From positions 310,001 to 374,000 of the forward strand of contig MU008188.1 in assembly GCA_010909165.1 (NCBI GenBank): DNA of 64,000 bases, given 5' to 3'. The first letter of the stretch is position 1, and every line of letters begins with the position of its first letter. Positions 1-64,000 of this stretch are shown here, in pieces. The notes under the pieces are model-generated. The model was not told the origin of the DNA. It worked only from the letters and a program-made list of their open reading frames with translations, and did no database searches. A program made the position numbers and the translations under genes. The stretch comes from Anthoceros angustus. Lineage: Eukaryota; Plantae; Anthocerotophyta.

Positions 1-2372
1 CCAAAATGGATAGAGCGTGGCCGTACTGGTCACCTACAGGAGCCTCAATCGCCAACACCAAAACGCCGATGGATACTGCCTGGAAAAAGACGCTCCATGT
101 ACGTAAATACACCCTAGTGTCTCGTCAGCATGACCTACCAAATCGAGGTGCAATCCACAAACACCTCCAGCAACCACACAAACACAAACTGCGGCATTGT
201 CCACATGCCCACCATGCCCAAGTAGCTACTTCGAAGCAGATTCCGTCTCCCCTGTGTGTCCATCAAAGACAGTGCAATCATCGCTCCTGCCAAGCCAAAC
301 TACTGAGAATTTGAAATCAATTCCTGCCTTCCTACCTGCCTCTTACTTTATACTCTGCTCCAAGCTACTGCGGATGTAACAAGCACAGACCTGCAAGATT
401 CGCCACACCCACGGCTGCACTTGCAACCATTCCATTGGGAATGCCAGCATTTCGAAATGTGAGGGAGGAAAAGTATAAAATGCCGTTGATGCCTGCAAAT
501 TGCTGGAGAGCAAACAGAGAACCTCCAATCGCCACGACTGCAACCGCAGTAATTCAAGCCATGACTTCAATAGAATGATACGCTCATGTCATACCGACAA
601 ACGAATTTCAACATTCCGCTTTCACACCCACACCTATTGGTCTGCACTGGTCTAACAGTACATTCAAGGGAACACAAACAGCAGCTGCCCTCCTTTGTCC
701 AGAATGTCATACGCTTTAAGTATCTTCCCGACAGTAGTTCTGACCACGAGGCTTCGTCTTGTGCTCCTTCCTGCCCATCCGTTAAGTCTACCATCGCTGC
801 CTCTACCTGGGACGTACCCCAAAGCCTCTCAACTACCCTTCTTGCATCATCCAATCTGCCAACCTGCACAGAGCATTGCCAGTAACCACTTGATACCCCA
901 CAACAGAGGAACCACGTGCCAAGCAATATTGCTCCACTCAACCTTTTTTGACATGACAACATCCAACCAATTTCGTACTCACTTTCACAAGCCAACGAGG
1001 ACTCTCTGCAGCATATTGCATCCCAGCAATGAGCAAGAAACTTGGGAGCGTTCCTATCCAAAACATTGTCCTCCACCTGATTGAATGCAAATAAACAGCG
1101 TCTCAGTGTGCTTGGTACTTGACTGGAAGTAACGAACTTGACCTGGCTGTCTGGAACAAGAAAAGGCTTCGTTACCAATGAGGATCTGTTTCTGCAGGAA
1201 TGCCTATCAGTAAAGCAGATATGATCCCGACACAGGTGCCAACCTGACACAAGCTCCCAAGGGCTCCTCTGTATTTCGTCGGTGCAACCTGCAAATCATG
1301 CCACCAATTTCAGAAAACCTCTAGATCTGCAGCAGCTGATTCAGAACCCGGAGCATGTCCAATTCCAAAGTACCAGGTCAGACACTACGTACCTCAGAAA
1401 TGTAGAGCGGAACTAGGCCCGTGTTCACGCCGATGCCTAATCCCACCAGGAACCGACCAAGCAACATCCCATCGATAGACTGAGCCCCAGCACTGCCACA
1501 CAAAACAATCGTCAGACACAGCATTTCCGAAGGAAATGATGATGAGGTACTGTTCCAATGTCAAGATGCCAACCTGATGGAAGCGCCTAGAATGAGCGGA
1601 ACAGCATCTAATTGGAAGGTTCTTCGACGACCGATTCGGTCGGTGAGAATGCCACCTACAATGCTGCCCGCAAATGCGCCTACCACCAACACGCTTACAA
1701 CCAGGCCCTGCAGGATGTTGTCCTCACCAAACTGCAACTCCTTTGCGATAGAATCCAATGGCCCATTGAGAATTCTGCACTAACAGCAACAACCGCAGGT
1801 GAGGCAAACCAGCAATAACCAGCCAAAAGACACACCGGTGCACAATACTTTGAGCGATGTGCTCATCTTGGCGTGGCAGGATTCACGCACCCGATGTGGT
1901 ACCCGAACATGAAATTGGCCGTAGCTGCGGTGAGCACGTGAGGAAGGGCCGGTAACCAGGCCGGCGAGGTGACGAGCAGGTCCTGTTCCGGCTTGCTGGT
2001 GCTGGCCTCATTATGTTCCTCTACCGAGACAAGAAACGAAGAGAAGCATAGGGAGCTCATCATTCAGCGTCCCCAACATGCAATTGCATCCAGGCAAAGA
2101 TGACCTGCAGTGTGGAGGTGAAGATCGGTACCTGCATCATCAGTGGACCTAGAGCGGCAGGTTCTGGTAATCCGGGAACGCCCTACGGCCGGCTGGAGTC
2201 GCAAGAATGAGCTGCACAGTGAATTTTGAGAGGAGAAGATGGATCCATCCCGGCGCAGGCGGGGGCGGGCATCCCATCTGCTTTGTTCACGCGTGTCAGT
2301 CGCCAGGAGAAAATTCCGATTCAAGGCCGCCTGCTGCACTTGTAGTTGCGCGCCAATCATCGGCATCGGCAT
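1..2372 (-). CDS. Plastidic glucose transporter-like MFS sugar porter (pGlcT family); multi-exon, 3' end runs off the window start
   Basis: GT-AG exons approx. 2372-2132 (transit-peptide-like), 2020-1891 (LPHVLTAATANFMFGYHIG), 1774-1574 (ILNGPLDSIAKEL...DRIGRRRTFQLD), 1492-1393 (GRFLVGLGIG...LYISE), 1288-1176 (VAPTKYRGALGS), ~1077-983 (WRTMF...ESPRWL), ~863-714, ~538-392 (LQQFAGINGILYFSS), ~284-212 (LMDTQGRRNLL), ~79-1. These are sugar-porter signature motifs. Start chosen at the first ATG of MPMPMI. Confidence 0.9.
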
Positions 2373-2642
2373 CGCACCGCCGGTCGCGTTTGACCGCAAC
2401 ACACTGCTCAAGAGCTCAGTGCGGAAACACAATGCCTCTATGCAAACGAGACACGGACTTGGCATCACAGCGTACGCCACCTGGCATGCCACGCGTTGCT
2501 CTGTCTTCCCTGCCACCAGAGTTTGCAAACCTACGTCTCACCACGTTCTGAGTTGGGTCGGGTTAGTTAGCCTTTAGCTAGAGTAAGACAAGGCGGAAGG
2601 ATGAGTAAAACAGCGCATTCCGTTGTTTCGTCGCTGAGAATA

Positions 2643-3056
2643 GTGTGAGTTGGATCCAAAATGAAATTAGAGCTCCGGATCAATTCCGATACAATATTGT
2701 GTACAAAAGGTTTAATCAATGGAATGGACTGACGAGTGCGGGGTGATATGGCGAGGCCCTGGCAAACGGGAACTACTTACTAGCTCAAGAAGCGCCAGCG
2801 CTAGCGCTTTGTCACCAGCGTTTCATCACGTTAGAGCGATTGAGAGCAAAAAAACACTCTAATCCTTAATGAAATGAAAGACCCTTTGAGCTGCTACTTC
2901 CATTCATTATTGTCATACTCTTCATTCTCCTCCATAGCACTAGTTTGCAGTGCGATTCCACAAGAAGTCTCGCTAGGCACTTCATTTACATCTCTTGACG
3001 ACTCCCCCAAAGCCAACATAGATAGAGAAGCATCTAGCCCTGCGATCACAATTACC
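2643..3056. repeat. ~410 bp diverged segmental duplicate of 47111-47540 (last exon plus 3' UTR of a TFIIE-alpha-like gene)
   Basis: gtgtgagttggatccaaaatgaaatt...gtacaaaaggtttaatcaatggaatggactgac...atgaaatgaaagaccctttgag...catctagccct aligns collinearly with 47111-47540. Confidence 0.9.
2894..3039 (-). pseudogene. Orphan terminal exon of a TFIIE-alpha-like gene, copy 1; the upstream intron is interrupted by the copia element
   Basis: Acceptor cgcag|gg, then (G)LDASLSMLALGESSRDVNEVPSETSCGIALQTSAMEENEEYDNNEWK*. 146 bp, the same length as the paralogous exon 47378-47523. Acidic tail ending in EW. Confidence 0.5.
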
Positions 3057-3139
3057 AGGGTCAGTAAGCATCAAGATGACAGACAGACTTCATATAGCGT
3101 GTCGCTGAACGTGAGTGTCAAGGTAAGCAGGGTGAAAAT

Positions 3140-3355
3140 TGTTGAATATTTAATAATTACTTATAGGACATTGTATATACCTAGGGCACTGTTCATAACC
3201 CTAGATGAATGTTAGTTAGTTGGTGTAACCGTTTCATGGAGCTAGGACATATTCCTTGTTCCCCTCAACCTTATATACATACATTTTTGCCTTCGGTGTT
3301 ATGGGTTGCTCAATCTATGGGTTGCTCAATCTGCTGTGAACCTATAAACGGAACA
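3140..3355 (+). repeat. 5' LTR of the copia element (216 bp, TGTT...AACA)
   Basis: Starts tgttgaat and ends ggaaca directly before the PBS. Contains a TATA-like ttatata and a 16-bp internal tandem duplication (atgggttgctcaatct x2). Confidence 0.8.
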
Positions 3356-3368
3356 TGGTATCAGAGCC
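3356..3368 (+). promoter_or_regulatory. Primer binding site complementary to the 3' end of initiator tRNA-Met
   Basis: TGGTATCAGAGCC immediately after the LTR-terminal CA; canonical plant LTR-retrotransposon PBS. Confidence 0.93.
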
Positions 3369-3420
3369 CTGTGGCCTGATCGCCTGGTTCTGCTATGCAT
3401 AGGCAGTTTGGTTCTTTGGT

Positions 3421-3942
3421 GTGTTTGTAAAAATTACTGGTTTTTCAAATGGCAATTTGCCACAAACCCTAGCACACAAGGCAAGATGCCTCGCAGGCAG
3501 ATCTGCGGGCAATCTTGGCCAGATTTTGATACGGGAAAAGGAAGACGCTATTAATCGAGACTTTGAGAAGCTATATTATAAGAAGGCTCTCAAATCGAAA
3601 CGAGCCGGTTTCTTGGCGCATTTCTTGACTCACAAGCATCTGCAGCAAACAGCCGTGCATCAGCATCTGATCCTGGACAGCGATTATTCAACATTCAACC
3701 AAGTTCTCAACATCAACAGAAATCCAGAACACGTCCAGAAGTTTTTACAGAACATCAGGCTATTCTTAACTCAATCTTGAATATCAAGAGCACTGTTCTG
3801 GAATACACATCTCGAATAGATTGTTCTAAATTAGGAGCAACTTGAAAGGCTGAGAATTTCAGACCTCATGACGATGGCAAAGCAAGAGAGCGACATTAGC
3901 AGCCTCAGGGAGCAAATTGCTCGCCTGTCTGCACCAAACTAA
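3421..3942 (+). other. Extra (disrupted) ORF between the PBS and gag of the copia element
   Basis: 119-aa ORF 3421-3780, followed by a helical/coiled-coil-like tail EQLERLRISDLMTMAKQESDISSLREQIARLSAPN* ending at 3942. Confidence 0.45.
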
Positions 3943-3966
3943 TTTGTTCTCTGACTTGCAGGCATC

Positions 3967-6900
3967 ATGTCAGGATCAACTAATCCTGACTCAGGATCAG
4001 ACCGGTTGCAAGATAAGGACCGGCTGACTCCGAGTAATTTCGATGCCTGGAGCTTCAGGGTGCGCTGCATCCTTGAGGAGAAATTGCTGATGGAAGTGGT
4101 TGATGGCACTGTTCCCAAGAAGGTGACTGGTCAGCCATCTGGAACCATGACACCCAACGGTGTAAATCAAGTACCCTGGACAAGAAAAGATGAGCTTGAG
4201 TGGACATACAAAGACAAGAAGGCACGTACCATCTTGGTGGCCTCTGTCTCGCAGGAAATGATTCCTCATATAAAGTTGATGCAGTCTTCAAACTCATAGG
4301 TTTCTGATAACAGTGACCAGACGGATATGATAACTGAGGCAGCTGCAACCCTGCAATTTTAGACACTTCGTATGAGAGAAACTAATTCTGTTGAGAGTCA
4401 TGTTGCTAAGTTTAGGGCTGCTAGAGCCAAACTAGCATCTTGCGGAGTGATCACAGCTGAGTCTAGAGCAGCAGTACAATTATTGCTCTCTCTCCCACCA
4501 AGCTTTGAAAGATTCGGTGCTAGCATCCAAACATCGCGTTGTCACCCACCCAACCTACTCCTTCCTCATCTAATCTTCTTGCTCGAAGGTCGTAGCGCTA
4601 CGCGTTTGCAAGCAGAAAGCATATGAAAGGAGGTAGTTCTTCTGTGTCACATAGACAGAGTGACACTGCCCTCTTCTCTGGAGAGGTAGAGGACGTGGCA
4701 GGGGGAGAGGTAGAGGCAGAGGGGGCTTTGGGAGAGGTAGAGGTCAGTTTCAACCTTCTACCCCTGCTAGTTCACATCCCAATTCCAATTCCTCGTCTAC
4801 CACCAAATCAGGAAATTGTAACCTCAGCAAACCGCCCTTTGGATAAAAGACTATCGTAAAAGAATCAGAGATGAAGGTGCTAAAGGCAAACATCCTGCTG
4901 AGGCTCACACTGCTCGAGCCTCCACTCCAGGATTGCTAGTGGCGTGCCTTACCTCATCTAGAAAGGACTGTTAGAGATGGTATCTGGACAGTGGAGCTTC
5001 GAACCATATGTGTTCTAGGAGAAAGTCCTTCATTACGTATGAAGCTTTTCGGACCTGTCACCAAACAGCTGTTGTGTTAGGTGACAACTCGACAATTCCA
5101 ATTAAAGGAACAGGCACAATACAAGTTACCTTATATGGTAGTTTTCTGCTTTTGGAGAATGCTTTACATGTTCGTGCCATTACCAAGAATCTTGTTAGTA
5201 CAATGGCACTTGGAAAAACGAACAAGTACAGAATCACATTCAAAGGAGTGGAGTGTACCATTTACAGGCTGACAGCACCTTCAGTTATCATTGCTCGTGG
5301 GAAACCACAGTTTGATCTGTACCTGCTGGACTTTGTCTCATACTTGCCACCAAACAAGTTTTCTGCAACTGCCAACAGTACGAATGTTATCAAGCAACCT
5401 TCAAATGCCTTTAAGTGGCACTGTAGACTTGGACACCCGAATATCAAAGCTATGAGGCGACTATTGAAGGAGAAAATGGTAACAGGCTTTACTGAGAGTG
5501 AGTTACCTGAGCTTGACCTGTGTGTTGCATGTGTTCATGGCAAACAGTTTAAGTCCCACTTTGGCAGCGGAAATCCACGTAAGGCCACAGAACTGCTGGA
5601 TCTGGTTCATACCGATATTTGTGGACCAATGTCAGTTACTTCATGGGGAGGAGCTCGGTATTTCGTTGTATTTGAAGATGACAGATCCCACTTCACTGTC
5701 ACTGAGCTTCTTCGTCACAAGAGTGAGGTGTTCTCCAGCTTTAAGCGTTATCTGGCATATGCAGAACGACAAACAGGCTTTAAGCTTAAGTGCATACGTT
5801 CGGACAATGGGAAGGAGTACCTTTCCAATGCTTTTCAAAATCTTGTCGGAGAAGGGATTACGAGCGATTGACAATCCGTATCATTCGACATGAATGGGCG
5901 TTCTAACGCGCACAGACTATTCAAGATCTTTGCAAGGTCACTTCTTTATCAAGGAGGCTGTCAACACGCTCGGTACCCGCCTGCGAGAAGGTCAGGTTTC
6001 TTCCTTACGGTCACACCTTTTGAAGCCTGGACAGGAAGCAAACCCGATTTGTCACATCTTAGAGTCTTTGGCAGCACTGCATATGCACACATCCCTAATC
6101 AGCTACGTAATAAGTTTTCTTTTAAGTCTAAAAGACACATCTTCATAGGATACACTCCAAGTATTCATGGCTACAAATTGTTCAAACCTGTCACAAGGAA
6201 GGTGATCCATGCAAGGACTGTTGCGTTTGATGAACGTCTTGTACTATCAGTTCCTTCACACTCCTTTAATGACTTTCTTGACGAAGAAATCATTGAACTT
6301 GAGCAGTCTGTAGATGCAGGGGAGGAACCAACAGATATAGTTAGTTTTCCAGACATAGACCCTTGATTGATCCGATCCGCACTGCCCTTACTTTGCTAAT
6401 CCGGACCGCCCCCCACCCCGATGAGAGTTCATACGAAGATGATCCGCCTCCCTTGCTCCCACAGGATCAATCAGATATTGATGATGATCCTATCGACCTA
6501 TCCCGTTACATGATGAGCTGCCTGAAGACTGGTTTGTGGATGACCCAGTGGAGTATGTTATTCCTGTTCCTCAGCCAGGACCCCCTAGGCGCTCTACACG
6601 AATTCGGAGACCACCAGAACAGTGGAGAGAGCCTCCTTACAGGAGTGAAGATTTCAAGAAAGTACCTCGTCCCCATGGTTCGGGCTCTGATGAGGTAGTT
6701 GTCGACATGGTGAATCTTTCTATCAATCCAGGCTATGAGCCTTCTACCTATGCTGAGGCCATTAGCGGACAAGATGCAAAACACCTGAAAGCGGCTATAC
6801 AATGGAGTATGTTATTCACTGCTCACCAACCCTAGGCGCTCTACGTCGGAGACCACGAGCAGTGGAGAGCCTCCTTACAAGTGAAGATTTCAAAGTACCT

Positions 6901-8225
6901 CGTCCCCATGGTTACAGCTCACATGAGGTGGTTGTCGACATGGTGAATCTTTCTATCAATCCAGGCTATGAGCCTTCTACCTATGATGAGGCCATTAGCG
7001 GACAAGATGCAAAACACTGGAAAGCGGCTATACAGTCGGAGTATGACTCCCTTATACAAAACAATACGTGGGAGCTCTGTCCTCCGCCTGTAGGGAGGAA
7101 GATAGTTACCTCCAAATGGGTGTTTAAACTCAAATACAAAGCTGACAGAAGCATAGCCAGGTACAAGGCTAGGTTAGTAGCCCATGGTTTTTCACAAGTC
7201 CCTGGTTTAGACTATCATGACACCTTCTCCCCCGTAGTAAAGGCTCAGTCCCTAAGAATCCTGTTTGCTATGTCTGCTTTCTTTTCCCTGCACATCCACC
7301 AAATGGATGTTAAAACGGCATTCTTACATGGGAAATTAGAGGAAGAGATCTTTATGCAGCAGCCTGAGGGATATGAGCTTACCGGCAGTGAGGATTGGGT
7401 GTGTAAGCTCTTGAAGACCTTATATGGTCTCAAACAGAGTCCTCGTGCATGGTACGAGTGCATAGATGAATTCTTGATAGGTCTAGGCTTCCTTAAAAGT
7501 GTTGCCGACACTAACGTGTATCTTCTGCAAGAGAAAGGCGGTTTTGTCATTTTGGCACTCTATGTAGATGATTGTATTTTGCTGGGAACACACATGGAAG
7601 GGATTACCCGTGTTAAAGGTCTGCTGTCGGGTCGTTTCGACATGGTGGACGTTGGAGAGCTTTCCTACTGCCTTGGAACTCAGCTCCAGAGAGACACTGC
7701 CAGCGGAACTTTGTCAGTTCATCAAGAAAAGTACATCTATGATATGCTGTTTAAGTATAAGCTTACTGAAGCCAAGACAGCTCTTACTCCTCTTGAAGTT
7801 TGCAAGTTATGCATTCGATCTCCACAGTCCAAGAGAAGCACGAGATGGAGGCTGTGCCATACGCACAAGCAGTGGGGTCCCTCATATTTTGCTCAAATCA
7901 CACTCGACCCGGATGTTGCTGCGATTAGCTTGGTGTCCCAATACGAAGGAGCAGTGAGCCCAGTCACAACCAAGAGAATTCTGAGGTATCTCAAGGGGAC
8001 TAGTGGCCATGGAATTCACTATACAAGAAGAAGTGATGGAGAGGAGGACCTTACACTCATAGGATACTGTGATGCTGACTGGGCAGCGGACCAAGATACG
8101 AGAAGGTCAGTTTCCACCTATGCATTCTTGCTTGCAGGTGGAGCAATCACTTGGTCGTCAAAGAAACAAACAACTGTTTCCTTATCTTCCACCGAAGCAG
8201 AATATTCTGCTCTGACTCAAGCTCA
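3967..8225 (+). pseudogene. Copia gag-pol polyprotein, broken by frameshifts and stops
   Basis: ORF pieces 3967-4299, 4372-4626, 5008-5871, 5890-6366 and 6802-8295 carry successive gag/PR/IN/RT/RH motifs. Confidence 0.92.
6548..7045 (+). repeat. ~250 bp tandem duplication inside copia pol (IN-RT linker and start of RT)
   Basis: VVVDMVNLSINPGYEPSTY(A/D)EAISGQDAKH occurs twice; the junction at ~6803 lies in a shared GGAGTATG. Confidence 0.92.
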
Positions 8226-8317
8226 AAATAATTATTTTTTGAAAAAAAAAAGGTTCAACATAAATATGTATATTTCTAAAATTCAATATTTATGAAAATA
8301 TTTTTTAATCAAATTTC

Positions 8318-11300
8318 AACATTTATTAGAATACACAAGTATCTATATGCAACTAATAGATATGTATAGACCTCCCCTAAACAGACCCTAATTTTCCACA
8401 CAAACCCTAGTTTCCCAAACAACCTCTAGCTTTTGAAACAGGCCCTAGTTTCAAACAAGCCCTAATTTCTAAGAAGCCCTAGCTTTTCAAACAAGCACTT
8501 TTTAAACAAGGTCAACCCAATTTCATTGTGCCTTTCTTATTTAGGAAAGTGGCTACTTGCAAGCACCCAAACATGACAACAAACAAACAATCTCTGCTAA
8601 CAACCATGTTCCGTAAAATTTAGAGAAAGGAGAGGGATGCTAAAATTACATGAGATGTGGACTTGCTATCTACAAGTATAGCTTCGACTTCACATGAAAA
8701 AGTTTCAGAGCCGGCACCTATTAAGCGACCAATTGGAAGACTTCGCACAACAACACGTGAAGCAGTTCTTCTACCAATGAAGAGGATCAACAAGAGGATG
8801 AAGATGTCAGGAGTGATACACATAAGAAACGAAGAGTCTGGAATACAAAAGTTTGGGCAACCCACCTAAATAAGTCGGTTGTGGAACAGGTTTGATTTTT
8901 TTTGGCAACACACGATTGGGAAGAGACATGCCGAAACTTTTTCGATTCTCTTAAAGCTGGAGTTGTTAGGTGACGATGGGCAGGTAAAAATGATGCTTAG
9001 GGGAGAAGAAACAGGTCAAAACGACCTCTGGGCGAAGCAGGTAGGTAGCCGGAAGGCGGGGTAGGCTGGCAGACTACCACCGTAGGCTGCCACCCTACGC
9101 CGGTAGGCTGAGAGAAAGGGCAGACTACCGCGGTAAGCTGGCAGACTACCGTGGTAGGCTGACAGCGTCTCAGCTAAAAAAGAAAATTAGGATAAGGGCA
9201 TATTCACTATATATGCCCACCAATAGGGAAATAGATAAATAGGCTAAATAGTGGGTTTGCGATTAGATTAGTTAAGAGCCAAAGTTGGATACGAAAATAG
9301 GTAATTTAGGAAGGTAGATACAATCTAGGGTTGAGAAGCCTCCAGGTGGCAACAATCCAAGGAGGGAAAAGCTCAGTTAGGCAGCACCAACTCTCCCTTC
9401 GAACTGAGGCATCTTCACTTCGCGAGGGCTGGAGCGTAAGAGGAAGAAGAAAAAGAGAGGGAAGGAAAGCTGCCATCGCCATCGCCACCGCGGTCGAATT
9501 GGGCGCAAAGGAGGCGAGGCCTGAAGCGAAGAGAAACCCTAGGCTGAGGCTGAGCTCGAGGCTAGGAAGAAGCACATGAGAAAGGCCAGAGGACCGGCGT
9601 GAAGAACCCTTGAGAACCCATGGCTGAGCGGCGCAAGGGGCGGGGCGTGGGCAGACATCATCCGAACCGTCCATGCACCAGGAAGGCGGGAAGGCTGCGA
9701 GGAGGCACGAGTGCTGACACCAGCGCCTCATCTTCGAGGAGGCAGAGGAAAGGCGGTGAGAAGGTGGAGTGCTCCTAGAAGACCCCGGAGCGAGGTGAAG
9801 AGAAGAAAAGCGCTCGGGAGGCGGGGCGGTGCCAGAGGAGCGCCCTGAGGAGGAAACCAAGGACTTGGGGAGTAATTCGCTGCCCCTCTTATCCTAACAA
9901 TTTGGTGGAACATCCGGCATCATGCCTCCAGCTGCTAAAGGCAACAGGAAGGAGGCGGCCGCCAAGGGCTCGTCCTTAGGTGCTGGCAAAGGCAAGAAGC
10001 TAGCAGCAGAAGCCGCGCCGCCAGGAGGAGGCGATTTTGAGATGCCACAATTTACGTGTTTTGCAGGACAACTCAATCATTTATTAGAATACACAAGTAT
10101 CTATATGCAACCACAGATATGTATAGATTCCCCCTAAATGCATCTAATTTCCACACAAACCCTAGTTTCCCAAACAACCTCTAGCTTTTGAAAACAGCCC
10201 TAGTTTCAAACAGAAGCCCTAATTTCTAAGAAGCCCTAGCTAAACAAGCACTTTTTAAACAAGGTCAACCCAATTTCATTGTGCCTTTCTTATTTAGAAA
10301 GTGGCTACTTGCAAGCACCCAAACATGACAACAAACAAACAATCTCTAACAACCATGTTCCAGAATTTAGAGAGAAAGGAGAGGATGCTAAAATTACATG
10401 AGATGTGGACTACATCTACAAGCATAGTCGACTTCACATGAAAAGTTTCGTAGCCGCACCTATTAAGCGAATTAATTGGAAGACTTCGCACAACAACACG
10501 TGAAGCTTCTTCTACCAATGAAGAGGATCAACAAGAGGATGAAGATGTCGAGTGATACACATAAGAAACGTAAGAGTCTGAATACAAAGTTTGGGCAACC
10601 CACCTAAATAAGTTTCGCAGAATGTGTTTGATTTTTTTGGCAACACGATTGGGAAGAGATACGTCAAAACCTTTTCGATTCTCTTAAAAGTCGAGTTGTT
10701 AGGTGACGATGGGCGTGTAAAAATGATGCTTAGGGGAGAAGAAACAGGTCAAAACGACTGACAAGGTAGGTAGCTAAGGCGGGTAGGGTCGGCATCACCA
10801 CCGAGGTCGCCACCCCACCTTAGGCCGAGAGAAAGGGCGACTATCATGGTGTCGGGCGACTACCGTATCGGGGCCCCGCCCCTAAAAGAAAATTAGGATA
10901 AGGGCATATTCACTCATATGCCCACCAATAGGGAAATAGATAAATAGGCTAAATAGTGGGCTCTGATTAGATTAGTTAAGAGCCAAGTTGGATACGAAAA
11001 TAGGTAATTTAGGAAGGTAGATACAATCTAGTGCTGAGGAAGCCTCCGTGGCAACAATCCAAGGAGGGAAAAGCCCGCTTAGGGCAGACTCAACTCTCCT
11101 TCGAATCCAGGCATCTTCACTTCGCGAGGGACTGAAGCTGGAGCGTAAGAGGAAGAAGAAAAAGAGAGGGAAGGAAAGCTGCCATCGCCATCGCCACCGC
11201 TGGCCAATTGGGGCCAAAGGAGCGTGCACACGCCTGAAGCGAAGAGAAACCATGGATCGAGCCAGAGGAGGAGTAAAGAAGCACATGAGAAAGGCGCAGA

Positions 11301-11792
11301 GGACCGTGGGGCGTGAAGAACCCTTGGGGCTTCGTGAATCTGAGCCGAGAGCAAGTAAGGGACGAGGAGACTGAGCATCCGCACATCGCCCATGCACCAC
11401 AGGTCGGGAAGGAACTGCGAGGGAGGCACGAGTGCTTTGACACCAGCGCCTCATCTTCGAGGAGGCAGAGGAAAGGCGGTGAGAAGGTGGAGTGCTCCTA
11501 GAAGACCCCGGAGCGAGGTGAAGAGAAGAAAAGCGGCCAGAGGCTGTGAGGTGCAGCACGAGAGGGAGCCTTTAAATTGAGGAGGAAACCAAGGACTTGG
11601 CGCTACCCGCCTCTTATCCTAATACCCAGGAACATCCTCATCATGCCTCCAGCGCAAGTGAAGGAGGGGCCGCCAAGGGCTCGTCCTTAGGTGCTGGCAA
11701 AGGCAAGAAGCTAGCAGCAGAAGCCGCGCCGCCAGGAGGAGGCGATTTTGAGATGCCACAATTTACGTGTTTTGCAGGACAACTCAATCATT
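8318..11792 (+). repeat. ~1.75 kb tandem duplication (copy 1 ~8318-10080, copy 2 ~10079-11792)
   Basis: Both copies start ttattagaatacacaagtatctatatgcaac and end GGGDFEMPQFTCFAGQLNH (...ggacaactcaatcattt); junction microhomology cattt. Confidence 0.93.
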
Positions 11793-14193
11793 TGGTGGAT
11801 TTTATGCAGTAGGCAGAGGAGGAGAACATCCAATTGGGGTGGGTGTATGGCCGCCAATGGGCCTACACCAATTTGGAGCTAATTGAGGAGTGTTTCATCA
11901 ACCTCCATCAATCAGAGGCAGCCCTTGCCGCGCTGCCGGAGAGGAATGCTCGGGCCATCAGCGTTCTTTGGGCGGTCGGAGCATTTGCAGTGTATGGAGG
12001 AGGAGGAGGAGGCTCGGAATCGCTCTCCTCGAGAGGACGAATGGGCGAAAGAGAATTTCCACTTCAGAAATTCCGCAAGAGGTCCTAGACATGATGGACG
12101 GAGGAATAAAGGCCCACGCCAAGAATGGTTGGAAGACGGACAGCATTAAGGAGCTGAAGTGGAGGTTCTTTGCCAAGATTGTTTTGGGATTGGTGAATTA
12201 CCAACGCACCTCTTATTTCAGCACCAATTTCTTTCAATTCTTGTGGAAGATTTCGCGAGGAGCCAAGCCGGATTGGGGGACCATCATGTATGAGGCCTAC
12301 ATCCACCACAAGGAGAAGCTTCTCAAGCCAAACACTGTGGACGAAGGAGGAGCAAGGCCATGCTACCTCAGCACCTATTTGGTGCACTTGTGGGAGACGG
12401 AGGGGCTCTTGACCAGCAAGGAGCTCGAGGATGCTTGGCATCCTTTTGAAATTATCCACCTTAGGCCAAACTTGGAGAGGCCTTTGCGCTTTGCCTTGAG
12501 GAAGACCATAGGAGGGCAGACCTCCTGAAGCATGCCGAGGCCAAGTTGAGGAGGTGGGCGGCAGCGAGATTACTTGGGGAGTGGGAGGATTTTCCCACAA
12601 GAGAAGAAGAGAGGAGGAGCAAGAGCGGCCAGAGGGCCAAGTGGTGGTGTATGAGGGACACCTACCACGGTAGGGGAGCACCTACGCGGTAGGGAGGTAG
12701 TCCCAAGGGTGGGAGGAATCCCCACCATTTCATGGGTACCTCAAGGGAGGCATCACGCCCCACCCCAGAGGGAGGCACACCGTGGTAGGGAGGCAACCTA
12801 CCCCTGTGAGGTAACCGATCACTGTAGAGACTCAACCCACAATGAGGTAGGCACCCTACGGTGACAGCCTCGGCGAAGGGGAAGAGGAAGGGGGGTCAGA
12901 GGCGCCCGCGGTCGCGCTTAGCCGCCATCACCCGCTTAGGGTGGAAGGGCAAATGGGGCGACTCAGGGCCTACCCGCCGATGGCCTGGAGAATGCAAGGC
13001 TGGAAATTTCCAGCAAAGCCGACCTGGGGCGAATTAGCCCCTAGAGACGGTCGAGTGCCTGTGAGGTACTCACTGTGGATTTGAAGGAGCGAGGGAGATA
13101 ATAAATTCCTATTGGCGTGCTGGGAGGAGATCCAGGCGAACAAGGCCTAGGAGATGGAGGAGCGACGAGCCGGGACCAAATGGCAATGGAGGCCATGGAG
13201 TCCAATGAGAAGGCAGCCAAGTTGAGAAGGTCAGAGAAGCTCAGCAGGACCTTATGGACTAGAGGCAGCTGAGAAGGTCCCGAGGAAGATTGTCCCAAAT
13301 GTAGAGAAAGAGCCATCCGGGCGACGAACCAACGGGACACATGGAGGCAAAAGGCGGAGGAGCATTTTGCCCAGCTAGAGCAGGAGCGAAGGAGCAAATC
13401 AAGGCTCTAGGGAGAGAGAAGCGGGCGGTCCAGTAGGTGGAGGCACAGGAGCAGGTGATGGCCACCCAAGCCATCAAAATCCAGGACATGGAGGAGGAAT
13501 TGCAAAGAACCCGGTTTAGTTTGGAGGAAAAACGCACGGAGTTAAACGATCAAAACCTCCAAGTGCAAGAGCGGAGCGGAAGAGCGTTTAAGGTGAGGAG
13601 AGGGAGAGACTTCACAAGCAAATGGCATTGGAACAAAGGAGGTTCCAAGAGGAAGAGCACCACAAGAAGGTGGTGCATAGGATGCTGGTAGTAAGCTAAG
13701 GAAGAGACGGTTTTGGGCGGACTATGCCCTTCAAGCGAAACTGACCAGCCAACTTAGGGAAGCAAGGGAGGAGAATGTAACCCTCCATGTGAAGGTGGGC
13801 GAATTGACCACCGTGGGAGACGCCTACAAGGGTAGGTGTGAAGATGGAGAATGGCCCACGGAGCTCGATGACCTCGAAATGCAGTACCATAGCTTGGGAG
13901 CCCATCTTCACAATAGGATATTGAAGGCCAACAACGAGGTGTTGCGTTTGGCCAAGAGGAGGACTTTGGGTCCTCATGATGATGATCGGGAGGTGCTGCT
14001 ACAGGTGCAACCGGAGGCCTCAGATTTTGATGAGGCCACGAGTGACATGGACTCCGAGGAGTCTGGGGAAACAGGAGGAGAGACCACGGCGCCGAGGGAA
14101 GGAGATGGCGCCGAGAGCAAGGTGGGAGGTCACCCTACCATGGTAGGTGACCACCCTACCCTGATGGGTAGCCAACCTACCCGCGGTGAGTAG
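11643..14193 (+). pseudogene. Uncharacterised TE-associated protein: N-terminal helical domain, PTxVGxQ repeats, long coiled coil, acidic tail (frameshifted)
   Basis: MPPAAKG...FAGQLNHLVDF, then KNGWKTDSIKELKWRFFAKIVLGLVNYQRTSYF...DWGTIMY...YLSTYLVHLWETEGLLT, then heptad-rich EAQEQVMATQAIKIQDMEEELQRTRFSLEEKRTELNDQNLQVQE, then acidic SDFDEATSDMDSEESGE. No introns seen. Confidence 0.6.
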
Positions 14194-14261
14194 CCACCCA
14201 GCCCGGTAGTCCCGGACTACTGCGGTGGCGAGGACCTCTGCGTGGGTGCAGAGGCAGGCCA

Positions 14262-16390
14262 AGGGGCTGGAGAGGATGGAAGAGCCGGGGTCCAGACATA
14301 CCTTGGAGGAGGAGACAAGGCGGTGGAGAATAGCCGGGAGAGATCAAGGGCGGGGTCCGACCGTCGAAGGCAGAAGGGTGAAATTCCCTCACCCCACGGA
14401 TCGAGGAGGCAAGGGGCTGGAGAGAGTCCAGCAGAAAACGCCGGAGGAATCGGTGAGAGGCCATCATGGTTCAGCGAATGGGGATGAAGGATCTTTGAAG
14501 ATGCTCTATGATAGGTATGGATAAATCAAACAACAGGCGAAAGAGCAATGAAGATCTTGACCCAGGAAGCCCTCACCAAGGGAAAGGAGAGAGGAGAATG
14601 GCATTGAGGGAAGGGGCCAGCCTACCATGGTAGGTGGTCAACCTACCCGTGAGGTACGGACTACGCGGTGGTGCCCTGAGGGCGTGTGCCGAGGGTGGAA
14701 GATGGGCCATTCGGCGGAAGGGGCGCGATTGCCCGAGGCGAGGAATCGCGTCATGAGCGGAGGAAGAGGCGGAATGGTACTTGCCCCACAAGCTAGGAAG
14801 AGGACGAGGAGGGAGGGCAGAGCAAGAGGCGAGGAGCCAATCCGAGATGCGTCGCCACCCCAAGATGAGGATCGAGAATGGTCAAAGATCATAAATGAGC
14901 TTTGAGAATGGGAAGGATAGGTGATGTGGTGACATTCTTTAAGAGTGGTCTTAGGTGAAATTGCTAGAATAGAATTTCACGTAGGATCAAGCGATGACTT
15001 AGATGCGGGACTTAAATCTTGGCGGTAGGAAACGATAAAATATTGGGAAAGGTGGCACGCAACATGTGCACCAAGGGAGGTTGTATGTGGAAGGCCTCCT
15101 ATAAGAGGAGGCGGTTTTCACAAAGTAAAGTATCACGTCTTGTTCCATACTCACGAGTCGACCTTTGCCCTTGTAAAGGAATTTAGTGCTTATGAGCCAG
15201 CGCAGCGTCAGGTAGAAAGTTGCGGTGGTCGGTGCTTGGTGGAGGCTTCCTCCTGGGCGCCTCAACGAGTTGCTCCCCTTGTGAATGGTTGTGAAATTGC
15301 TTTGCTTTGGGTGTGTGGCAATGCCCAGGGGCGGAGAGGATGGAAGAGCCGGGGTCCAGACATACCTTGGAGGAGGAGACAAGGCGGTGGAGGAATAGCC
15401 CCGGGAGGAGATCAAGGGCGGTCCGACCGTCAGACAGAAGGTGAGAAATTCCCTCACCCCGGATCGAGGGCAAGGAACCGGAGAGGAGTCCAGCCTGAAA
15501 AACGCCGGAGGAATCAGTGAGGAGGCCATCATGGTTCAGCGAATGGGGATGAAGGATCTTTGAAGATGCTCTATGATAGGTATGGATAAATCAAACAACA
15601 AAGCAATGAAGATCTTGACCGGAAGCCCTCACCAAGGGAAGGAGAGAGGAGAATGGCATTGAGGGAAGGGCCAGCCTACCATGGTAGTGGTCAACCTACC
15701 CAGGGTACAGCGTAGGGTGCCCTTTGAAGGAGTGGAAGATGGGCCATTCGGTAGCCGGAAGGGGCGATTGCTGGAGGCGAAGGAATCGGCGCGTCCGCGG
15801 GAGAAGAGGCGAATGGTACTTGCCCCACAAGCTAGGAAGAGGGAGAGGAGGGAGGGGCAGAGCAAAAAGAGGCGAGCCAATCCATGAGAGATCGCCACCC
15901 CAAAGAAGATGAGGATCGAGAATGGTCAAAGATCATAAATGAGCTTTGAGAATGGGAAGGATAGGTGATGTGGTGACATTCTTTAAGAGTGGTCTTAGGT
16001 GAAATTGCTAGAATAGAATTTCGTAGGATCAAGCGATGACTTAGATGCCGGGACTTAAATCTGGCGGTGAAACGATAAAATATTGGGAAAGGTGGCCTGC
16101 AACATGTGCACCCAAGGGAGGTTGTATGTGGAAGGCCTCCTATAAGAGGAGGCGGTTTTCACAAAGTAAAGTATCACGTCTTGCGCTTCCATACTCACGA
16201 GTCGACCTTTGCCCTTGTAAAGGAATTTAGTGCCGGCTGTGAGCCAACGCAGCGTCTGGTAGAGAGGAAGTTGCGGTGGTCAGAGTGCTTGGTGGAGGGC
16301 TTCCTCCCTGCAGGCGCCTCAACGAGTTGCTCCCCTTGTGAATGGTTGCTGTGAAATTGCTTTGCTTTGGGTGTGTGGCAATGCCCAGGG
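14262..16390 (+). repeat. ~1.06 kb tandem duplication nested in copy 1 of the large duplication
   Basis: ggagaggatggaagagccggggtccagacatacc...gctttgggtgtgtggcaatgcccaggg occurs twice; junction at ~15327 in a cc(a/c)agggg microhomology. Confidence 0.92.
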
Positions 16391-16744
16391 AACTCTCGGC
16401 TTGAGGGTAGACTACAGAAAGACTCACAGGTTCTCAGTGTCAAACTCATAGCAACCGCCCAAGGAAGAACTTCACGGGTAGGCGGACCCCTGCGGTTGTC
16501 TTGGCGAGCCAGGCAAGTAAGCCGAGGTTAAAATAGGAGGAGGATGAGGAGATGAGTAGAGGATTAGAGCGTAGGTGATAGCGGAAGGCCACAGGCAGAG
16601 CCTAAGGGACGAATCCCAAATCTGCAAGTAAGAGGGCACTCCCTGAGTGGAGAAGATTGGTCTTAGAAATAGAGACGAAGTTGCGGTGTGGATCAGGGGG
16701 TCCACAGGCCGTGATGAACTCCTGCTGCTAAGGTGACGCAATTG

Positions 16745-17790
16745 TGTTGTGTGTTGTAGGTCGAGAATTGATGATTTTTCGAGGCAGCAGAGGTACACTG
16801 TGGAGGGAGAGTAGAGGACGCCTTGCTTGTTTTGAAGGCCGAGGTAGTGTAGTTGCTGCAAGTAGCGATAGTTTCCCCAGAACTCAATCGTTCACACAAG
16901 TCTTATGGGACAAAACCCAACGTACGAAGCGACAGTGGGATAAGTGTGGCCGCTAGAGGGGAAACCTCGGAAGCCCCGGGGTTCCCTCCCACAAAGAGGT
17001 TCTTATATTAATTGGTTTCAAGACCATTTATGGCCTCCTATAAAAGCAAGTATTATGAAGCATACGAATTTTGCTAATGCATTCCATTACCTTAAGACTG
17101 CCCATGGAAAGCCCGGGATGGACAATCCATGTACCAAGTTGACGCGTGGATCCTCGTACACTCGGTTTGACTCGAAGACATGGGAGTTGAGGCTTGCGTA
17201 CAAGCTTGCAGCTAATAAAAAATCTGCAGCATCTAGGCCAATTATCAACATGGGGCCTTTGGAAGATAGACCTGATCTGAGAAAGGAGCTTGGTGATTTC
17301 TTTAGAACCTTGAGGGATGAGGCGGAACCAATCAATGCCCCTCTTGTCCAACCCATGCCGAGGGGCATAATTCAAGCTAGAGCACTTGAACTCATTGGAG
17401 ACGGAACTTTCGAGGTTAGCATTAATTAGACAAGGAAGTTCATGAAAAAGGAACTCTCATGATCCTATCGAGCATCTACTACTGTAGCTTCTAAGCTCCC
17501 GGAGACTTGGGAAGATGAAGGAAGGATGATGGTATATAGAGTAGCTTACCTCTCAAGAGCTTATGATATTCCACCTGAACTAGTTATTAATAGTGAATCA
17601 AATGGGAATCCACTTGGTTCCTACAAAGGGAGAACGCACATGGGAAGTTAAAGTGACAAAAGACATCAAGATGCTTGGGGTAGAGGACAAGAGGCAAATT
17701 ACAGCAGTGGTATCGTCACCCGCAGCATGTCACTTACTACCACTCCAAATCATCTTCATAGAAACAACAAGTAGGTCAGAACCCACAGGT
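16745..17790 (+). mobile_element. pogo/CENP-B-like DDE_1 (Tc1/mariner superfamily) transposase remnant, 3'-truncated, copy 1
   Basis: RGSYINWFQDHLWPPI...FEVS..RKFMKKEL.SYRASTTVASKLP...YDIPPELVIN(SD)QMGIHLVP...RTWEVK...EDKRQITAVVSS...LLPLQIIF. The first catalytic-Asp region and the KRQIT..LPxQxIF block are typical of DDE_1 proteins. Confidence 0.8.
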
Positions 17791-19070
17791 CGGAGATCGA
17801 ACTCCAGAGCTAGCTTGGTGGCCAAGTTGTCAAAAACTCGGCGAGCATCTTCCAGTGCACCACACTTTGCATACATGTCCACCAGGCAGTTGCCCACAAG
17901 TATGTTGTTATCTAACTGTCCTCTTTCCACGATCTATGAATGCAGCTGCCTGCCCTTTGTGTAAGGCACGAGAGCTAGCACAGGCCTTGAGAAGGCAAAC
18001 AAAAGTGAGAGAGTCAGCCACAATCAAGCCCTCCTACTCCATTTGTGCATATAGATCAAGTGCCTTGTAGCCGAGACCTTGTTGTGCATACCCGGCAATT
18101 AGGGCAATCCATGTCACCACACTTTTTGTGGCTAAGCTGTCCACCTACCTTCGTGCATCTTCCAATTCACTCTCCTCATGCCCTCCTGCTCCATTTGTGC
18201 ATATAGATCAAGTGCCTTGTAGCCGAGACCTTGTTGTGCATACCCGGCAATCAGGGCAGTCCATGTCACCACACTTTTTGTGGCTAAGCTGTCCACCTAC
18301 CTACGTGCATCTTCCAATTCACTCTCCTCACGCCCTCGTTCTCCATTTGTCCATATAAGACAAGCGCCTCCTGGCCAAGACTCGGAGTGTTCAAGAGACC
18401 AAACCCCAAAGCTAGCTCCTTAGCATGCCCACAAAAGAGCACCTTCTTTTTCCTTCACCACATCCATTGTGCCGAAGCTTTCAAAAAGCTAGCGGGCAGC
18501 TTTTAGTGCACCACATTTTGCATATATGTCCACTAGGCGAGTGCGTAAGTCACCTAGCACTCCTCTGTTGGCCACCTATCAGTGTAGTTGCCCCTCCTTT
18601 CTCCAAGGCACCAATGCGTCCACAGGCCTTCAGAAGGCAAGCAAAGGTAACTTTTGTCAGCCAAAATGAGGTTCGCCTTCTCCATCTTCCCATACATCAA
18701 TGATCGCCTCTTGGCTGAGTCCTTGTTGTGCACACTGCGAATTAGGTATTCCATGTCATCACATGCGCCCAACATTATCCAACAAATACCTTTCCACACC
18801 TAGAATACAGCTTGCCTCTGATTCTCAATGGCTCAATACAAAGCCTTGAGAAGGGAGGCAAAAGTAACATGGGTCGCCCAAAATGAGGCCCTCCCCCTGC
18901 CCATTTGTTCACTCTGGAACAAGTGCCTTATTTCCTAGCCCTGGTGCCATTGTTGGGCATACCGAGGCATTCACCACCGCATCTATTCCACCACATCCTT
19001 TGTGGCTAAGTTTTCAAAAACCTATCATGCATCTTGAGTTCACCACCATACATGTCCACGGTAGAATTCA
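17790..19070 (-). pseudogene. PLS-class pentatricopeptide repeat (PPR) gene remnant, copy 1
   Basis: VGNCLVDMYAKCGALEDARRVFD; VVTWIALIAGYAQQGLGYKALDLYAQME (two near-identical copies ~150 bp apart); TFVCLLKAC. Frameshifts and internal deletions. Confidence 0.9.
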
Positions 19071-19926
19071 GACGCCATCCGGAAGTTCGAACCACGGATG
19101 GCGATGTTGTTATAATGTATGTTACATATTTCACTTGCTCGGGTTGTATAAAATGGCCTTGCTGCAGGATCGGGTTTAGGGTGTTGCGATTATGTTGCAG
19201 GTTGTATAACATGGATGTAACATACGATCTGGTCGCCCATGGTTCCATTGAGCGGAATCCAAGCCCGCCCAGCACTTCAAATCGTAGCGCCAGTATTGTG
19301 AAGCCATTCGCACACATATCCGCGGATGTCGCACTACTGCACTCATTGGGGGCGGGGCGATTAGTTCGGGGTTTCCAGCCATGGGCGCCGAGGTTCATGG
19401 CAGCACACCTTCTGCCGCCACCGTATGGCAAAGCTAGAAAATAGCTTGTCAAATTCCGTGGAAGGTGACATGGTTTCTCCGATTGTACAATCCGCCGCCA
19501 TTCGATCGACATAGCTAAGGATTGGCCACATGTGTGTTCCGGTTGCAATCGCCAGACGCTAAGTCGCTTGTTAATGAGCCCCCATTCGCCCGTGGCCACG
19601 GAGGAGCAAGGCCATGCTACCTCAGCACCTATTTGGTGCACTTGTGGGAGACGGAGGGGCTCTTGACCAGCAAGGAGCTCGAGGATGCTTGGCATCCTTT
19701 TGAAATTATCCACCTTAGGCCAAACTTGGAGAGGCCTTTGCGCTTTGCCTTGAGGAAGACCATAGGAGGGCAGACCTCCTGAAGCATGCCAGGGCCAAGG
19801 ATTGAGGAGGTGGAGGCAGCACTGGCGAGATTGCCGGAGTGGGAGGATTTTCCCCCACAAGAAGAATGCAGAGGAGGAAGCAAAGATCAGGCCATAGAGG
19901 GCCAAGTGGTGGTGTATGAGGGGACA

Positions 19927-20136
19927 CCTACCACGGTAGGGGAGCAGCCTACCGCGGTAGGGGAGGTAGTCCCAAGGGTGGGAGGAATCCCCACCATTTC
20001 ATGGGTACCAGAAGGGGAGGCACCCTGTCAGCCTACCCCGGTAGGGAGGCAGACTACCGTGGTAGGGAGGCAACCTACCCCGGTAGGTAACCAGACTACT
20101 GTGGTAGAGACTCAACCTACCACGATAGGTAGGCAC
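19927..20136 (+). repeat. 21-bp-period minisatellite built on the palindrome CCTACC-NN-GGTAGG (encodes PTxVGxQ)
   Basis: Units at 19927, 19948, 20032, 20053, 20074, 20095, 20116. Related arrays at ~9045-9160, ~12660-12860, ~14133-14190, ~14620 and ~21370-21430. Confidence 0.85.
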
Positions 20137-22954
20137 CACGCCCGTGAGCAGCGACCCTCACGGAAGGGAAGGAAGGGGAGACGGTGGCGAGCGCCGGCGG
20201 CTGCGCCTAGGCCGCCATCACCCGTGCTGGGTGGAAGGGCAAATGGGGCGCGGCGAGGCCTACCCGCGTGAGGCCCGAGGAATGCAAGGGGGCTGGAAAT
20301 TTCCAGCAAGAAGCAGCCAGGGGGCTTGGGGCCCCTAGGAGATTTCTGAGTGCACAGTACTCAGCCGTGTTGAAGGGAGCGAGGAGATAAGCCTCCTATT
20401 GGCGTGCCGAGAGATCCGGGCAAGGCCTAGGAGATGGAGGAGCGACGAGCCGGGACCAAATGGCAGCTGGAGGCCATGGAGTCCAATGAGAAGGCAGCCA
20501 AGTTGGAGAAGGCTGTAGAGAAGCTCTAGCAGGACCTTATGGACTAGAGGCGAGCGGAGAAGGTCCTGGAGGAAGATTGTCCCAAACAGAGGAAAGAGCC
20601 ATCCGGGCGACGAACCAACGGGACACATGGAGGCAAAAGGCGGAGGAGCATTTTGCCCAGCTAGAGCAGGAGCGAAGGAGCAAATCTGAAGCTCTAGGGA
20701 GAGAGAAGCGGGCGGTCCAGTAGGTGGAGGCACAGGAGCAGGTGATGGCCACCCAAGCCATCAAAATCCAGGACATGGAGGAGGAATTGCAAAGAACCCG
20801 GTTTAGTTTGGAGGAAAAACGCACGGAGTTAAACGATCAAAACCTCCAAGTGCAAGAGCTGGGCCGAGAGTTGCGGGGAGGAGAGGAGAGACTTGCCAAG
20901 CAAATGGCATTGGAACAAAGGAGGTTCCAAGAGGAAGAGCAGAAGGTGGTGCATAGGATCTTGAGTAAGCTAAGGAAGAGGCGGTTTTGCCCTTCTTCAA
21001 GTGACCAACTTAGGGAAGCAAGGAGGAGAATGTAACCTCCATGTGAAGGTGGGCGAATTGACCACCGAGGCGCCTACAAGGGTAGGTGTGAAGATGGAGA
21101 ATGGCCCACCTGGACTCGATGACCTCAAATGCGTACCAGCTTGGGGCCCATCTTCACAATAGGATATTGAAGGCCAACAACGAGGTGTTGCGTTTGGCCA
21201 AGAGGAGGACTTTGGGTCCTCGCATGATGATCGGGAGGTCTTTTCTGGTGCAACCGGGGCCTCGATTTTGATGAGGCCACAGTGACATGGACTCAGGAGT
21301 GCAGGAAGCAGGGAGGAGGAGACCAGGCGCCAGGGAAGGAGATGGCGCCGAGAGCAAGGTGGGAGGTCACCCTACCATGGTAGGTGACCACCCTACCACA
21401 GTAGGTAGCCAACCCACGGTGGGTAGCCACCCCAGGTAGTCTGCCCGGACTCTGCGGTGGGGGACCTACTGGTGGGTGCGAAGGCAAGCAGGCCAAGGGG
21501 GCCTGGGAGAGGATGGAAGAGCCGGGGGGTCCAGCGACATACCCCTTGGAGGAGGAGACAAGGCGGTGGAGGGAATAGCCCCGCCGGAGGAGATCAAGGA
21601 CGGGGTCCGACCGTCGGGACAGGAAGGGGTGAAATTCCCTCACCGGATCGAGGAGGCAAGGGGCCTGAGAGGAGTCCAAGACGAAAACGCCGGAGGAATC
21701 GGTGAGGAGGCCATCATGGTTCGTGAATGGGGATGAAGGATCTTTGAAGATGCTCTATGATAGGTATGGATAAATCAAACAACAAAAAGAGCAATGAAGA
21801 TCTTGACCGAAGCCCTCACCAAGGGAAGGAGAGAGGAGAATGGCATTGAGGGAAGGGCCAGCTACCATGGTAGGTGGTCAACCTACCGATGGTGCCAGTT
21901 CTGTAGGGTGCCCTTTGAAGGTGTGGAAGATGGGCCATTGAGCCAGCGGAAGGGGGCGATTACTGGGCGAAGGAATCGCGCGTCCGGAGGCAGGAGGAAG
22001 AGGCAGAATGGTACTTGCCCCACAAGCTAGGAAGAGGACAGGAGGGAGGGGACAGGAGCAAAAAGAGGGCGAGGGAGCCAATCCGCAGGAGATGCGTCGC
22101 CACCCCAGCAAGATGAGGACTGAGAATGGTCAAAGATCATAAATGAGCTTTGAGAATGGGAAGGATAGGTGATGTAGGCTGACATTCTTTAAGAGTGGTC
22201 TTAGGTGAAATTGCTAGAATAGAATTTACGTAGGATCAAGCAGTAGACTTAGATGCCAGGACTTAAATACTGGCGGTAGGAAACGATAAAATATTGGGAA
22301 AGGTGGCCTGCAACATGTGCACCCAAGGGAGGTTGTATGTGGAAGGCCTCCTATAAGAGGAGGCGGTTTTCACAAAGTAAAGTATCACGTCTTGCGCTTC
22401 CATACTCACGAGTCGACCTTTGCCCTTGTAAAGGAATTTAGTGTAGTGAGCCAACGCAGTCTCCGGTAGAGAGGAAGTTGCGGTGGTCGAGTGCTTGGTG
22501 GAGGGCTTCCTCCTGCAGGCGCCTCAAGCAGTTGCTCCCCTTGTGAATGGTTGTGAAATTGCTTTGCTTTGGGTGTGTGGCAATGCCTGTGGAACTCTCG
22601 GCTTGAGGGTAGACTACAGGAAAGACTCCACAGAAGGTTCTCATTGTCAGTGTCAAACTCATAGCGGCCCAAGGAAGAACTTCTTGTGGGCGGACCCAGG
22701 CGGTTGTGTAGAGCGAGCCAAGTAAATCGAGGTTAAAATAGGAGGAGGATGAGGAGATGAGTAGAGGATTAGAGCGTGGGTGATAGCGGAAGGCCAGTGC
22801 GAGCCTAAGGACGAATCCCAAATGCAGTAAGAGGGCACTCCCTGAGTGGAGAAGATTGGTCTTAGAAATAGAGACGAAGTTGCGGTGTGGATCAGGGGGT
22901 CCCTGGGCGCCCGTGATAGACTCCTTGCTGCTAAGGCAGGACCTGCAATTGTGT

Positions 22955-23980
22955 TGTGTCGTTGTAGGTCGAGAATTGATGATTTTTCGGAGCAGTGCAG
23001 GAAGGTGCAGCTGCTGTGGAGGGAGAGTAGAGGACGCCTTGCTTGTTTTGAAGGCCGAGGTAGTGTAGTTGCTGCAAGTAGCGATAGTTTCCCCAGAACT
23101 CAATCGTTCACACAAGTCTTATGGGACAAAACCCAACGACGATTGGGATAAGTGTGGTAGCTTAGAGGGGAAACCTCGGAAGCCCCGGGGTTCCCTCCCA
23201 CAAAGAGGTTCTTATATTAATTGGTTTCAAGACCATTTATGGCCTCCTATAAAAGCAAGTATTATGAAGCATACGAATTTTGCTAATGCATTCCATTACC
23301 TTAAGACCGAAGCCCCGGGATGGACAATCCATGTACCAAGTTGACGCGTGGATCCTCGTACACTCGGTTTGACTCGAAGACATGGGAGTTGAGGGCTTGC
23401 GTGCAAGCTTGCTAATAAAAATCTGCGACATCAGGCCAATTATCAACATGGGGCCTTTGGAAGATAGACTCACGAGAAAGGAGCTTGGTGATTTCTTTAG
23501 AACCTTGAGGGATGAGGCGGAACCAATCAATGCCCCTCTTGTCCAACCCATGGGGCATAATTCGCTAGAGCACTTGAACTCATTGGAGACGGAACTTTCG
23601 AGGTTAGCATTAATTAGACAAGGAAGTTCATGAAAAAGGAACTCTCATGATCCTATCGAGCATCTACTACTGTAGCTTCTAAGCTCCCGGAGACTTGGGA
23701 AGATGAAGGAAGGATGATGGTATATAGAGTAGCTTACCTCTCAAGAGCTTATGATATTCCACCTGAACTAGTTATTAATAGTGAATCAAATGGGAATCCA
23801 CTTGGTTCCTACAAAGGGAGAACGCACATGGGAAGTTAAAGTGACAAAAGACATCAAGATGCTTGGGGTAGAGGACAAGAGGCAAAATTCAGCGGTGGTG
23901 TATCGCCACCGCATGACATGTCACTTACTACCACTCCAAATCATCTTCATAGAAACAACAAGTAGGTCAGAACCCACGTC
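22955..23980 (+). mobile_element. pogo/DDE_1 transposase remnant, copy 2
   Basis: Near-identical to 16745-17790. Confidence 0.8.
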
Positions 23981-25238
23981 GGAGATCGAACTCCAGAGCT
24001 AGCTTGGTGGCCAAGTTGTCAAAAACTCGGCGAGCATCTTCCAGATTACCACACTTTGCATACATGTCCACCAGCTTGCCAAGTATGTTGTTATCTAATC
24101 CTCTTTCCACGATCTATGAATGCATGCCCCGCCTTTGTAAGGCACGAGAGCTAACGAGCCTTGAGAAGGCAAACAAAAGTGAGAGAGTCACCACAATCAA
24201 GCCCTCCTACTCCATTTGTGCATATAGATCAAGTGCCTTGTAGCCGAGACCTTGTTGTGCATACCCGGCAATTAGGGCAATCCATGTCACCACACTTTTT
24301 GTGGCTAAAATTTGTCCACCCTTAGTGCATCTTCCACCATTCACTCTCCTCATGCCCTCCTGCTCCATTTGTGCATATAGATCAAGTGCCTTGTAGCCGA
24401 GACCTTGTTGTGCATAACCCGAATCGTGGCGCCCATGTCACCACACTTTTTGTGGCTGGTCCACCTACCTCGTGCATCTTCCACCACTCTCCTCACGCCT
24501 CGTCTCCATTTGTCCATATAAGACAAGCGCCTCCGCCAAGACTGGAGTGTTCAAGAGACCAAACCCCAAAGCTAGCTCCTTAGCATGCCCACAAAGAGCA
24601 CCTTCTTTTCCTTCACCACATCCATTGTGCGAAGCTTTCAAAAAGCTAGCGGGCAGCTTTTAGTGCACCACATTTTGCATATATGTCCACTAGGCGAGTC
24701 GTAAGTCACCTAGCACTCCTCTGACCACCCTATCGCTGTAGTTGCCCTCCTTTCTCCAAGGCACCAATCGTCCACAGGCCTTGAGAGGCAAGCAAAGGTA
24801 ACTTTTCGTAAAAATGAGGTTCGCCTTCTCCATCTTCCCATACATCAATGATCGCCTCTTGGCTGAGTCCTTGTTGTGCACACCTGGCAGCAATTAGGGC
24901 ATTCCATGTCATCACATGCGTTTCGGCCCAACATTATCCAACAGTCACCTTTCCACAATTTGTGAATACAGTTGCCTCGCATTCTGAATGGCTCCGCTGC
25001 TTATACAGGCCTTGAGAAGGGAGGCAAAAGTAACATGGGTCAGCCAAAATGAGGCCCTCCTGCTCCATTTGTTCATACGGAACAAGTGCCTTATTTCCTA
25101 GCCCTTGGTGCCATTGTTGGGCATACCGAGCATTCACCACTGTCTATTCCACCACATCCTTTGTGGCTAAGTTTTCAAAAACCTATCATGCATCTTCCAG
25201 TTCACCACCATACATGTCCACGAGGTAGGTGCCCCCGG
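23980..25238 (-). pseudogene. PLS-class PPR gene remnant, copy 2
   Basis: Near-identical to 17790-19070. TWNALIA..AQQGL motifs; GTYLVDMY at its right edge. Confidence 0.88.
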
Positions 25239-25240
25239 TA

Positions 25241-25272
25241 CGCCATCCAGAAGTTCGAACTTCTGGATGGCG
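25241..25272. repeat. Perfect 32-bp palindrome at the PPR/CACTA boundary
   Basis: cgccatccagaagttc|gaacttctggatggcg is its own reverse complement. Imperfect copy at ~19073-19103. Confidence 0.95.
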
Positions 25273-28200
25273 CATGTTGCTGTTACAATGTGTGTTACAT
25301 ATTTCTGTTACGGTGCTCTGGGTTGTAACAGAAATGGCCTTGGTTGCAGGATCGGGTTTAGGGTGTTGCGATTATGTTAGGTTGTATAACATGGATGTAA
25401 CATACGATCGTCGCCCATGGTTCCATTAGTGAGCGGGCTTCCGTCCAGTGACACCCTTCAAATCGTATGTGCGCCGTATTGCACTGCAAGCCGCACATAT
25501 CCGCGGATGTCGAACGCATTTGACTCATTGGGCGGGGGCGCTAGTTCGGGTTTCATGGGCGTCGAGGTTCAGCGGCGCACACCTTCTACACCCGGCCCAC
25601 CTGGCAAAGCTAGAAAATAGCTTGTCAAATTCGTGGAAGGTGACATGGTTTCTCCGATTACAAATCGCGCCATTGTCGACATAGCTAAGGATTGGCCACA
25701 TGTGTGTTCCGATTTACAATGGTTGACGTCGCCTAAAACTAACAAACTTCCTAGCCCCCATTCACGCCTGGGTGGCCACCCCGTCAGCCGAGAGGCATGC
25801 ATCGGGCATGCCTCTCTTTCTTTCCGGTGTCTCCCTTACCGCAGGCGTCGTCGTCTCTCCTCTCAACGGCTCCCTCCACCTCCTCTCAGCGCTCCGTCGT
25901 ACTCCTTTCAACGCCGTCCTTCGCACGCTCACCCGTCATGGTCTCAACTTTGTTTCCCCATCCACTGTTCTCGTTCCTTATGCGGCGCCAACGCGTTTCA
26001 AAGTACGTTCTAATGCGGCCTCGATTCGGAGGAAGCTTGGCCAGATCGACAGCGGCGGTAGTCTCTCAAAATTGTGATGTCACGGATGGAACATTTGCCT
26101 CACACTCAAGTCTGCGCACCGGGCATCTTCACCAAGGAGCATTTGTCATAGGCATGTAGGCAATCATCGAGGAAGATGAAAATGCACATGAATGTGAAGC
26201 GCACTTGTTCTAACGACCGTAGCTGATTTTATTGCGGTGAAAACATAATCTATTACAGATGTTCAAAATGAACAGGAGACGGTGAGAGTTCGTGATCGAG
26301 TGCTTGGTGAGCAGTTGAGACCGGAGATGGGTGACCATAAGAGGAGCGGAAGGGCGTTGAGAGGAGCGACACGACGCCCGTTCTTGGGAAAAGGACGGCG
26401 GAAAGAAAGAGAAGCATGCCCGCATGCGGCCTCATGCCTCTCGGAATCGTGGCGGCTCTATGGCCGATTTGCTCCGGCTGTTCCATGACCATATACGAAT
26501 GTGTGAGGTCGTCCTTTCTTAGTGGAAATGTGTGCTCTCTTCACGGCATTGTTTTCCATCAACCATGGAGCAGTGGCGCGGATGGCGGAAGGTGCATTGT
26601 GATGTGCCACTATGCGGGCTGCCCGTGAGCAAGGCCATTTCGCAATGCACATGATTGGGATGGCATGGCTGCTCCTCATGCGTGCAGCGCGCCCAGGCTC
26701 GCAAATTGATGGCAATGGCTTGGCCCAAGGCACAACATTCCTCCAAGTTTCGTATTTGGCAATGTAGTCTCCCATAGTGAGGCTGGCCGAAATGTAGAAG
26801 CAGAACAATGTGCACAAGTGCATCCGTTTTTAAGTGATCACCTCGTCGGCTGTCTTCACATGGCACACCTTGAGCACATGCATGCAGTACCAGTTCTTCC
26901 ACTTGTCACTTGATTCCTATGTGTGGAACTCCACAGCCATTCTCACAGCGTTCATGGGTTCCACAAAATCCCCATCGGACACCGCCGCTGCGTGATGAAA
27001 CAACCGGAATAAAGCGATGGGTCCTCCCGCTAGCAGGCCGTGGTTCGTGTTCCCCCATTGTGTGGCATGCTTCCACTATGTGCTCATGACCTCCAACAAT
27101 TGGGCGGGCCTCGTCGTTTGAAATCGGCATATAACACAAATTGCTCCCATTTGTTGTAGTTGAATGGCGACTGGTGGTGAGGGAATGCATTAGCCACATC
27201 CATGTCTCTCTTGACTATCCGGCACTCACCTGTCGCGTTTCCAGCTCAAATGGCCACCATGCCGACTTGAGGCCCTCACAACATTAGTTTAGTGGGTCGT
27301 TTTGGGCCCAAAATGCCGAACCCATATCCGTTCCTCCGGTCCCCATCGCTCAATCTCGGCCGCCTCTGCCGACTCGCGTTTCCGGCAATCCTCCCGTCGT
27401 TGGGGTTCCCGTTCCCTTTAGTGCAATGGCGGGCTCGAATTCCAAACGCCACATCAAACTTCTTGGCTGTCACATTTGGGACAAACCACATCCTCTCCCT
27501 TGAGGTTTGCATGTGCACACTGCTGTACCACCCTGAGGCGGTTTGCGGACCTCGCTGCTTCGGATGATGTGGACACCCAACTCCTTGCACTCGAGGCGGG
27601 AAGTCCATGCCGAGGTGAGCAGGCAACCCACAACTCCATCTCGCCCGGCTCGTGTAGCAATACAAGCGCCCTAGGACCGTAGTTCGCAAAATTCACCTTC
27701 GCGAGGCGGGCGGGGTGCAGTGCATCGCCCTCCTCCATCACTGCGGTACCGCCCCGCCTTCTTGCCACACTCGTTGCCGTTTGACATCCTTCGCCTCCCA
27801 CCCGGGCAAGCAGGATCCCCATTTGACATGACGCCCAAGTTTGCGGACCACACCGGATGTGGCGGCTCGGCGCCATCCATTGGGACTTAGGGGGACCATG
27901 CCATCCTCGCGCCCACGGTAGCCCGACCGCATGTTCGTCGGTGCTTGGTGGAAGATGTCCTCGGGGATCCAAGTTCGATTGCCCGGACCGCCCTTCGTTT
28001 GTCTCTCAAATCTGCTATGCCGCAAAGCGGATCCATTGTTCCCGTCGCGCGCGGCTGTTCTAGCTCCGCCAGCTGCCGACGTCCGGACGTCCGTGTCGAT
28101 CACGGCATAAGGATGGTGGCCGGCGACGACGGAGTCCCTTGCTCCTCGACGCTATCGCCTGTTCCTCGGATGTTGCATCCGGATGCCTTCAAATGCTCCT

Positions 28201-29069
28201 GCCTACGCATCCATGCCACAAGCCCAATTTAGACGGCACATGGCCGGCATTGTTCGTCTTTGTGTTGTTCTTACCGTATGTCAAAGCGCCGCAGCGTTTA
28301 GGTCCCCTTCGCGTCCCCTACATGGATTGGCTTCACGGCTTTTGCACGCCATTGTGGAAGGAGGTGAAGGTGGAGGTGAAGGTGTATCGTGCTTGCCGAC
28401 GATGTGACAAAGCGGTGTTGGTGAAGCCTTCATGCGAAGAAAATCTGAGACTCCCTTTAGTCCGGACTTGTCTTGTCATTCCCTCCACTGAATGGATGAA
28501 CCATTGCTCTCTTGAATTTCATTAGATAAGGGGTTAATGAGCTAGTTCGGAGGAATGATGGAATATCACCACATGCTTGCACTCCTCGAAGCAGTTGTCG
28601 TCATTGCTATAACTGGCATTAGTATTTCGCCATTTCCACGCACAGCGACCATCCCTTCTACTTTCCGCACTCCTCCTCCTTCGTGCCCGGGGTCTCTGTC
28701 TCGCAAGCTGCGCCTTCTCAGCGGTGAAGGCGTTGTTCAATTTTCCCCGCTCATCACTTGCTCTTTGAACAGGGGCCGAATCTTCTTGGATGCCACCCAG
28801 TAGCGGTGTACATGCGATGTCCACAGCCGCATTTGCGGATCCCGGCCCATCCGCCCATTCACCCCCATTTCCGAATACATTGTTTGCGAAAGGATGGAGG
28901 GCCGCAGCGTCGGAGGCGTGACCCTTTCTCGCGATTTCCCTCCACCATTATCTTGTCTCGCTTGTAACTAATTGCCGCGAATTGATGGTCGGTGGTGAGA
29001 GCGAGCGCCAAGATCTTGGCGGAGGATAGCCGCCATAGGAGGCATTTCACATGGCATGGAGGCGACTGA

Positions 29070-31060
29070 TGGCTATGATAGCATGGATGATATGGATAGC
29101 TCGGCGTCCGTGGCGTGTCCTCGAGCGCCTCCATTGATGGTAGCCGATCGGGCGACAACAACGCACCGCAAGCTGTTACATGGAATCGATCACATGGGGA
29201 TGGAGGCCACGGTTGCCAGAAGGCGGCGGCAACGGCCCGTGGAAGTGCACCTTGCAAATCCAAGGAAAGCGGAGTTGGCCACGTTGATCCTCGTCGCAAA
29301 CCGGGCATGGCATGTCAGATGTGGCTGTATCTGACATGCTGCAGGCCGTCTCCCAACATTGTGCGGTGAGGGGGCATTGCCAACTTCACTCGAGCAGGGG
29401 AAAAAGCTTTTGGCCGCATTCGGCAGCGGGTATGATAAAATCCACGTCTGTAAAGGTGATTGCGTGTTGTTTAGAGGTGAGTACGCCGATCACACCGCAT
29501 GCCCATTGTGCGGTCTCTCGAGGTATATCCGTGGAAAAGTCCACACAAGGTCATGTGGCATTTTCCTATCAAAGACCGCATCCGAATGCATGTTACGCTC
29601 TCCTGTTACATGACAACATGGCCTTCTACACTACGTGGCGTTGATGGGCATATGGGTATCATCGGATGCGGATACGATGGCGGCTGGTTGATAGCTTGGA
29701 TGGGTTTGGGTCGGAGGCCGGGGAATGTTCGGTTTGGCATAGCGGATGGTTTCAACCCATTTGGTCACCGTCCGGCATCCACCATATGGTGTGCTATTTG
29801 TGCACAACTTCCCCATGGATGACAACAAAGCCGGAGCATGTGCTCATGCCTTATTGTGCCAGCCCTCATATTGTAAAAACTTTGATGTCTTTATGCAGCC
29901 ACTCCGGAAGAGCTGCGGGATTTGTGGGTGGAAGGCATGCACTGTCAAGATTTCTCGATGCCTGCGGATCTGGCGGGCAGCTTCAATGTTAGAACGGTTA
30001 GAGATTATCACCTTTAGGGATCATGGCGGCTGGTGGTACATGGGACGCGTGCACCTTAGGCTAGCTAGGTTTGGAATCAAGATGGGCATTGCGCTTCATA
30101 AACATGTGTGCAGGGCCGTTTCCTCCCGGTGATCATGAAATCGCGAGCGAAAAGGAGTGGTTCAACAATGAAGGAGCACCGCCCACCGGCCCCGCCGTCG
30201 TTCGTGAACTAATGGTGATATGGGTCGGGTGGCGACTTCGAGGATTTAAAATGTAAGCGGTTTGGGACACGAAGAAGTCAACGTGGTTCGACTTCCCTAC
30301 CGTCTTTGGAGGCACATCTTTGAAGTGGGCCCCGAAAGATGTCATGCACCTAGAAAAAAGATGTCAATGCTGAGTCCATATGGCATACATTGACAGGAGA
30401 ACGAGACGACTTTGCTTCACGCGTTGACATGGAATCCATAGGAGGTAAGTCATGGCTGTGGCCCAATCACGACACCGAGACTTTTCCCGATGCACGGTAT
30501 GTGTTAACTAAGCCCGATCTAGACCTTGTGCTTAAAGAAATGCGGCGGATCCGGCTACCCACCGGATATGCCTCAAACATAGCATCAAAGTTGGCAAAGG
30601 GTAAGGTTGGCTGCTGAAGACCCATGATTGGCGTGGTAATGCAAGTGTATTTCCCCATTGTCCTCCGTCAACGAATTCATCCGGATGTGTATAAGGCAAT
30701 CGCGGGGTTGGGTCGGTTGCAGTGGATATGCCAAGCGGATACGGTGCATGCAATCGCGATATGCGGAGGAATGCATAAGGGTCATGTGTATTGGAGGAAC
30801 AATTTCCAAGCTTCGGATATTTCACACACCTCGTACTTCACTTGGTTGATGAGGTGGAAGCTTTGGGCCGTGCTGCGAGATGGATGTACCCGATTAGAAC
30901 GTTATCTCGGCTTAAGCAGACAATCGGACAACGAGCCGGGCCGGCGGCGCGGAAGGATATCCAGTGCATCAACTTGGCGAAAGCATTCCGTGACATGGGA
31001 ACACCGTCATGTATTAGGGAACGGACGGGCGCCACGGAGAACGGCGTCGGTAGAGACCGT
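29070..31060 (+). pseudogene. CACTA TnpD transposase (Transposase_21 plus DUF4218-type regions), heavily frameshifted
   Basis: YDKIHVCKGDCVLFRGEYADHTACPLCGLSRY; KVMWHFPIKDRI; NVRFGIADGFNPFG; NFDVFMQPL; DVMHLEK; IRLPTGYASNI; LKTHDW; HLVLHLVDEV...RWMYP. Confidence 0.93.
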
Positions 31061-31149
31061 TTAGGATTCAAACCCGTCGCCGTCCAGGCAGGGGCGGGTG
31101 GGGTGAGGGCGCCATCTCGGCTGGGCGGGGGGGGCCGAGGTCTGTGATC

Positions 31150-34100
31150 TTGTTTGGGTGGGTGCCTACCACCCGGCTTATGTCATTGTCTCTCTCTTAC
31201 TGATGCTTGCCCTTCACTACGGTATCATTTCGTTTTTCAATCCTTTTACACAATAAAAGGATTATCTTATCGTCGTAATTAGGCTCTAATCAAAATAGTT
31301 TTGGTTCAATCACACATATTCTATTGGAGTAGATGGAGTGTAATATGGTTCGGTGTCCGTCTCTTGAATAGTACTTTTGAGCTGCTGATTGTATGGTCCG
31401 AGATAAATGTATTATCATTTCAATATTTCATCCAAGCGAGAATATTTCAATTTAAACCATTGTCGAATTCATATATAAAACTTATCTATTTTTAACTTTA
31501 GTACTCACCTCAAAGAGTGAAAACAACTCGTTTTGATTCTCCGATAACTACAAACAAAAAGTAAAAGTAATTAGTCATTTACCTCCATTTCAATTCGGAG
31601 AAGATCTTTCTTTGCATATACCTTTTCGACAAGCGTTAAACACGTCTGTGAAGATTCCCACCAATGGAAATGTGATCGTATGTTCGAAGAAACATAAACA
31701 TTAGAATTTTTTGGAATGCAAGCGGATATTACCTTTCAAACGATGTACCTTTTGAATGTTTTTTGTTGTCTCTGGTTCTTCCATGAGAGACAACAAGTCT
31801 CGTTTTCAACTCCTTATTTTCAATTGCTGCCCCTATCTCGCATTCAATGCGTGCAATTACATACATAGAATTATATGAAAATAATAGTGAAAAGAGAAGT
31901 TATGCGCTTACTTGCTTGGATTTGTCTCGCTTTCGAATGTTGGGTTGGACCCATCTTCATTCAAGATGGGGTACTTGCTCTTTTAGACTATGCTCCCAAA
32001 GTGCGAATACTTATCTTTAAAGTCTTGAAAAGTGGTGGATATTGAAAATTGCTCATCCACTTTCCAAACTCGGTGAACTCAAGTGGCCCGTAAGTTGGTC
32101 CATCCTCCTCAAGTCATCAATTTTCTCTTTTTGCACGATCAAAACCAAAATCATTAATTTCTTAAACCAAATCATATTAATGCACATTATATACCTAATA
32201 CTTTTGTATACGATTGGAGATGGCTGCGTTGTCAATGTTGTTGTCAATCTTTCGACTTTGTCCTTTATGTTTTTTGCGCGACTTGTTTTCCCGACGATGC
32301 CCTGTTATAAGGTCAATGTGAAAAGAAAAGAAGGTATGAATATTAATTAGATTACCTCGATCTTGCTGGATTGAACTTTGATATCCCTCCAACATTGTTT
32401 GCATTGAAATCGGTGTCCATTAAACCTTTCCACAAGTGTGCGTTTCCGCTCAATTGAGTTGTTCAAGGTTCTTTTGATATCCTGCAGAGATAAATTTAGG
32501 TTAAGATTTTGGATTTGAGCATAATTAGATGAATTAAAGAAAAGTGCTTACCTTCTTTATCTTATTCAATCAAGGCGGGCATCTTAAAGATGCTTAAGGT
32601 CTTGTTTGTCCATGACAGAGAACATTGTGTGCTCATGGACAACCCACGGGTTTTGTTAGACTCGACCAACGAGAACATACATACAATCATTTTCACACCT
32701 TTTCTACGATCTTTCCGATCTCCAGCGGTGGTGGTTCAAACTCTGCGTTAGCGGCATATCCGGATCCCCATGGGTGGGAAGTAATTTGTCGAGTTGGCTC
32801 ACGGTGGCATCAGTAGTTCTTGTCTGCGGGGGTTGACAACAAGTATTAGTAAAAGTAAAAGTAAGTAAGAATCATAGAATCAAAATCGATATGTAACAAT
32901 CAAGTACCTTCTTGGATTTGAAAATCGTTATTGCTTGCCGTTCTCGATTCCATCCCGATTCAAAAGCCATTAGAATCATAGGGAGCTTGTCAAATCGAAA
33001 CATGAAATCGCGCGAAAGCGGCAGTTGAGCAAGGGCAAATTACTTCGTTCACGATCACGCTCCGTGCTTCACGAGCCAATTGTTTGTTCTGCGCCGTAAT
33101 GTTAAAATCGGTCGATACAAGCGAAGCTTGTGATAAGTAGAAAAGCTCTGCTGCGGTGCACGTGCATGTGACTCACGCGGCGGATCGCGTGTAACAGCCC
33201 TCACAACGCGCAAACATGCAAGCATGCGTTTGCGGGCATACGTCTCTGCGTTGATCACGGCTCTGCGGACAAAGAAACAACTACGCATAAAGAACTTCTT
33301 GGAACCACGGTCTTTGAAGAGAGTTCTTGTGCGCCTAAAGTGAGGGCATGTCGATGTACCTCAAAACAATGGGCATGCCTGAAGCGGGACAAAAAGCAGG
33401 CACTCACGGCAAACACAAACTCACGAGGGCATGCCGAAAAGCACGCGGACTTTCGATTACAACGGCAGATAGCTCACGGGAAAAGGCAAAAGTGAAGCAA
33501 CTTCGGCAAGCAAGCGTGAGTGACACGGTGCCGTGTTGGCGTGTAGAGTCGACAACGAGACCGTGAAGTGAAAGCGATAAGATGTTTCTTGAGTGTCTAC
33601 AAGCGACTCGAGCAGACGGACATCAAATGAAGGAAAGCGTTGAGAGATATGATAAAACAAGTTGAAAGCACAAGGTTTGACTTACGAAGGAGAGTAGTGG
33701 GCGGATGCTTGTCGAGGCGAGACGTTGGGTCAGGCAGATGCAAAGGAAACACACCTCCTCGAGGAGAAAAAGCGTGACGGCAATGGGAGGCGCTTGAAGA
33801 ACAGGGACTTCTGAGGTGGGCGTGGACTGGAGAATCTGACTTGGCGGGCGTGGTGGTACCAGGCGAGTGAAGAACCAGCGGGCGTGGTGGAAGTGTAGGC
33901 GTGAAAGAACCAGCTGGCGGGCGTAGGTGGGCGGTAGGCCCTGAAAACCCGGCGGCGTGGGCTGGTGTGAGCCGAGAAACCAGCGACTGGCGGCGTGATG
34001 GGTGATAGAGGCGAATGAGGGAGTGCTTGAAATAGTCTAGAGTTAGGGTTCTAGATGTTGAAGTCGTGTGCATGGCGGGGATTTGATTGGGTTGTTTCAT

Positions 34101-37100
34101 ACCCGTTAGATTAGGTTGATTAGGTGTTGCATGGGTAGGTTTGGAACAATGTGACTAGGTTTGGTTGAGGGAGGCGGCGGCGGCAGCGAATGCGAACCTC
34201 GGTTGGTTTGGGTCGGCTCAAGGTTAGGTTGAATTCAAATGGGTTGGTAGAGAGTGGCGGCGCGCAGTGAGAAGTTAGGGTTTGGTGGCCTATATAATGC
34301 AAGTCTTTTCTGCTTTCAGCGTGTTGGGCTCCGTGCAAGTTCTTGCTCTTATTGTTCATTGTCTAGGCCGCTTTTTGCAAGTTTGTTTTCTCATTGCTCT
34401 TGTAGGGCGTTTTGTTTCCTGGGTTGTTGCGTCAGAAGGCCAAGGTGCTTGCTCGTGTCTTTAGGTGTAGCTCTTTGTTGTAGTTTGTTTAGGTCTTTGG
34501 TGAATGTCTTACTTTGTTTGTTGAGCCCTTTCAATTTCGGTTTTTAGTGTTTAGACCTCCTTCGTCGAGGTTTCGTTGTTGGCTTTGTGTTTAAGCGGTT
34601 TTGCTGTTCTTTGTTCAAGTTCTTGTTGTCAGGTCTGTTGATCTTGTCTTTGTGCTTAAGGCTTTGCTTGTTTAGTCCTAGGCCCGAGGCTAAGGTGTTT
34701 TACTCTGGTTTCTTAGGCAAGTTTGTTCAAGGCCTATTTCTCGCTATTCTGGTGTTGTTTTGTTCTGCTCATTTGTCTCGCTGTCTTTGGTTGTTGTTCG
34801 TCTGGTTTCTTATCCAGCCTTGTTTGGTTGTTCTGGTGTGCTTGTAGGCTTTGTTGTTTGTCGAAGGCCATTGTTTTCTAGGTGTTTACGTTCTTGGTTC
34901 TTTCTTGTCTAGGAGGTTTTAGCGATTTGCTTAGGTTTCGTGCTTGTTTTCTTTGTTTGTTTTCATGCTGCTTTGTCCGTGTTTTTTTCTTTTTATGGTG
35001 TTGTTTTGTTTCTTCTGTCGTTGTCTCTTGGTTCTCGTTTGCTCTTGTTTTGTTGTTTTATTATGTTGCGTTTTTGCGTCGTTGTTGTTCTTGTACTTGT
35101 CATTGCTTTTTTGCTTCTTGTGTTTCATCTCTGTCTTGTTTTATTTCTTTCGATGTTGGTTCATGGTCTGTTGGTTTGCTTGTTGTTTTGTCGTCTACGT
35201 TTTCAGTTGATGTTCTTTAAAGGTTTGTGGTTGTTTTGATGTCTTTGTTTTTGTCATGAAAGTACCTTTTAATGTTTTTTCCTTTTTCGCTTGTTTCTTG
35301 TCGCTTGTTTTGTGGTTCTTTGTCTGGCGACTTTTGTGTATTGCATTGTCAAACATTTTGTTTGTTTTGTGTTGTCTGTATCGCTCGTTGTGTTGGTCAT
35401 GTGTGTTGCGCTTTAGCTTCAAGTCTTTGTTCTGATGACTTTCTTTCGTGTTTCCCTCTCGTTGTGTTTTGATGTCAAACTTTTCGTTGTGTTATGATCG
35501 GGACCACTTTGGTAGTCAAATGTCTTTGTGTCAATGGTTTCTCTGCTTCATATTCTTGTTGGAAAATGAATGTTGTCTTCTCTTGATAGCTTTGATTGTT
35601 TTATAATGTTGGCGATTTTTATTCTTCTTCTATTCCTTTTTGAACGCAGGAGTCAAGAGGTTGTTGACGTAAGAAAGGTTGGTTAACCTTGTCTTGTGAC
35701 AATTTTGTTTTGTCTTTCTTGTCATGGTTATGTCGTTGTTTTGTTGTCGATCAAATCTTGTTCTCTTTCTTTCTCGTTTTGCTTGTGATCTTACTCTCTG
35801 CTCTTTTGATGCGATCAAGGTTTTGGACGTTGTGACACATTTGGGACCTTTCGTAAGCGTCTTTTGTTATTCGCTTTGTAATTCTTTGTTTAAAATGTGA
35901 TATGCTTATTTTGTTGAATTCGTTTATGTGTTGGTTCAATACGTTTTCTCATTCTTATTCTAAGGTTGTTTTGCACAAGCCTTCGTATAAGGCGTTTTGT
36001 TCGGGTGTAACCCTGCGTATGGTATGTGAGTGTATTTTAAACTTGATGATTTCTCGATAATTTTCGTTGTCTTTTAACGTGTGAGTTCTCTGAATAATCT
36101 AATCTTTACTTGTGTAGGCTTTATTGTTCATCGTGTGAAGGGTTGACTGCCAACACGATTGTCTGCATGAATCGGATCACCATTCCTTTTTGAAGTCATG
36201 ATTTAAATCTGTAGTTTGCGTTGTCTTTTGTTGTGTATCTTTGTAACCTTATTTTGTTTTGTTTTTCCTCTTAAATCTAACTTGAGTCTTCTATTTGAAG
36301 TATGTGGTGTTGTTTGAAAGGAGTTATCTGTTCTCACTAACCAAAAGTGGAGGATTTCAATATTTAACAATGTGTATATTCAATGAATGTGTCGCATATC
36401 CCCCATCCCTATCCTCGTCCTCGATTGTTTTATAATCAATTGTTAGACCCTTGAGTTCCTATCTGGAAGTTCACACCATGTAAGTGCTTTCTTTATTTTG
36501 TCTTTTTTCAACTTTCCATGTTTGTGTTGTCAAGTTCCTTGACCACTCAATTCTTTCGCTTTGCAGATGGCCTAAAAGAAAACCCACGGGCTCTGGGCGG
36601 GAAGAAAACAAGGATCTGGCAAGTTATGGCCAAGCCATATACTAGGCAGTGTCAAATCCAGTTCGCATCGCAACTCATCCGCAGGATGATGGTAAAGTTG
36701 ATGGTGTCTTGGTGCAGTGAAGGAACTTAGTTCCCAAAAGACTTGCCCAAACCGCCAAGGCGATTTTCATCCAAGAAGGACGCTCGACGTGCGGTGAGTT
36801 TGTTCAAGAGGAGAAGGGTGGACACTCGACTGGCTTTGGTTGAAGGTCCTCTTGCAGATTACTAACTATGTCCCGATTAATCAGAGAGGGGTCCGGTTTG
36901 TGGGGAGAATGATTTCTTGATAAGCGATCCCATGGTTGTGAGTCGCCAAAACACTCGAGTCTAGAGATTTGTGTGCTGCCGTTGAGCAGATGCTTTCGGT
37001 GTTTTTCCATGCTGTTGTGGTTCCGACCAGTCATCCCCGATCAAGAAGTGCTTGATATGTTTGAGAGGCTAAAGTGTGATGATCCCGAAGATGACTTTGC

Positions 37101-40100
37101 CATGGGTATGGAGGAAATTGATGATGAAGCAATTTTCGGAGGTTGACCCAATAGTCCCGGAGGGATGATGCGTTGAGTGGTGGGGAGGATAGGTCAAGCA
37201 GCGGAATAAGCGGTGTCAAGTCGTCTCGGGGCCTTTATGAAAGTGAGTGGGGTCGGGGATGGGATACTGTTGAGGATATCCTTACAAGGATCTAAATCTT
37301 ATTCGATACCTTTTTCCATCAAGTTCGAATCAAGGACAAGGAGATTTTCTCCGAAGCGTAAGTAGTGATTTTTGACTTGTTGATTTTGATAGTTCGACTT
37401 TCATTCACATGTGATTTTGATTTTTTTCTCTTGCGATGTCTTTCTTTCGTGGTTTTAACCTTTTAACAAGGAAGTGCATCTTGAACCAAAGCCGGCTTGG
37501 TTCGATGTTCCTGATCAACATGTTCATGGAATTTTCCATGGGTCCGCGTGTTGGTTGCGTCCATGAAAATCGGCAAGGATCTTGGAATTGTGTCATGTCG
37601 AAAAGAGGTGAAGTTGATTTCCGATGATGGATTCTTTCGAGATCATCAATGCTCATTTGGGCGGGGCTCAAAAAGGTAATATTGTTGGTTTAGGGGTGCA
37701 CTTTGATTGTTCATTTATGGTTTTAAACACGGAGGTCTCTCTATTGTTTGCGGTGTGCATATTTTGCATGACCAGTTTGGAGTTCGAGGTGGTGAAGAGT
37801 TACATAACCTCCGAGGACTTCTCGTTCTCGCAGATTCAGGAGGACCTTTTGTTCGAGATGTTTTGGTTGTTTTTGTCATTGTATCTTTGTATCTTGGTAT
37901 GTTTTGGTTGTTTTGATGTCTTATTAAGCTCGCTTTTATTTGCAGTATCAAGCTTTAAAAATTATAAAGTGGACATGAAGAATTACCAGTGAGCATTTAG
38001 TCAAAGGTCAAGATTCTGACGGGATGTTATCGAAACTTTTAGAATTGAACACTCTCCCAAGTGGTCCAAGCGACAAAAATTCAATTCAGGGGTTCTTGTT
38101 CAATTCAACAATTGATAACCCAAGATCAAATGTAAGTTTGTTGTTTATGGGCTTAAGTTTTGTTGTTATGGGGCTCAAGTTTTGTGGTTTGTATTTTCTA
38201 ACTGTTTGTTTTTTGGCTAGGCTTGGTATGCAAAACTCCGTGTTTCAAAAGGAATGTTGTCAAGGTTCATGAAGACCATGGTGGCTGGCTTGTTGGCTAT
38301 TACACCAATAAGACTAACAATGATTACACGTTGTGATGGCTCGGTGCCTTCGATCTTTGGGAGAAGTGTGGTGGCCATAAAAACGGATCGGATTCTCAAG
38401 GTAATATGTTTTGAAAGCTTGTGACATTTGAGTCCTTTGTATGTTCCTTCACGTTGATATGGTTTGCGATATGGCCGGTCTGGTCAAGCAAACAGTAGAA
38501 GAGTCCTTGTTCACGGTGAACGGCGATCCTATCGAGCTTTTGAACAAGAAAGAATCGGATGCGGATGATTTAAGGGTGTTCTTCCAAACGTCCTCAATGT
38601 GACTCGAAATTGTATTTTCTAGTCGACTGAAGATCGGCACTTGCGAGTGCAGTTAACAATGTAAGTGTTTGAGATTTGTTGCAAGTTTGTAGGGACTTGT
38701 TTTGATTAATCGTGTCTGACTTGTTTTTGTGTGTTAGGTCTAGCACCCTCCTGTTCATCATGAAAGCGGACCTTTGAACAATGTCGACCGAACGAGTTTT
38801 CACACATGTGGTCCACTTGTCACAAGTTCGGTTGGTATTGTCGTTCCTTGGTTGGCGCCATGTTGGATCTGTTTTAATCATCTTGGTCTCTTATTACAGG
38901 CGGTGGGAGGCGTGGTGTTTTGGTTGCAAACATACCAAAGCGGTGCCAAGGCATCCGGATGGATAATGACCAACAACCGGGTGTTCTAGTGAAATTCCAT
39001 ATGTTGACAAGGTTGATTCTTTGTCTTGTTTGTTTTCACTTCTTTTGGAGTTTCGATTATGTTTATCTTGGCGGGTTGTGAATCCTGCGACTAGTGGAAG
39101 CGACCTTCCCTCATTTCAACATTGATACACGAAAGCGATGGTCCCTCTGGAGGGCATTGTGCATAGTGAGTGTGATCATCATGAAGTTAACCAGACAAAT
39201 GTGGGTGGTAGCACCTCTGGATATTGTATTGCTGTGGCGCAAATGGAAATGGAAGTGGCTTTGAGCGGCTTCGAGATTGCGAGTCAGGGGTGGAGTATGA
39301 TGACAGAATTGGAGTTTCGTGACAAAAGGATTTGGAGGCTCTTATAGAGAGAGGCGTAGCGTTGAATTACGAGTCTCTAAGCAAAGAGAGAAAGCCCTTG
39401 AGATCGAGGCGGAGAAATGTGGAGAGGAGACAAGAGCACATTAAGCATCAAGAAAGCCAGATGGGCGGCAAGAGGTTCGGCTGCAGTGGAAAAGAGACAG
39501 AGCGGAAGAATGTCTCGAGATATATTTGCGCTATCTGCGAATCCGTCGGGATTGGTAAGTTTTCTTATGCTCTTTATTAATCAGCGTACATTGAAAATCA
39601 ATGGTTGTATTTTATTAGGTTGTCACCTTGCGGGAATGGACAATTTCGTCCAAGTCCTCGGCTTCATCAATTGGTTGCCAAGAATGATCTTTGTACAAGC
39701 AATCAAGCCAAGTGGTCGTGAAAATTACGTTTTCAATCAGTATAATTATGTCAATTTCCTAAATAAGGTGAGTATCATTTCTAAGTATTTGCTATGATTA
39801 TTTCAGTGTTTTCTAGTATCACCTAATCACGGTTTGTGTCTTTGTTTCGTTTTGTTTTGTAGGTTCCATTGTTGTTGAAGTAGAGTTCAATCTAGCGAGT
39901 TCAATCTATTGGTATTTACTCTTCATTAGTTGAATTTGTATTTCATGCCATTACGGATATAGAAACTCGCAAAGAAAAGGTTTCTTTGTTGGTTTTGTAT
40001 ATCCGGATCCGCATGAATATTATTTAACAGAAAATGTTTTTGATTAGCGATTTTGGTGGGATTTCTAGAATGAGCTTCTAGACCCGGTGGTATTCACTTG

Positions 40101-40274
40101 GTCATGTTTTTACTCTAGTGCTCTATTTTCTACCTTGATGGTAGATGATTTTACCCACTTGTATGGTTCATTGTTTTGTACCTTGATGGTAGATGATTTT
40201 CTACTATCGTAATGAATTTTACTCTCTGGGTAAAATAATGACCAAAAGGTCAATTTTCTCTCTCTAAAATTTTG
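31150..40274. mobile_element. AT-rich ~9 kb nested insert with two divergent, intron-rich degenerate genes (the + strand one has weak Ulp1/C48 protease-like remnants); class uncertain (MULE- or CACTA-like)
   Basis: Sharp composition changes at ~31150 and ~40275. Minus-strand donor sites (ttacct) recur in 31.5-33 kb; plus-strand donors (gtaagt, gtaata, gtgagt) recur in 36.5-39.9 kb. DLNNVD/VFTHVVHL (~38770) and NQTNVGGSTSGYCI (~39190) loosely match Ulp1 motifs. Confidence 0.4.
34290..35480 (+). repeat. Low-complexity T-rich, A-depleted tract (TTGT/TTCT-rich)
   Basis: Visibly very few A on the + strand, producing spurious F/L/V/C ORFs (+) and K/Q/T/N ORFs (-). Confidence 0.85.
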
Positions 40275-43200
40275 CACTACCACAGAAAAACTGGTCGAGG
40301 CCCCGAGGCGAGGCCGACTTTACGTTTGGATGGACGAGGATGACAAGGACAATGAGCCTATGGGCGGTCGAACATACCTTGAGGACGGAGCAGTGCGGGT
40401 ACACAATTATGTTTTGTACAACACGAGCGTTTTGCGGCCCTTTTGGCCTTGTATGATGCGTTTGTCCGGCAGGCTGGTCACGAAGCCATGCTTGAGAGAA
40501 TGGGTGCATGCTATGAGGGTAGGTGGAGAGTGGGACTCCCATCCTGGAATGCGATGATGCCCGCGCCATCATGGTTTGGGCCACCATGCCATATCATATA
40601 ACCACATGATGAGCAAGGAGCCCACATCCGCACAATAGCCGATGCCGTCGTCGTAGAACGCAAGAGATGCGTATTCACCCGGTTTTGTAGGGTTAGTGGC
40701 GAGGACTTGCGGAGCATTTTTATGGCCATGTAGAGGAGATTTTGCGTGTATCATTCTCGGATACATACAAGCCTATGGTATTGAAGGTTCATTTGGTATG
40801 AATGCGACACGAGGCACATCCGCCATCCTTGCGATCGACATTTTGTGTGCGACATGGTGAACATGGGACGGAGGTGCACATATCGGCCGGAAGTGAAGGC
40901 GGGCCATTCGTGCGCAGTCCAATGTATCTTTCATCCGGACCCCATATCGGTGAACCGAATTGGGCTTTAGCTATTCCTCTCCGGCTCATGGTGGAAGGAT
41001 GTGGAAACGGATGCGGTGTAGTTTTGAAGGGCATATTGGAGGAAGCCACGGCGAGCGATCTGTGAATCGACCGCGACGCCGCAACTCCGCTCAAATTACG
41101 CGCGGATGCCGCACCGCATGCTTGTTTCATTGCCGCATGCACCGCGTGTTGGCACCCATCCATACTTGTTATCGTCCTTCATGTATTGATATATCGGCCA
41201 TGCGCCTCCGCATGGTCCATCCACCACACGATCGTCTTTCCCCATATGCCGGGCGTTTGTCACGATTCCCCATCCATGACCACGGTTGGCGGCATATCCG
41301 CCATGTGCATCATCCCCATTCTAACATACATCCATAAGCGGCGAGGCATAAGGTCGGAGTTCACATGCCCGAAATAAGTAAAATATGGGGTTTACATGTG
41401 ATTTCACGTGAGCAAGGGACATTCTATTTATAATTCTACTTTCCTTGGCCTTGAATGAATAATGATATTTATGTGCTCAACCACCTATTCGCCTTTCCTT
41501 GAGTTATGACTTTTATGTATTTTCTAATATAGATCCGCTGCCTATATATGCATCATAGCACCATGCCTTACATACATAACCAAGGACATTATTGCTATTT
41601 AGCTAGTACCATGGGATGTCATTTGCTGGAAGCGGAAGCGCAGTGGCGAATGGCGGCGGCGGATGTCATGTCGCGAATATTTGGCACGCATCACGGTCGG
41701 ATGGCGGTATCATGCGCATCGGCGATCTGGTGTAACGAACAGGCATCAACGATGGAAATGCGTCCATAGTAAAGTCGGAGGCGGGGAGTGAGGAACGGCT
41801 TTCACCGCGATTCGGGCTTTCATGCGGTCCGGCCGCTCTCCATAAACGCAGAGCCCCATTGGGTTCTACCCCAAGGCCACAGTGAAGCTGATTTTGGGGA
41901 TGCTTTGGATGTGTTCGTGCTTGAGGTCGGTGGTGCTTGAGGCTATGTCGGTATTCTGTCGGTGGTTGCGGTAGTAGGAGATGGGGAGGCGGGCAGGCGG
42001 TGACTACACCGCTTTCTTGCGCGCATAGAGGGCAGTATCAAGCAAACCTAGGCGGATGCGTGGGCGCTTCCGGCCGCATCCGACTTTTCACACCATGACG
42101 CCGGATGTGGGTAGCCGGCTGCCGGCCCAGCTACGGGACGCGCACGCGTGCTTGTGGTTGGGAGGTGCTTGCTCGAAATTACGCAGCGGATGACCACCTT
42201 GCACGACCTCGGGATCGGTGAATGGTTTGACGAGCCGGTGGGCGCTTGTTTGACTTTGCGTCGAGTCGAGGCGTAATCCACCTTAGGCGGTGAGCGGGCG
42301 CCATTCCTCCCGATGGCATAGATTACATGGCGGTAGGTGGATGATTCGGTCGATGCACCTCGATATTGGCGTGAAGCGGCGTTTTGTAATGCAACGTTAA
42401 TTGCGCGTATGCCCAAAATACATATGTCGGTGTTGTAGTAAAGTGTTCCGTCTCGAATAGCATGAGAATGTGTTTGAATTAGTACAACGGGGTGGCATGT
42501 GCGTGTTGGAGTGAACATCATCCGCGAAATAATGGGGGCTCCATGATGAATCTCGCCCCCTCTGCCTCCCCTTTCCACACCTTAACAAACATGGCATCTT
42601 CAAGTTGAAGTTGCATGCGACTCAGATCGGAGGATCCCTTCAACATCAACGCGGTGTGGTGGAAATCACGCATTCAACTGCGGTGGGGATTCGACGTGAT
42701 GAGCCTGTGCATGGCACATGTATCCATGCTTACGGTGAGGTGTCAAGTGGCGATGGAGGCGGGACTCGGGCGAGGCTGGCCGTCTGTGAAGAAGGTAAGA
42801 ATTGGCCTATTCGGTGGCGCATCCCGGTGTTGTCCTTGGCCATCGCCTACAAGCGATCAGAGAAGCAGGACTCCATGCGAGCGGTAGATTTGAACATGGA
42901 AGGCCGGTGGCGGCCGTGAACTACATCATCAAGCGGAAGAGGCGCTTGACACCATCATATTGCATGTCACTGGCGAGTGTTCGGGAAGGCTCGCAAGCGG
43001 TGACACGCTTTTGTTGGCCCTCTTGGCGTCGTGGCTTCGATGTACGCACGCGGTGTTGCGGCTATGGCGATTCGGCTACCAACGCCCGGAAGATTTGGGC
43101 GGATTCGACGGAACCTGGATGATGTTCACGCGTGGAGCATCATGTGAGGTCAACGTTGGGAGAGTTGGTATGAGGAACATAGCACCCGCATGTGCCTCAT

Positions 43201-45949
43201 TCGACAAGGTGCATGCTGCACTTGTGTGGTAGGTTAGGGAGCGAGTCATGGACTATCAACGCGAGGAAAGCGCGAAAGTAGGTGGGATGGGCAGCGAGGT
43301 TCATTCCCATACCCACCTCCCCGGCCATAACGAATCCAGAGGGCAACACATACATTGTGCGGCCCTATCGGGTGGAACAAGCAGGCGACGGCCACACCTG
43401 TCGAGCCTCGGGAAGAGGTGGGAAGAGCCGCCTTCGCACAACACCTACGCCACGGCGAGAAGAAGGACTTATGCAGGCCGGTGATCAAGCCGCGGCTGCC
43501 ACCCTCGGCACCAGGTGGAGTGACAATTTTGTTGAGGGTGGTGGTGGGCGGCCTGCACAGTTCTGTGTGGGAGATTGCTTACGCCCACCGATTGTTGTGG
43601 AGAAGGTGGACAATAGGGCTTTGTTGCAAGCCATTATTCACAAGAGAGGAAAAGAATGGGTGCATAACATCATGGACGAACCGCGGATGAAGTTGAGAAG
43701 ATGAAGGCGGGGAGATCCGGGCGTCGGGGCCTCGGGGGCGAACGCCATGCGGAAATGGTGAAAATGGTGAGGCATTTAACAACAGTGGAGATGCCGGGGT
43801 TGGAAAAGTGGAAGGACGTTTGAACGGAGCGGCGTGTGTCTTGAAGTGGAGGCGCCTTCCGGCACTTGTGAAGAGAATAATCAGGAAAAATTCTCCTCCG
43901 TAACAGGCGGCCAGGCCATGGGCCGCTGCGAAGGCGCTGTGGTGGAAGAGAGGAGAACAAAGGCGTGCTAGACAACGACTTGAAGCCCCGACGGACGACA
44001 AATCATGGCAAGAAAGCGTAGTTGGGCTAGAGTTGAATTGCGCCAACATGGCAATTTCCTCCGTCCAAAGCATCTATCGCGTGAGGCGGGAAGTCGGGGA
44101 TGGGGCCCAACCTCTGGGGGAAAGGAGGCAAGCAATTTGGATGGAGAGGTTCAAGCCCCACGGCCCAGGAGGAGTGTGAGTATGGCAGTTACACCAGCAT
44201 TAGCAGAATGCAAGAGTATTGGGATGCGAAGAAGGCAGGCCAAGATATGGCAAATGTTATCACGGATGCAAGGGCAAGGAGGATGAGTGGCACAAGCAGG
44301 CATGGAATAGACTCAGTTCCGGATGAGCTGGATATGAGATCCATCCGCCGGACGACAGCGAATATGGTACAACTCCAACAGGATGTTGGCGGTGATGACG
44401 ATGTCGAAGGGGATCGCGGACCTGCAATCGGCGCCGAGGAGGTGAGAGCAAAGAACACACGGCAAGCAGCAGTCGCCGCGATGGATCCGGAAGACACGTT
44501 GGAAGAACGGAATCCGGAATCAACGGAAGAAGAAATGGTTGAGGCATGCCAGGCATATGCAGCATGGACTGAGGTGGAAGGCCACATTGCTGGAACGGGC
44601 AACATACAACGGCAGAAGGAGGTGGACATGGGCCATGACGGTAATGGTGTTCAGGAGGACCAAAGTCGCAAATCTGCGCATAACGGACGTCATGCACAAA
44701 GGTCGTCCACTACTCGTCAGAATGAGGGAAGGCGTGCACAACAAATCCCTGCGATCGGGAACAGTGCTTCTAGCGATGACGTGGAAGAGGTTCAGTCACC
44801 ACCGGCGAAGACAACTCGAAAGCGTCGGAAGGACGAAGGAAGGCCTGGAACAACACGGGAGACTCCTAGGCGATTGACGAGGGCAAGGGTGGCTGCCAAG
44901 CGAGCACGCCATCCGATCTGAGTTGTCGATGGTTGCGGCGTGCATGGGCGAATGTGTCTTTGGAGACGTGTCACGGTGACAATGGGGTGAGGCGTCTCCA
45001 TCGCACCGCGATGTCTTTGCATTCATGTGTTGGTCGGCGGACAATGGCGAGATATTGGCGAGGTGTCAATTCACTGCTTGTGTTTGCAGTTGTTGTCACA
45101 CAAACCGATGAGTCGGCGTCGCATGTTGTGTGTTGTGAAAATCGTTCTTGTTCATAAATTGGCAGGCAACCGAACAAATGGACGAAGCAGCGCAAAAGCA
45201 GAAGGAAAAGGCGTCCAATCATACGAGTGGGAAGAAATCAAAACAAAAGAGGAATCCATCTTCTCGCGGCCGTCCTTCAGAGGGGCCATCCAAGTTCGCT
45301 GCCGCAGACTTCGACTGATTGCATGTGCCCTCTAGTGCCGCTGTGCATTGCGGCAAGTAACGGAAAAAAGCTATCACAGGCAAGACTAAAAGAAGCAAAC
45401 CAATTGAGCCACGAAAGTGAAAACACGATCACTGCGGACGCTACGACCAGAGCATTGAAGAAAAGCTAGCGGATTGCACGTATACATACGTATCAGTGGG
45501 TGGATCACGTATACACCACGTGAGGTCACCGCTTATACGAATACAATTATTTTTGGCAATATACAATTTATGGGTTGCTGTAAACCCAAAAATACAAAAG
45601 ACAGGCTGCCAAACGACGGTTGGTGCAGAGTGTCCCATGTGGAAGGCATCCAATCGTACACATATGCACCGGCACATGTTTGCAATCATGCCACTGACGG
45701 TCAGTTCGCGGGAGGAGGGCGCGTGGCGAACGGGGGGGTGCCATGTGCATCCATGGTGCATCCATGGATGTGTGACGACGCCCGCGACGCGGATTGGGAC
45801 GTCGGCAAAATCAGGCCCAACGAGCATGCAAATTGGTGGTCAAGTATATGACCACCAATTATCTTGACTTTGTCGAACAAGCTATCTGTGAACGGCGGTG
45901 TGCTATCGCCCGAACCACATAAACCGACCCTCCAAACTCAACATATGAT

Positions 45950-46111
45950 TCCATGTTACAGTGAAAAAGTTACGTTTTATGTTACACTTTCGAGCCCTGG
46001 ACCCGCGGCTAAGCACCTGTAACATGATCCCGCAAATGGCCCCCATATGTTACAAAATAGGGCCAAATTGTAACATAAAAACGTAACCACGCCCCCATTT
46101 TTCTAGTAGTG
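45950..46111 (-). repeat. CACTA right terminal inverted repeat and subterminal TGTTACA/TGTAACA repeats
   Basis: atgttacag, atgttacac, tgtaacatg, atgttacaa, tgtaacata, cgtaacc, then ttttctagtagtg. Confidence 0.85.
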
Positions 46112-46200
46112 TTCTCTTTCGACAATCTGTGAGTTAGGCTGCTTGCCCTTCTGTAAGGCACCAACCCTTGCACAGACCTTCAGAAGGCAAGTAACATCGG
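46112..46200 (-). pseudogene. PPR gene fragment (upstream part of the PPR gene split by the CACTA element)
   Basis: Minus strand reads approx. TCLLKVCARVGALQKGKQPNSQIVERE (L-type motif) right up to the TIR. Confidence 0.75.
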
Positions 46201-46345
46201 AAAAATGCAACTGGAGGAGAACGTGGTGCTAGCTAACGTGGCGCCATTGCCTGCCATGCTGCGCCTCGGGAGGCAGCGCCGCGCTGCCTATGCTACCTTC
46301 TTGCATCCTCAGCGCCTCTTGGTGCGGTGAGCCTCTGAGCTCTAC

Positions 46346-46445
46346 TGCGAAGCCTCAAGCTGCGGCCTCAAGCTGCGGCCTCAAGCTGCGGCCTCAAGCT
46401 GCTTGCTGCTGCGGCCTCAAGCTGCGCCTCCTGCGGCCTCAGTTG
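46346..46445 (+). repeat. 13-bp minisatellite (tgcggcctcaagc)n
   Basis: Three perfect adjacent units at 46361-46399, one at 46410-46422, plus degenerate flanking units. Confidence 0.9.
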
Positions 46446-47377
46446 CCTCCTGTAGCTCAGTTGGAGGCAGCCTCACCTTCGCCCTTGCCCTCGCAGTGCA
46501 GCACACCATAGATGGGCTCGTAACTGTCCAGCAGGCGCCTACTGCGAGTGAGGCCTGATCGAGATCGGGATCCGTGCGTTCCCGGACGATCTCAATCTCG
46601 ATGGGCCTACTTGGTCTCCCCAACCCCACCAGCCCGCTCCTTACCTTTTCCTTATTTTCAGCATCTTAAACTCAAAAATTTCTACATATTCGGCGTTTTA
46701 AGGATAGTTATTTCTCGATTTTTACCTTTTACTAAATTTAAGTAATTAACGCCGAATCACCCCTCAAGGTACGGTAGTAACACGCATTGTAAAGTAGATG
46801 AAACATGAATGGTTGTAAACGGTATACCTTGTTTTACAACACTTTTGACATCTAATGTTAATGCGTGGGACCTGGTTTAATTTACAATGTATTGTATAAA
46901 ATACATTATCAAAAAACAATCAAAAATAAAGATATCATCAAATGTTGAGTTTGGAGAGAGATCAATGTCATCCTCATCCATATGCACCAGGGTTCTTCGG
47001 TCCAAGTAGACTAGAATAGACTTATAGAAGAAAAAGCGTGTATCAAATTCCAGAATCGGTTGTGCATTGTGGGGGGTGCATGATACCCTAAAAAGACACT
47101 CTATGTACGTGTGTGAGTTGGTTCCAAAATGAAATTACAGCTCAGTATTAATTATGATATAATTTTGTACAAAAGGTTTAATCAATGGAATGGACTGACA
47201 AGTGTGCAAAGACACGGCAAAGCCCTGGAAAAAGGGAATACTTGCTAGCTCAAGAAGCACCAACATTTTAAATATCACGATTGAGAGTGATAAAACGCTC
47301 TAAATCCTTAATTGTTTTGTTGGTACTAAACTTCAGATTGAGATCTAAATCCTAAATGAAATGAAAGACCCTTTGAG

Positions 47378-47523
47378 TTACTCCCATTCAATAATGTCAT
47401 ACTCCTCATCCTCCTCCATAGCACTAGTTTGTTGTGTGGCTGCAGAAGGAGTCTCACTATGCACTTCATTGAGATCCCTTGACGGCTCCACTAAATCCAG
47501 CGCAGATGTAGAGGCATCTAGCC
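47378..47523 (-). pseudogene. Terminal exon of a TFIIE-alpha-like gene, copy 2, fused to the broken end of the P4-ATPase
   Basis: cgtag|gg then (G)LDASTSALDLVEPSRDLNEVHSETPSAATQQTSAMEEDEEYDIIEWE*; paralogous to 2894-3039. Confidence 0.55.
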
Positions 47524-48735
47524 CTACGATTGCGATTACCGTCCTCTGACATCCTTTCATATATCACAGTATCTGCACCCTGTGCAAACCGACACCAAAT
47601 TATTAGAGCAGCCTGCCAGTGTGTTCGATGCATGCAATTATAAAATTCAACACCAGAAAGCATACCTTGCAATACAGCAACAACCTCCCATTTGGATACC
47701 TACAGATAACAGACTGCCTCTTCCTCGTGCTGGTGTATGCACATAACATACAACAAACGATTCAGACCCCAGAGTGACAGGCAGCAGGCAAAACGGGGAA
47801 GACCTACATAGAAACAGGAAAAATACTATAACAGTATGGCAAGAATTTTAATCGACCTATTGAACTCCAGGACGTTCAATATTTCATACTCGACGTCTTG
47901 CAACTTGCCTATCTTCTCAACATGAGATTCACGAACTCGGATGGCTGTCGGGGATCGCCTGCAGAGAACAACAAATGTCCCTTATCACAAAGAATTGGTC
48001 CATTCCCTCCATAAAATAAGTCATTCAGATGAGTTCAGAGGCATCTGAATCGAAACCAAACCCATGAAAGAAGAATCCAAAGTTTTTTGCAGCCGCGACA
48101 AGTGCAGCTTCGTCAGGTGAAGCAGCCTGGTAAGTGATTTTCTCAGGTTTGTCTTCACCCTCTGGCAGGACAGTGTGACAGATAGCAAGACATCTGAAAA
48201 ATTCCTGCAAAGCAATAACAAAAGCTGTGATCTCTTGTGGTGAGGTTGGATATTGGAGAATAGCATACACCCTTCTGGCGATGGAAGCACTAGAGACGTC
48301 CTTAGAAAATAAACCCAAGGGCCGAAGTGAAGGAGCAGTTGTCCATTACCTTGCACACTTCTGGGTTGTCTTCATTTCTCCATCCTCCCTTCATCAGTCT
48401 CCTATCATCAAAATTAAACCCTTTCTCCCGTACGGCATCATCAGTCCTCTCCACCTGAATCCAATTGAACAGTCTATCATCACCTTTGGCTGAGGGACAG
48501 AGACATCATCTCAATGTATATCAGATGATAAGACTAAGATTCAGCCAACCTCCTCCAAGACGAGCCCTGTCCGATGAGCTGCAGCCCTCTGAATTTCAGT
48601 TATCCCAGTGCCATACATCACTCCCCCAATAGAGCATTTGAAGAATTCCATCAAATTCCGTGTTAATGTGCCTGTCTTGTCGGAAAAAATATACTCAATC
48701 TGCACAACATCCTACAGTAAGCCTTGGTACAACAC

Positions 48736-49694
48736 TAAAAACACAACATGATCAGACACAGAAGAAAATATCACCTGACCAAGCTCTTCATTGAGATTTG
48801 ATGTCCGTGCCAAAGCTGGAGTGTTACTCTCTTTATGATACATATTGATATCATTGTTAATGAATTGAGTGGACTGGATGAACTTGATCATCTGCAGAGT
48901 CGAAAGAAAGGCAGATAGAAACACATCCAGCATCACAACTGGACAACATAAGTTAGAGGAAATGAAATTGTTCTAAGCTTGCAGGACATGCATTACCTCA
49001 ATGGACACATACAACGATATCGGTATGATACTCGAAAATAATGTGACAAAGGTGAAAAAGGATAGAATTGCCACCTACAATCCACCATGTCGGACACATT
49101 AGTCTCAAGGGTTATGTCAACTCGTCAAGAGCATTTCATTGATGGCACTGAACACAGTGTCCATGTAACAAATGACATACCTTCCATGGTTTGCGCCTGC
49201 GTCACTTGTCTAGATTGTTGCTCTCGTTGATGAAGTCTTTGCATAATAAGCCTTCCGATACTCCTCCTAAATTAAAACACAACATGATCAGACACAGAAG
49301 AAAATATCACCTGACCAAGCTCTTCATTGAGATTTGATGTCCGTGCCAAAGCTGGAGTGTTACTCTCTTTATGATACATATTGATATCATTGTTAATGAA
49401 TTGAGTGGACTGGATGAACTTGATCATCTGCAGAGTCGAAAGAAAGGCAGATAGAGCTTAACATCCAGCATCACAACTGGACAACATAAGTTAGAGGAAA
49501 TGAAATTGTTCTAAGCTTGCAGGACATGCATTACCTCAATGGACACATACAACGATATCGGTATGATACTCGAAAATAATGTGACAAAGGTGAAAAAGGA
49601 TAGAATTGCCACCTACAATCCACCATGTCGGACACATTAGTCTCAAGGGTTATGTCAACTCGTCAAGAGCATTTCATTGATGGCACTGAACACA
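48736..49694. repeat. ~420 bp near-identical direct duplication inside ALA3 (48736-49156 and 49273-49694) separated by a 116-bp foreign filler
   Basis: Each copy contains the exons VAILSFFTFVTLFSSIIPISLYVSIE and [14 protein letters not shown]...NEELGQ with their introns. Confidence 0.95.
49181..49266 (-). pseudogene. Isolated exon of a TFIIE-alpha-like gene within the ALA3 duplication filler
   Basis: tttag|GAGGAG...GGAAG|gtatgt. Reads EEYRKAYYA(R)LHQREQQSRQVTQAQTME with one extra A, resembling the plant TFIIE-alpha DEYxKAYYAxLxxQQ motif. Its phase-1 end fits the 47523 exon. Confidence 0.6.
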
Positions 49695-52600
49695 ACTGAC
49701 CACAGCTTTGTTGCTGGGATTGTATTGCTGCTCAACGCCTCCAAATAGACCAAGGTAGTAATATTTTCTTGAAAGGAAAACTCCACTGTGCACCAAACAC
49801 AAATAACATGTTACAGAGACAGTTCTTCTCCAGCAGCACTACTCGCAAGCCACTACCCCCTTTAGAAAATAAAAGAATTGGTCGAATTCCTGCACCACGT
49901 TAAGTCTGGAAACTCAAATTTGACTGGAAGAGGCATATGTTTTCACCTTCCAATGCCGCCAATGAAGCAGAGAATAAAGAGTATGCCAAAAAGGAGCAGA
50001 ATCAGCTTGTCCAGTCTTCTCTCCAAAGTGCTCCTTTTTGAAGGAACATCCATTGCGTTCATCATAACCTGGGCATCCAGTAAATTACAATAAGAATGAC
50101 CCCTCTGCATTTATAACTGCTTACAAAGCTCCTAAATAGACACAGGCAGAACCAAGTCCCATACCTTAGTCTCGTGGCCAGCAAATACTACAGCCCCCAC
50201 AATCCAATCTGTGTTACGCAGGCTGCAACCCTGGACATGCAAGGAGCAAGTGAACCAGCAGAATACTTCGGCTAATTGACCAAATATCCTAAATTCAACA
50301 ACTCCATGCTTACTCGCAGCAGAATCTGATTGGGTGAGACTGGCAGTGTTTGCTTCCCAACAACCAGATTACCCGTGAAAGTGTACAAGGAGTTGTTTGG
50401 ATGTTCACATTCAATCCTTCCTGAGCAGACAGATAGTAATTCTCAGCCTGAATCCGAAACACGTTGGCCATCCAGAGCACAAACCCAACAAAACACTACC
50501 AGACCTGAAAATTCTGCTGCATTCTCTGCATCAATGAAATCCCAAGTTCGTTCCAAGGCCTTCCGAATCTTCAAATTTGTCTCACCGTCTAAGTTTGATG
50601 TCTGTATAGCAGGGAGAACATATACACCGGCAGTGTGAAACACACAAATCATGCATTCTTCACCAAATGCTATCCCTGCTCAGGCTCGGGATAGATAAGA
50701 GGCCGACACATCTGCACAACACCAACCAGAATATAGTACCTCAATATAGCAGATACCATCTGCATTCGTACTGGCCAGAAAGAGCAGGTCTGCAGGAAAG
50801 TAATGGTCTTGCTTCACCTGAAAAAGAGTAGACCCATCACACAGCAGAAGTCAATCAGAGGTGGTTCCCAGTACAGCATGAGAGAGAAAAGTTAACATTG
50901 CAAGGACATCGTTCAGCACCAGCGAATGAAATGCTTTTTCACTACAAGGAAAACTTAGAATGCTAACCTTTACAACGTCACCTACAGCAACCTTGCTCCA
51001 TGGTGTAGGAACCCAACGACGATCTCTTAAGACATCAACCAAGCCAGAGTTGATAACCTTGTCATTCAAATACCGCTTCTGCAAGAACAGATGCATACAA
51101 AGGAAGATATAGATGCTTCTTAGTAGCCATAATGTTCATGCCTTTGCTCAAAGGTGCCAGAAGCTCACTGGCTTTTGCCAGGATATCACAACCTTGACAT
51201 AAGACGATGTAAAGCATGACACAAGGTCCCCCTACAGCAAAGACAAAGCTTTTCACAACAGTCACGGTAGATGACTTGCCCTGTCCTCAAAACCTTCCTT
51301 TATCAGGGACACAGTTAGCACAAGCGCGAGCGGTCCAGCATTTGTAATAGGATTTACAGGACTGCAGGGCATAGATGTACCGCCTGTCAGAGCTCAGATA
51401 TTGTATAAAATTTTGCTCAAAAACATTCCCGCCAGATAGAGCCTTTGCATAGACATATTTTCAGGGCCAACAGCGGAAGTGCCAACCTTATGGGAGTTGC
51501 AGACAGAATTGCTATCAAGAGAAAGTAAAGATTTGCAACCCGTCGGAACTGCAGCGTCGGTAGCAAAACTCGGTTGTCAGCACATAACATCCCAGAATGA
51601 GACAACTGCTGCAACTCCTCACATACTGTTGAAAACCCATTTCAACACGTGAGCTATCCACACAGTCAAGGAAAATACACAGTGCACACCTGCTCAAATA
51701 ATCCTTTTGGTAGAAATGTGACCAAATTATACTTGGTTGTTGAGATGGAATTGCCCTGCAAAAGTAAAGGTGGACACCCGTCAGAATCTAAAAGCAGGAT
51801 GACACAGTAAGGCACGGTCCTTTCAGCGCCTGCAATCAGGAGGGGGATCTAGATCCGTACTACTTGACATCCAGCCCGAGCGGACCCGAGAGAGTAAGAA
51901 GCAGCAAAATTGCGGAAAAGGCGTCAATTTGGTTCCGGCAGCACGATTAGTGAGGACGAAAAGGGACGTGCTAGAATTGGAGAAAAAGATTAGAGTGGCG
52001 GTAGCCAAGGTCGGGACAAAAGAAAGGGAAGGAAACCTGGATCCGGATGGATTTCTGAGCAGAACAAAGGCACCTGGCAATCAAGTACCTTGAATCGGAA
52101 GGGGGCGTTGCTCTGCGGATTGTTGCAGTGGACCACACGGTGACCAAGATGTAGAGAATCATCAGGCGGACTGTGCATCTCGTAAAGTCGAATTCGGCCC
52201 CGGTGGCTGGGCCTTACTTTGTCCCACAGCCCCATGACTGTTGAGACCTGCTAGAGGGGACCAGGAGGTTGCGCGGGCGGGGGCTTCCCAATCCAATGTC
52301 TATACAGCAGCTGATGCATCCTGGAATGGAGTGATTTACGAGCCAGACATGGCGTGCCTCACGGATCTCGATTCCGGACGGAGTTGAAGAGGCTGCCCGA
52401 CTGTCCAGTCTACCAAGCCAACCACAAACCGCGGGAAAGAGCATACCCAGCTGCCCGCACACGGTCAAACTCCGTTCCATGCAGCTACATACATAGCAAG
52501 TACAGAACTATGTATGTATGCTACTACAAAATCTCATACAAATCAAAATACGGCAACATGGAACGATTTTGAAGAAGGATCGACGGATGTAGGAATCTGG

Positions 52601-53447
52601 ATTCCTGGAATAAATGAATAAATTCTGAATCGTTCTTACAAGTACTGACGTGAGACTTTTTTTAAATATATATTTTTGCTTATCTCATTAATAATTAATC
52701 TAAAACAAAAAAAATAGAACTTTAGGTTTATAATTTAATCCTAGGCCAGTGAAAATTGAATGATTTATAGTAAAATAAAATCTCTATCTTTTGGATTGCC
52801 TCGGAAACAGTTTTCATAACAAAGCTAACACACCTCTAATAGCTAGTTCCTATAATAAAGCTAAATCGTCATAGCATACTCCTAAATGTACGAGTTAGTA
52901 TTGTCTGGGACATCATATTCTCTACAGCTAAGAAAAGCGGGTTCTTTCCCTAAAGAGAGCGCTCATATATTCGTGCTCAATGACGTTTTTCTCAGAGTTG
53001 ATCTGTTTTTGACTCGGGCGGACTAGGTTTCTATTGCTGATGTGGTTGAAACAGACCCTACCCAGGACAGTGTCTACGAGTATGTTATCTTTAATCCTTC
53101 AATCCTCCGAGGTGGGCAGCGGAGGGATGTGCGACAACGAAGATCCACAAGTACTCTTCCATGCAAGATGGCCACGCCTTCATCCCCTTGCTCTTGCTAT
53201 TGAGACTCATTAGGCCATGGGCAAGGATTTTTGTATGCTCGTCAAGGCCTGTCCCAAGGCTTACCACTCTCACAACAATGGGTTGGTCTCCCCTTTCTTC
53301 TATTATGGCTTTCTTCAGACAACGGGTGTCCATTGCCCTAAAGAGGGTACAGAACGGCGGTAAGCGCAGGGGTTGTGGCATCTTCAGCCCCAGTGGTAGG
53401 TAGGCCTTTTCATATCCTGAACCACAAAATTCTTAGAGCAGTAGTTT

Positions 53448-53531
53448 CAAGATAAGTGATCGCAAGGGTCTAATCGTGGGGGCTAGTCCCAAGATAAGTG
53501 ATCGCAAGGGTCTAATCGTGGGGCTAGTCCC
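53448..53531 (+). repeat. ~42-bp tandem duplication
   Basis: caagataagtgatcgcaagggtctaatcgtgggg(g)ctagtcc x2. Confidence 0.92.
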
Positions 53532-53640
53532 CCTTAGCGCGATGCTTTCCCGAGGGTTGTTCCCCTTTTTTTTCGGAGTAGATAGATTTTTCCAATCTCT
53601 TTTTTCACATGAGGTCTGCCCCTCAAAATAGTAACTACAA

Positions 53641-53752
53641 CAAAGCTAAGATCTTCAGAAGCTAGTTTTCTCCATCAAAGCTAAACCTGAAAGCACCAAA
53701 GCTAAGATCTTCACAAGCTAGTTTTCTCCATCAAAGCTAAACCTGAAAGCAC
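53641..53752 (+). repeat. 56-bp tandem duplication, with a diverged third copy at ~52820-52895
   Basis: caaagctaagatcttca(g/c)aagctagttttctccatcaaagctaaacctgaaagcac x2. Confidence 0.9.
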
Positions 53753-53989
53753 GCTTCTAAATTTATGAGCGAGTTCTCTGCAACATAGCTGAAACCTTGA
53801 ATCACACTCCTAAGATGAACGTATGAACAACAAAAAGTAGGAGAAATTAACACTCTTAAATCTCACTGCTAAGATTACCCGTTCAGGGCAGCTTCAGCTA
53901 GTGCGGCATCGTCTACCGGGTCCCGCAACGTGCCGTCTTCCACTGCCATTTTGGCGACATCGACCTGGCTACCCGGGAGGCATGTCGGC

Positions 53990-55280
53990 GGGACGGGGAT
54001 CCTTCCCACTCTAAGGGTCGTAAGTCAGGTCGTACAGGGTTTTAGCGGGCGGCTGATGAAGAGCCGCCGAGGGCTGCAGATAGAGGTTGGGCTCGCCGTA
54101 GTGGCCCATGAAGGCCAGGTCGAAGGTGATGATTTGATCGGCGTGCCGCGGCCCACGCCCCGGAGGTTGAAGAGGAAGGGCTCGGGCGGGCCACGGCGCC
54201 GTCCAGGCCGACGGAACGGAGGAAGGAGACCGGCGTGCCGTCCACGTCCACGCCCTGCAGCTGCTCCACCAGCAGGCGGCGGCGCAGGAGGAAGGGCGCC
54301 CCAGCTTCTCGTACACGCGCACGTCCGCCAGGGGGTCCATGGGATCTTGCGCCTGGCCGCTGCCCTACTGTCTGCGGGATGGTGTTCGCCGGGCTCACTC
54401 AGCGCGCTCCGCGTGCTTGAGTGTCATCCGGAGGGCCTGGCTGGGGAGCGGCTCGCCGAAGTTGATGATGCGCGGGAAGCAAGACGCGGTTGATTAACGT
54501 GAATGCACCAACACAGCAGAAAGCACAAGACGGTGCAAGCTTAAGGTGCGTACCGCAGCGGGCGCAGTGGCGGCCGGTTCGGTGATCGTGCACCGTCTTC
54601 GCATAGCGAGCAACCGCTCGATAATCTGCGATGCCAGGCACACGCAGCGTAAACAGCGCATTTGCAGCTGCTGCAAGGTGCAGGTGCAGACGCAGCTGCT
54701 GTGGATTTGGAAGCATAGATAGATAGATAGCATGCCTTGCAGTGTCGTGAGACCTACCCCGGATGTACTCTTTGCCGCATTTCTGACACTGTTCGCGGTT
54801 GCACACCTGCTCAGACTTGGAGTGGCCGACGTGCACGAGCCCTGGTACTGACTGGTAAAATGCCGCTCCTCCTGTGCAGTCCATGGCAATTCTGTGACAC
54901 CAGGTACTTGAGAAGGCCTCGATTCTGAAGCTCCACCAGCGCCATGTGGACGTCGTCTTGCGTGCGCGCACTCTGCCTTGCACACGAAGCGTCCACACTC
55001 CTTTGGGGCCTCGGAAGTCGGGGATGCCTGGCAGTGCTATTCCACCTCTTTCATGAATTCATCATCTTTACCTGCCTACCATTGTCTGATGTCCAAATGT
55101 ATCCTCATTTTGGTCTAACCTGCAGATGTGGAGATGCCGGCTCCGGTGAGGCCACGATACGCTTGCTCGTCCTGATCAGGTCACCAAAAATCTCGGCTTT
55201 CCGGTCCACAGGCACCGGCGGCTCGAATCGCTCCTTCGCTTGTTCTGGTTCCTTGTGCGCCTTGTGAGCTACGGTGCTCT
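53990..55280 (-). pseudogene. Class IV (SIRT6/7-like) NAD-dependent sirtuin, fungal-type architecture, decayed by multiple short deletions
   Basis: ERFEPPVPVDRKAEIFGDLIRTSKRIVA(F)TGAGISTSAG|IPDFRGPKGVWTLR...HMALVELQNRGLLKYLVSQNCHGLHRRSGILP...NREQCQKCGKEYIR|DYRAV...HDHRTGRHCARCG...IINFGEPLP...GVDVDGTPVSFLRSV...LAFMGHYGEPNL...YDP*. GT-AG introns present. Start codon uncertain (candidate ATG at 55433). Confidence 0.9.
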
Positions 55281-55567
55281 ACAGATGGGAGCTTTGTTCA
55301 GAGTCTGGAGCTCCACAAACAGCAGCGCCTTCGCCTGCGCCTGCGCCTGAGCTCACAGGTCGTTGGCAGCCAAACCGGCCTTCACCGAAATTGAGATGAA
55401 ATCGCGGCTCCACGACAGGGTGTCAAGTGGCATGGCACACACGACGGCAACCCACGTCTGTCGGACCGGCCGTCACCGTGGAATAAAAACGACCCTCGTC
55501 ACACCTTCGACCGGACACTCGCGCACAACTTCAATGTCATATTATAAACGACCTGAACACCTACCAC

Positions 55568-58500
55568 CTACAGCTGTCGATGTTTGCGGCTGTGCCGCCT
55601 TTTCCCGACCTGTTCTCCCTTCACCCTCACCCGCTCACGCACTCTGCATCCAGCAGTGAGCAAACCTAGAGCTCCCATGACATAGAAACCCTTGTACGGG
55701 ACTAATGTCAGTCCAGCCAAATAACAACAGAAGCCTGCGCACAAGTACGCTGCGCTGAGGCCCATGTCTCTGATGCAAGTACCCATTTTAAAATATGGGA
55801 TAGCCAACATGTCGAGGGTGTTCCCATTCACACTGCTTCCGTAAAGGCCGTGAACAATCAACCCGACACTCAGAACCGAGTCAACAAGAGATGGTAATGG
55901 CCGATCCCAACCAGGCCTCTGCGTACAAACAATGACCAATCATACTCTGATGAGAAACGATCCGACCAGTTTGACTATCAGGAAAAAGGGCACCAGGACA
56001 CTACACTCAAACAGCTCACCTGTACCCATGCCACGAGGGACGGAAACATCATGGCCGTCGCACAAAGATGCAAAAGAAGCAGTCCCTGAGTATGATTGAA
56101 AAGGTCCAACTGTGTGCCGCCACAGCTGAGATCAGACTCTGCAGTTGAGCAACCATCAATACCTGCAACCCTTGGCCATGAGCTTGTTGGCACATCACCG
56201 TTAGTGGAAGCTGGCTCGTCTTTCCATTTACTCCTCTGCAGACTCCCATGATGTCTGCAGGAGCAAGCCCTGGTCACAACATTGCCCCACTCAAACAGCA
56301 CCAACAAAGAGACTAACAAACGTTGACAACGAGAAACTCTAAGTGCCATGAACCCAGGAAATGCAAGGACGACCTCGCTACTTACTCCCTACCTCAACCA
56401 GCCAGCCTCACCTCAAAAGTGACAAATGGCATCGCCACGCATGTGTTACGCACAACACAAGGAGTCCCAAAGCGGGATGCACAAACAGCACTAATACAAT
56501 AGCTAGTACAGCCACTGTTAAGGTTGGCTTTCCACGAACTTTCCTCACTACCTGGACACACAAAAGTTAGATAATACTTATGCTGCATGTACTATCAAGT
56601 TCACGGTAAGTAGAGCTGAACTAGTTCGTAAGAGCTGGGAACGTTTTGAGAGTCTGACCTGGGAAGATGAGCACAATGAGAGGCGGCCAAGTAATCTGTG
56701 GAGCCAGCGCGAATACTGACTCTCTTGCCAAGTGCACCATCTACGAGATTTACGACCCAGGGTTGGCAAGTGCAAACTGGAAGAAAGCTCATCAAAATTT
56801 GGAAGGGACCTAACAAATACCTGGCTTTCAGATGAAAATGAAGATAAGCTGAAGAGTGGAACACCACTGTTATGGCCAGAGCCAGAGCCATCATGGCTCC
56901 ACTAGCGAATGCATAACAGAGACAGGATGTCAACAGGAAACTCAACAGTTGCGGTAAACCTTGGTTTTGCAGGGTAGTGACTGTGAGGTACACTAGCAGG
57001 GGACCAAAACATAAGATCATTAATGATAATGGCCGTATGAGGTTGGACTCTAGACAAGCCAGGATGGAGGGTATTGGTTGATCTTGTTCCCATGCAAGTG
57101 CCTGGCGCATTAAGGCGAACAGCACCAGCGCAACCGCAAAACCCGAGATCTGCAGTTCAAGAAAGGAGGGCCATGACATACTTGCTTACATTGGACTTTA
57201 GTACGTAAAAAGAAGGTTGCAACAAGCTACAGAATGCACCTGTAGCCCATAAGTCAAAAAGAACCTGCCCGCAGCTGCAAGCACAGATATCTTCATACTG
57301 ATGTTGTATGCACAATGAGGATCTGCCTGCAAGCGTTTCCCCATACAGGTCAATTACCCTTCTCACAGTTTTAAGAAGCCACTAAACAATGTCACCTCCA
57401 TCACCCACCACAAAAACAATACTTGTTCCTTCCACTCCGTTCAGTGTCCAGATTGCCGGAGAGGAGTCCACAGACATAGTTTCTGAGTTCAGACTTGGAA
57501 GAACTAAAAGGCCAGAAGAAGCATCCCAGACAAGAGCAACCGGTGGAAAGCATCGCAGTTTGCAGATGTCTGGACAGAGCAGAACGAGGACCCTCGTGAG
57601 GTTTTCCAGCAGCAATGGCTACAGAGGATGACAATGTAAAAAGAGGAATTTAATTCTTGGAAAATGAGGTTCGAGGCTTACTTGAGTGATCTCCTTCAGC
57701 TTGTGGAGGTTCAGTCATACCACAGCTTGCAGTTCTCATTGAAACTGACAATGGAAACATCCCTAAGCTTGCTGCAACTGACAACTTCGTTACCAATGGA
57801 TGATTTTCTCTTAGAGTCACCTCCTGCATTAGAATCCCACTTTGCCAAATTAAGACAAGTTCTAAAGGGAACAAAAGGCTGGCTACTTTGATTCACCAAA
57901 TAATTGTGTTGTTACTGCCAGAATGCTGGAGTATCATCCAGATCAAGGAACAACATTGGATGAAGCCACCTGTATCTGCAACTAAATCCTACCCGTTGCT
58001 TGAAGAACGAAGAGACAATCCATGAGGATGAGATGGGGGCACTCCCGTCGCCGATGTTCAGGAACTGTCCAAGGGCCATAGATGCAGCAGGAGGAGGCCG
58101 TCCAGAAAGGCTCTGACCACATGCAATACCAGATGCCTCGGCTGTGAGATGCATCATCAGACCTACAGCTTCAGGATTCAAATTGAAAACAGCACTTTTG
58201 GGTCATACTGGCTGTGGGGCCACGGATATTGTGAGGTACTGAAATCCTTGAAGCTCATCAGGACTCAATCTAATAATGGCTGATGGAGGTGCTTGCTCAG
58301 ATTGCCCTCCCGGTTCAGTCTGTACAGAATGCAACCACCAATTCATAATAGCTTAACTTAGATGGGGAACAGCAAGGCTTGTGGCACTGCTGCAAGAGAA
58401 AGGTTGACTTGTGCATTCCTAAGAACATAATATCTTGCCTGAAGTGGTGCCGGCCCTGCAGGAAGCTGAACAAACTTCATCGTCACCTCCTTAATGCGAT

Positions 58501-60905
58501 GGCTTACTGCTTCTTCACCATTGCCAAGTGACACATCCCTTCCTGGCCAAAGGTGCAGCCTCACTCCGGTACATGGTGCGAGATTAGTGACCATAACAAA
58601 CCAATCTCTTCCAGCGGCGACCTGAAAACAGCAGAGAGACCGATAATTTGATGTGTACAGGCTTGATGCTGAAGATGCCTTCCCACTGACCATTTGAAAA
58701 GATTAACCAGCATGAGTCACAAGCTAGGAAAGGTTCATAGAATGTGTAACAAAATATCCCCATTGGCACATAAGTCCATCTGTAGGAACACAGTGCTATC
58801 GATAGGCACTGTTCAGCTGAAAAGACTAGGTTGACACAAATCTAGTTCACTCACCATCCTTTTGATATCCAACCACCGCCTTCTTCCATCCATTGCAAGA
58901 ATGGTAACAATTTGCGACTCAATATACAAGTCCTTCTCTTGACTTTCAACAGCCCACTGTATTGACTTCGGACAAACAAATTGTCCTTCTCCGTGAGCAT
59001 ACGCTTCTTGCATTCCTGCAGTTTCACAGCCCATCAACAGACTCATTCACAAGTACATCTTTTCCATAGGTACAAACAGGAAAATTAGAAGACCATACGT
59101 CAGCTGCAGCCTCCAGCATGCTTGTGGAACAGAAGTACGTACTATCTTTCAAGCTCTCTGCTGCAGCAGTGGAGAGTCGAAGCGCAGTTCCAGGAGGTGG
59201 CCAGTCAAATGCTTCGGCAAGAGCAGTCCGTAGCTTTGATATAAATACGTGAAGCCTTAACTGAGGGTTGGATTCAGGCTGACCCGATTTCGCATCTATC
59301 AAATGCAGAAGAGTGTGAGCAACCTGCCAGAAACGTCAGGTTCAAGAGTGGCCAATGAGAGCGTACATCTCACCTACAAATATGACAGCTAAACTGAAAG
59401 ACTAACTTATCAAAGCTAAGAAGCCACCTGAACGACAAGCTGGTTGCACCACAAAATAGACTGATGTTCTGTGGATAGCCAAACATTCAGCATCTCTGGA
59501 GCTCCAATAGTCACCCCATTTGTTGGGGGTACAATACCTTCTAAAGAGGCAAGATTGGCACGGACCTGAAACCACCAAATAGTGAAAATGAGGCGTTTGT
59601 CATCAACTCACTGCTTCTGCACACACTACAGATCCCTTCCTTGAAGCTGATCTACTAAGAACATACGAAATGCTTACAAACTACCATTTTGTCACCTGGT
59701 AGTCACGAGTTCCTCCGAATATGGACACAACGACCACTTTAGACAGTGGGCCTGATTTGACTCGCTTTGATTTCGTCCTGGATACAACGAAACCCCTCTT
59801 CCAAGCGTCATTGACACTTGAGAAAAAGAGCCCAAGCGACGGTTGCAGAGCTAGTGGAGGTGACCTGACATGAAATATAACAACTGGTCAAACAAGCCGG
59901 TCTTAAGGTGCAAAGGACTGGGACTAAACCAGGTTCACTGTTTGAGCCCTTTTACCGGTGAGGACTGGACAAGGTGAGCACGGTTTCCACCGATCCCTTC
60001 CTAAGGCGAGGATGGACAACTGCCGCCCTTGCGACAAAACCCCCCATAGAATGGCCCACCAGTATGACGGTCTTGGGAGGTCTCTCACCCAAACCAGCCT
60101 CAGCCTTGGACCGTGCAGCAAAAGATTCTTGATATCTATCCAAAATCTGTGAAAAATACCCCACATTCGACACACAGCTTGAACATTTTCCTGAGCTTTA
60201 CCCGACAAAGAGCGGAAGTTGGGGCAGGGGACACAGTAGCAAGAGCTAATACCCTGTCCACAGCTTGAACCACATACTCGGTATGCTCTTGTAAAATCCT
60301 TCCGTCCATTGCGGAATGCTCACCATCCAGATCCACGGCAAACCAGTCCAAGTGATTCGGATACGCCCTGCCATTCCGGTCGGTGAGCAAAGAATTCATC
60401 TTGCCAGCTTCTCCAGATTGCCTCCATCCTAACTCCCTCGGCGACAACGAGGATTCACGGAAAAAGCTCTCATCGAGCGGTCCGCCATTGAATGCTCGTT
60501 GCGACTCAGCGGCTATGGATCTGACCTGCTCACAGGAGCAAGCTATCTGTGAGCAAAAACTGGATCTGGCCAGTGGATTGTGCAACAAAATGCAGATCCT
60601 ACCTGTTTGTAGCTGCCACCGTTTCCAGGAATGAACAACACCGGGACGCCCGAGAGCTTGAGCAGATGCAGGTCGAAATCGATTTTTTGCCACCCCTCGT
60701 GGTACAGATAGAGACCATACTTGGTGGTGAGGTTGGCGGGAGGTGGCAGGGGGATGTACGTCGGGTACATGTAGGTCATTTTGCAGCCATTGTGCAGAGG
60801 CAGATTGGAGAGACCGAAGACAGCGGCCACCGCAAACCCGCAGGCGAGAGCGATCGCCGCCGCCCGGCATGCGCCGGCTCCTGCGCCCCGCAGGCGCCCG
60901 CCCAT
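55568..60905 (-). CDS. PGAP1: GPI inositol-deacylase (PGAP1/BST1 family), multi-exon, apparently intact
   Basis: Exon 1 60905-60603 (TM, GCKMTYMYPTY, KYGLYLYHEG, GVPVLFIPGNGGSYKQ); exon 2 60525-60253 (VRSIAAES...LDWFAVDLDGEHSAMDG); exon 3 60146-59956 with the lipase-type nucleophile motif GHSMGG and TLSSPH; later HQSILWCNQL, FVMVTNLAPC and C-terminal TM helices; stop at 55568. Confidence 0.93.
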
Positions 60906-61241
60906 CGTTCTCCACGGCAGCGCCAAGCACCCGCAGCTGGCAATGAGGTCGCAAGAATTGAAGGCAGTGACGAGCAGTGCATGCTGAACATCTCCCGCCC
61001 ACTGCGAGTTCCGCGTTACTGTGATTCGCTAAGATTAGGCGCTCTAGACAGAGGAGTTTCACACCAGAAAACGAGTCGTCTCCTCCGGCCAGGACACTTA
61101 ACTTCCCCGTTTCATAAATTCGTCTCCACTTATAAAAACGAAAGAGAAAAGGGTACATGTACGGGACACTCCCAGTAGGGACGTATGGACATCTCATCAT
61201 ATGTCTGATGCTATGCGCTGGGTCTGTCGTAGTACTACACG

Positions 61242-61537
61242 TGTATGTATGTATGTACATATGTATGTATGTATGTATGTATCTGCTGTACTGCTGTACA
61301 TATGTACAGTTGCCGAGTCTCCACAAACCAATAATGAGCTAAAAACACTGGAATATTTTGACTCCAATTCATCATCAATGGATGGATGGATGGATGGATG
61401 GACGCTGCGCCTAACCCTAATTACACAGCAAGAATGTCACGGCCTTCCGCTCCGACGTCCGGCGCTTGCTTTGGCTTGGAAGAAAAAGGCCGTGGTCATT
61501 ATGCTGCAGCAGCAGCAGCAGCAGCAACAGCAACAGC
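61242..61537. repeat. Microsatellite cluster: (TATG)n ~61242-61283, (GATG)n ~61377-61401, (CAG/CAA)n ~61507-61536
   Basis: Directly visible simple repeats in the intergenic region. Confidence 0.9.
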
Positions 61538-61607
61538 TTGCAGATGAGTGGCATGCTTTTCATCACCTAGAGTCAGACTACATCAACCTGCCCTGAAAAC
61601 ACTGACC

Positions 61608-64000
61608 TTATACCGATGAAGGAGATGGCATTCCACAGTACACCGGATGGTTGGTGTGCCCCACTGAACGCATGGTATTGCACCTCCAAGTATCTGTGAT
61701 GGGCTGCATCCCACACACGACGAGGAGAAGAGCATGGTTTAACAACTGGGTGGTATGTGAAGTTTTTGTACAGAGAAGCAAAACTGACGAGCCTTGTGTA
61801 GAAACTGCAGAAATACCAGGATTTACTGATGGATCCATGTTGAGCACTCCACCGCTGTCACAGGAGCTACAGTGCCAACCTTCTGTTGTGCCTGCCCACA
61901 AAGATCTGTCTAGCGCATTCAACCGTTGCGCATGTTGCAATCCTGCATGCGCGAAGACACGCCCATTGTTGGGTAAAGGACGGCCCTGTGGTCCACCGGT
62001 GTTGTATGAGAAGGGAACAAACGTACTGGGCCACCATTTGCATGAGTGTTGCGGATGCTGCCTTGATCTGCGACACAGTCGTGCACAGATACATCCAAGT
62101 TAGTTCTGGGCATCATAGCCGTCATCTTCACAACAGGCTATGCTATTCAACCTTACCGCCATAATGAGAAGACTTTGCAAAGCAAATCATCTGGTAGCGT
62201 CAGGCTGTTGTATGCTATCAGACTGTGAATGCCACTGCTTGATAACGTGTTCCCAGACTTTGCCAATGAACTCAATACACCCACCAACTCCATGAACTCA
62301 CAATTTGCTCCCCCCTGTGCTTCAGAATCTCTCTTTTTCATGAGACCACCCTGTTTGACATTTTTGATTTGGACGTGATGCGATGTACCCAACCTTACAG
62401 CTACAGTTAACCAATTTTAAACATTATAGTTCGGTGTCACAGCGTTTGGGAAGTGGACTCAACATGCCAAAATCTAATATGCAAAACCAAGACCCTACCA
62501 CAGCCAGAACCATACCTAACGCAGAGAAGTTGAAACAGGAGACAGCCAGCTGAAATCAAGAGGAAGCATCAACTGAGATAAGTGAAGACTGCTGCACCTT
62601 CGGATGCATTCCAGCAAACATAGGAAGAACAGAGGTCTTGCAGGGACGCAGGTGTCCTGTGTGGAACTGCTTGTCCAAGCTCCAAAGCATGCAGAGTTAC
62701 GCCAGCAGCCCTTCATAACACCAAAGATGACCATCAGACAAAATCGGCATGCTTCTTGAGAAACACTCAACCTGGAGGAACGTCACATTCTGCATTACTG
62801 TTGCCAAATAAGATACACGGCAAGCTCAAAGTGTGGAAAGAAATGTACCTCTGTATGCTTTCAGCTGCAGTGCGTGGAGGTCCTGCTGATGTAGGATCAA
62901 TACTTTGCCTGCCTCTAAATCCTGGCCCACGCAAAATCTGCACGCCTAGGGTGCTGCCCAATTGGCGTCTGGAACCGGGAGTCTGACCCACAGCTGGCTC
63001 ACAGCGGCTAGCAGCTGCCAGACAGACGAAGTTCTGCGGGGCAGCTGTCGCAGCTGCAGCATCCACATCAATCAAGTGGAACACTTCCCATCGGGTTGGG
63101 ACAGTGCGGACTGCCCGTACGCTCCCACAGGGCTCTACACTTAAAAAACGCCTGGCAAAGACACACCATGTTACTATCTTGCTCGACCACTCAGACTGGT
63201 TGGACCTACCAGAACACAGAAAAAGTTCAAAAGAAATCTTCAAGCAACATAGCTATCTGACCTTTTGCCACTGATTTTCCGTACAGTTTGAATAGTAAAA
63301 CCAGCAATGCTCCTATCCAAAACACTGCCTTCATGAAAGGCACAAGCTGCTCGCTTCAATACAGAGCTCGATACAGGTTTGATCTCAAACAAAGAAGTCA
63401 AGGCGGGAAAGTGCACAGCTGGTTCATTTGACTGCGCACAATGCAGGGGCAGTGGTGAACCATGCTATCAGCTAACAACGCGATCTGGGGATGCAAAGAC
63501 TTCCAGAACAACCATAGGCTTCCCCTAAAATGAAACAAGAAAAACCACAACACAATGGAATGAGCTTAACCTGTAATATACGGCCAGTTGAGTCTGCAAA
63601 CATGTAGACATCAGCTCCATCCTTTGGTGAGGGTACAGCTAGTAATGTATAAAGTGAGTCCCCATGATATCTTAATTGCCAAGCCCCAACATTTTCCACC
63701 TCTTTCCTAGTACGAGTAACGCAGGAACACAGCTTTCGCTTTGGAGCACTGTCATCCGAAGTGGGACCCCTCCCATTGACAGGAGAAGAGGTGTCTTCTT
63801 CAGGTGCATCGGGGTCCGCTGCCAGGCAGCCTCCCATTACACTTTTGATTAAAACTCTTGATCCACTTGCCAGCTCCAGATAAAACTGCTCTGATTTCTT
63901 TGAATGCAGGCCATTGCATAGCACTGTACCAGAGGGCTCAGTTGACATGTACCTTGGAAGCTCCGTCTGTGTTTGCCCTTCCCTTTGAAATGGATGAATG
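61608..64000 (-). CDS. Uncharacterised multi-exon gene (5' part beyond the window) with fascin-like beta-trefoil motifs and a possible F-box-like segment
   Basis: Exon-like blocks bounded by GT-AG: SEQFYLELASGSRVLIKSVMGGCLAAD, FLSVEPCGSVRAVRTVPTRWEVFHLI (fascin-like A-x-R...WExF), and LPDDLLCKVFSLWR. Exon chain and stop codon not fully resolved. Confidence 0.55.

Follow-up and report, generated by a model that had tools for sequence, protein, structure and literature searches.

A full-length yet broken class IV sirtuin gene of probable ascomycete origin between two native genes of the hornwort Anthoceros angustus

The window analysed here, a 64,000-nucleotide stretch of Anthoceros angustus DNA, carries on its minus strand (approximately 55281–54011) a full-length yet broken class IV (SIRT6/7-like) sirtuin gene. 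This relic (54011–55281) is colinear with ~380-residue Pezizomycotina orthologs from the N-terminus to near the C-terminus, and occupies part of a 3 kb spacer. On one side this spacer is bounded by the 3' end of PGAP1, a gene that is spliced and expressed, and on the other by the 5' end of a gene for a P4-ATPase (flippase); relic and neighbours are all encoded on one strand. A preliminary description had placed a GC-rich sirtuin between these two plant genes, and Pfam confirms the flanks through a PGAP1-domain exon (60139–61326, minus strand; PF07819, E 7e-14), which has no match in the PDB, and an N-terminal exon of the flippase downstream of the relic (51420–51614, minus strand; PF16209, E 3.5e-7). 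The last coding exon of PGAP1 (55568–55918, minus strand) ends in a stop codon at 55568–55570, and RNA contigs stop near 55438. The coding remnant of the sirtuin runs from ~55278 down to a stop at 54011–54013. Of the longer span first proposed (53990–55433), the aligned N-terminus from ~55278 onwards is retained, while 55300–55433, considered as an N-terminal coding stretch, was rejected for its absence of sirtuin similarity.

The G+C content of the relic region is indeed high, at 60–74% compared with ~39–40% just below 53880, and the abrupt fall at this point is probably the lower edge of a foreign insert. On composition, the putative insert would extend beyond the coding remnant into a 3' flank (53880–54010, minus strand, ~65% G+C) and a 5' flank (55282–55440, minus strand, ~60% G+C) that reaches to where the PGAP1 transcript ends and shows no sirtuin similarity. 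Two short tandem repeats occur at 53442–53749 and a copia element 46 kb from the relic. Apart from these two repeats, the relic is bordered by neither repeats nor transposon features, and transposon capture was discarded as its origin. Rfam identified no RNA family anywhere in the window.

The minus strand displays in succession the motifs GAGISTSAG and IPDFRGPKG, separated by an intron, followed by HMALVELQNRGLL..SQNCHGLH, by CxxC..CGKEYIR and DYRAV..VHDHRTGRHCARCG, again with an intron between them, and by IINFGEPLP, GVDVDGTPVSFLRSV and FMGHYGEPNL. Pieces of the relic were labelled B1–B13, and 12 in-frame pieces (303 residues) were aligned separately to orthologs; all coordinates below refer to the minus strand. 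B1 (55150–55272) covers the N-terminal helix region (..AHK..EPPVPVDRKAE..KRIVA), and is followed with a 1-nt frameshift by the NAD-binding loop LTGAGISTSAG in B2 (55118–55150). Intron 1 (55028–55119; 92 nt, GT..AG, phase 1, 42% G+C) interrupts the Gly codon at the STSAG/IPDFRG junction. B3 (54945–55025), reading IPDFRGPKGVWTLRVQGR..KTTST, terminates in a loss of ~8 codons and a frameshift, after which B4 (54853–54948), HMALVELQNRGLLKYLVSQNCHGLHRRSGILP, is 88.6% identical to Madurella over 35 residues; in it the conserved Asp of QNxDGLH has become His (codon 54883–54885). Intron 2, which in the fungal genes measures 47–64 nt and follows ..SGILP in phase 0, has collapsed at this site to a remnant of 10–11 nt (GTCAGTACCAG, 54842–54852), too short to be spliced. 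B5 (54759–54842) contains a degenerate catalytic segment, with VGHSKS where orthologs have ELHGNS and four extra codons, and the first zinc pair CxxC..CGKEYIR. Intron 3 (54626–54757; 132 nt, GT..AG, phase 1) contains a (CTAT)n run and interrupts the Asp codon at the KEYIR/DYRAV junction.

Beyond intron 3, B6 (54552–54626), DYRAVARYAKTVHDHRTGRHCARCG, provides the second zinc pair and the fungal-length insert Y.K.VHD. It is followed after ..CARCG by a 63-nt insertion (54489–54551; G+C 48%) that coincides with none of the fungal intron sites and lacks a terminal AG; the site is contiguous in the ortholog of Logan contig L001, and the segment is either a later insertion or a decayed extra intron. 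B8 (54398–54469), IINFGEPLP..KHAERAE, runs into an in-frame stop, beyond which the ..DLCLVLGSSLT segment is missing, B9 (54345–54398), VSPANTIPQTVGQRPGAR, represents part of the second half of the Rossmann fold with the subsequent ..LAICNL.. strand deleted, and B10 (54311–54352), ..QDPMDPLADVRVY, is followed by a loss of ~11 codons. The C-terminal domain that characterises this subfamily of sirtuins is spread over three frames in B11–B13 (54014–54299; GVDVDGTPVSFLRSV, EPFLFNLRG, FMGHYGEPNL, TLYDLTYDP), where third-position G+C is 0.8–1.0.

These lesions are incompatible with function. The start codon is absent, its expected place being occupied by an in-frame stop (55279–55281), and the relic has shifted frame at least 8 times and contains an internal stop. 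While the NAD-binding loop GAGIS(T)xxGIPDFRG is present, interrupted by intron 1, and both CxxC pairs of the zinc ribbon (CQKC and CARC) are kept, the class IV catalytic motifs are not conserved (QNxDGLH to QNCHGLH, ELHGNS to VGHSKS). The Rossmann fold is incomplete, with the GSSL and NLQxT strands deleted and most of its second half gone, and no single reading frame exists. The relic is thus a unitary pseudogene that can encode no enzyme, and its sirtuin motifs, read from the sequence, are evidence of ancestry and not of activity. RNA contigs match the window sequence inside the relic, so that the frameshifts are real and not assembly noise. Depth of RNA is ~45 across PGAP1 and 4–9 across the relic, and a low-depth RNA contig from which an intron has been spliced (54546–54879, with GT..AG borders when read along the plus strand) reveals antisense transcription across the relic.

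Family assignment rests on searches in which each query was one stop-free piece, never a joined spliced model. A 219-residue piece reached E 4.7e-12 against 1.8 billion protein representatives and E 1.3e-13 in a word-indexed search, a 79-residue piece matched human SIRT6 chains (E 2e-7) and Pfam SIR2 (E 1e-3), and SIRT6/SIRT7 were the best matches of solved structure. Judged by these scores, the sirtuin similarity is far beyond chance. Named top matches among the 1.8 billion representatives were ascomycetes, then amoebae and other protists, with no plant among them, and Sordariomycetes came first in the word-indexed search. A profile search retrieved 7923 proteins with E < 1e-10; within the best 120 of these, those named by organism were Pezizomycotina, bar protist and nematode sequences stemming from the query profile, and the remainder included a few metagenome or Logan proteins and none from plants. 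The C-terminal 117-residue piece used as a query gave no matches, and metagenome scans returned nothing, or just generic sirtuins having IPDFRGP in common. Protein searches with relic pieces, which were not exhaustive, listed no plant protein among their matches and disclosed no intact plant copy or paralog, and the literature searched yielded no description of a plant sirtuin of fungal type.

Identity pooled over the 12 pieces is highest for Hypoxylon sp. FL0890 (193/299, 64.5%) and ranges over 54–64.5% for Pezizomycotina, compared with 52% for Balamuthia (the best amoebozoan), 44% each for the nematode and the chytrid, and 38% for the SRT1-type protein of the green alga Ostreobium (P0060), the sole Viridiplantae class IV sequence compared. 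An intact ortholog in the Logan contig has the same introns and ~65% identity, and is no nearer than Hypoxylon. Four of the four C-terminal blocks of Pezizomycotina (GVDxDGTP, EPF, FMGHYxEPNL, Y.L.Y(D/N)P) are present in the relic, in order and in three frames. The affinity to filamentous ascomycetes rather than plant SRT1 proposed at the outset is therefore upheld by best matches in Pezizomycotina, with one green alga standing for Viridiplantae. The subfamily itself has a wide and patchy distribution (fungi, Amoebozoa, Apusozoa, Heterolobosea, Metamonada and one nematode), and a bacterial or viral origin was discarded on account of the spliceosomal introns and eukaryotic matches.

For phylogenetic analysis the aligned pieces were combined into one gapped row. 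The relic groups with 68 Pezizomycotina under LG+C20 (SH-aLRT 96) and with 40 Pezizomycotina under LG+F+G4 (96.8/81). Its placement was tested by grafting it onto all 109 branches of the reference tree (LG+F+G4, AU test). All grafts outside Pezizomycotina were rejected (AU 0.031 or less), that beside Balamuthia being 46 log-likelihood units worse and that beside the Ostreobium SRT1-type protein 119 units worse (AU 3e-5), the latter arguing against placement with plant SRT1 as far as this one green-algal sequence represents it. RELL weight is divided between the stem (0.44) and crown (0.55) of Pezizomycotina. The single best graft is the stem of the sampled clade (likelihood weight 0.96), while crown grafts to Hypoxylon and Fusarium were not rejected (AU 0.53). 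Since the stem lies inside no order, the donor lineage is not pinned to an order, and the relic branch, being long and that of a pseudogene, may be drawn towards the base of the tree.

Intron positions provide further insight into this affinity. Pezizomycotina genes share a plan of introns after ..STSAG (phase 1), ..SGI(L/P)P (phase 0) and ..KEYIR (phase 1), and the three sites and phases of the relic are those of its Biscogniauxia, Fusarium, Hypoxylon, Hyaloscypha and Penicillium orthologs, whereas Balamuthia and chytrid orthologs have introns at other sites. The relic introns thus arrived together with the gene, contrary to the earlier proposal that it had become intronated in the plant. Identity between relic and Hypoxylon at codon positions 1/2/3 (0.71/0.79/0.40) resembles that between fungi (0.70–0.83/0.76–0.84/0.30–0.46). 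Third positions are saturated between the relic and every sampled fungus, which leaves the relic without a known close donor. At positions 1 and 2 its divergence exceeds that between fungal classes by just ~5–10%, and G+C at third positions amounts to 0.77, compared with 0.49–0.56 in adjacent host exons; both observations suggest that the decay is fairly young.

The best explanation, in which considerable confidence can be placed, is that fungal DNA with a whole sirtuin gene moved from a filamentous ascomycete into the nuclear genome of Anthoceros angustus. Some 1.4–1.6 kb of Pezizomycotina genomic DNA, from the stem or crown of the sampled clade, would have integrated into the plant genome, bringing a single entire SIRT7-like sirtuin gene of class IV, together with the three spliceosomal introns it contained. 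The fragment would have inserted in the PGAP1/P4-ATPase spacer on the strand of both genes and then decayed to a unitary pseudogene, the sirtuin probably having functioned in the plant never, or just briefly. Retention of ascomycete introns, donor-like composition and near-fungal length shows that transfer was at the level of DNA and took in a whole gene. Acquisition from fungi, already put forward on first description, is supported by the rejection of all grafts outside Pezizomycotina, and the direction was probably from fungus to plant.

An alternative history, which appears unlikely, is an ancient transfer whereby a fungus-derived SIRT7-like chromatin/NAD enzyme was long active in hornworts beside SRT1 and SRT2 and died recently; this would imply that other hornworts, or other loci of this genome, still have intact and expressed orthologs carrying fungal introns. 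Conservation relative to fungi does follow a purifying-selection pattern (position 2 > 1 >> 3), neutral decay appears modest and the region is transcribed at a low level, but pre-transfer divergence within fungi explains the selection pattern equally well. Moreover, the gene has fungal introns only while adjacent host genes are intron-dense (three introns in fungal sirtuin genes compared with the many of spliced PGAP1), its third-position G+C shows no shift towards that of host exons, the searches matched no plant protein, and the published list of Anthoceros angustus transfers is without a sirtuin (PMC7027989).

Slightly less probable again is a donor outside the Pezizomycotina crown, a fungus or other eukaryote such as an early-diverging ascomycete or a Mucoromycota hornwort symbiont with this sirtuin subfamily. 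The stem position of the best graft and the saturated third codon positions are in keeping with this option, and sampling, drawn from the best 120 of 7923 matches, leaves room for a donor just outside Pezizomycotina because the reference set is without Basidiomycota, Mucoromycota, yeasts and early Pezizomycotina and has only one chytrid. Against it stand the agreement of three out of three intron sites and phases with five Pezizomycotina classes and orders, crown grafts to Hypoxylon and Fusarium that survive the AU test, and the top raw identity to Hypoxylaceae, the sole chytrid being distant at 44%.

That DNA of an endophytic fungus was wrongly joined to plant sequence, as an assembly chimera or contamination, is very improbable. 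Ascomycete endophytes are frequent in bryophyte cultures, the G+C content changes abruptly at ~53880, and the DNA and RNA reads were both obtained from one sample and may themselves have served to build the assembly. A living fungus, on the other hand, would have an intact gene, not one with the RNA-confirmed frameshifts, deletions and collapsed intron seen here. Independently built contigs also cross the lower boundary: one DNA contig (53723–55307) spans the A+T-rich flank into the relic, and overlapping DNA and RNA contigs tile from 53723 to 57105, through the relic into PGAP1 exons, including its 3' exon. DNA depth on the relic (11.4) equals that of its flanks (10–12.9). The relic is physically linked to native host genes, which lie on either side of it, and the linkage by reads on which the preliminary description had made its case depend is in place, within this one sample. 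Least probable of all is vertical descent of an ancient class IV paralog of eukaryotes, preserved in this plant lineage but lost from other plants. It corresponds to the protist-shared lineage suggested initially and would be allowed by the wide and patchy subfamily, but is disfavoured by rejection of amoebozoan, other protist and green-algal grafts, by intron sites common to Pezizomycotina only (as compared with Balamuthia and the chytrid), and by the lack of a plant or algal subfamily member among search matches.

With transfer from a filamentous ascomycete as the preferred reading, plant biology gains no new enzyme from the relic. Its presence or absence in the PGAP1–flippase spacer of other hornworts is a marker to date the event, and a wider choice of fungi in the tree could reveal who the donor was. 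The nearest order by raw identity is Xylariales, which are common bryophyte endophytes.

Among known systems, the relic is closest to the Pezizomycotina class IV sirtuins ('NAD-dependent deacetylase sirtuin-7' or 'SRT1-like') of Hypoxylon sp. FL0890 (P0121), Biscogniauxia (P0043) and Fusarium (P0037), sharing their domain order from the N-terminus to the C-terminal FMGHYxEP domain and nearly their gene length (~1.27 kb compared with 1.29–1.36 kb). Unlike them it is dead and resides in a plant genome, its first and third introns exceed theirs in length, the second has collapsed, the 63-nt insertion is present, and the GSSL and NLQ strands are lost. Land-plant SRT1 (SIRT6-like; Arabidopsis, rice) is of the same class, with GAGISTxxGIPDFRGP and QNxDGLH motifs and a zinc ribbon, whereas the Ostreobium SRT1-type protein, the only Viridiplantae sequence compared, reads ILDWDD at the position of IINFGE in the relic, and is without the C-terminal domain of the latter. 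Likeness to human SIRT6/SIRT7 is confined to the motif level in the NAD loop, helical module and zinc ribbon, and the C-terminal domain of the relic subfamily has no counterpart in the SIRT6/SIRT7 matches.

Fungus-to-bryophyte transfers are usually tallied from intact annotated genes, an approach that misses failed or expired transfers such as this one. Published transfers into Anthoceros angustus comprise 19 genes in 14 families, five of them fungal, obtained by screening annotated proteins; these genes are intact and expressed, have a G+C content above that of host genes, and no sirtuin is mentioned (PMC7027989). The relic represents the same type of event in the same host group and is likewise high in G+C, but differs in being a pseudogene that retains donor introns and is skipped by such screens. 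It is clearly a further, non-functional case of the already known fungus-to-bryophyte transfer, and suggests that hornwort nuclei receive more fungal DNA than one would estimate from working acquired genes.

Reading of the minus strand in three frames across window positions 53850–55700 revealed colinear sirtuin blocks, beginning with an N-terminal helix, LTGAGISTSAG and IPDFRGPKGVWTL, continuing through HMALVELQNRGLL..SQNCHGLHRRSGILP, a CxxC..CGKEYIR pair, DYRAV..VHDHRTGRHCARCG, IINFGEPLP and VSPANTIPQTVG, and closing with a C-terminal domain comprising GVDVDGTPVSFLRSV, EPFLFNLRG, FMGHYGEPNL, TLYDLTYDP and a stop. Single pieces of this decayed gene (the relic) already identify its family. A 79-residue piece matched human SIRT6 chains (E 2e-7) and Pfam SIR2 (1e-3), and a 219-residue stop-free piece matched SIRT7 and SIRT6, reaching E 4.7e-12 in a search of 1.8 billion representative proteins. 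The sirtuin noted in the preliminary description is therefore real, and its interval of 53990–55433 stands for the coding remnant (approximately 55278–54014, minus strand) but not for 55300–55433, which bears no sirtuin similarity.

Alignment of the relic to full-length orthologs reveals a dead gene with no enzyme function now. The start codon is missing, a stop (55279–55281) occupying the position where the methionine aligns, and reading is interrupted by at least eight frame changes and by an in-frame stop directly past ..KHAERAE. The conserved Asp of QNxDGLH is replaced by His, the catalytic ELHGN segment is scrambled and carries four extra codons, a 63-nt insertion lies 3′ of CARCG, and deletions have removed about eight codons past ..KTTST, both the GSSL and the ..LAICNL.. 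strands and, twice in the C-terminal half, about 11 codons. Over 54101–54545 and 55073–55339, RNA-derived contigs of an independent run match the window sequence with at most one indel, so that these lesions are not assembly noise. RNA depth over the relic is 4–9, as against about 45 over the neighbouring PGAP1 gene, and a low-depth RNA contig covering 54101–54545 and about 54880 onward has 54546–54879 (334 nt) spliced out, with GT..AG borders on the plus strand and a good preceding polypyrimidine tract. At least part of the RNA signal thus comes from a spliced antisense transcript that crosses the relic, treated here as a by-product without function; an AATAAA at 55483–55488 on the plus strand could provide the poly(A) signal of this transcript.

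All searches were run per piece, never on joined relic sequence. Among 31 significant representatives, the named ones were led by Rhexocercosporidium, Verticillium, Xylaria and Madurella, followed by Balamuthia, Thecamonas, a chytrid, other amoebae, Willaertia, Anaeramoeba and Paratrimastix, with no plant protein among those named. A word-indexed search opened with Fusarium, Hypoxylon, Biscogniauxia, Camillea, Cercophora and Podospora and ended with one green alga (E 9e-4). With 14 diverse members as query profile, 7923 proteins passed a threshold of E 1e-10; within the best 120, organism-named matches other than the profile's own members were Pezizomycotina, a few were metagenome or Logan proteins, and none was from a plant. 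When twelve in-frame pieces (303 residues) were each aligned to 155 references and the counts pooled, Hypoxylon sp. FL0890 was closest (193/299, 64.5%), with ranks 2–11 also held by Xylariales. Identity was 54–64% to Pezizomycotina overall, 52% to Balamuthia, and 44% to both the nematode Acrobeloides and a chytrid, in contrast to 38% for an SRT1-type protein of Ostreobium, which resembles plant SRT1 in its start (MSLGYA..) and its ILDWDD. Within a reference set holding few fungi outside Pezizomycotina and a single green-lineage class IV sequence, these matches bear out the proposed fungal-type, rather than plant-SRT1, affinity.

For tree-building the pieces were set in a single gapped row. The relic grouped with 68 Pezizomycotina at SH-aLRT 96 (quick IQ-TREE, LG+C20), and its grouping with 40 Pezizomycotina received 96.8/81 under LG+F+G4 with 57 rows. 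When the relic was grafted to all 109 reference-tree branches and every tree compared, the best graft was the Pezizomycotina stem (likelihood weight 0.96, RELL 0.44); crown grafts, such as those beside Hypoxylon FL0890 or Fusarium (AU 0.53), were not rejected (crown total RELL 0.55). The grafts single out no donor order; drift towards the clade base is to be expected of a long pseudogene branch. An SRT1-type or protist placement fails, as all grafts outside Pezizomycotina were rejected (AU 0.031 for the nearest two, 1e-3 or lower for the rest), with costs of 46 log-likelihood units for Balamuthia and 119 for the green alga.

Introns were mapped by placing annotated proteins on their own loci in Biscogniauxia, Fusarium, Hypoxylon, Hyaloscypha and Penicillium, representing three classes. 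Three introns are conserved in all five genes, past ..STSAG (phase 1), ..SGI(L/P)P (phase 0) and ..KEYIR (phase 1), and introns in these genes measure 47–77 nt; one Cercophora gene has none. On the minus strand of the relic, GT..AG introns occupy the first site (55028–55119, 92 nt) and the third (54626–54757, 132 nt) in the same phases, and an 11-nt remnant, GTCAGTACCAG, marks the second, whereas the three introns of Balamuthia and the two of the chytrid lie elsewhere. Given such agreement in site and phase, the introns arrived with the gene, what was transferred was genomic DNA, and the earlier view that it was intronated afterwards finds no support.

Relic and Hypoxylon are identical at 0.71/0.79/0.40 of codon positions 1/2/3, compared with 0.70–0.83/0.76–0.84/0.30–0.46 among six fungal genes. 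This pattern suggests that most of the divergence built up under purifying selection and that none of the sampled fungi is close to the donor. The relic's excess change of about 5–10% at positions 1 and 2 bounds its neutral decay, and its death would thus not be ancient. Third-position G+C is 0.77 in the relic, 0.49–0.56 in adjoining host exons and 0.49–0.73 in fungal orthologs. The timing data fit two readings alike, a copy from an unsampled lineage that was already dead when it arrived, or one that functioned for some time in hornworts. The first is favoured by the fungal intron set, which is unchanged although host genes are intron-dense.

Relic and host neighbours share one strand, in the order PGAP1, relic, P4-ATPase (flippase), with much of the 3 kb spacer occupied by the relic. 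PGAP1 is marked by a domain exon at 60139–61326 (minus), by eight CT..AC joints in RNA contigs over 55918–57992, equivalent to GT..AG introns of a minus-strand gene, and by a last coding exon with its stop at 55568–55570 (minus), its transcript ending near 55438; the flippase N-terminal domain lies at 51420–51614 (minus). These intron-dense genes with short introns (about 80–170 nt) fit a hornwort genome. A G+C step at about 53880 (about 0.39 below it, 0.66 above) is followed by values of 0.6–0.74 throughout the relic. The DNA run covers the relic (depth 11.4) as deeply as its flanks, and a single contig of it (53723–55307) crosses the lower boundary; from there, overlapping DNA and RNA contigs (55073–55339, 55308–55605, 55438–56256, 55675–57105) lead into PGAP1. 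Reads thus link the relic to the A+T-rich flank and to PGAP1, although the DNA and RNA runs derive from one sample and are possibly the data behind the assembly itself, making this linkage supportive rather than independent proof. Contigs of this DNA run (X1) show about 25 single-base deletions against 5.9 kb of window (52200–58100) where RNA contigs match; it is the run that looks prone to indels, not the assembly that looks wrong. Immediately below the relic, the A+T-rich spacer holds two short tandem duplications, at 53442–53523 (2 × 42 nt, 95% identity) and 53638–53749 (2 × 56 nt, 96%), a related 24-nt motif recurring at 52805–52864.

Elsewhere in the window, Ty1/copia-type retroelement reading frames at 5008–8292 (+) encode gag-pre-integrase, integrase core and RVT_2 (E 7e-69). 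Further G+C-rich (0.55–0.58), strongly skewed stretches occur at 9000–16000, 20000–23000, 27000–30000 and 42000–45000, and their long reading frames, e.g. 19009–19905(-) and 44100–44918(+), have no Pfam match.

An ortholog from this subfamily that looks intact and has the intron sites of the relic is found in a Logan contig (L001, 2087–3583; SRR28201142) and recurs in four further public runs (L002–L005; five in all). It is about 65% identical to the relic, and their most conserved block has 76% nucleotide identity. The subfamily with the C-terminal FMGHYxEP domain is patchily spread, including the nematode Acrobeloides nanus (P0059), and a Paramoeba aestuarina protein (P0014) sits beside Pezizomycotina. 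Further transfers or contaminations within it are possible.

No report of a fungal-type sirtuin in plants was found in a literature search. Published transfers into Anthoceros angustus comprise 19 genes in 14 families, five of them fungal, the transferred genes being richer in G+C and including no sirtuin (PMC7027989). Fungus-to-hornwort transfer is already published as a phenomenon, and what is new here is a pseudogenised copy with donor introns, a type of transfer that would escape annotation-based screens.
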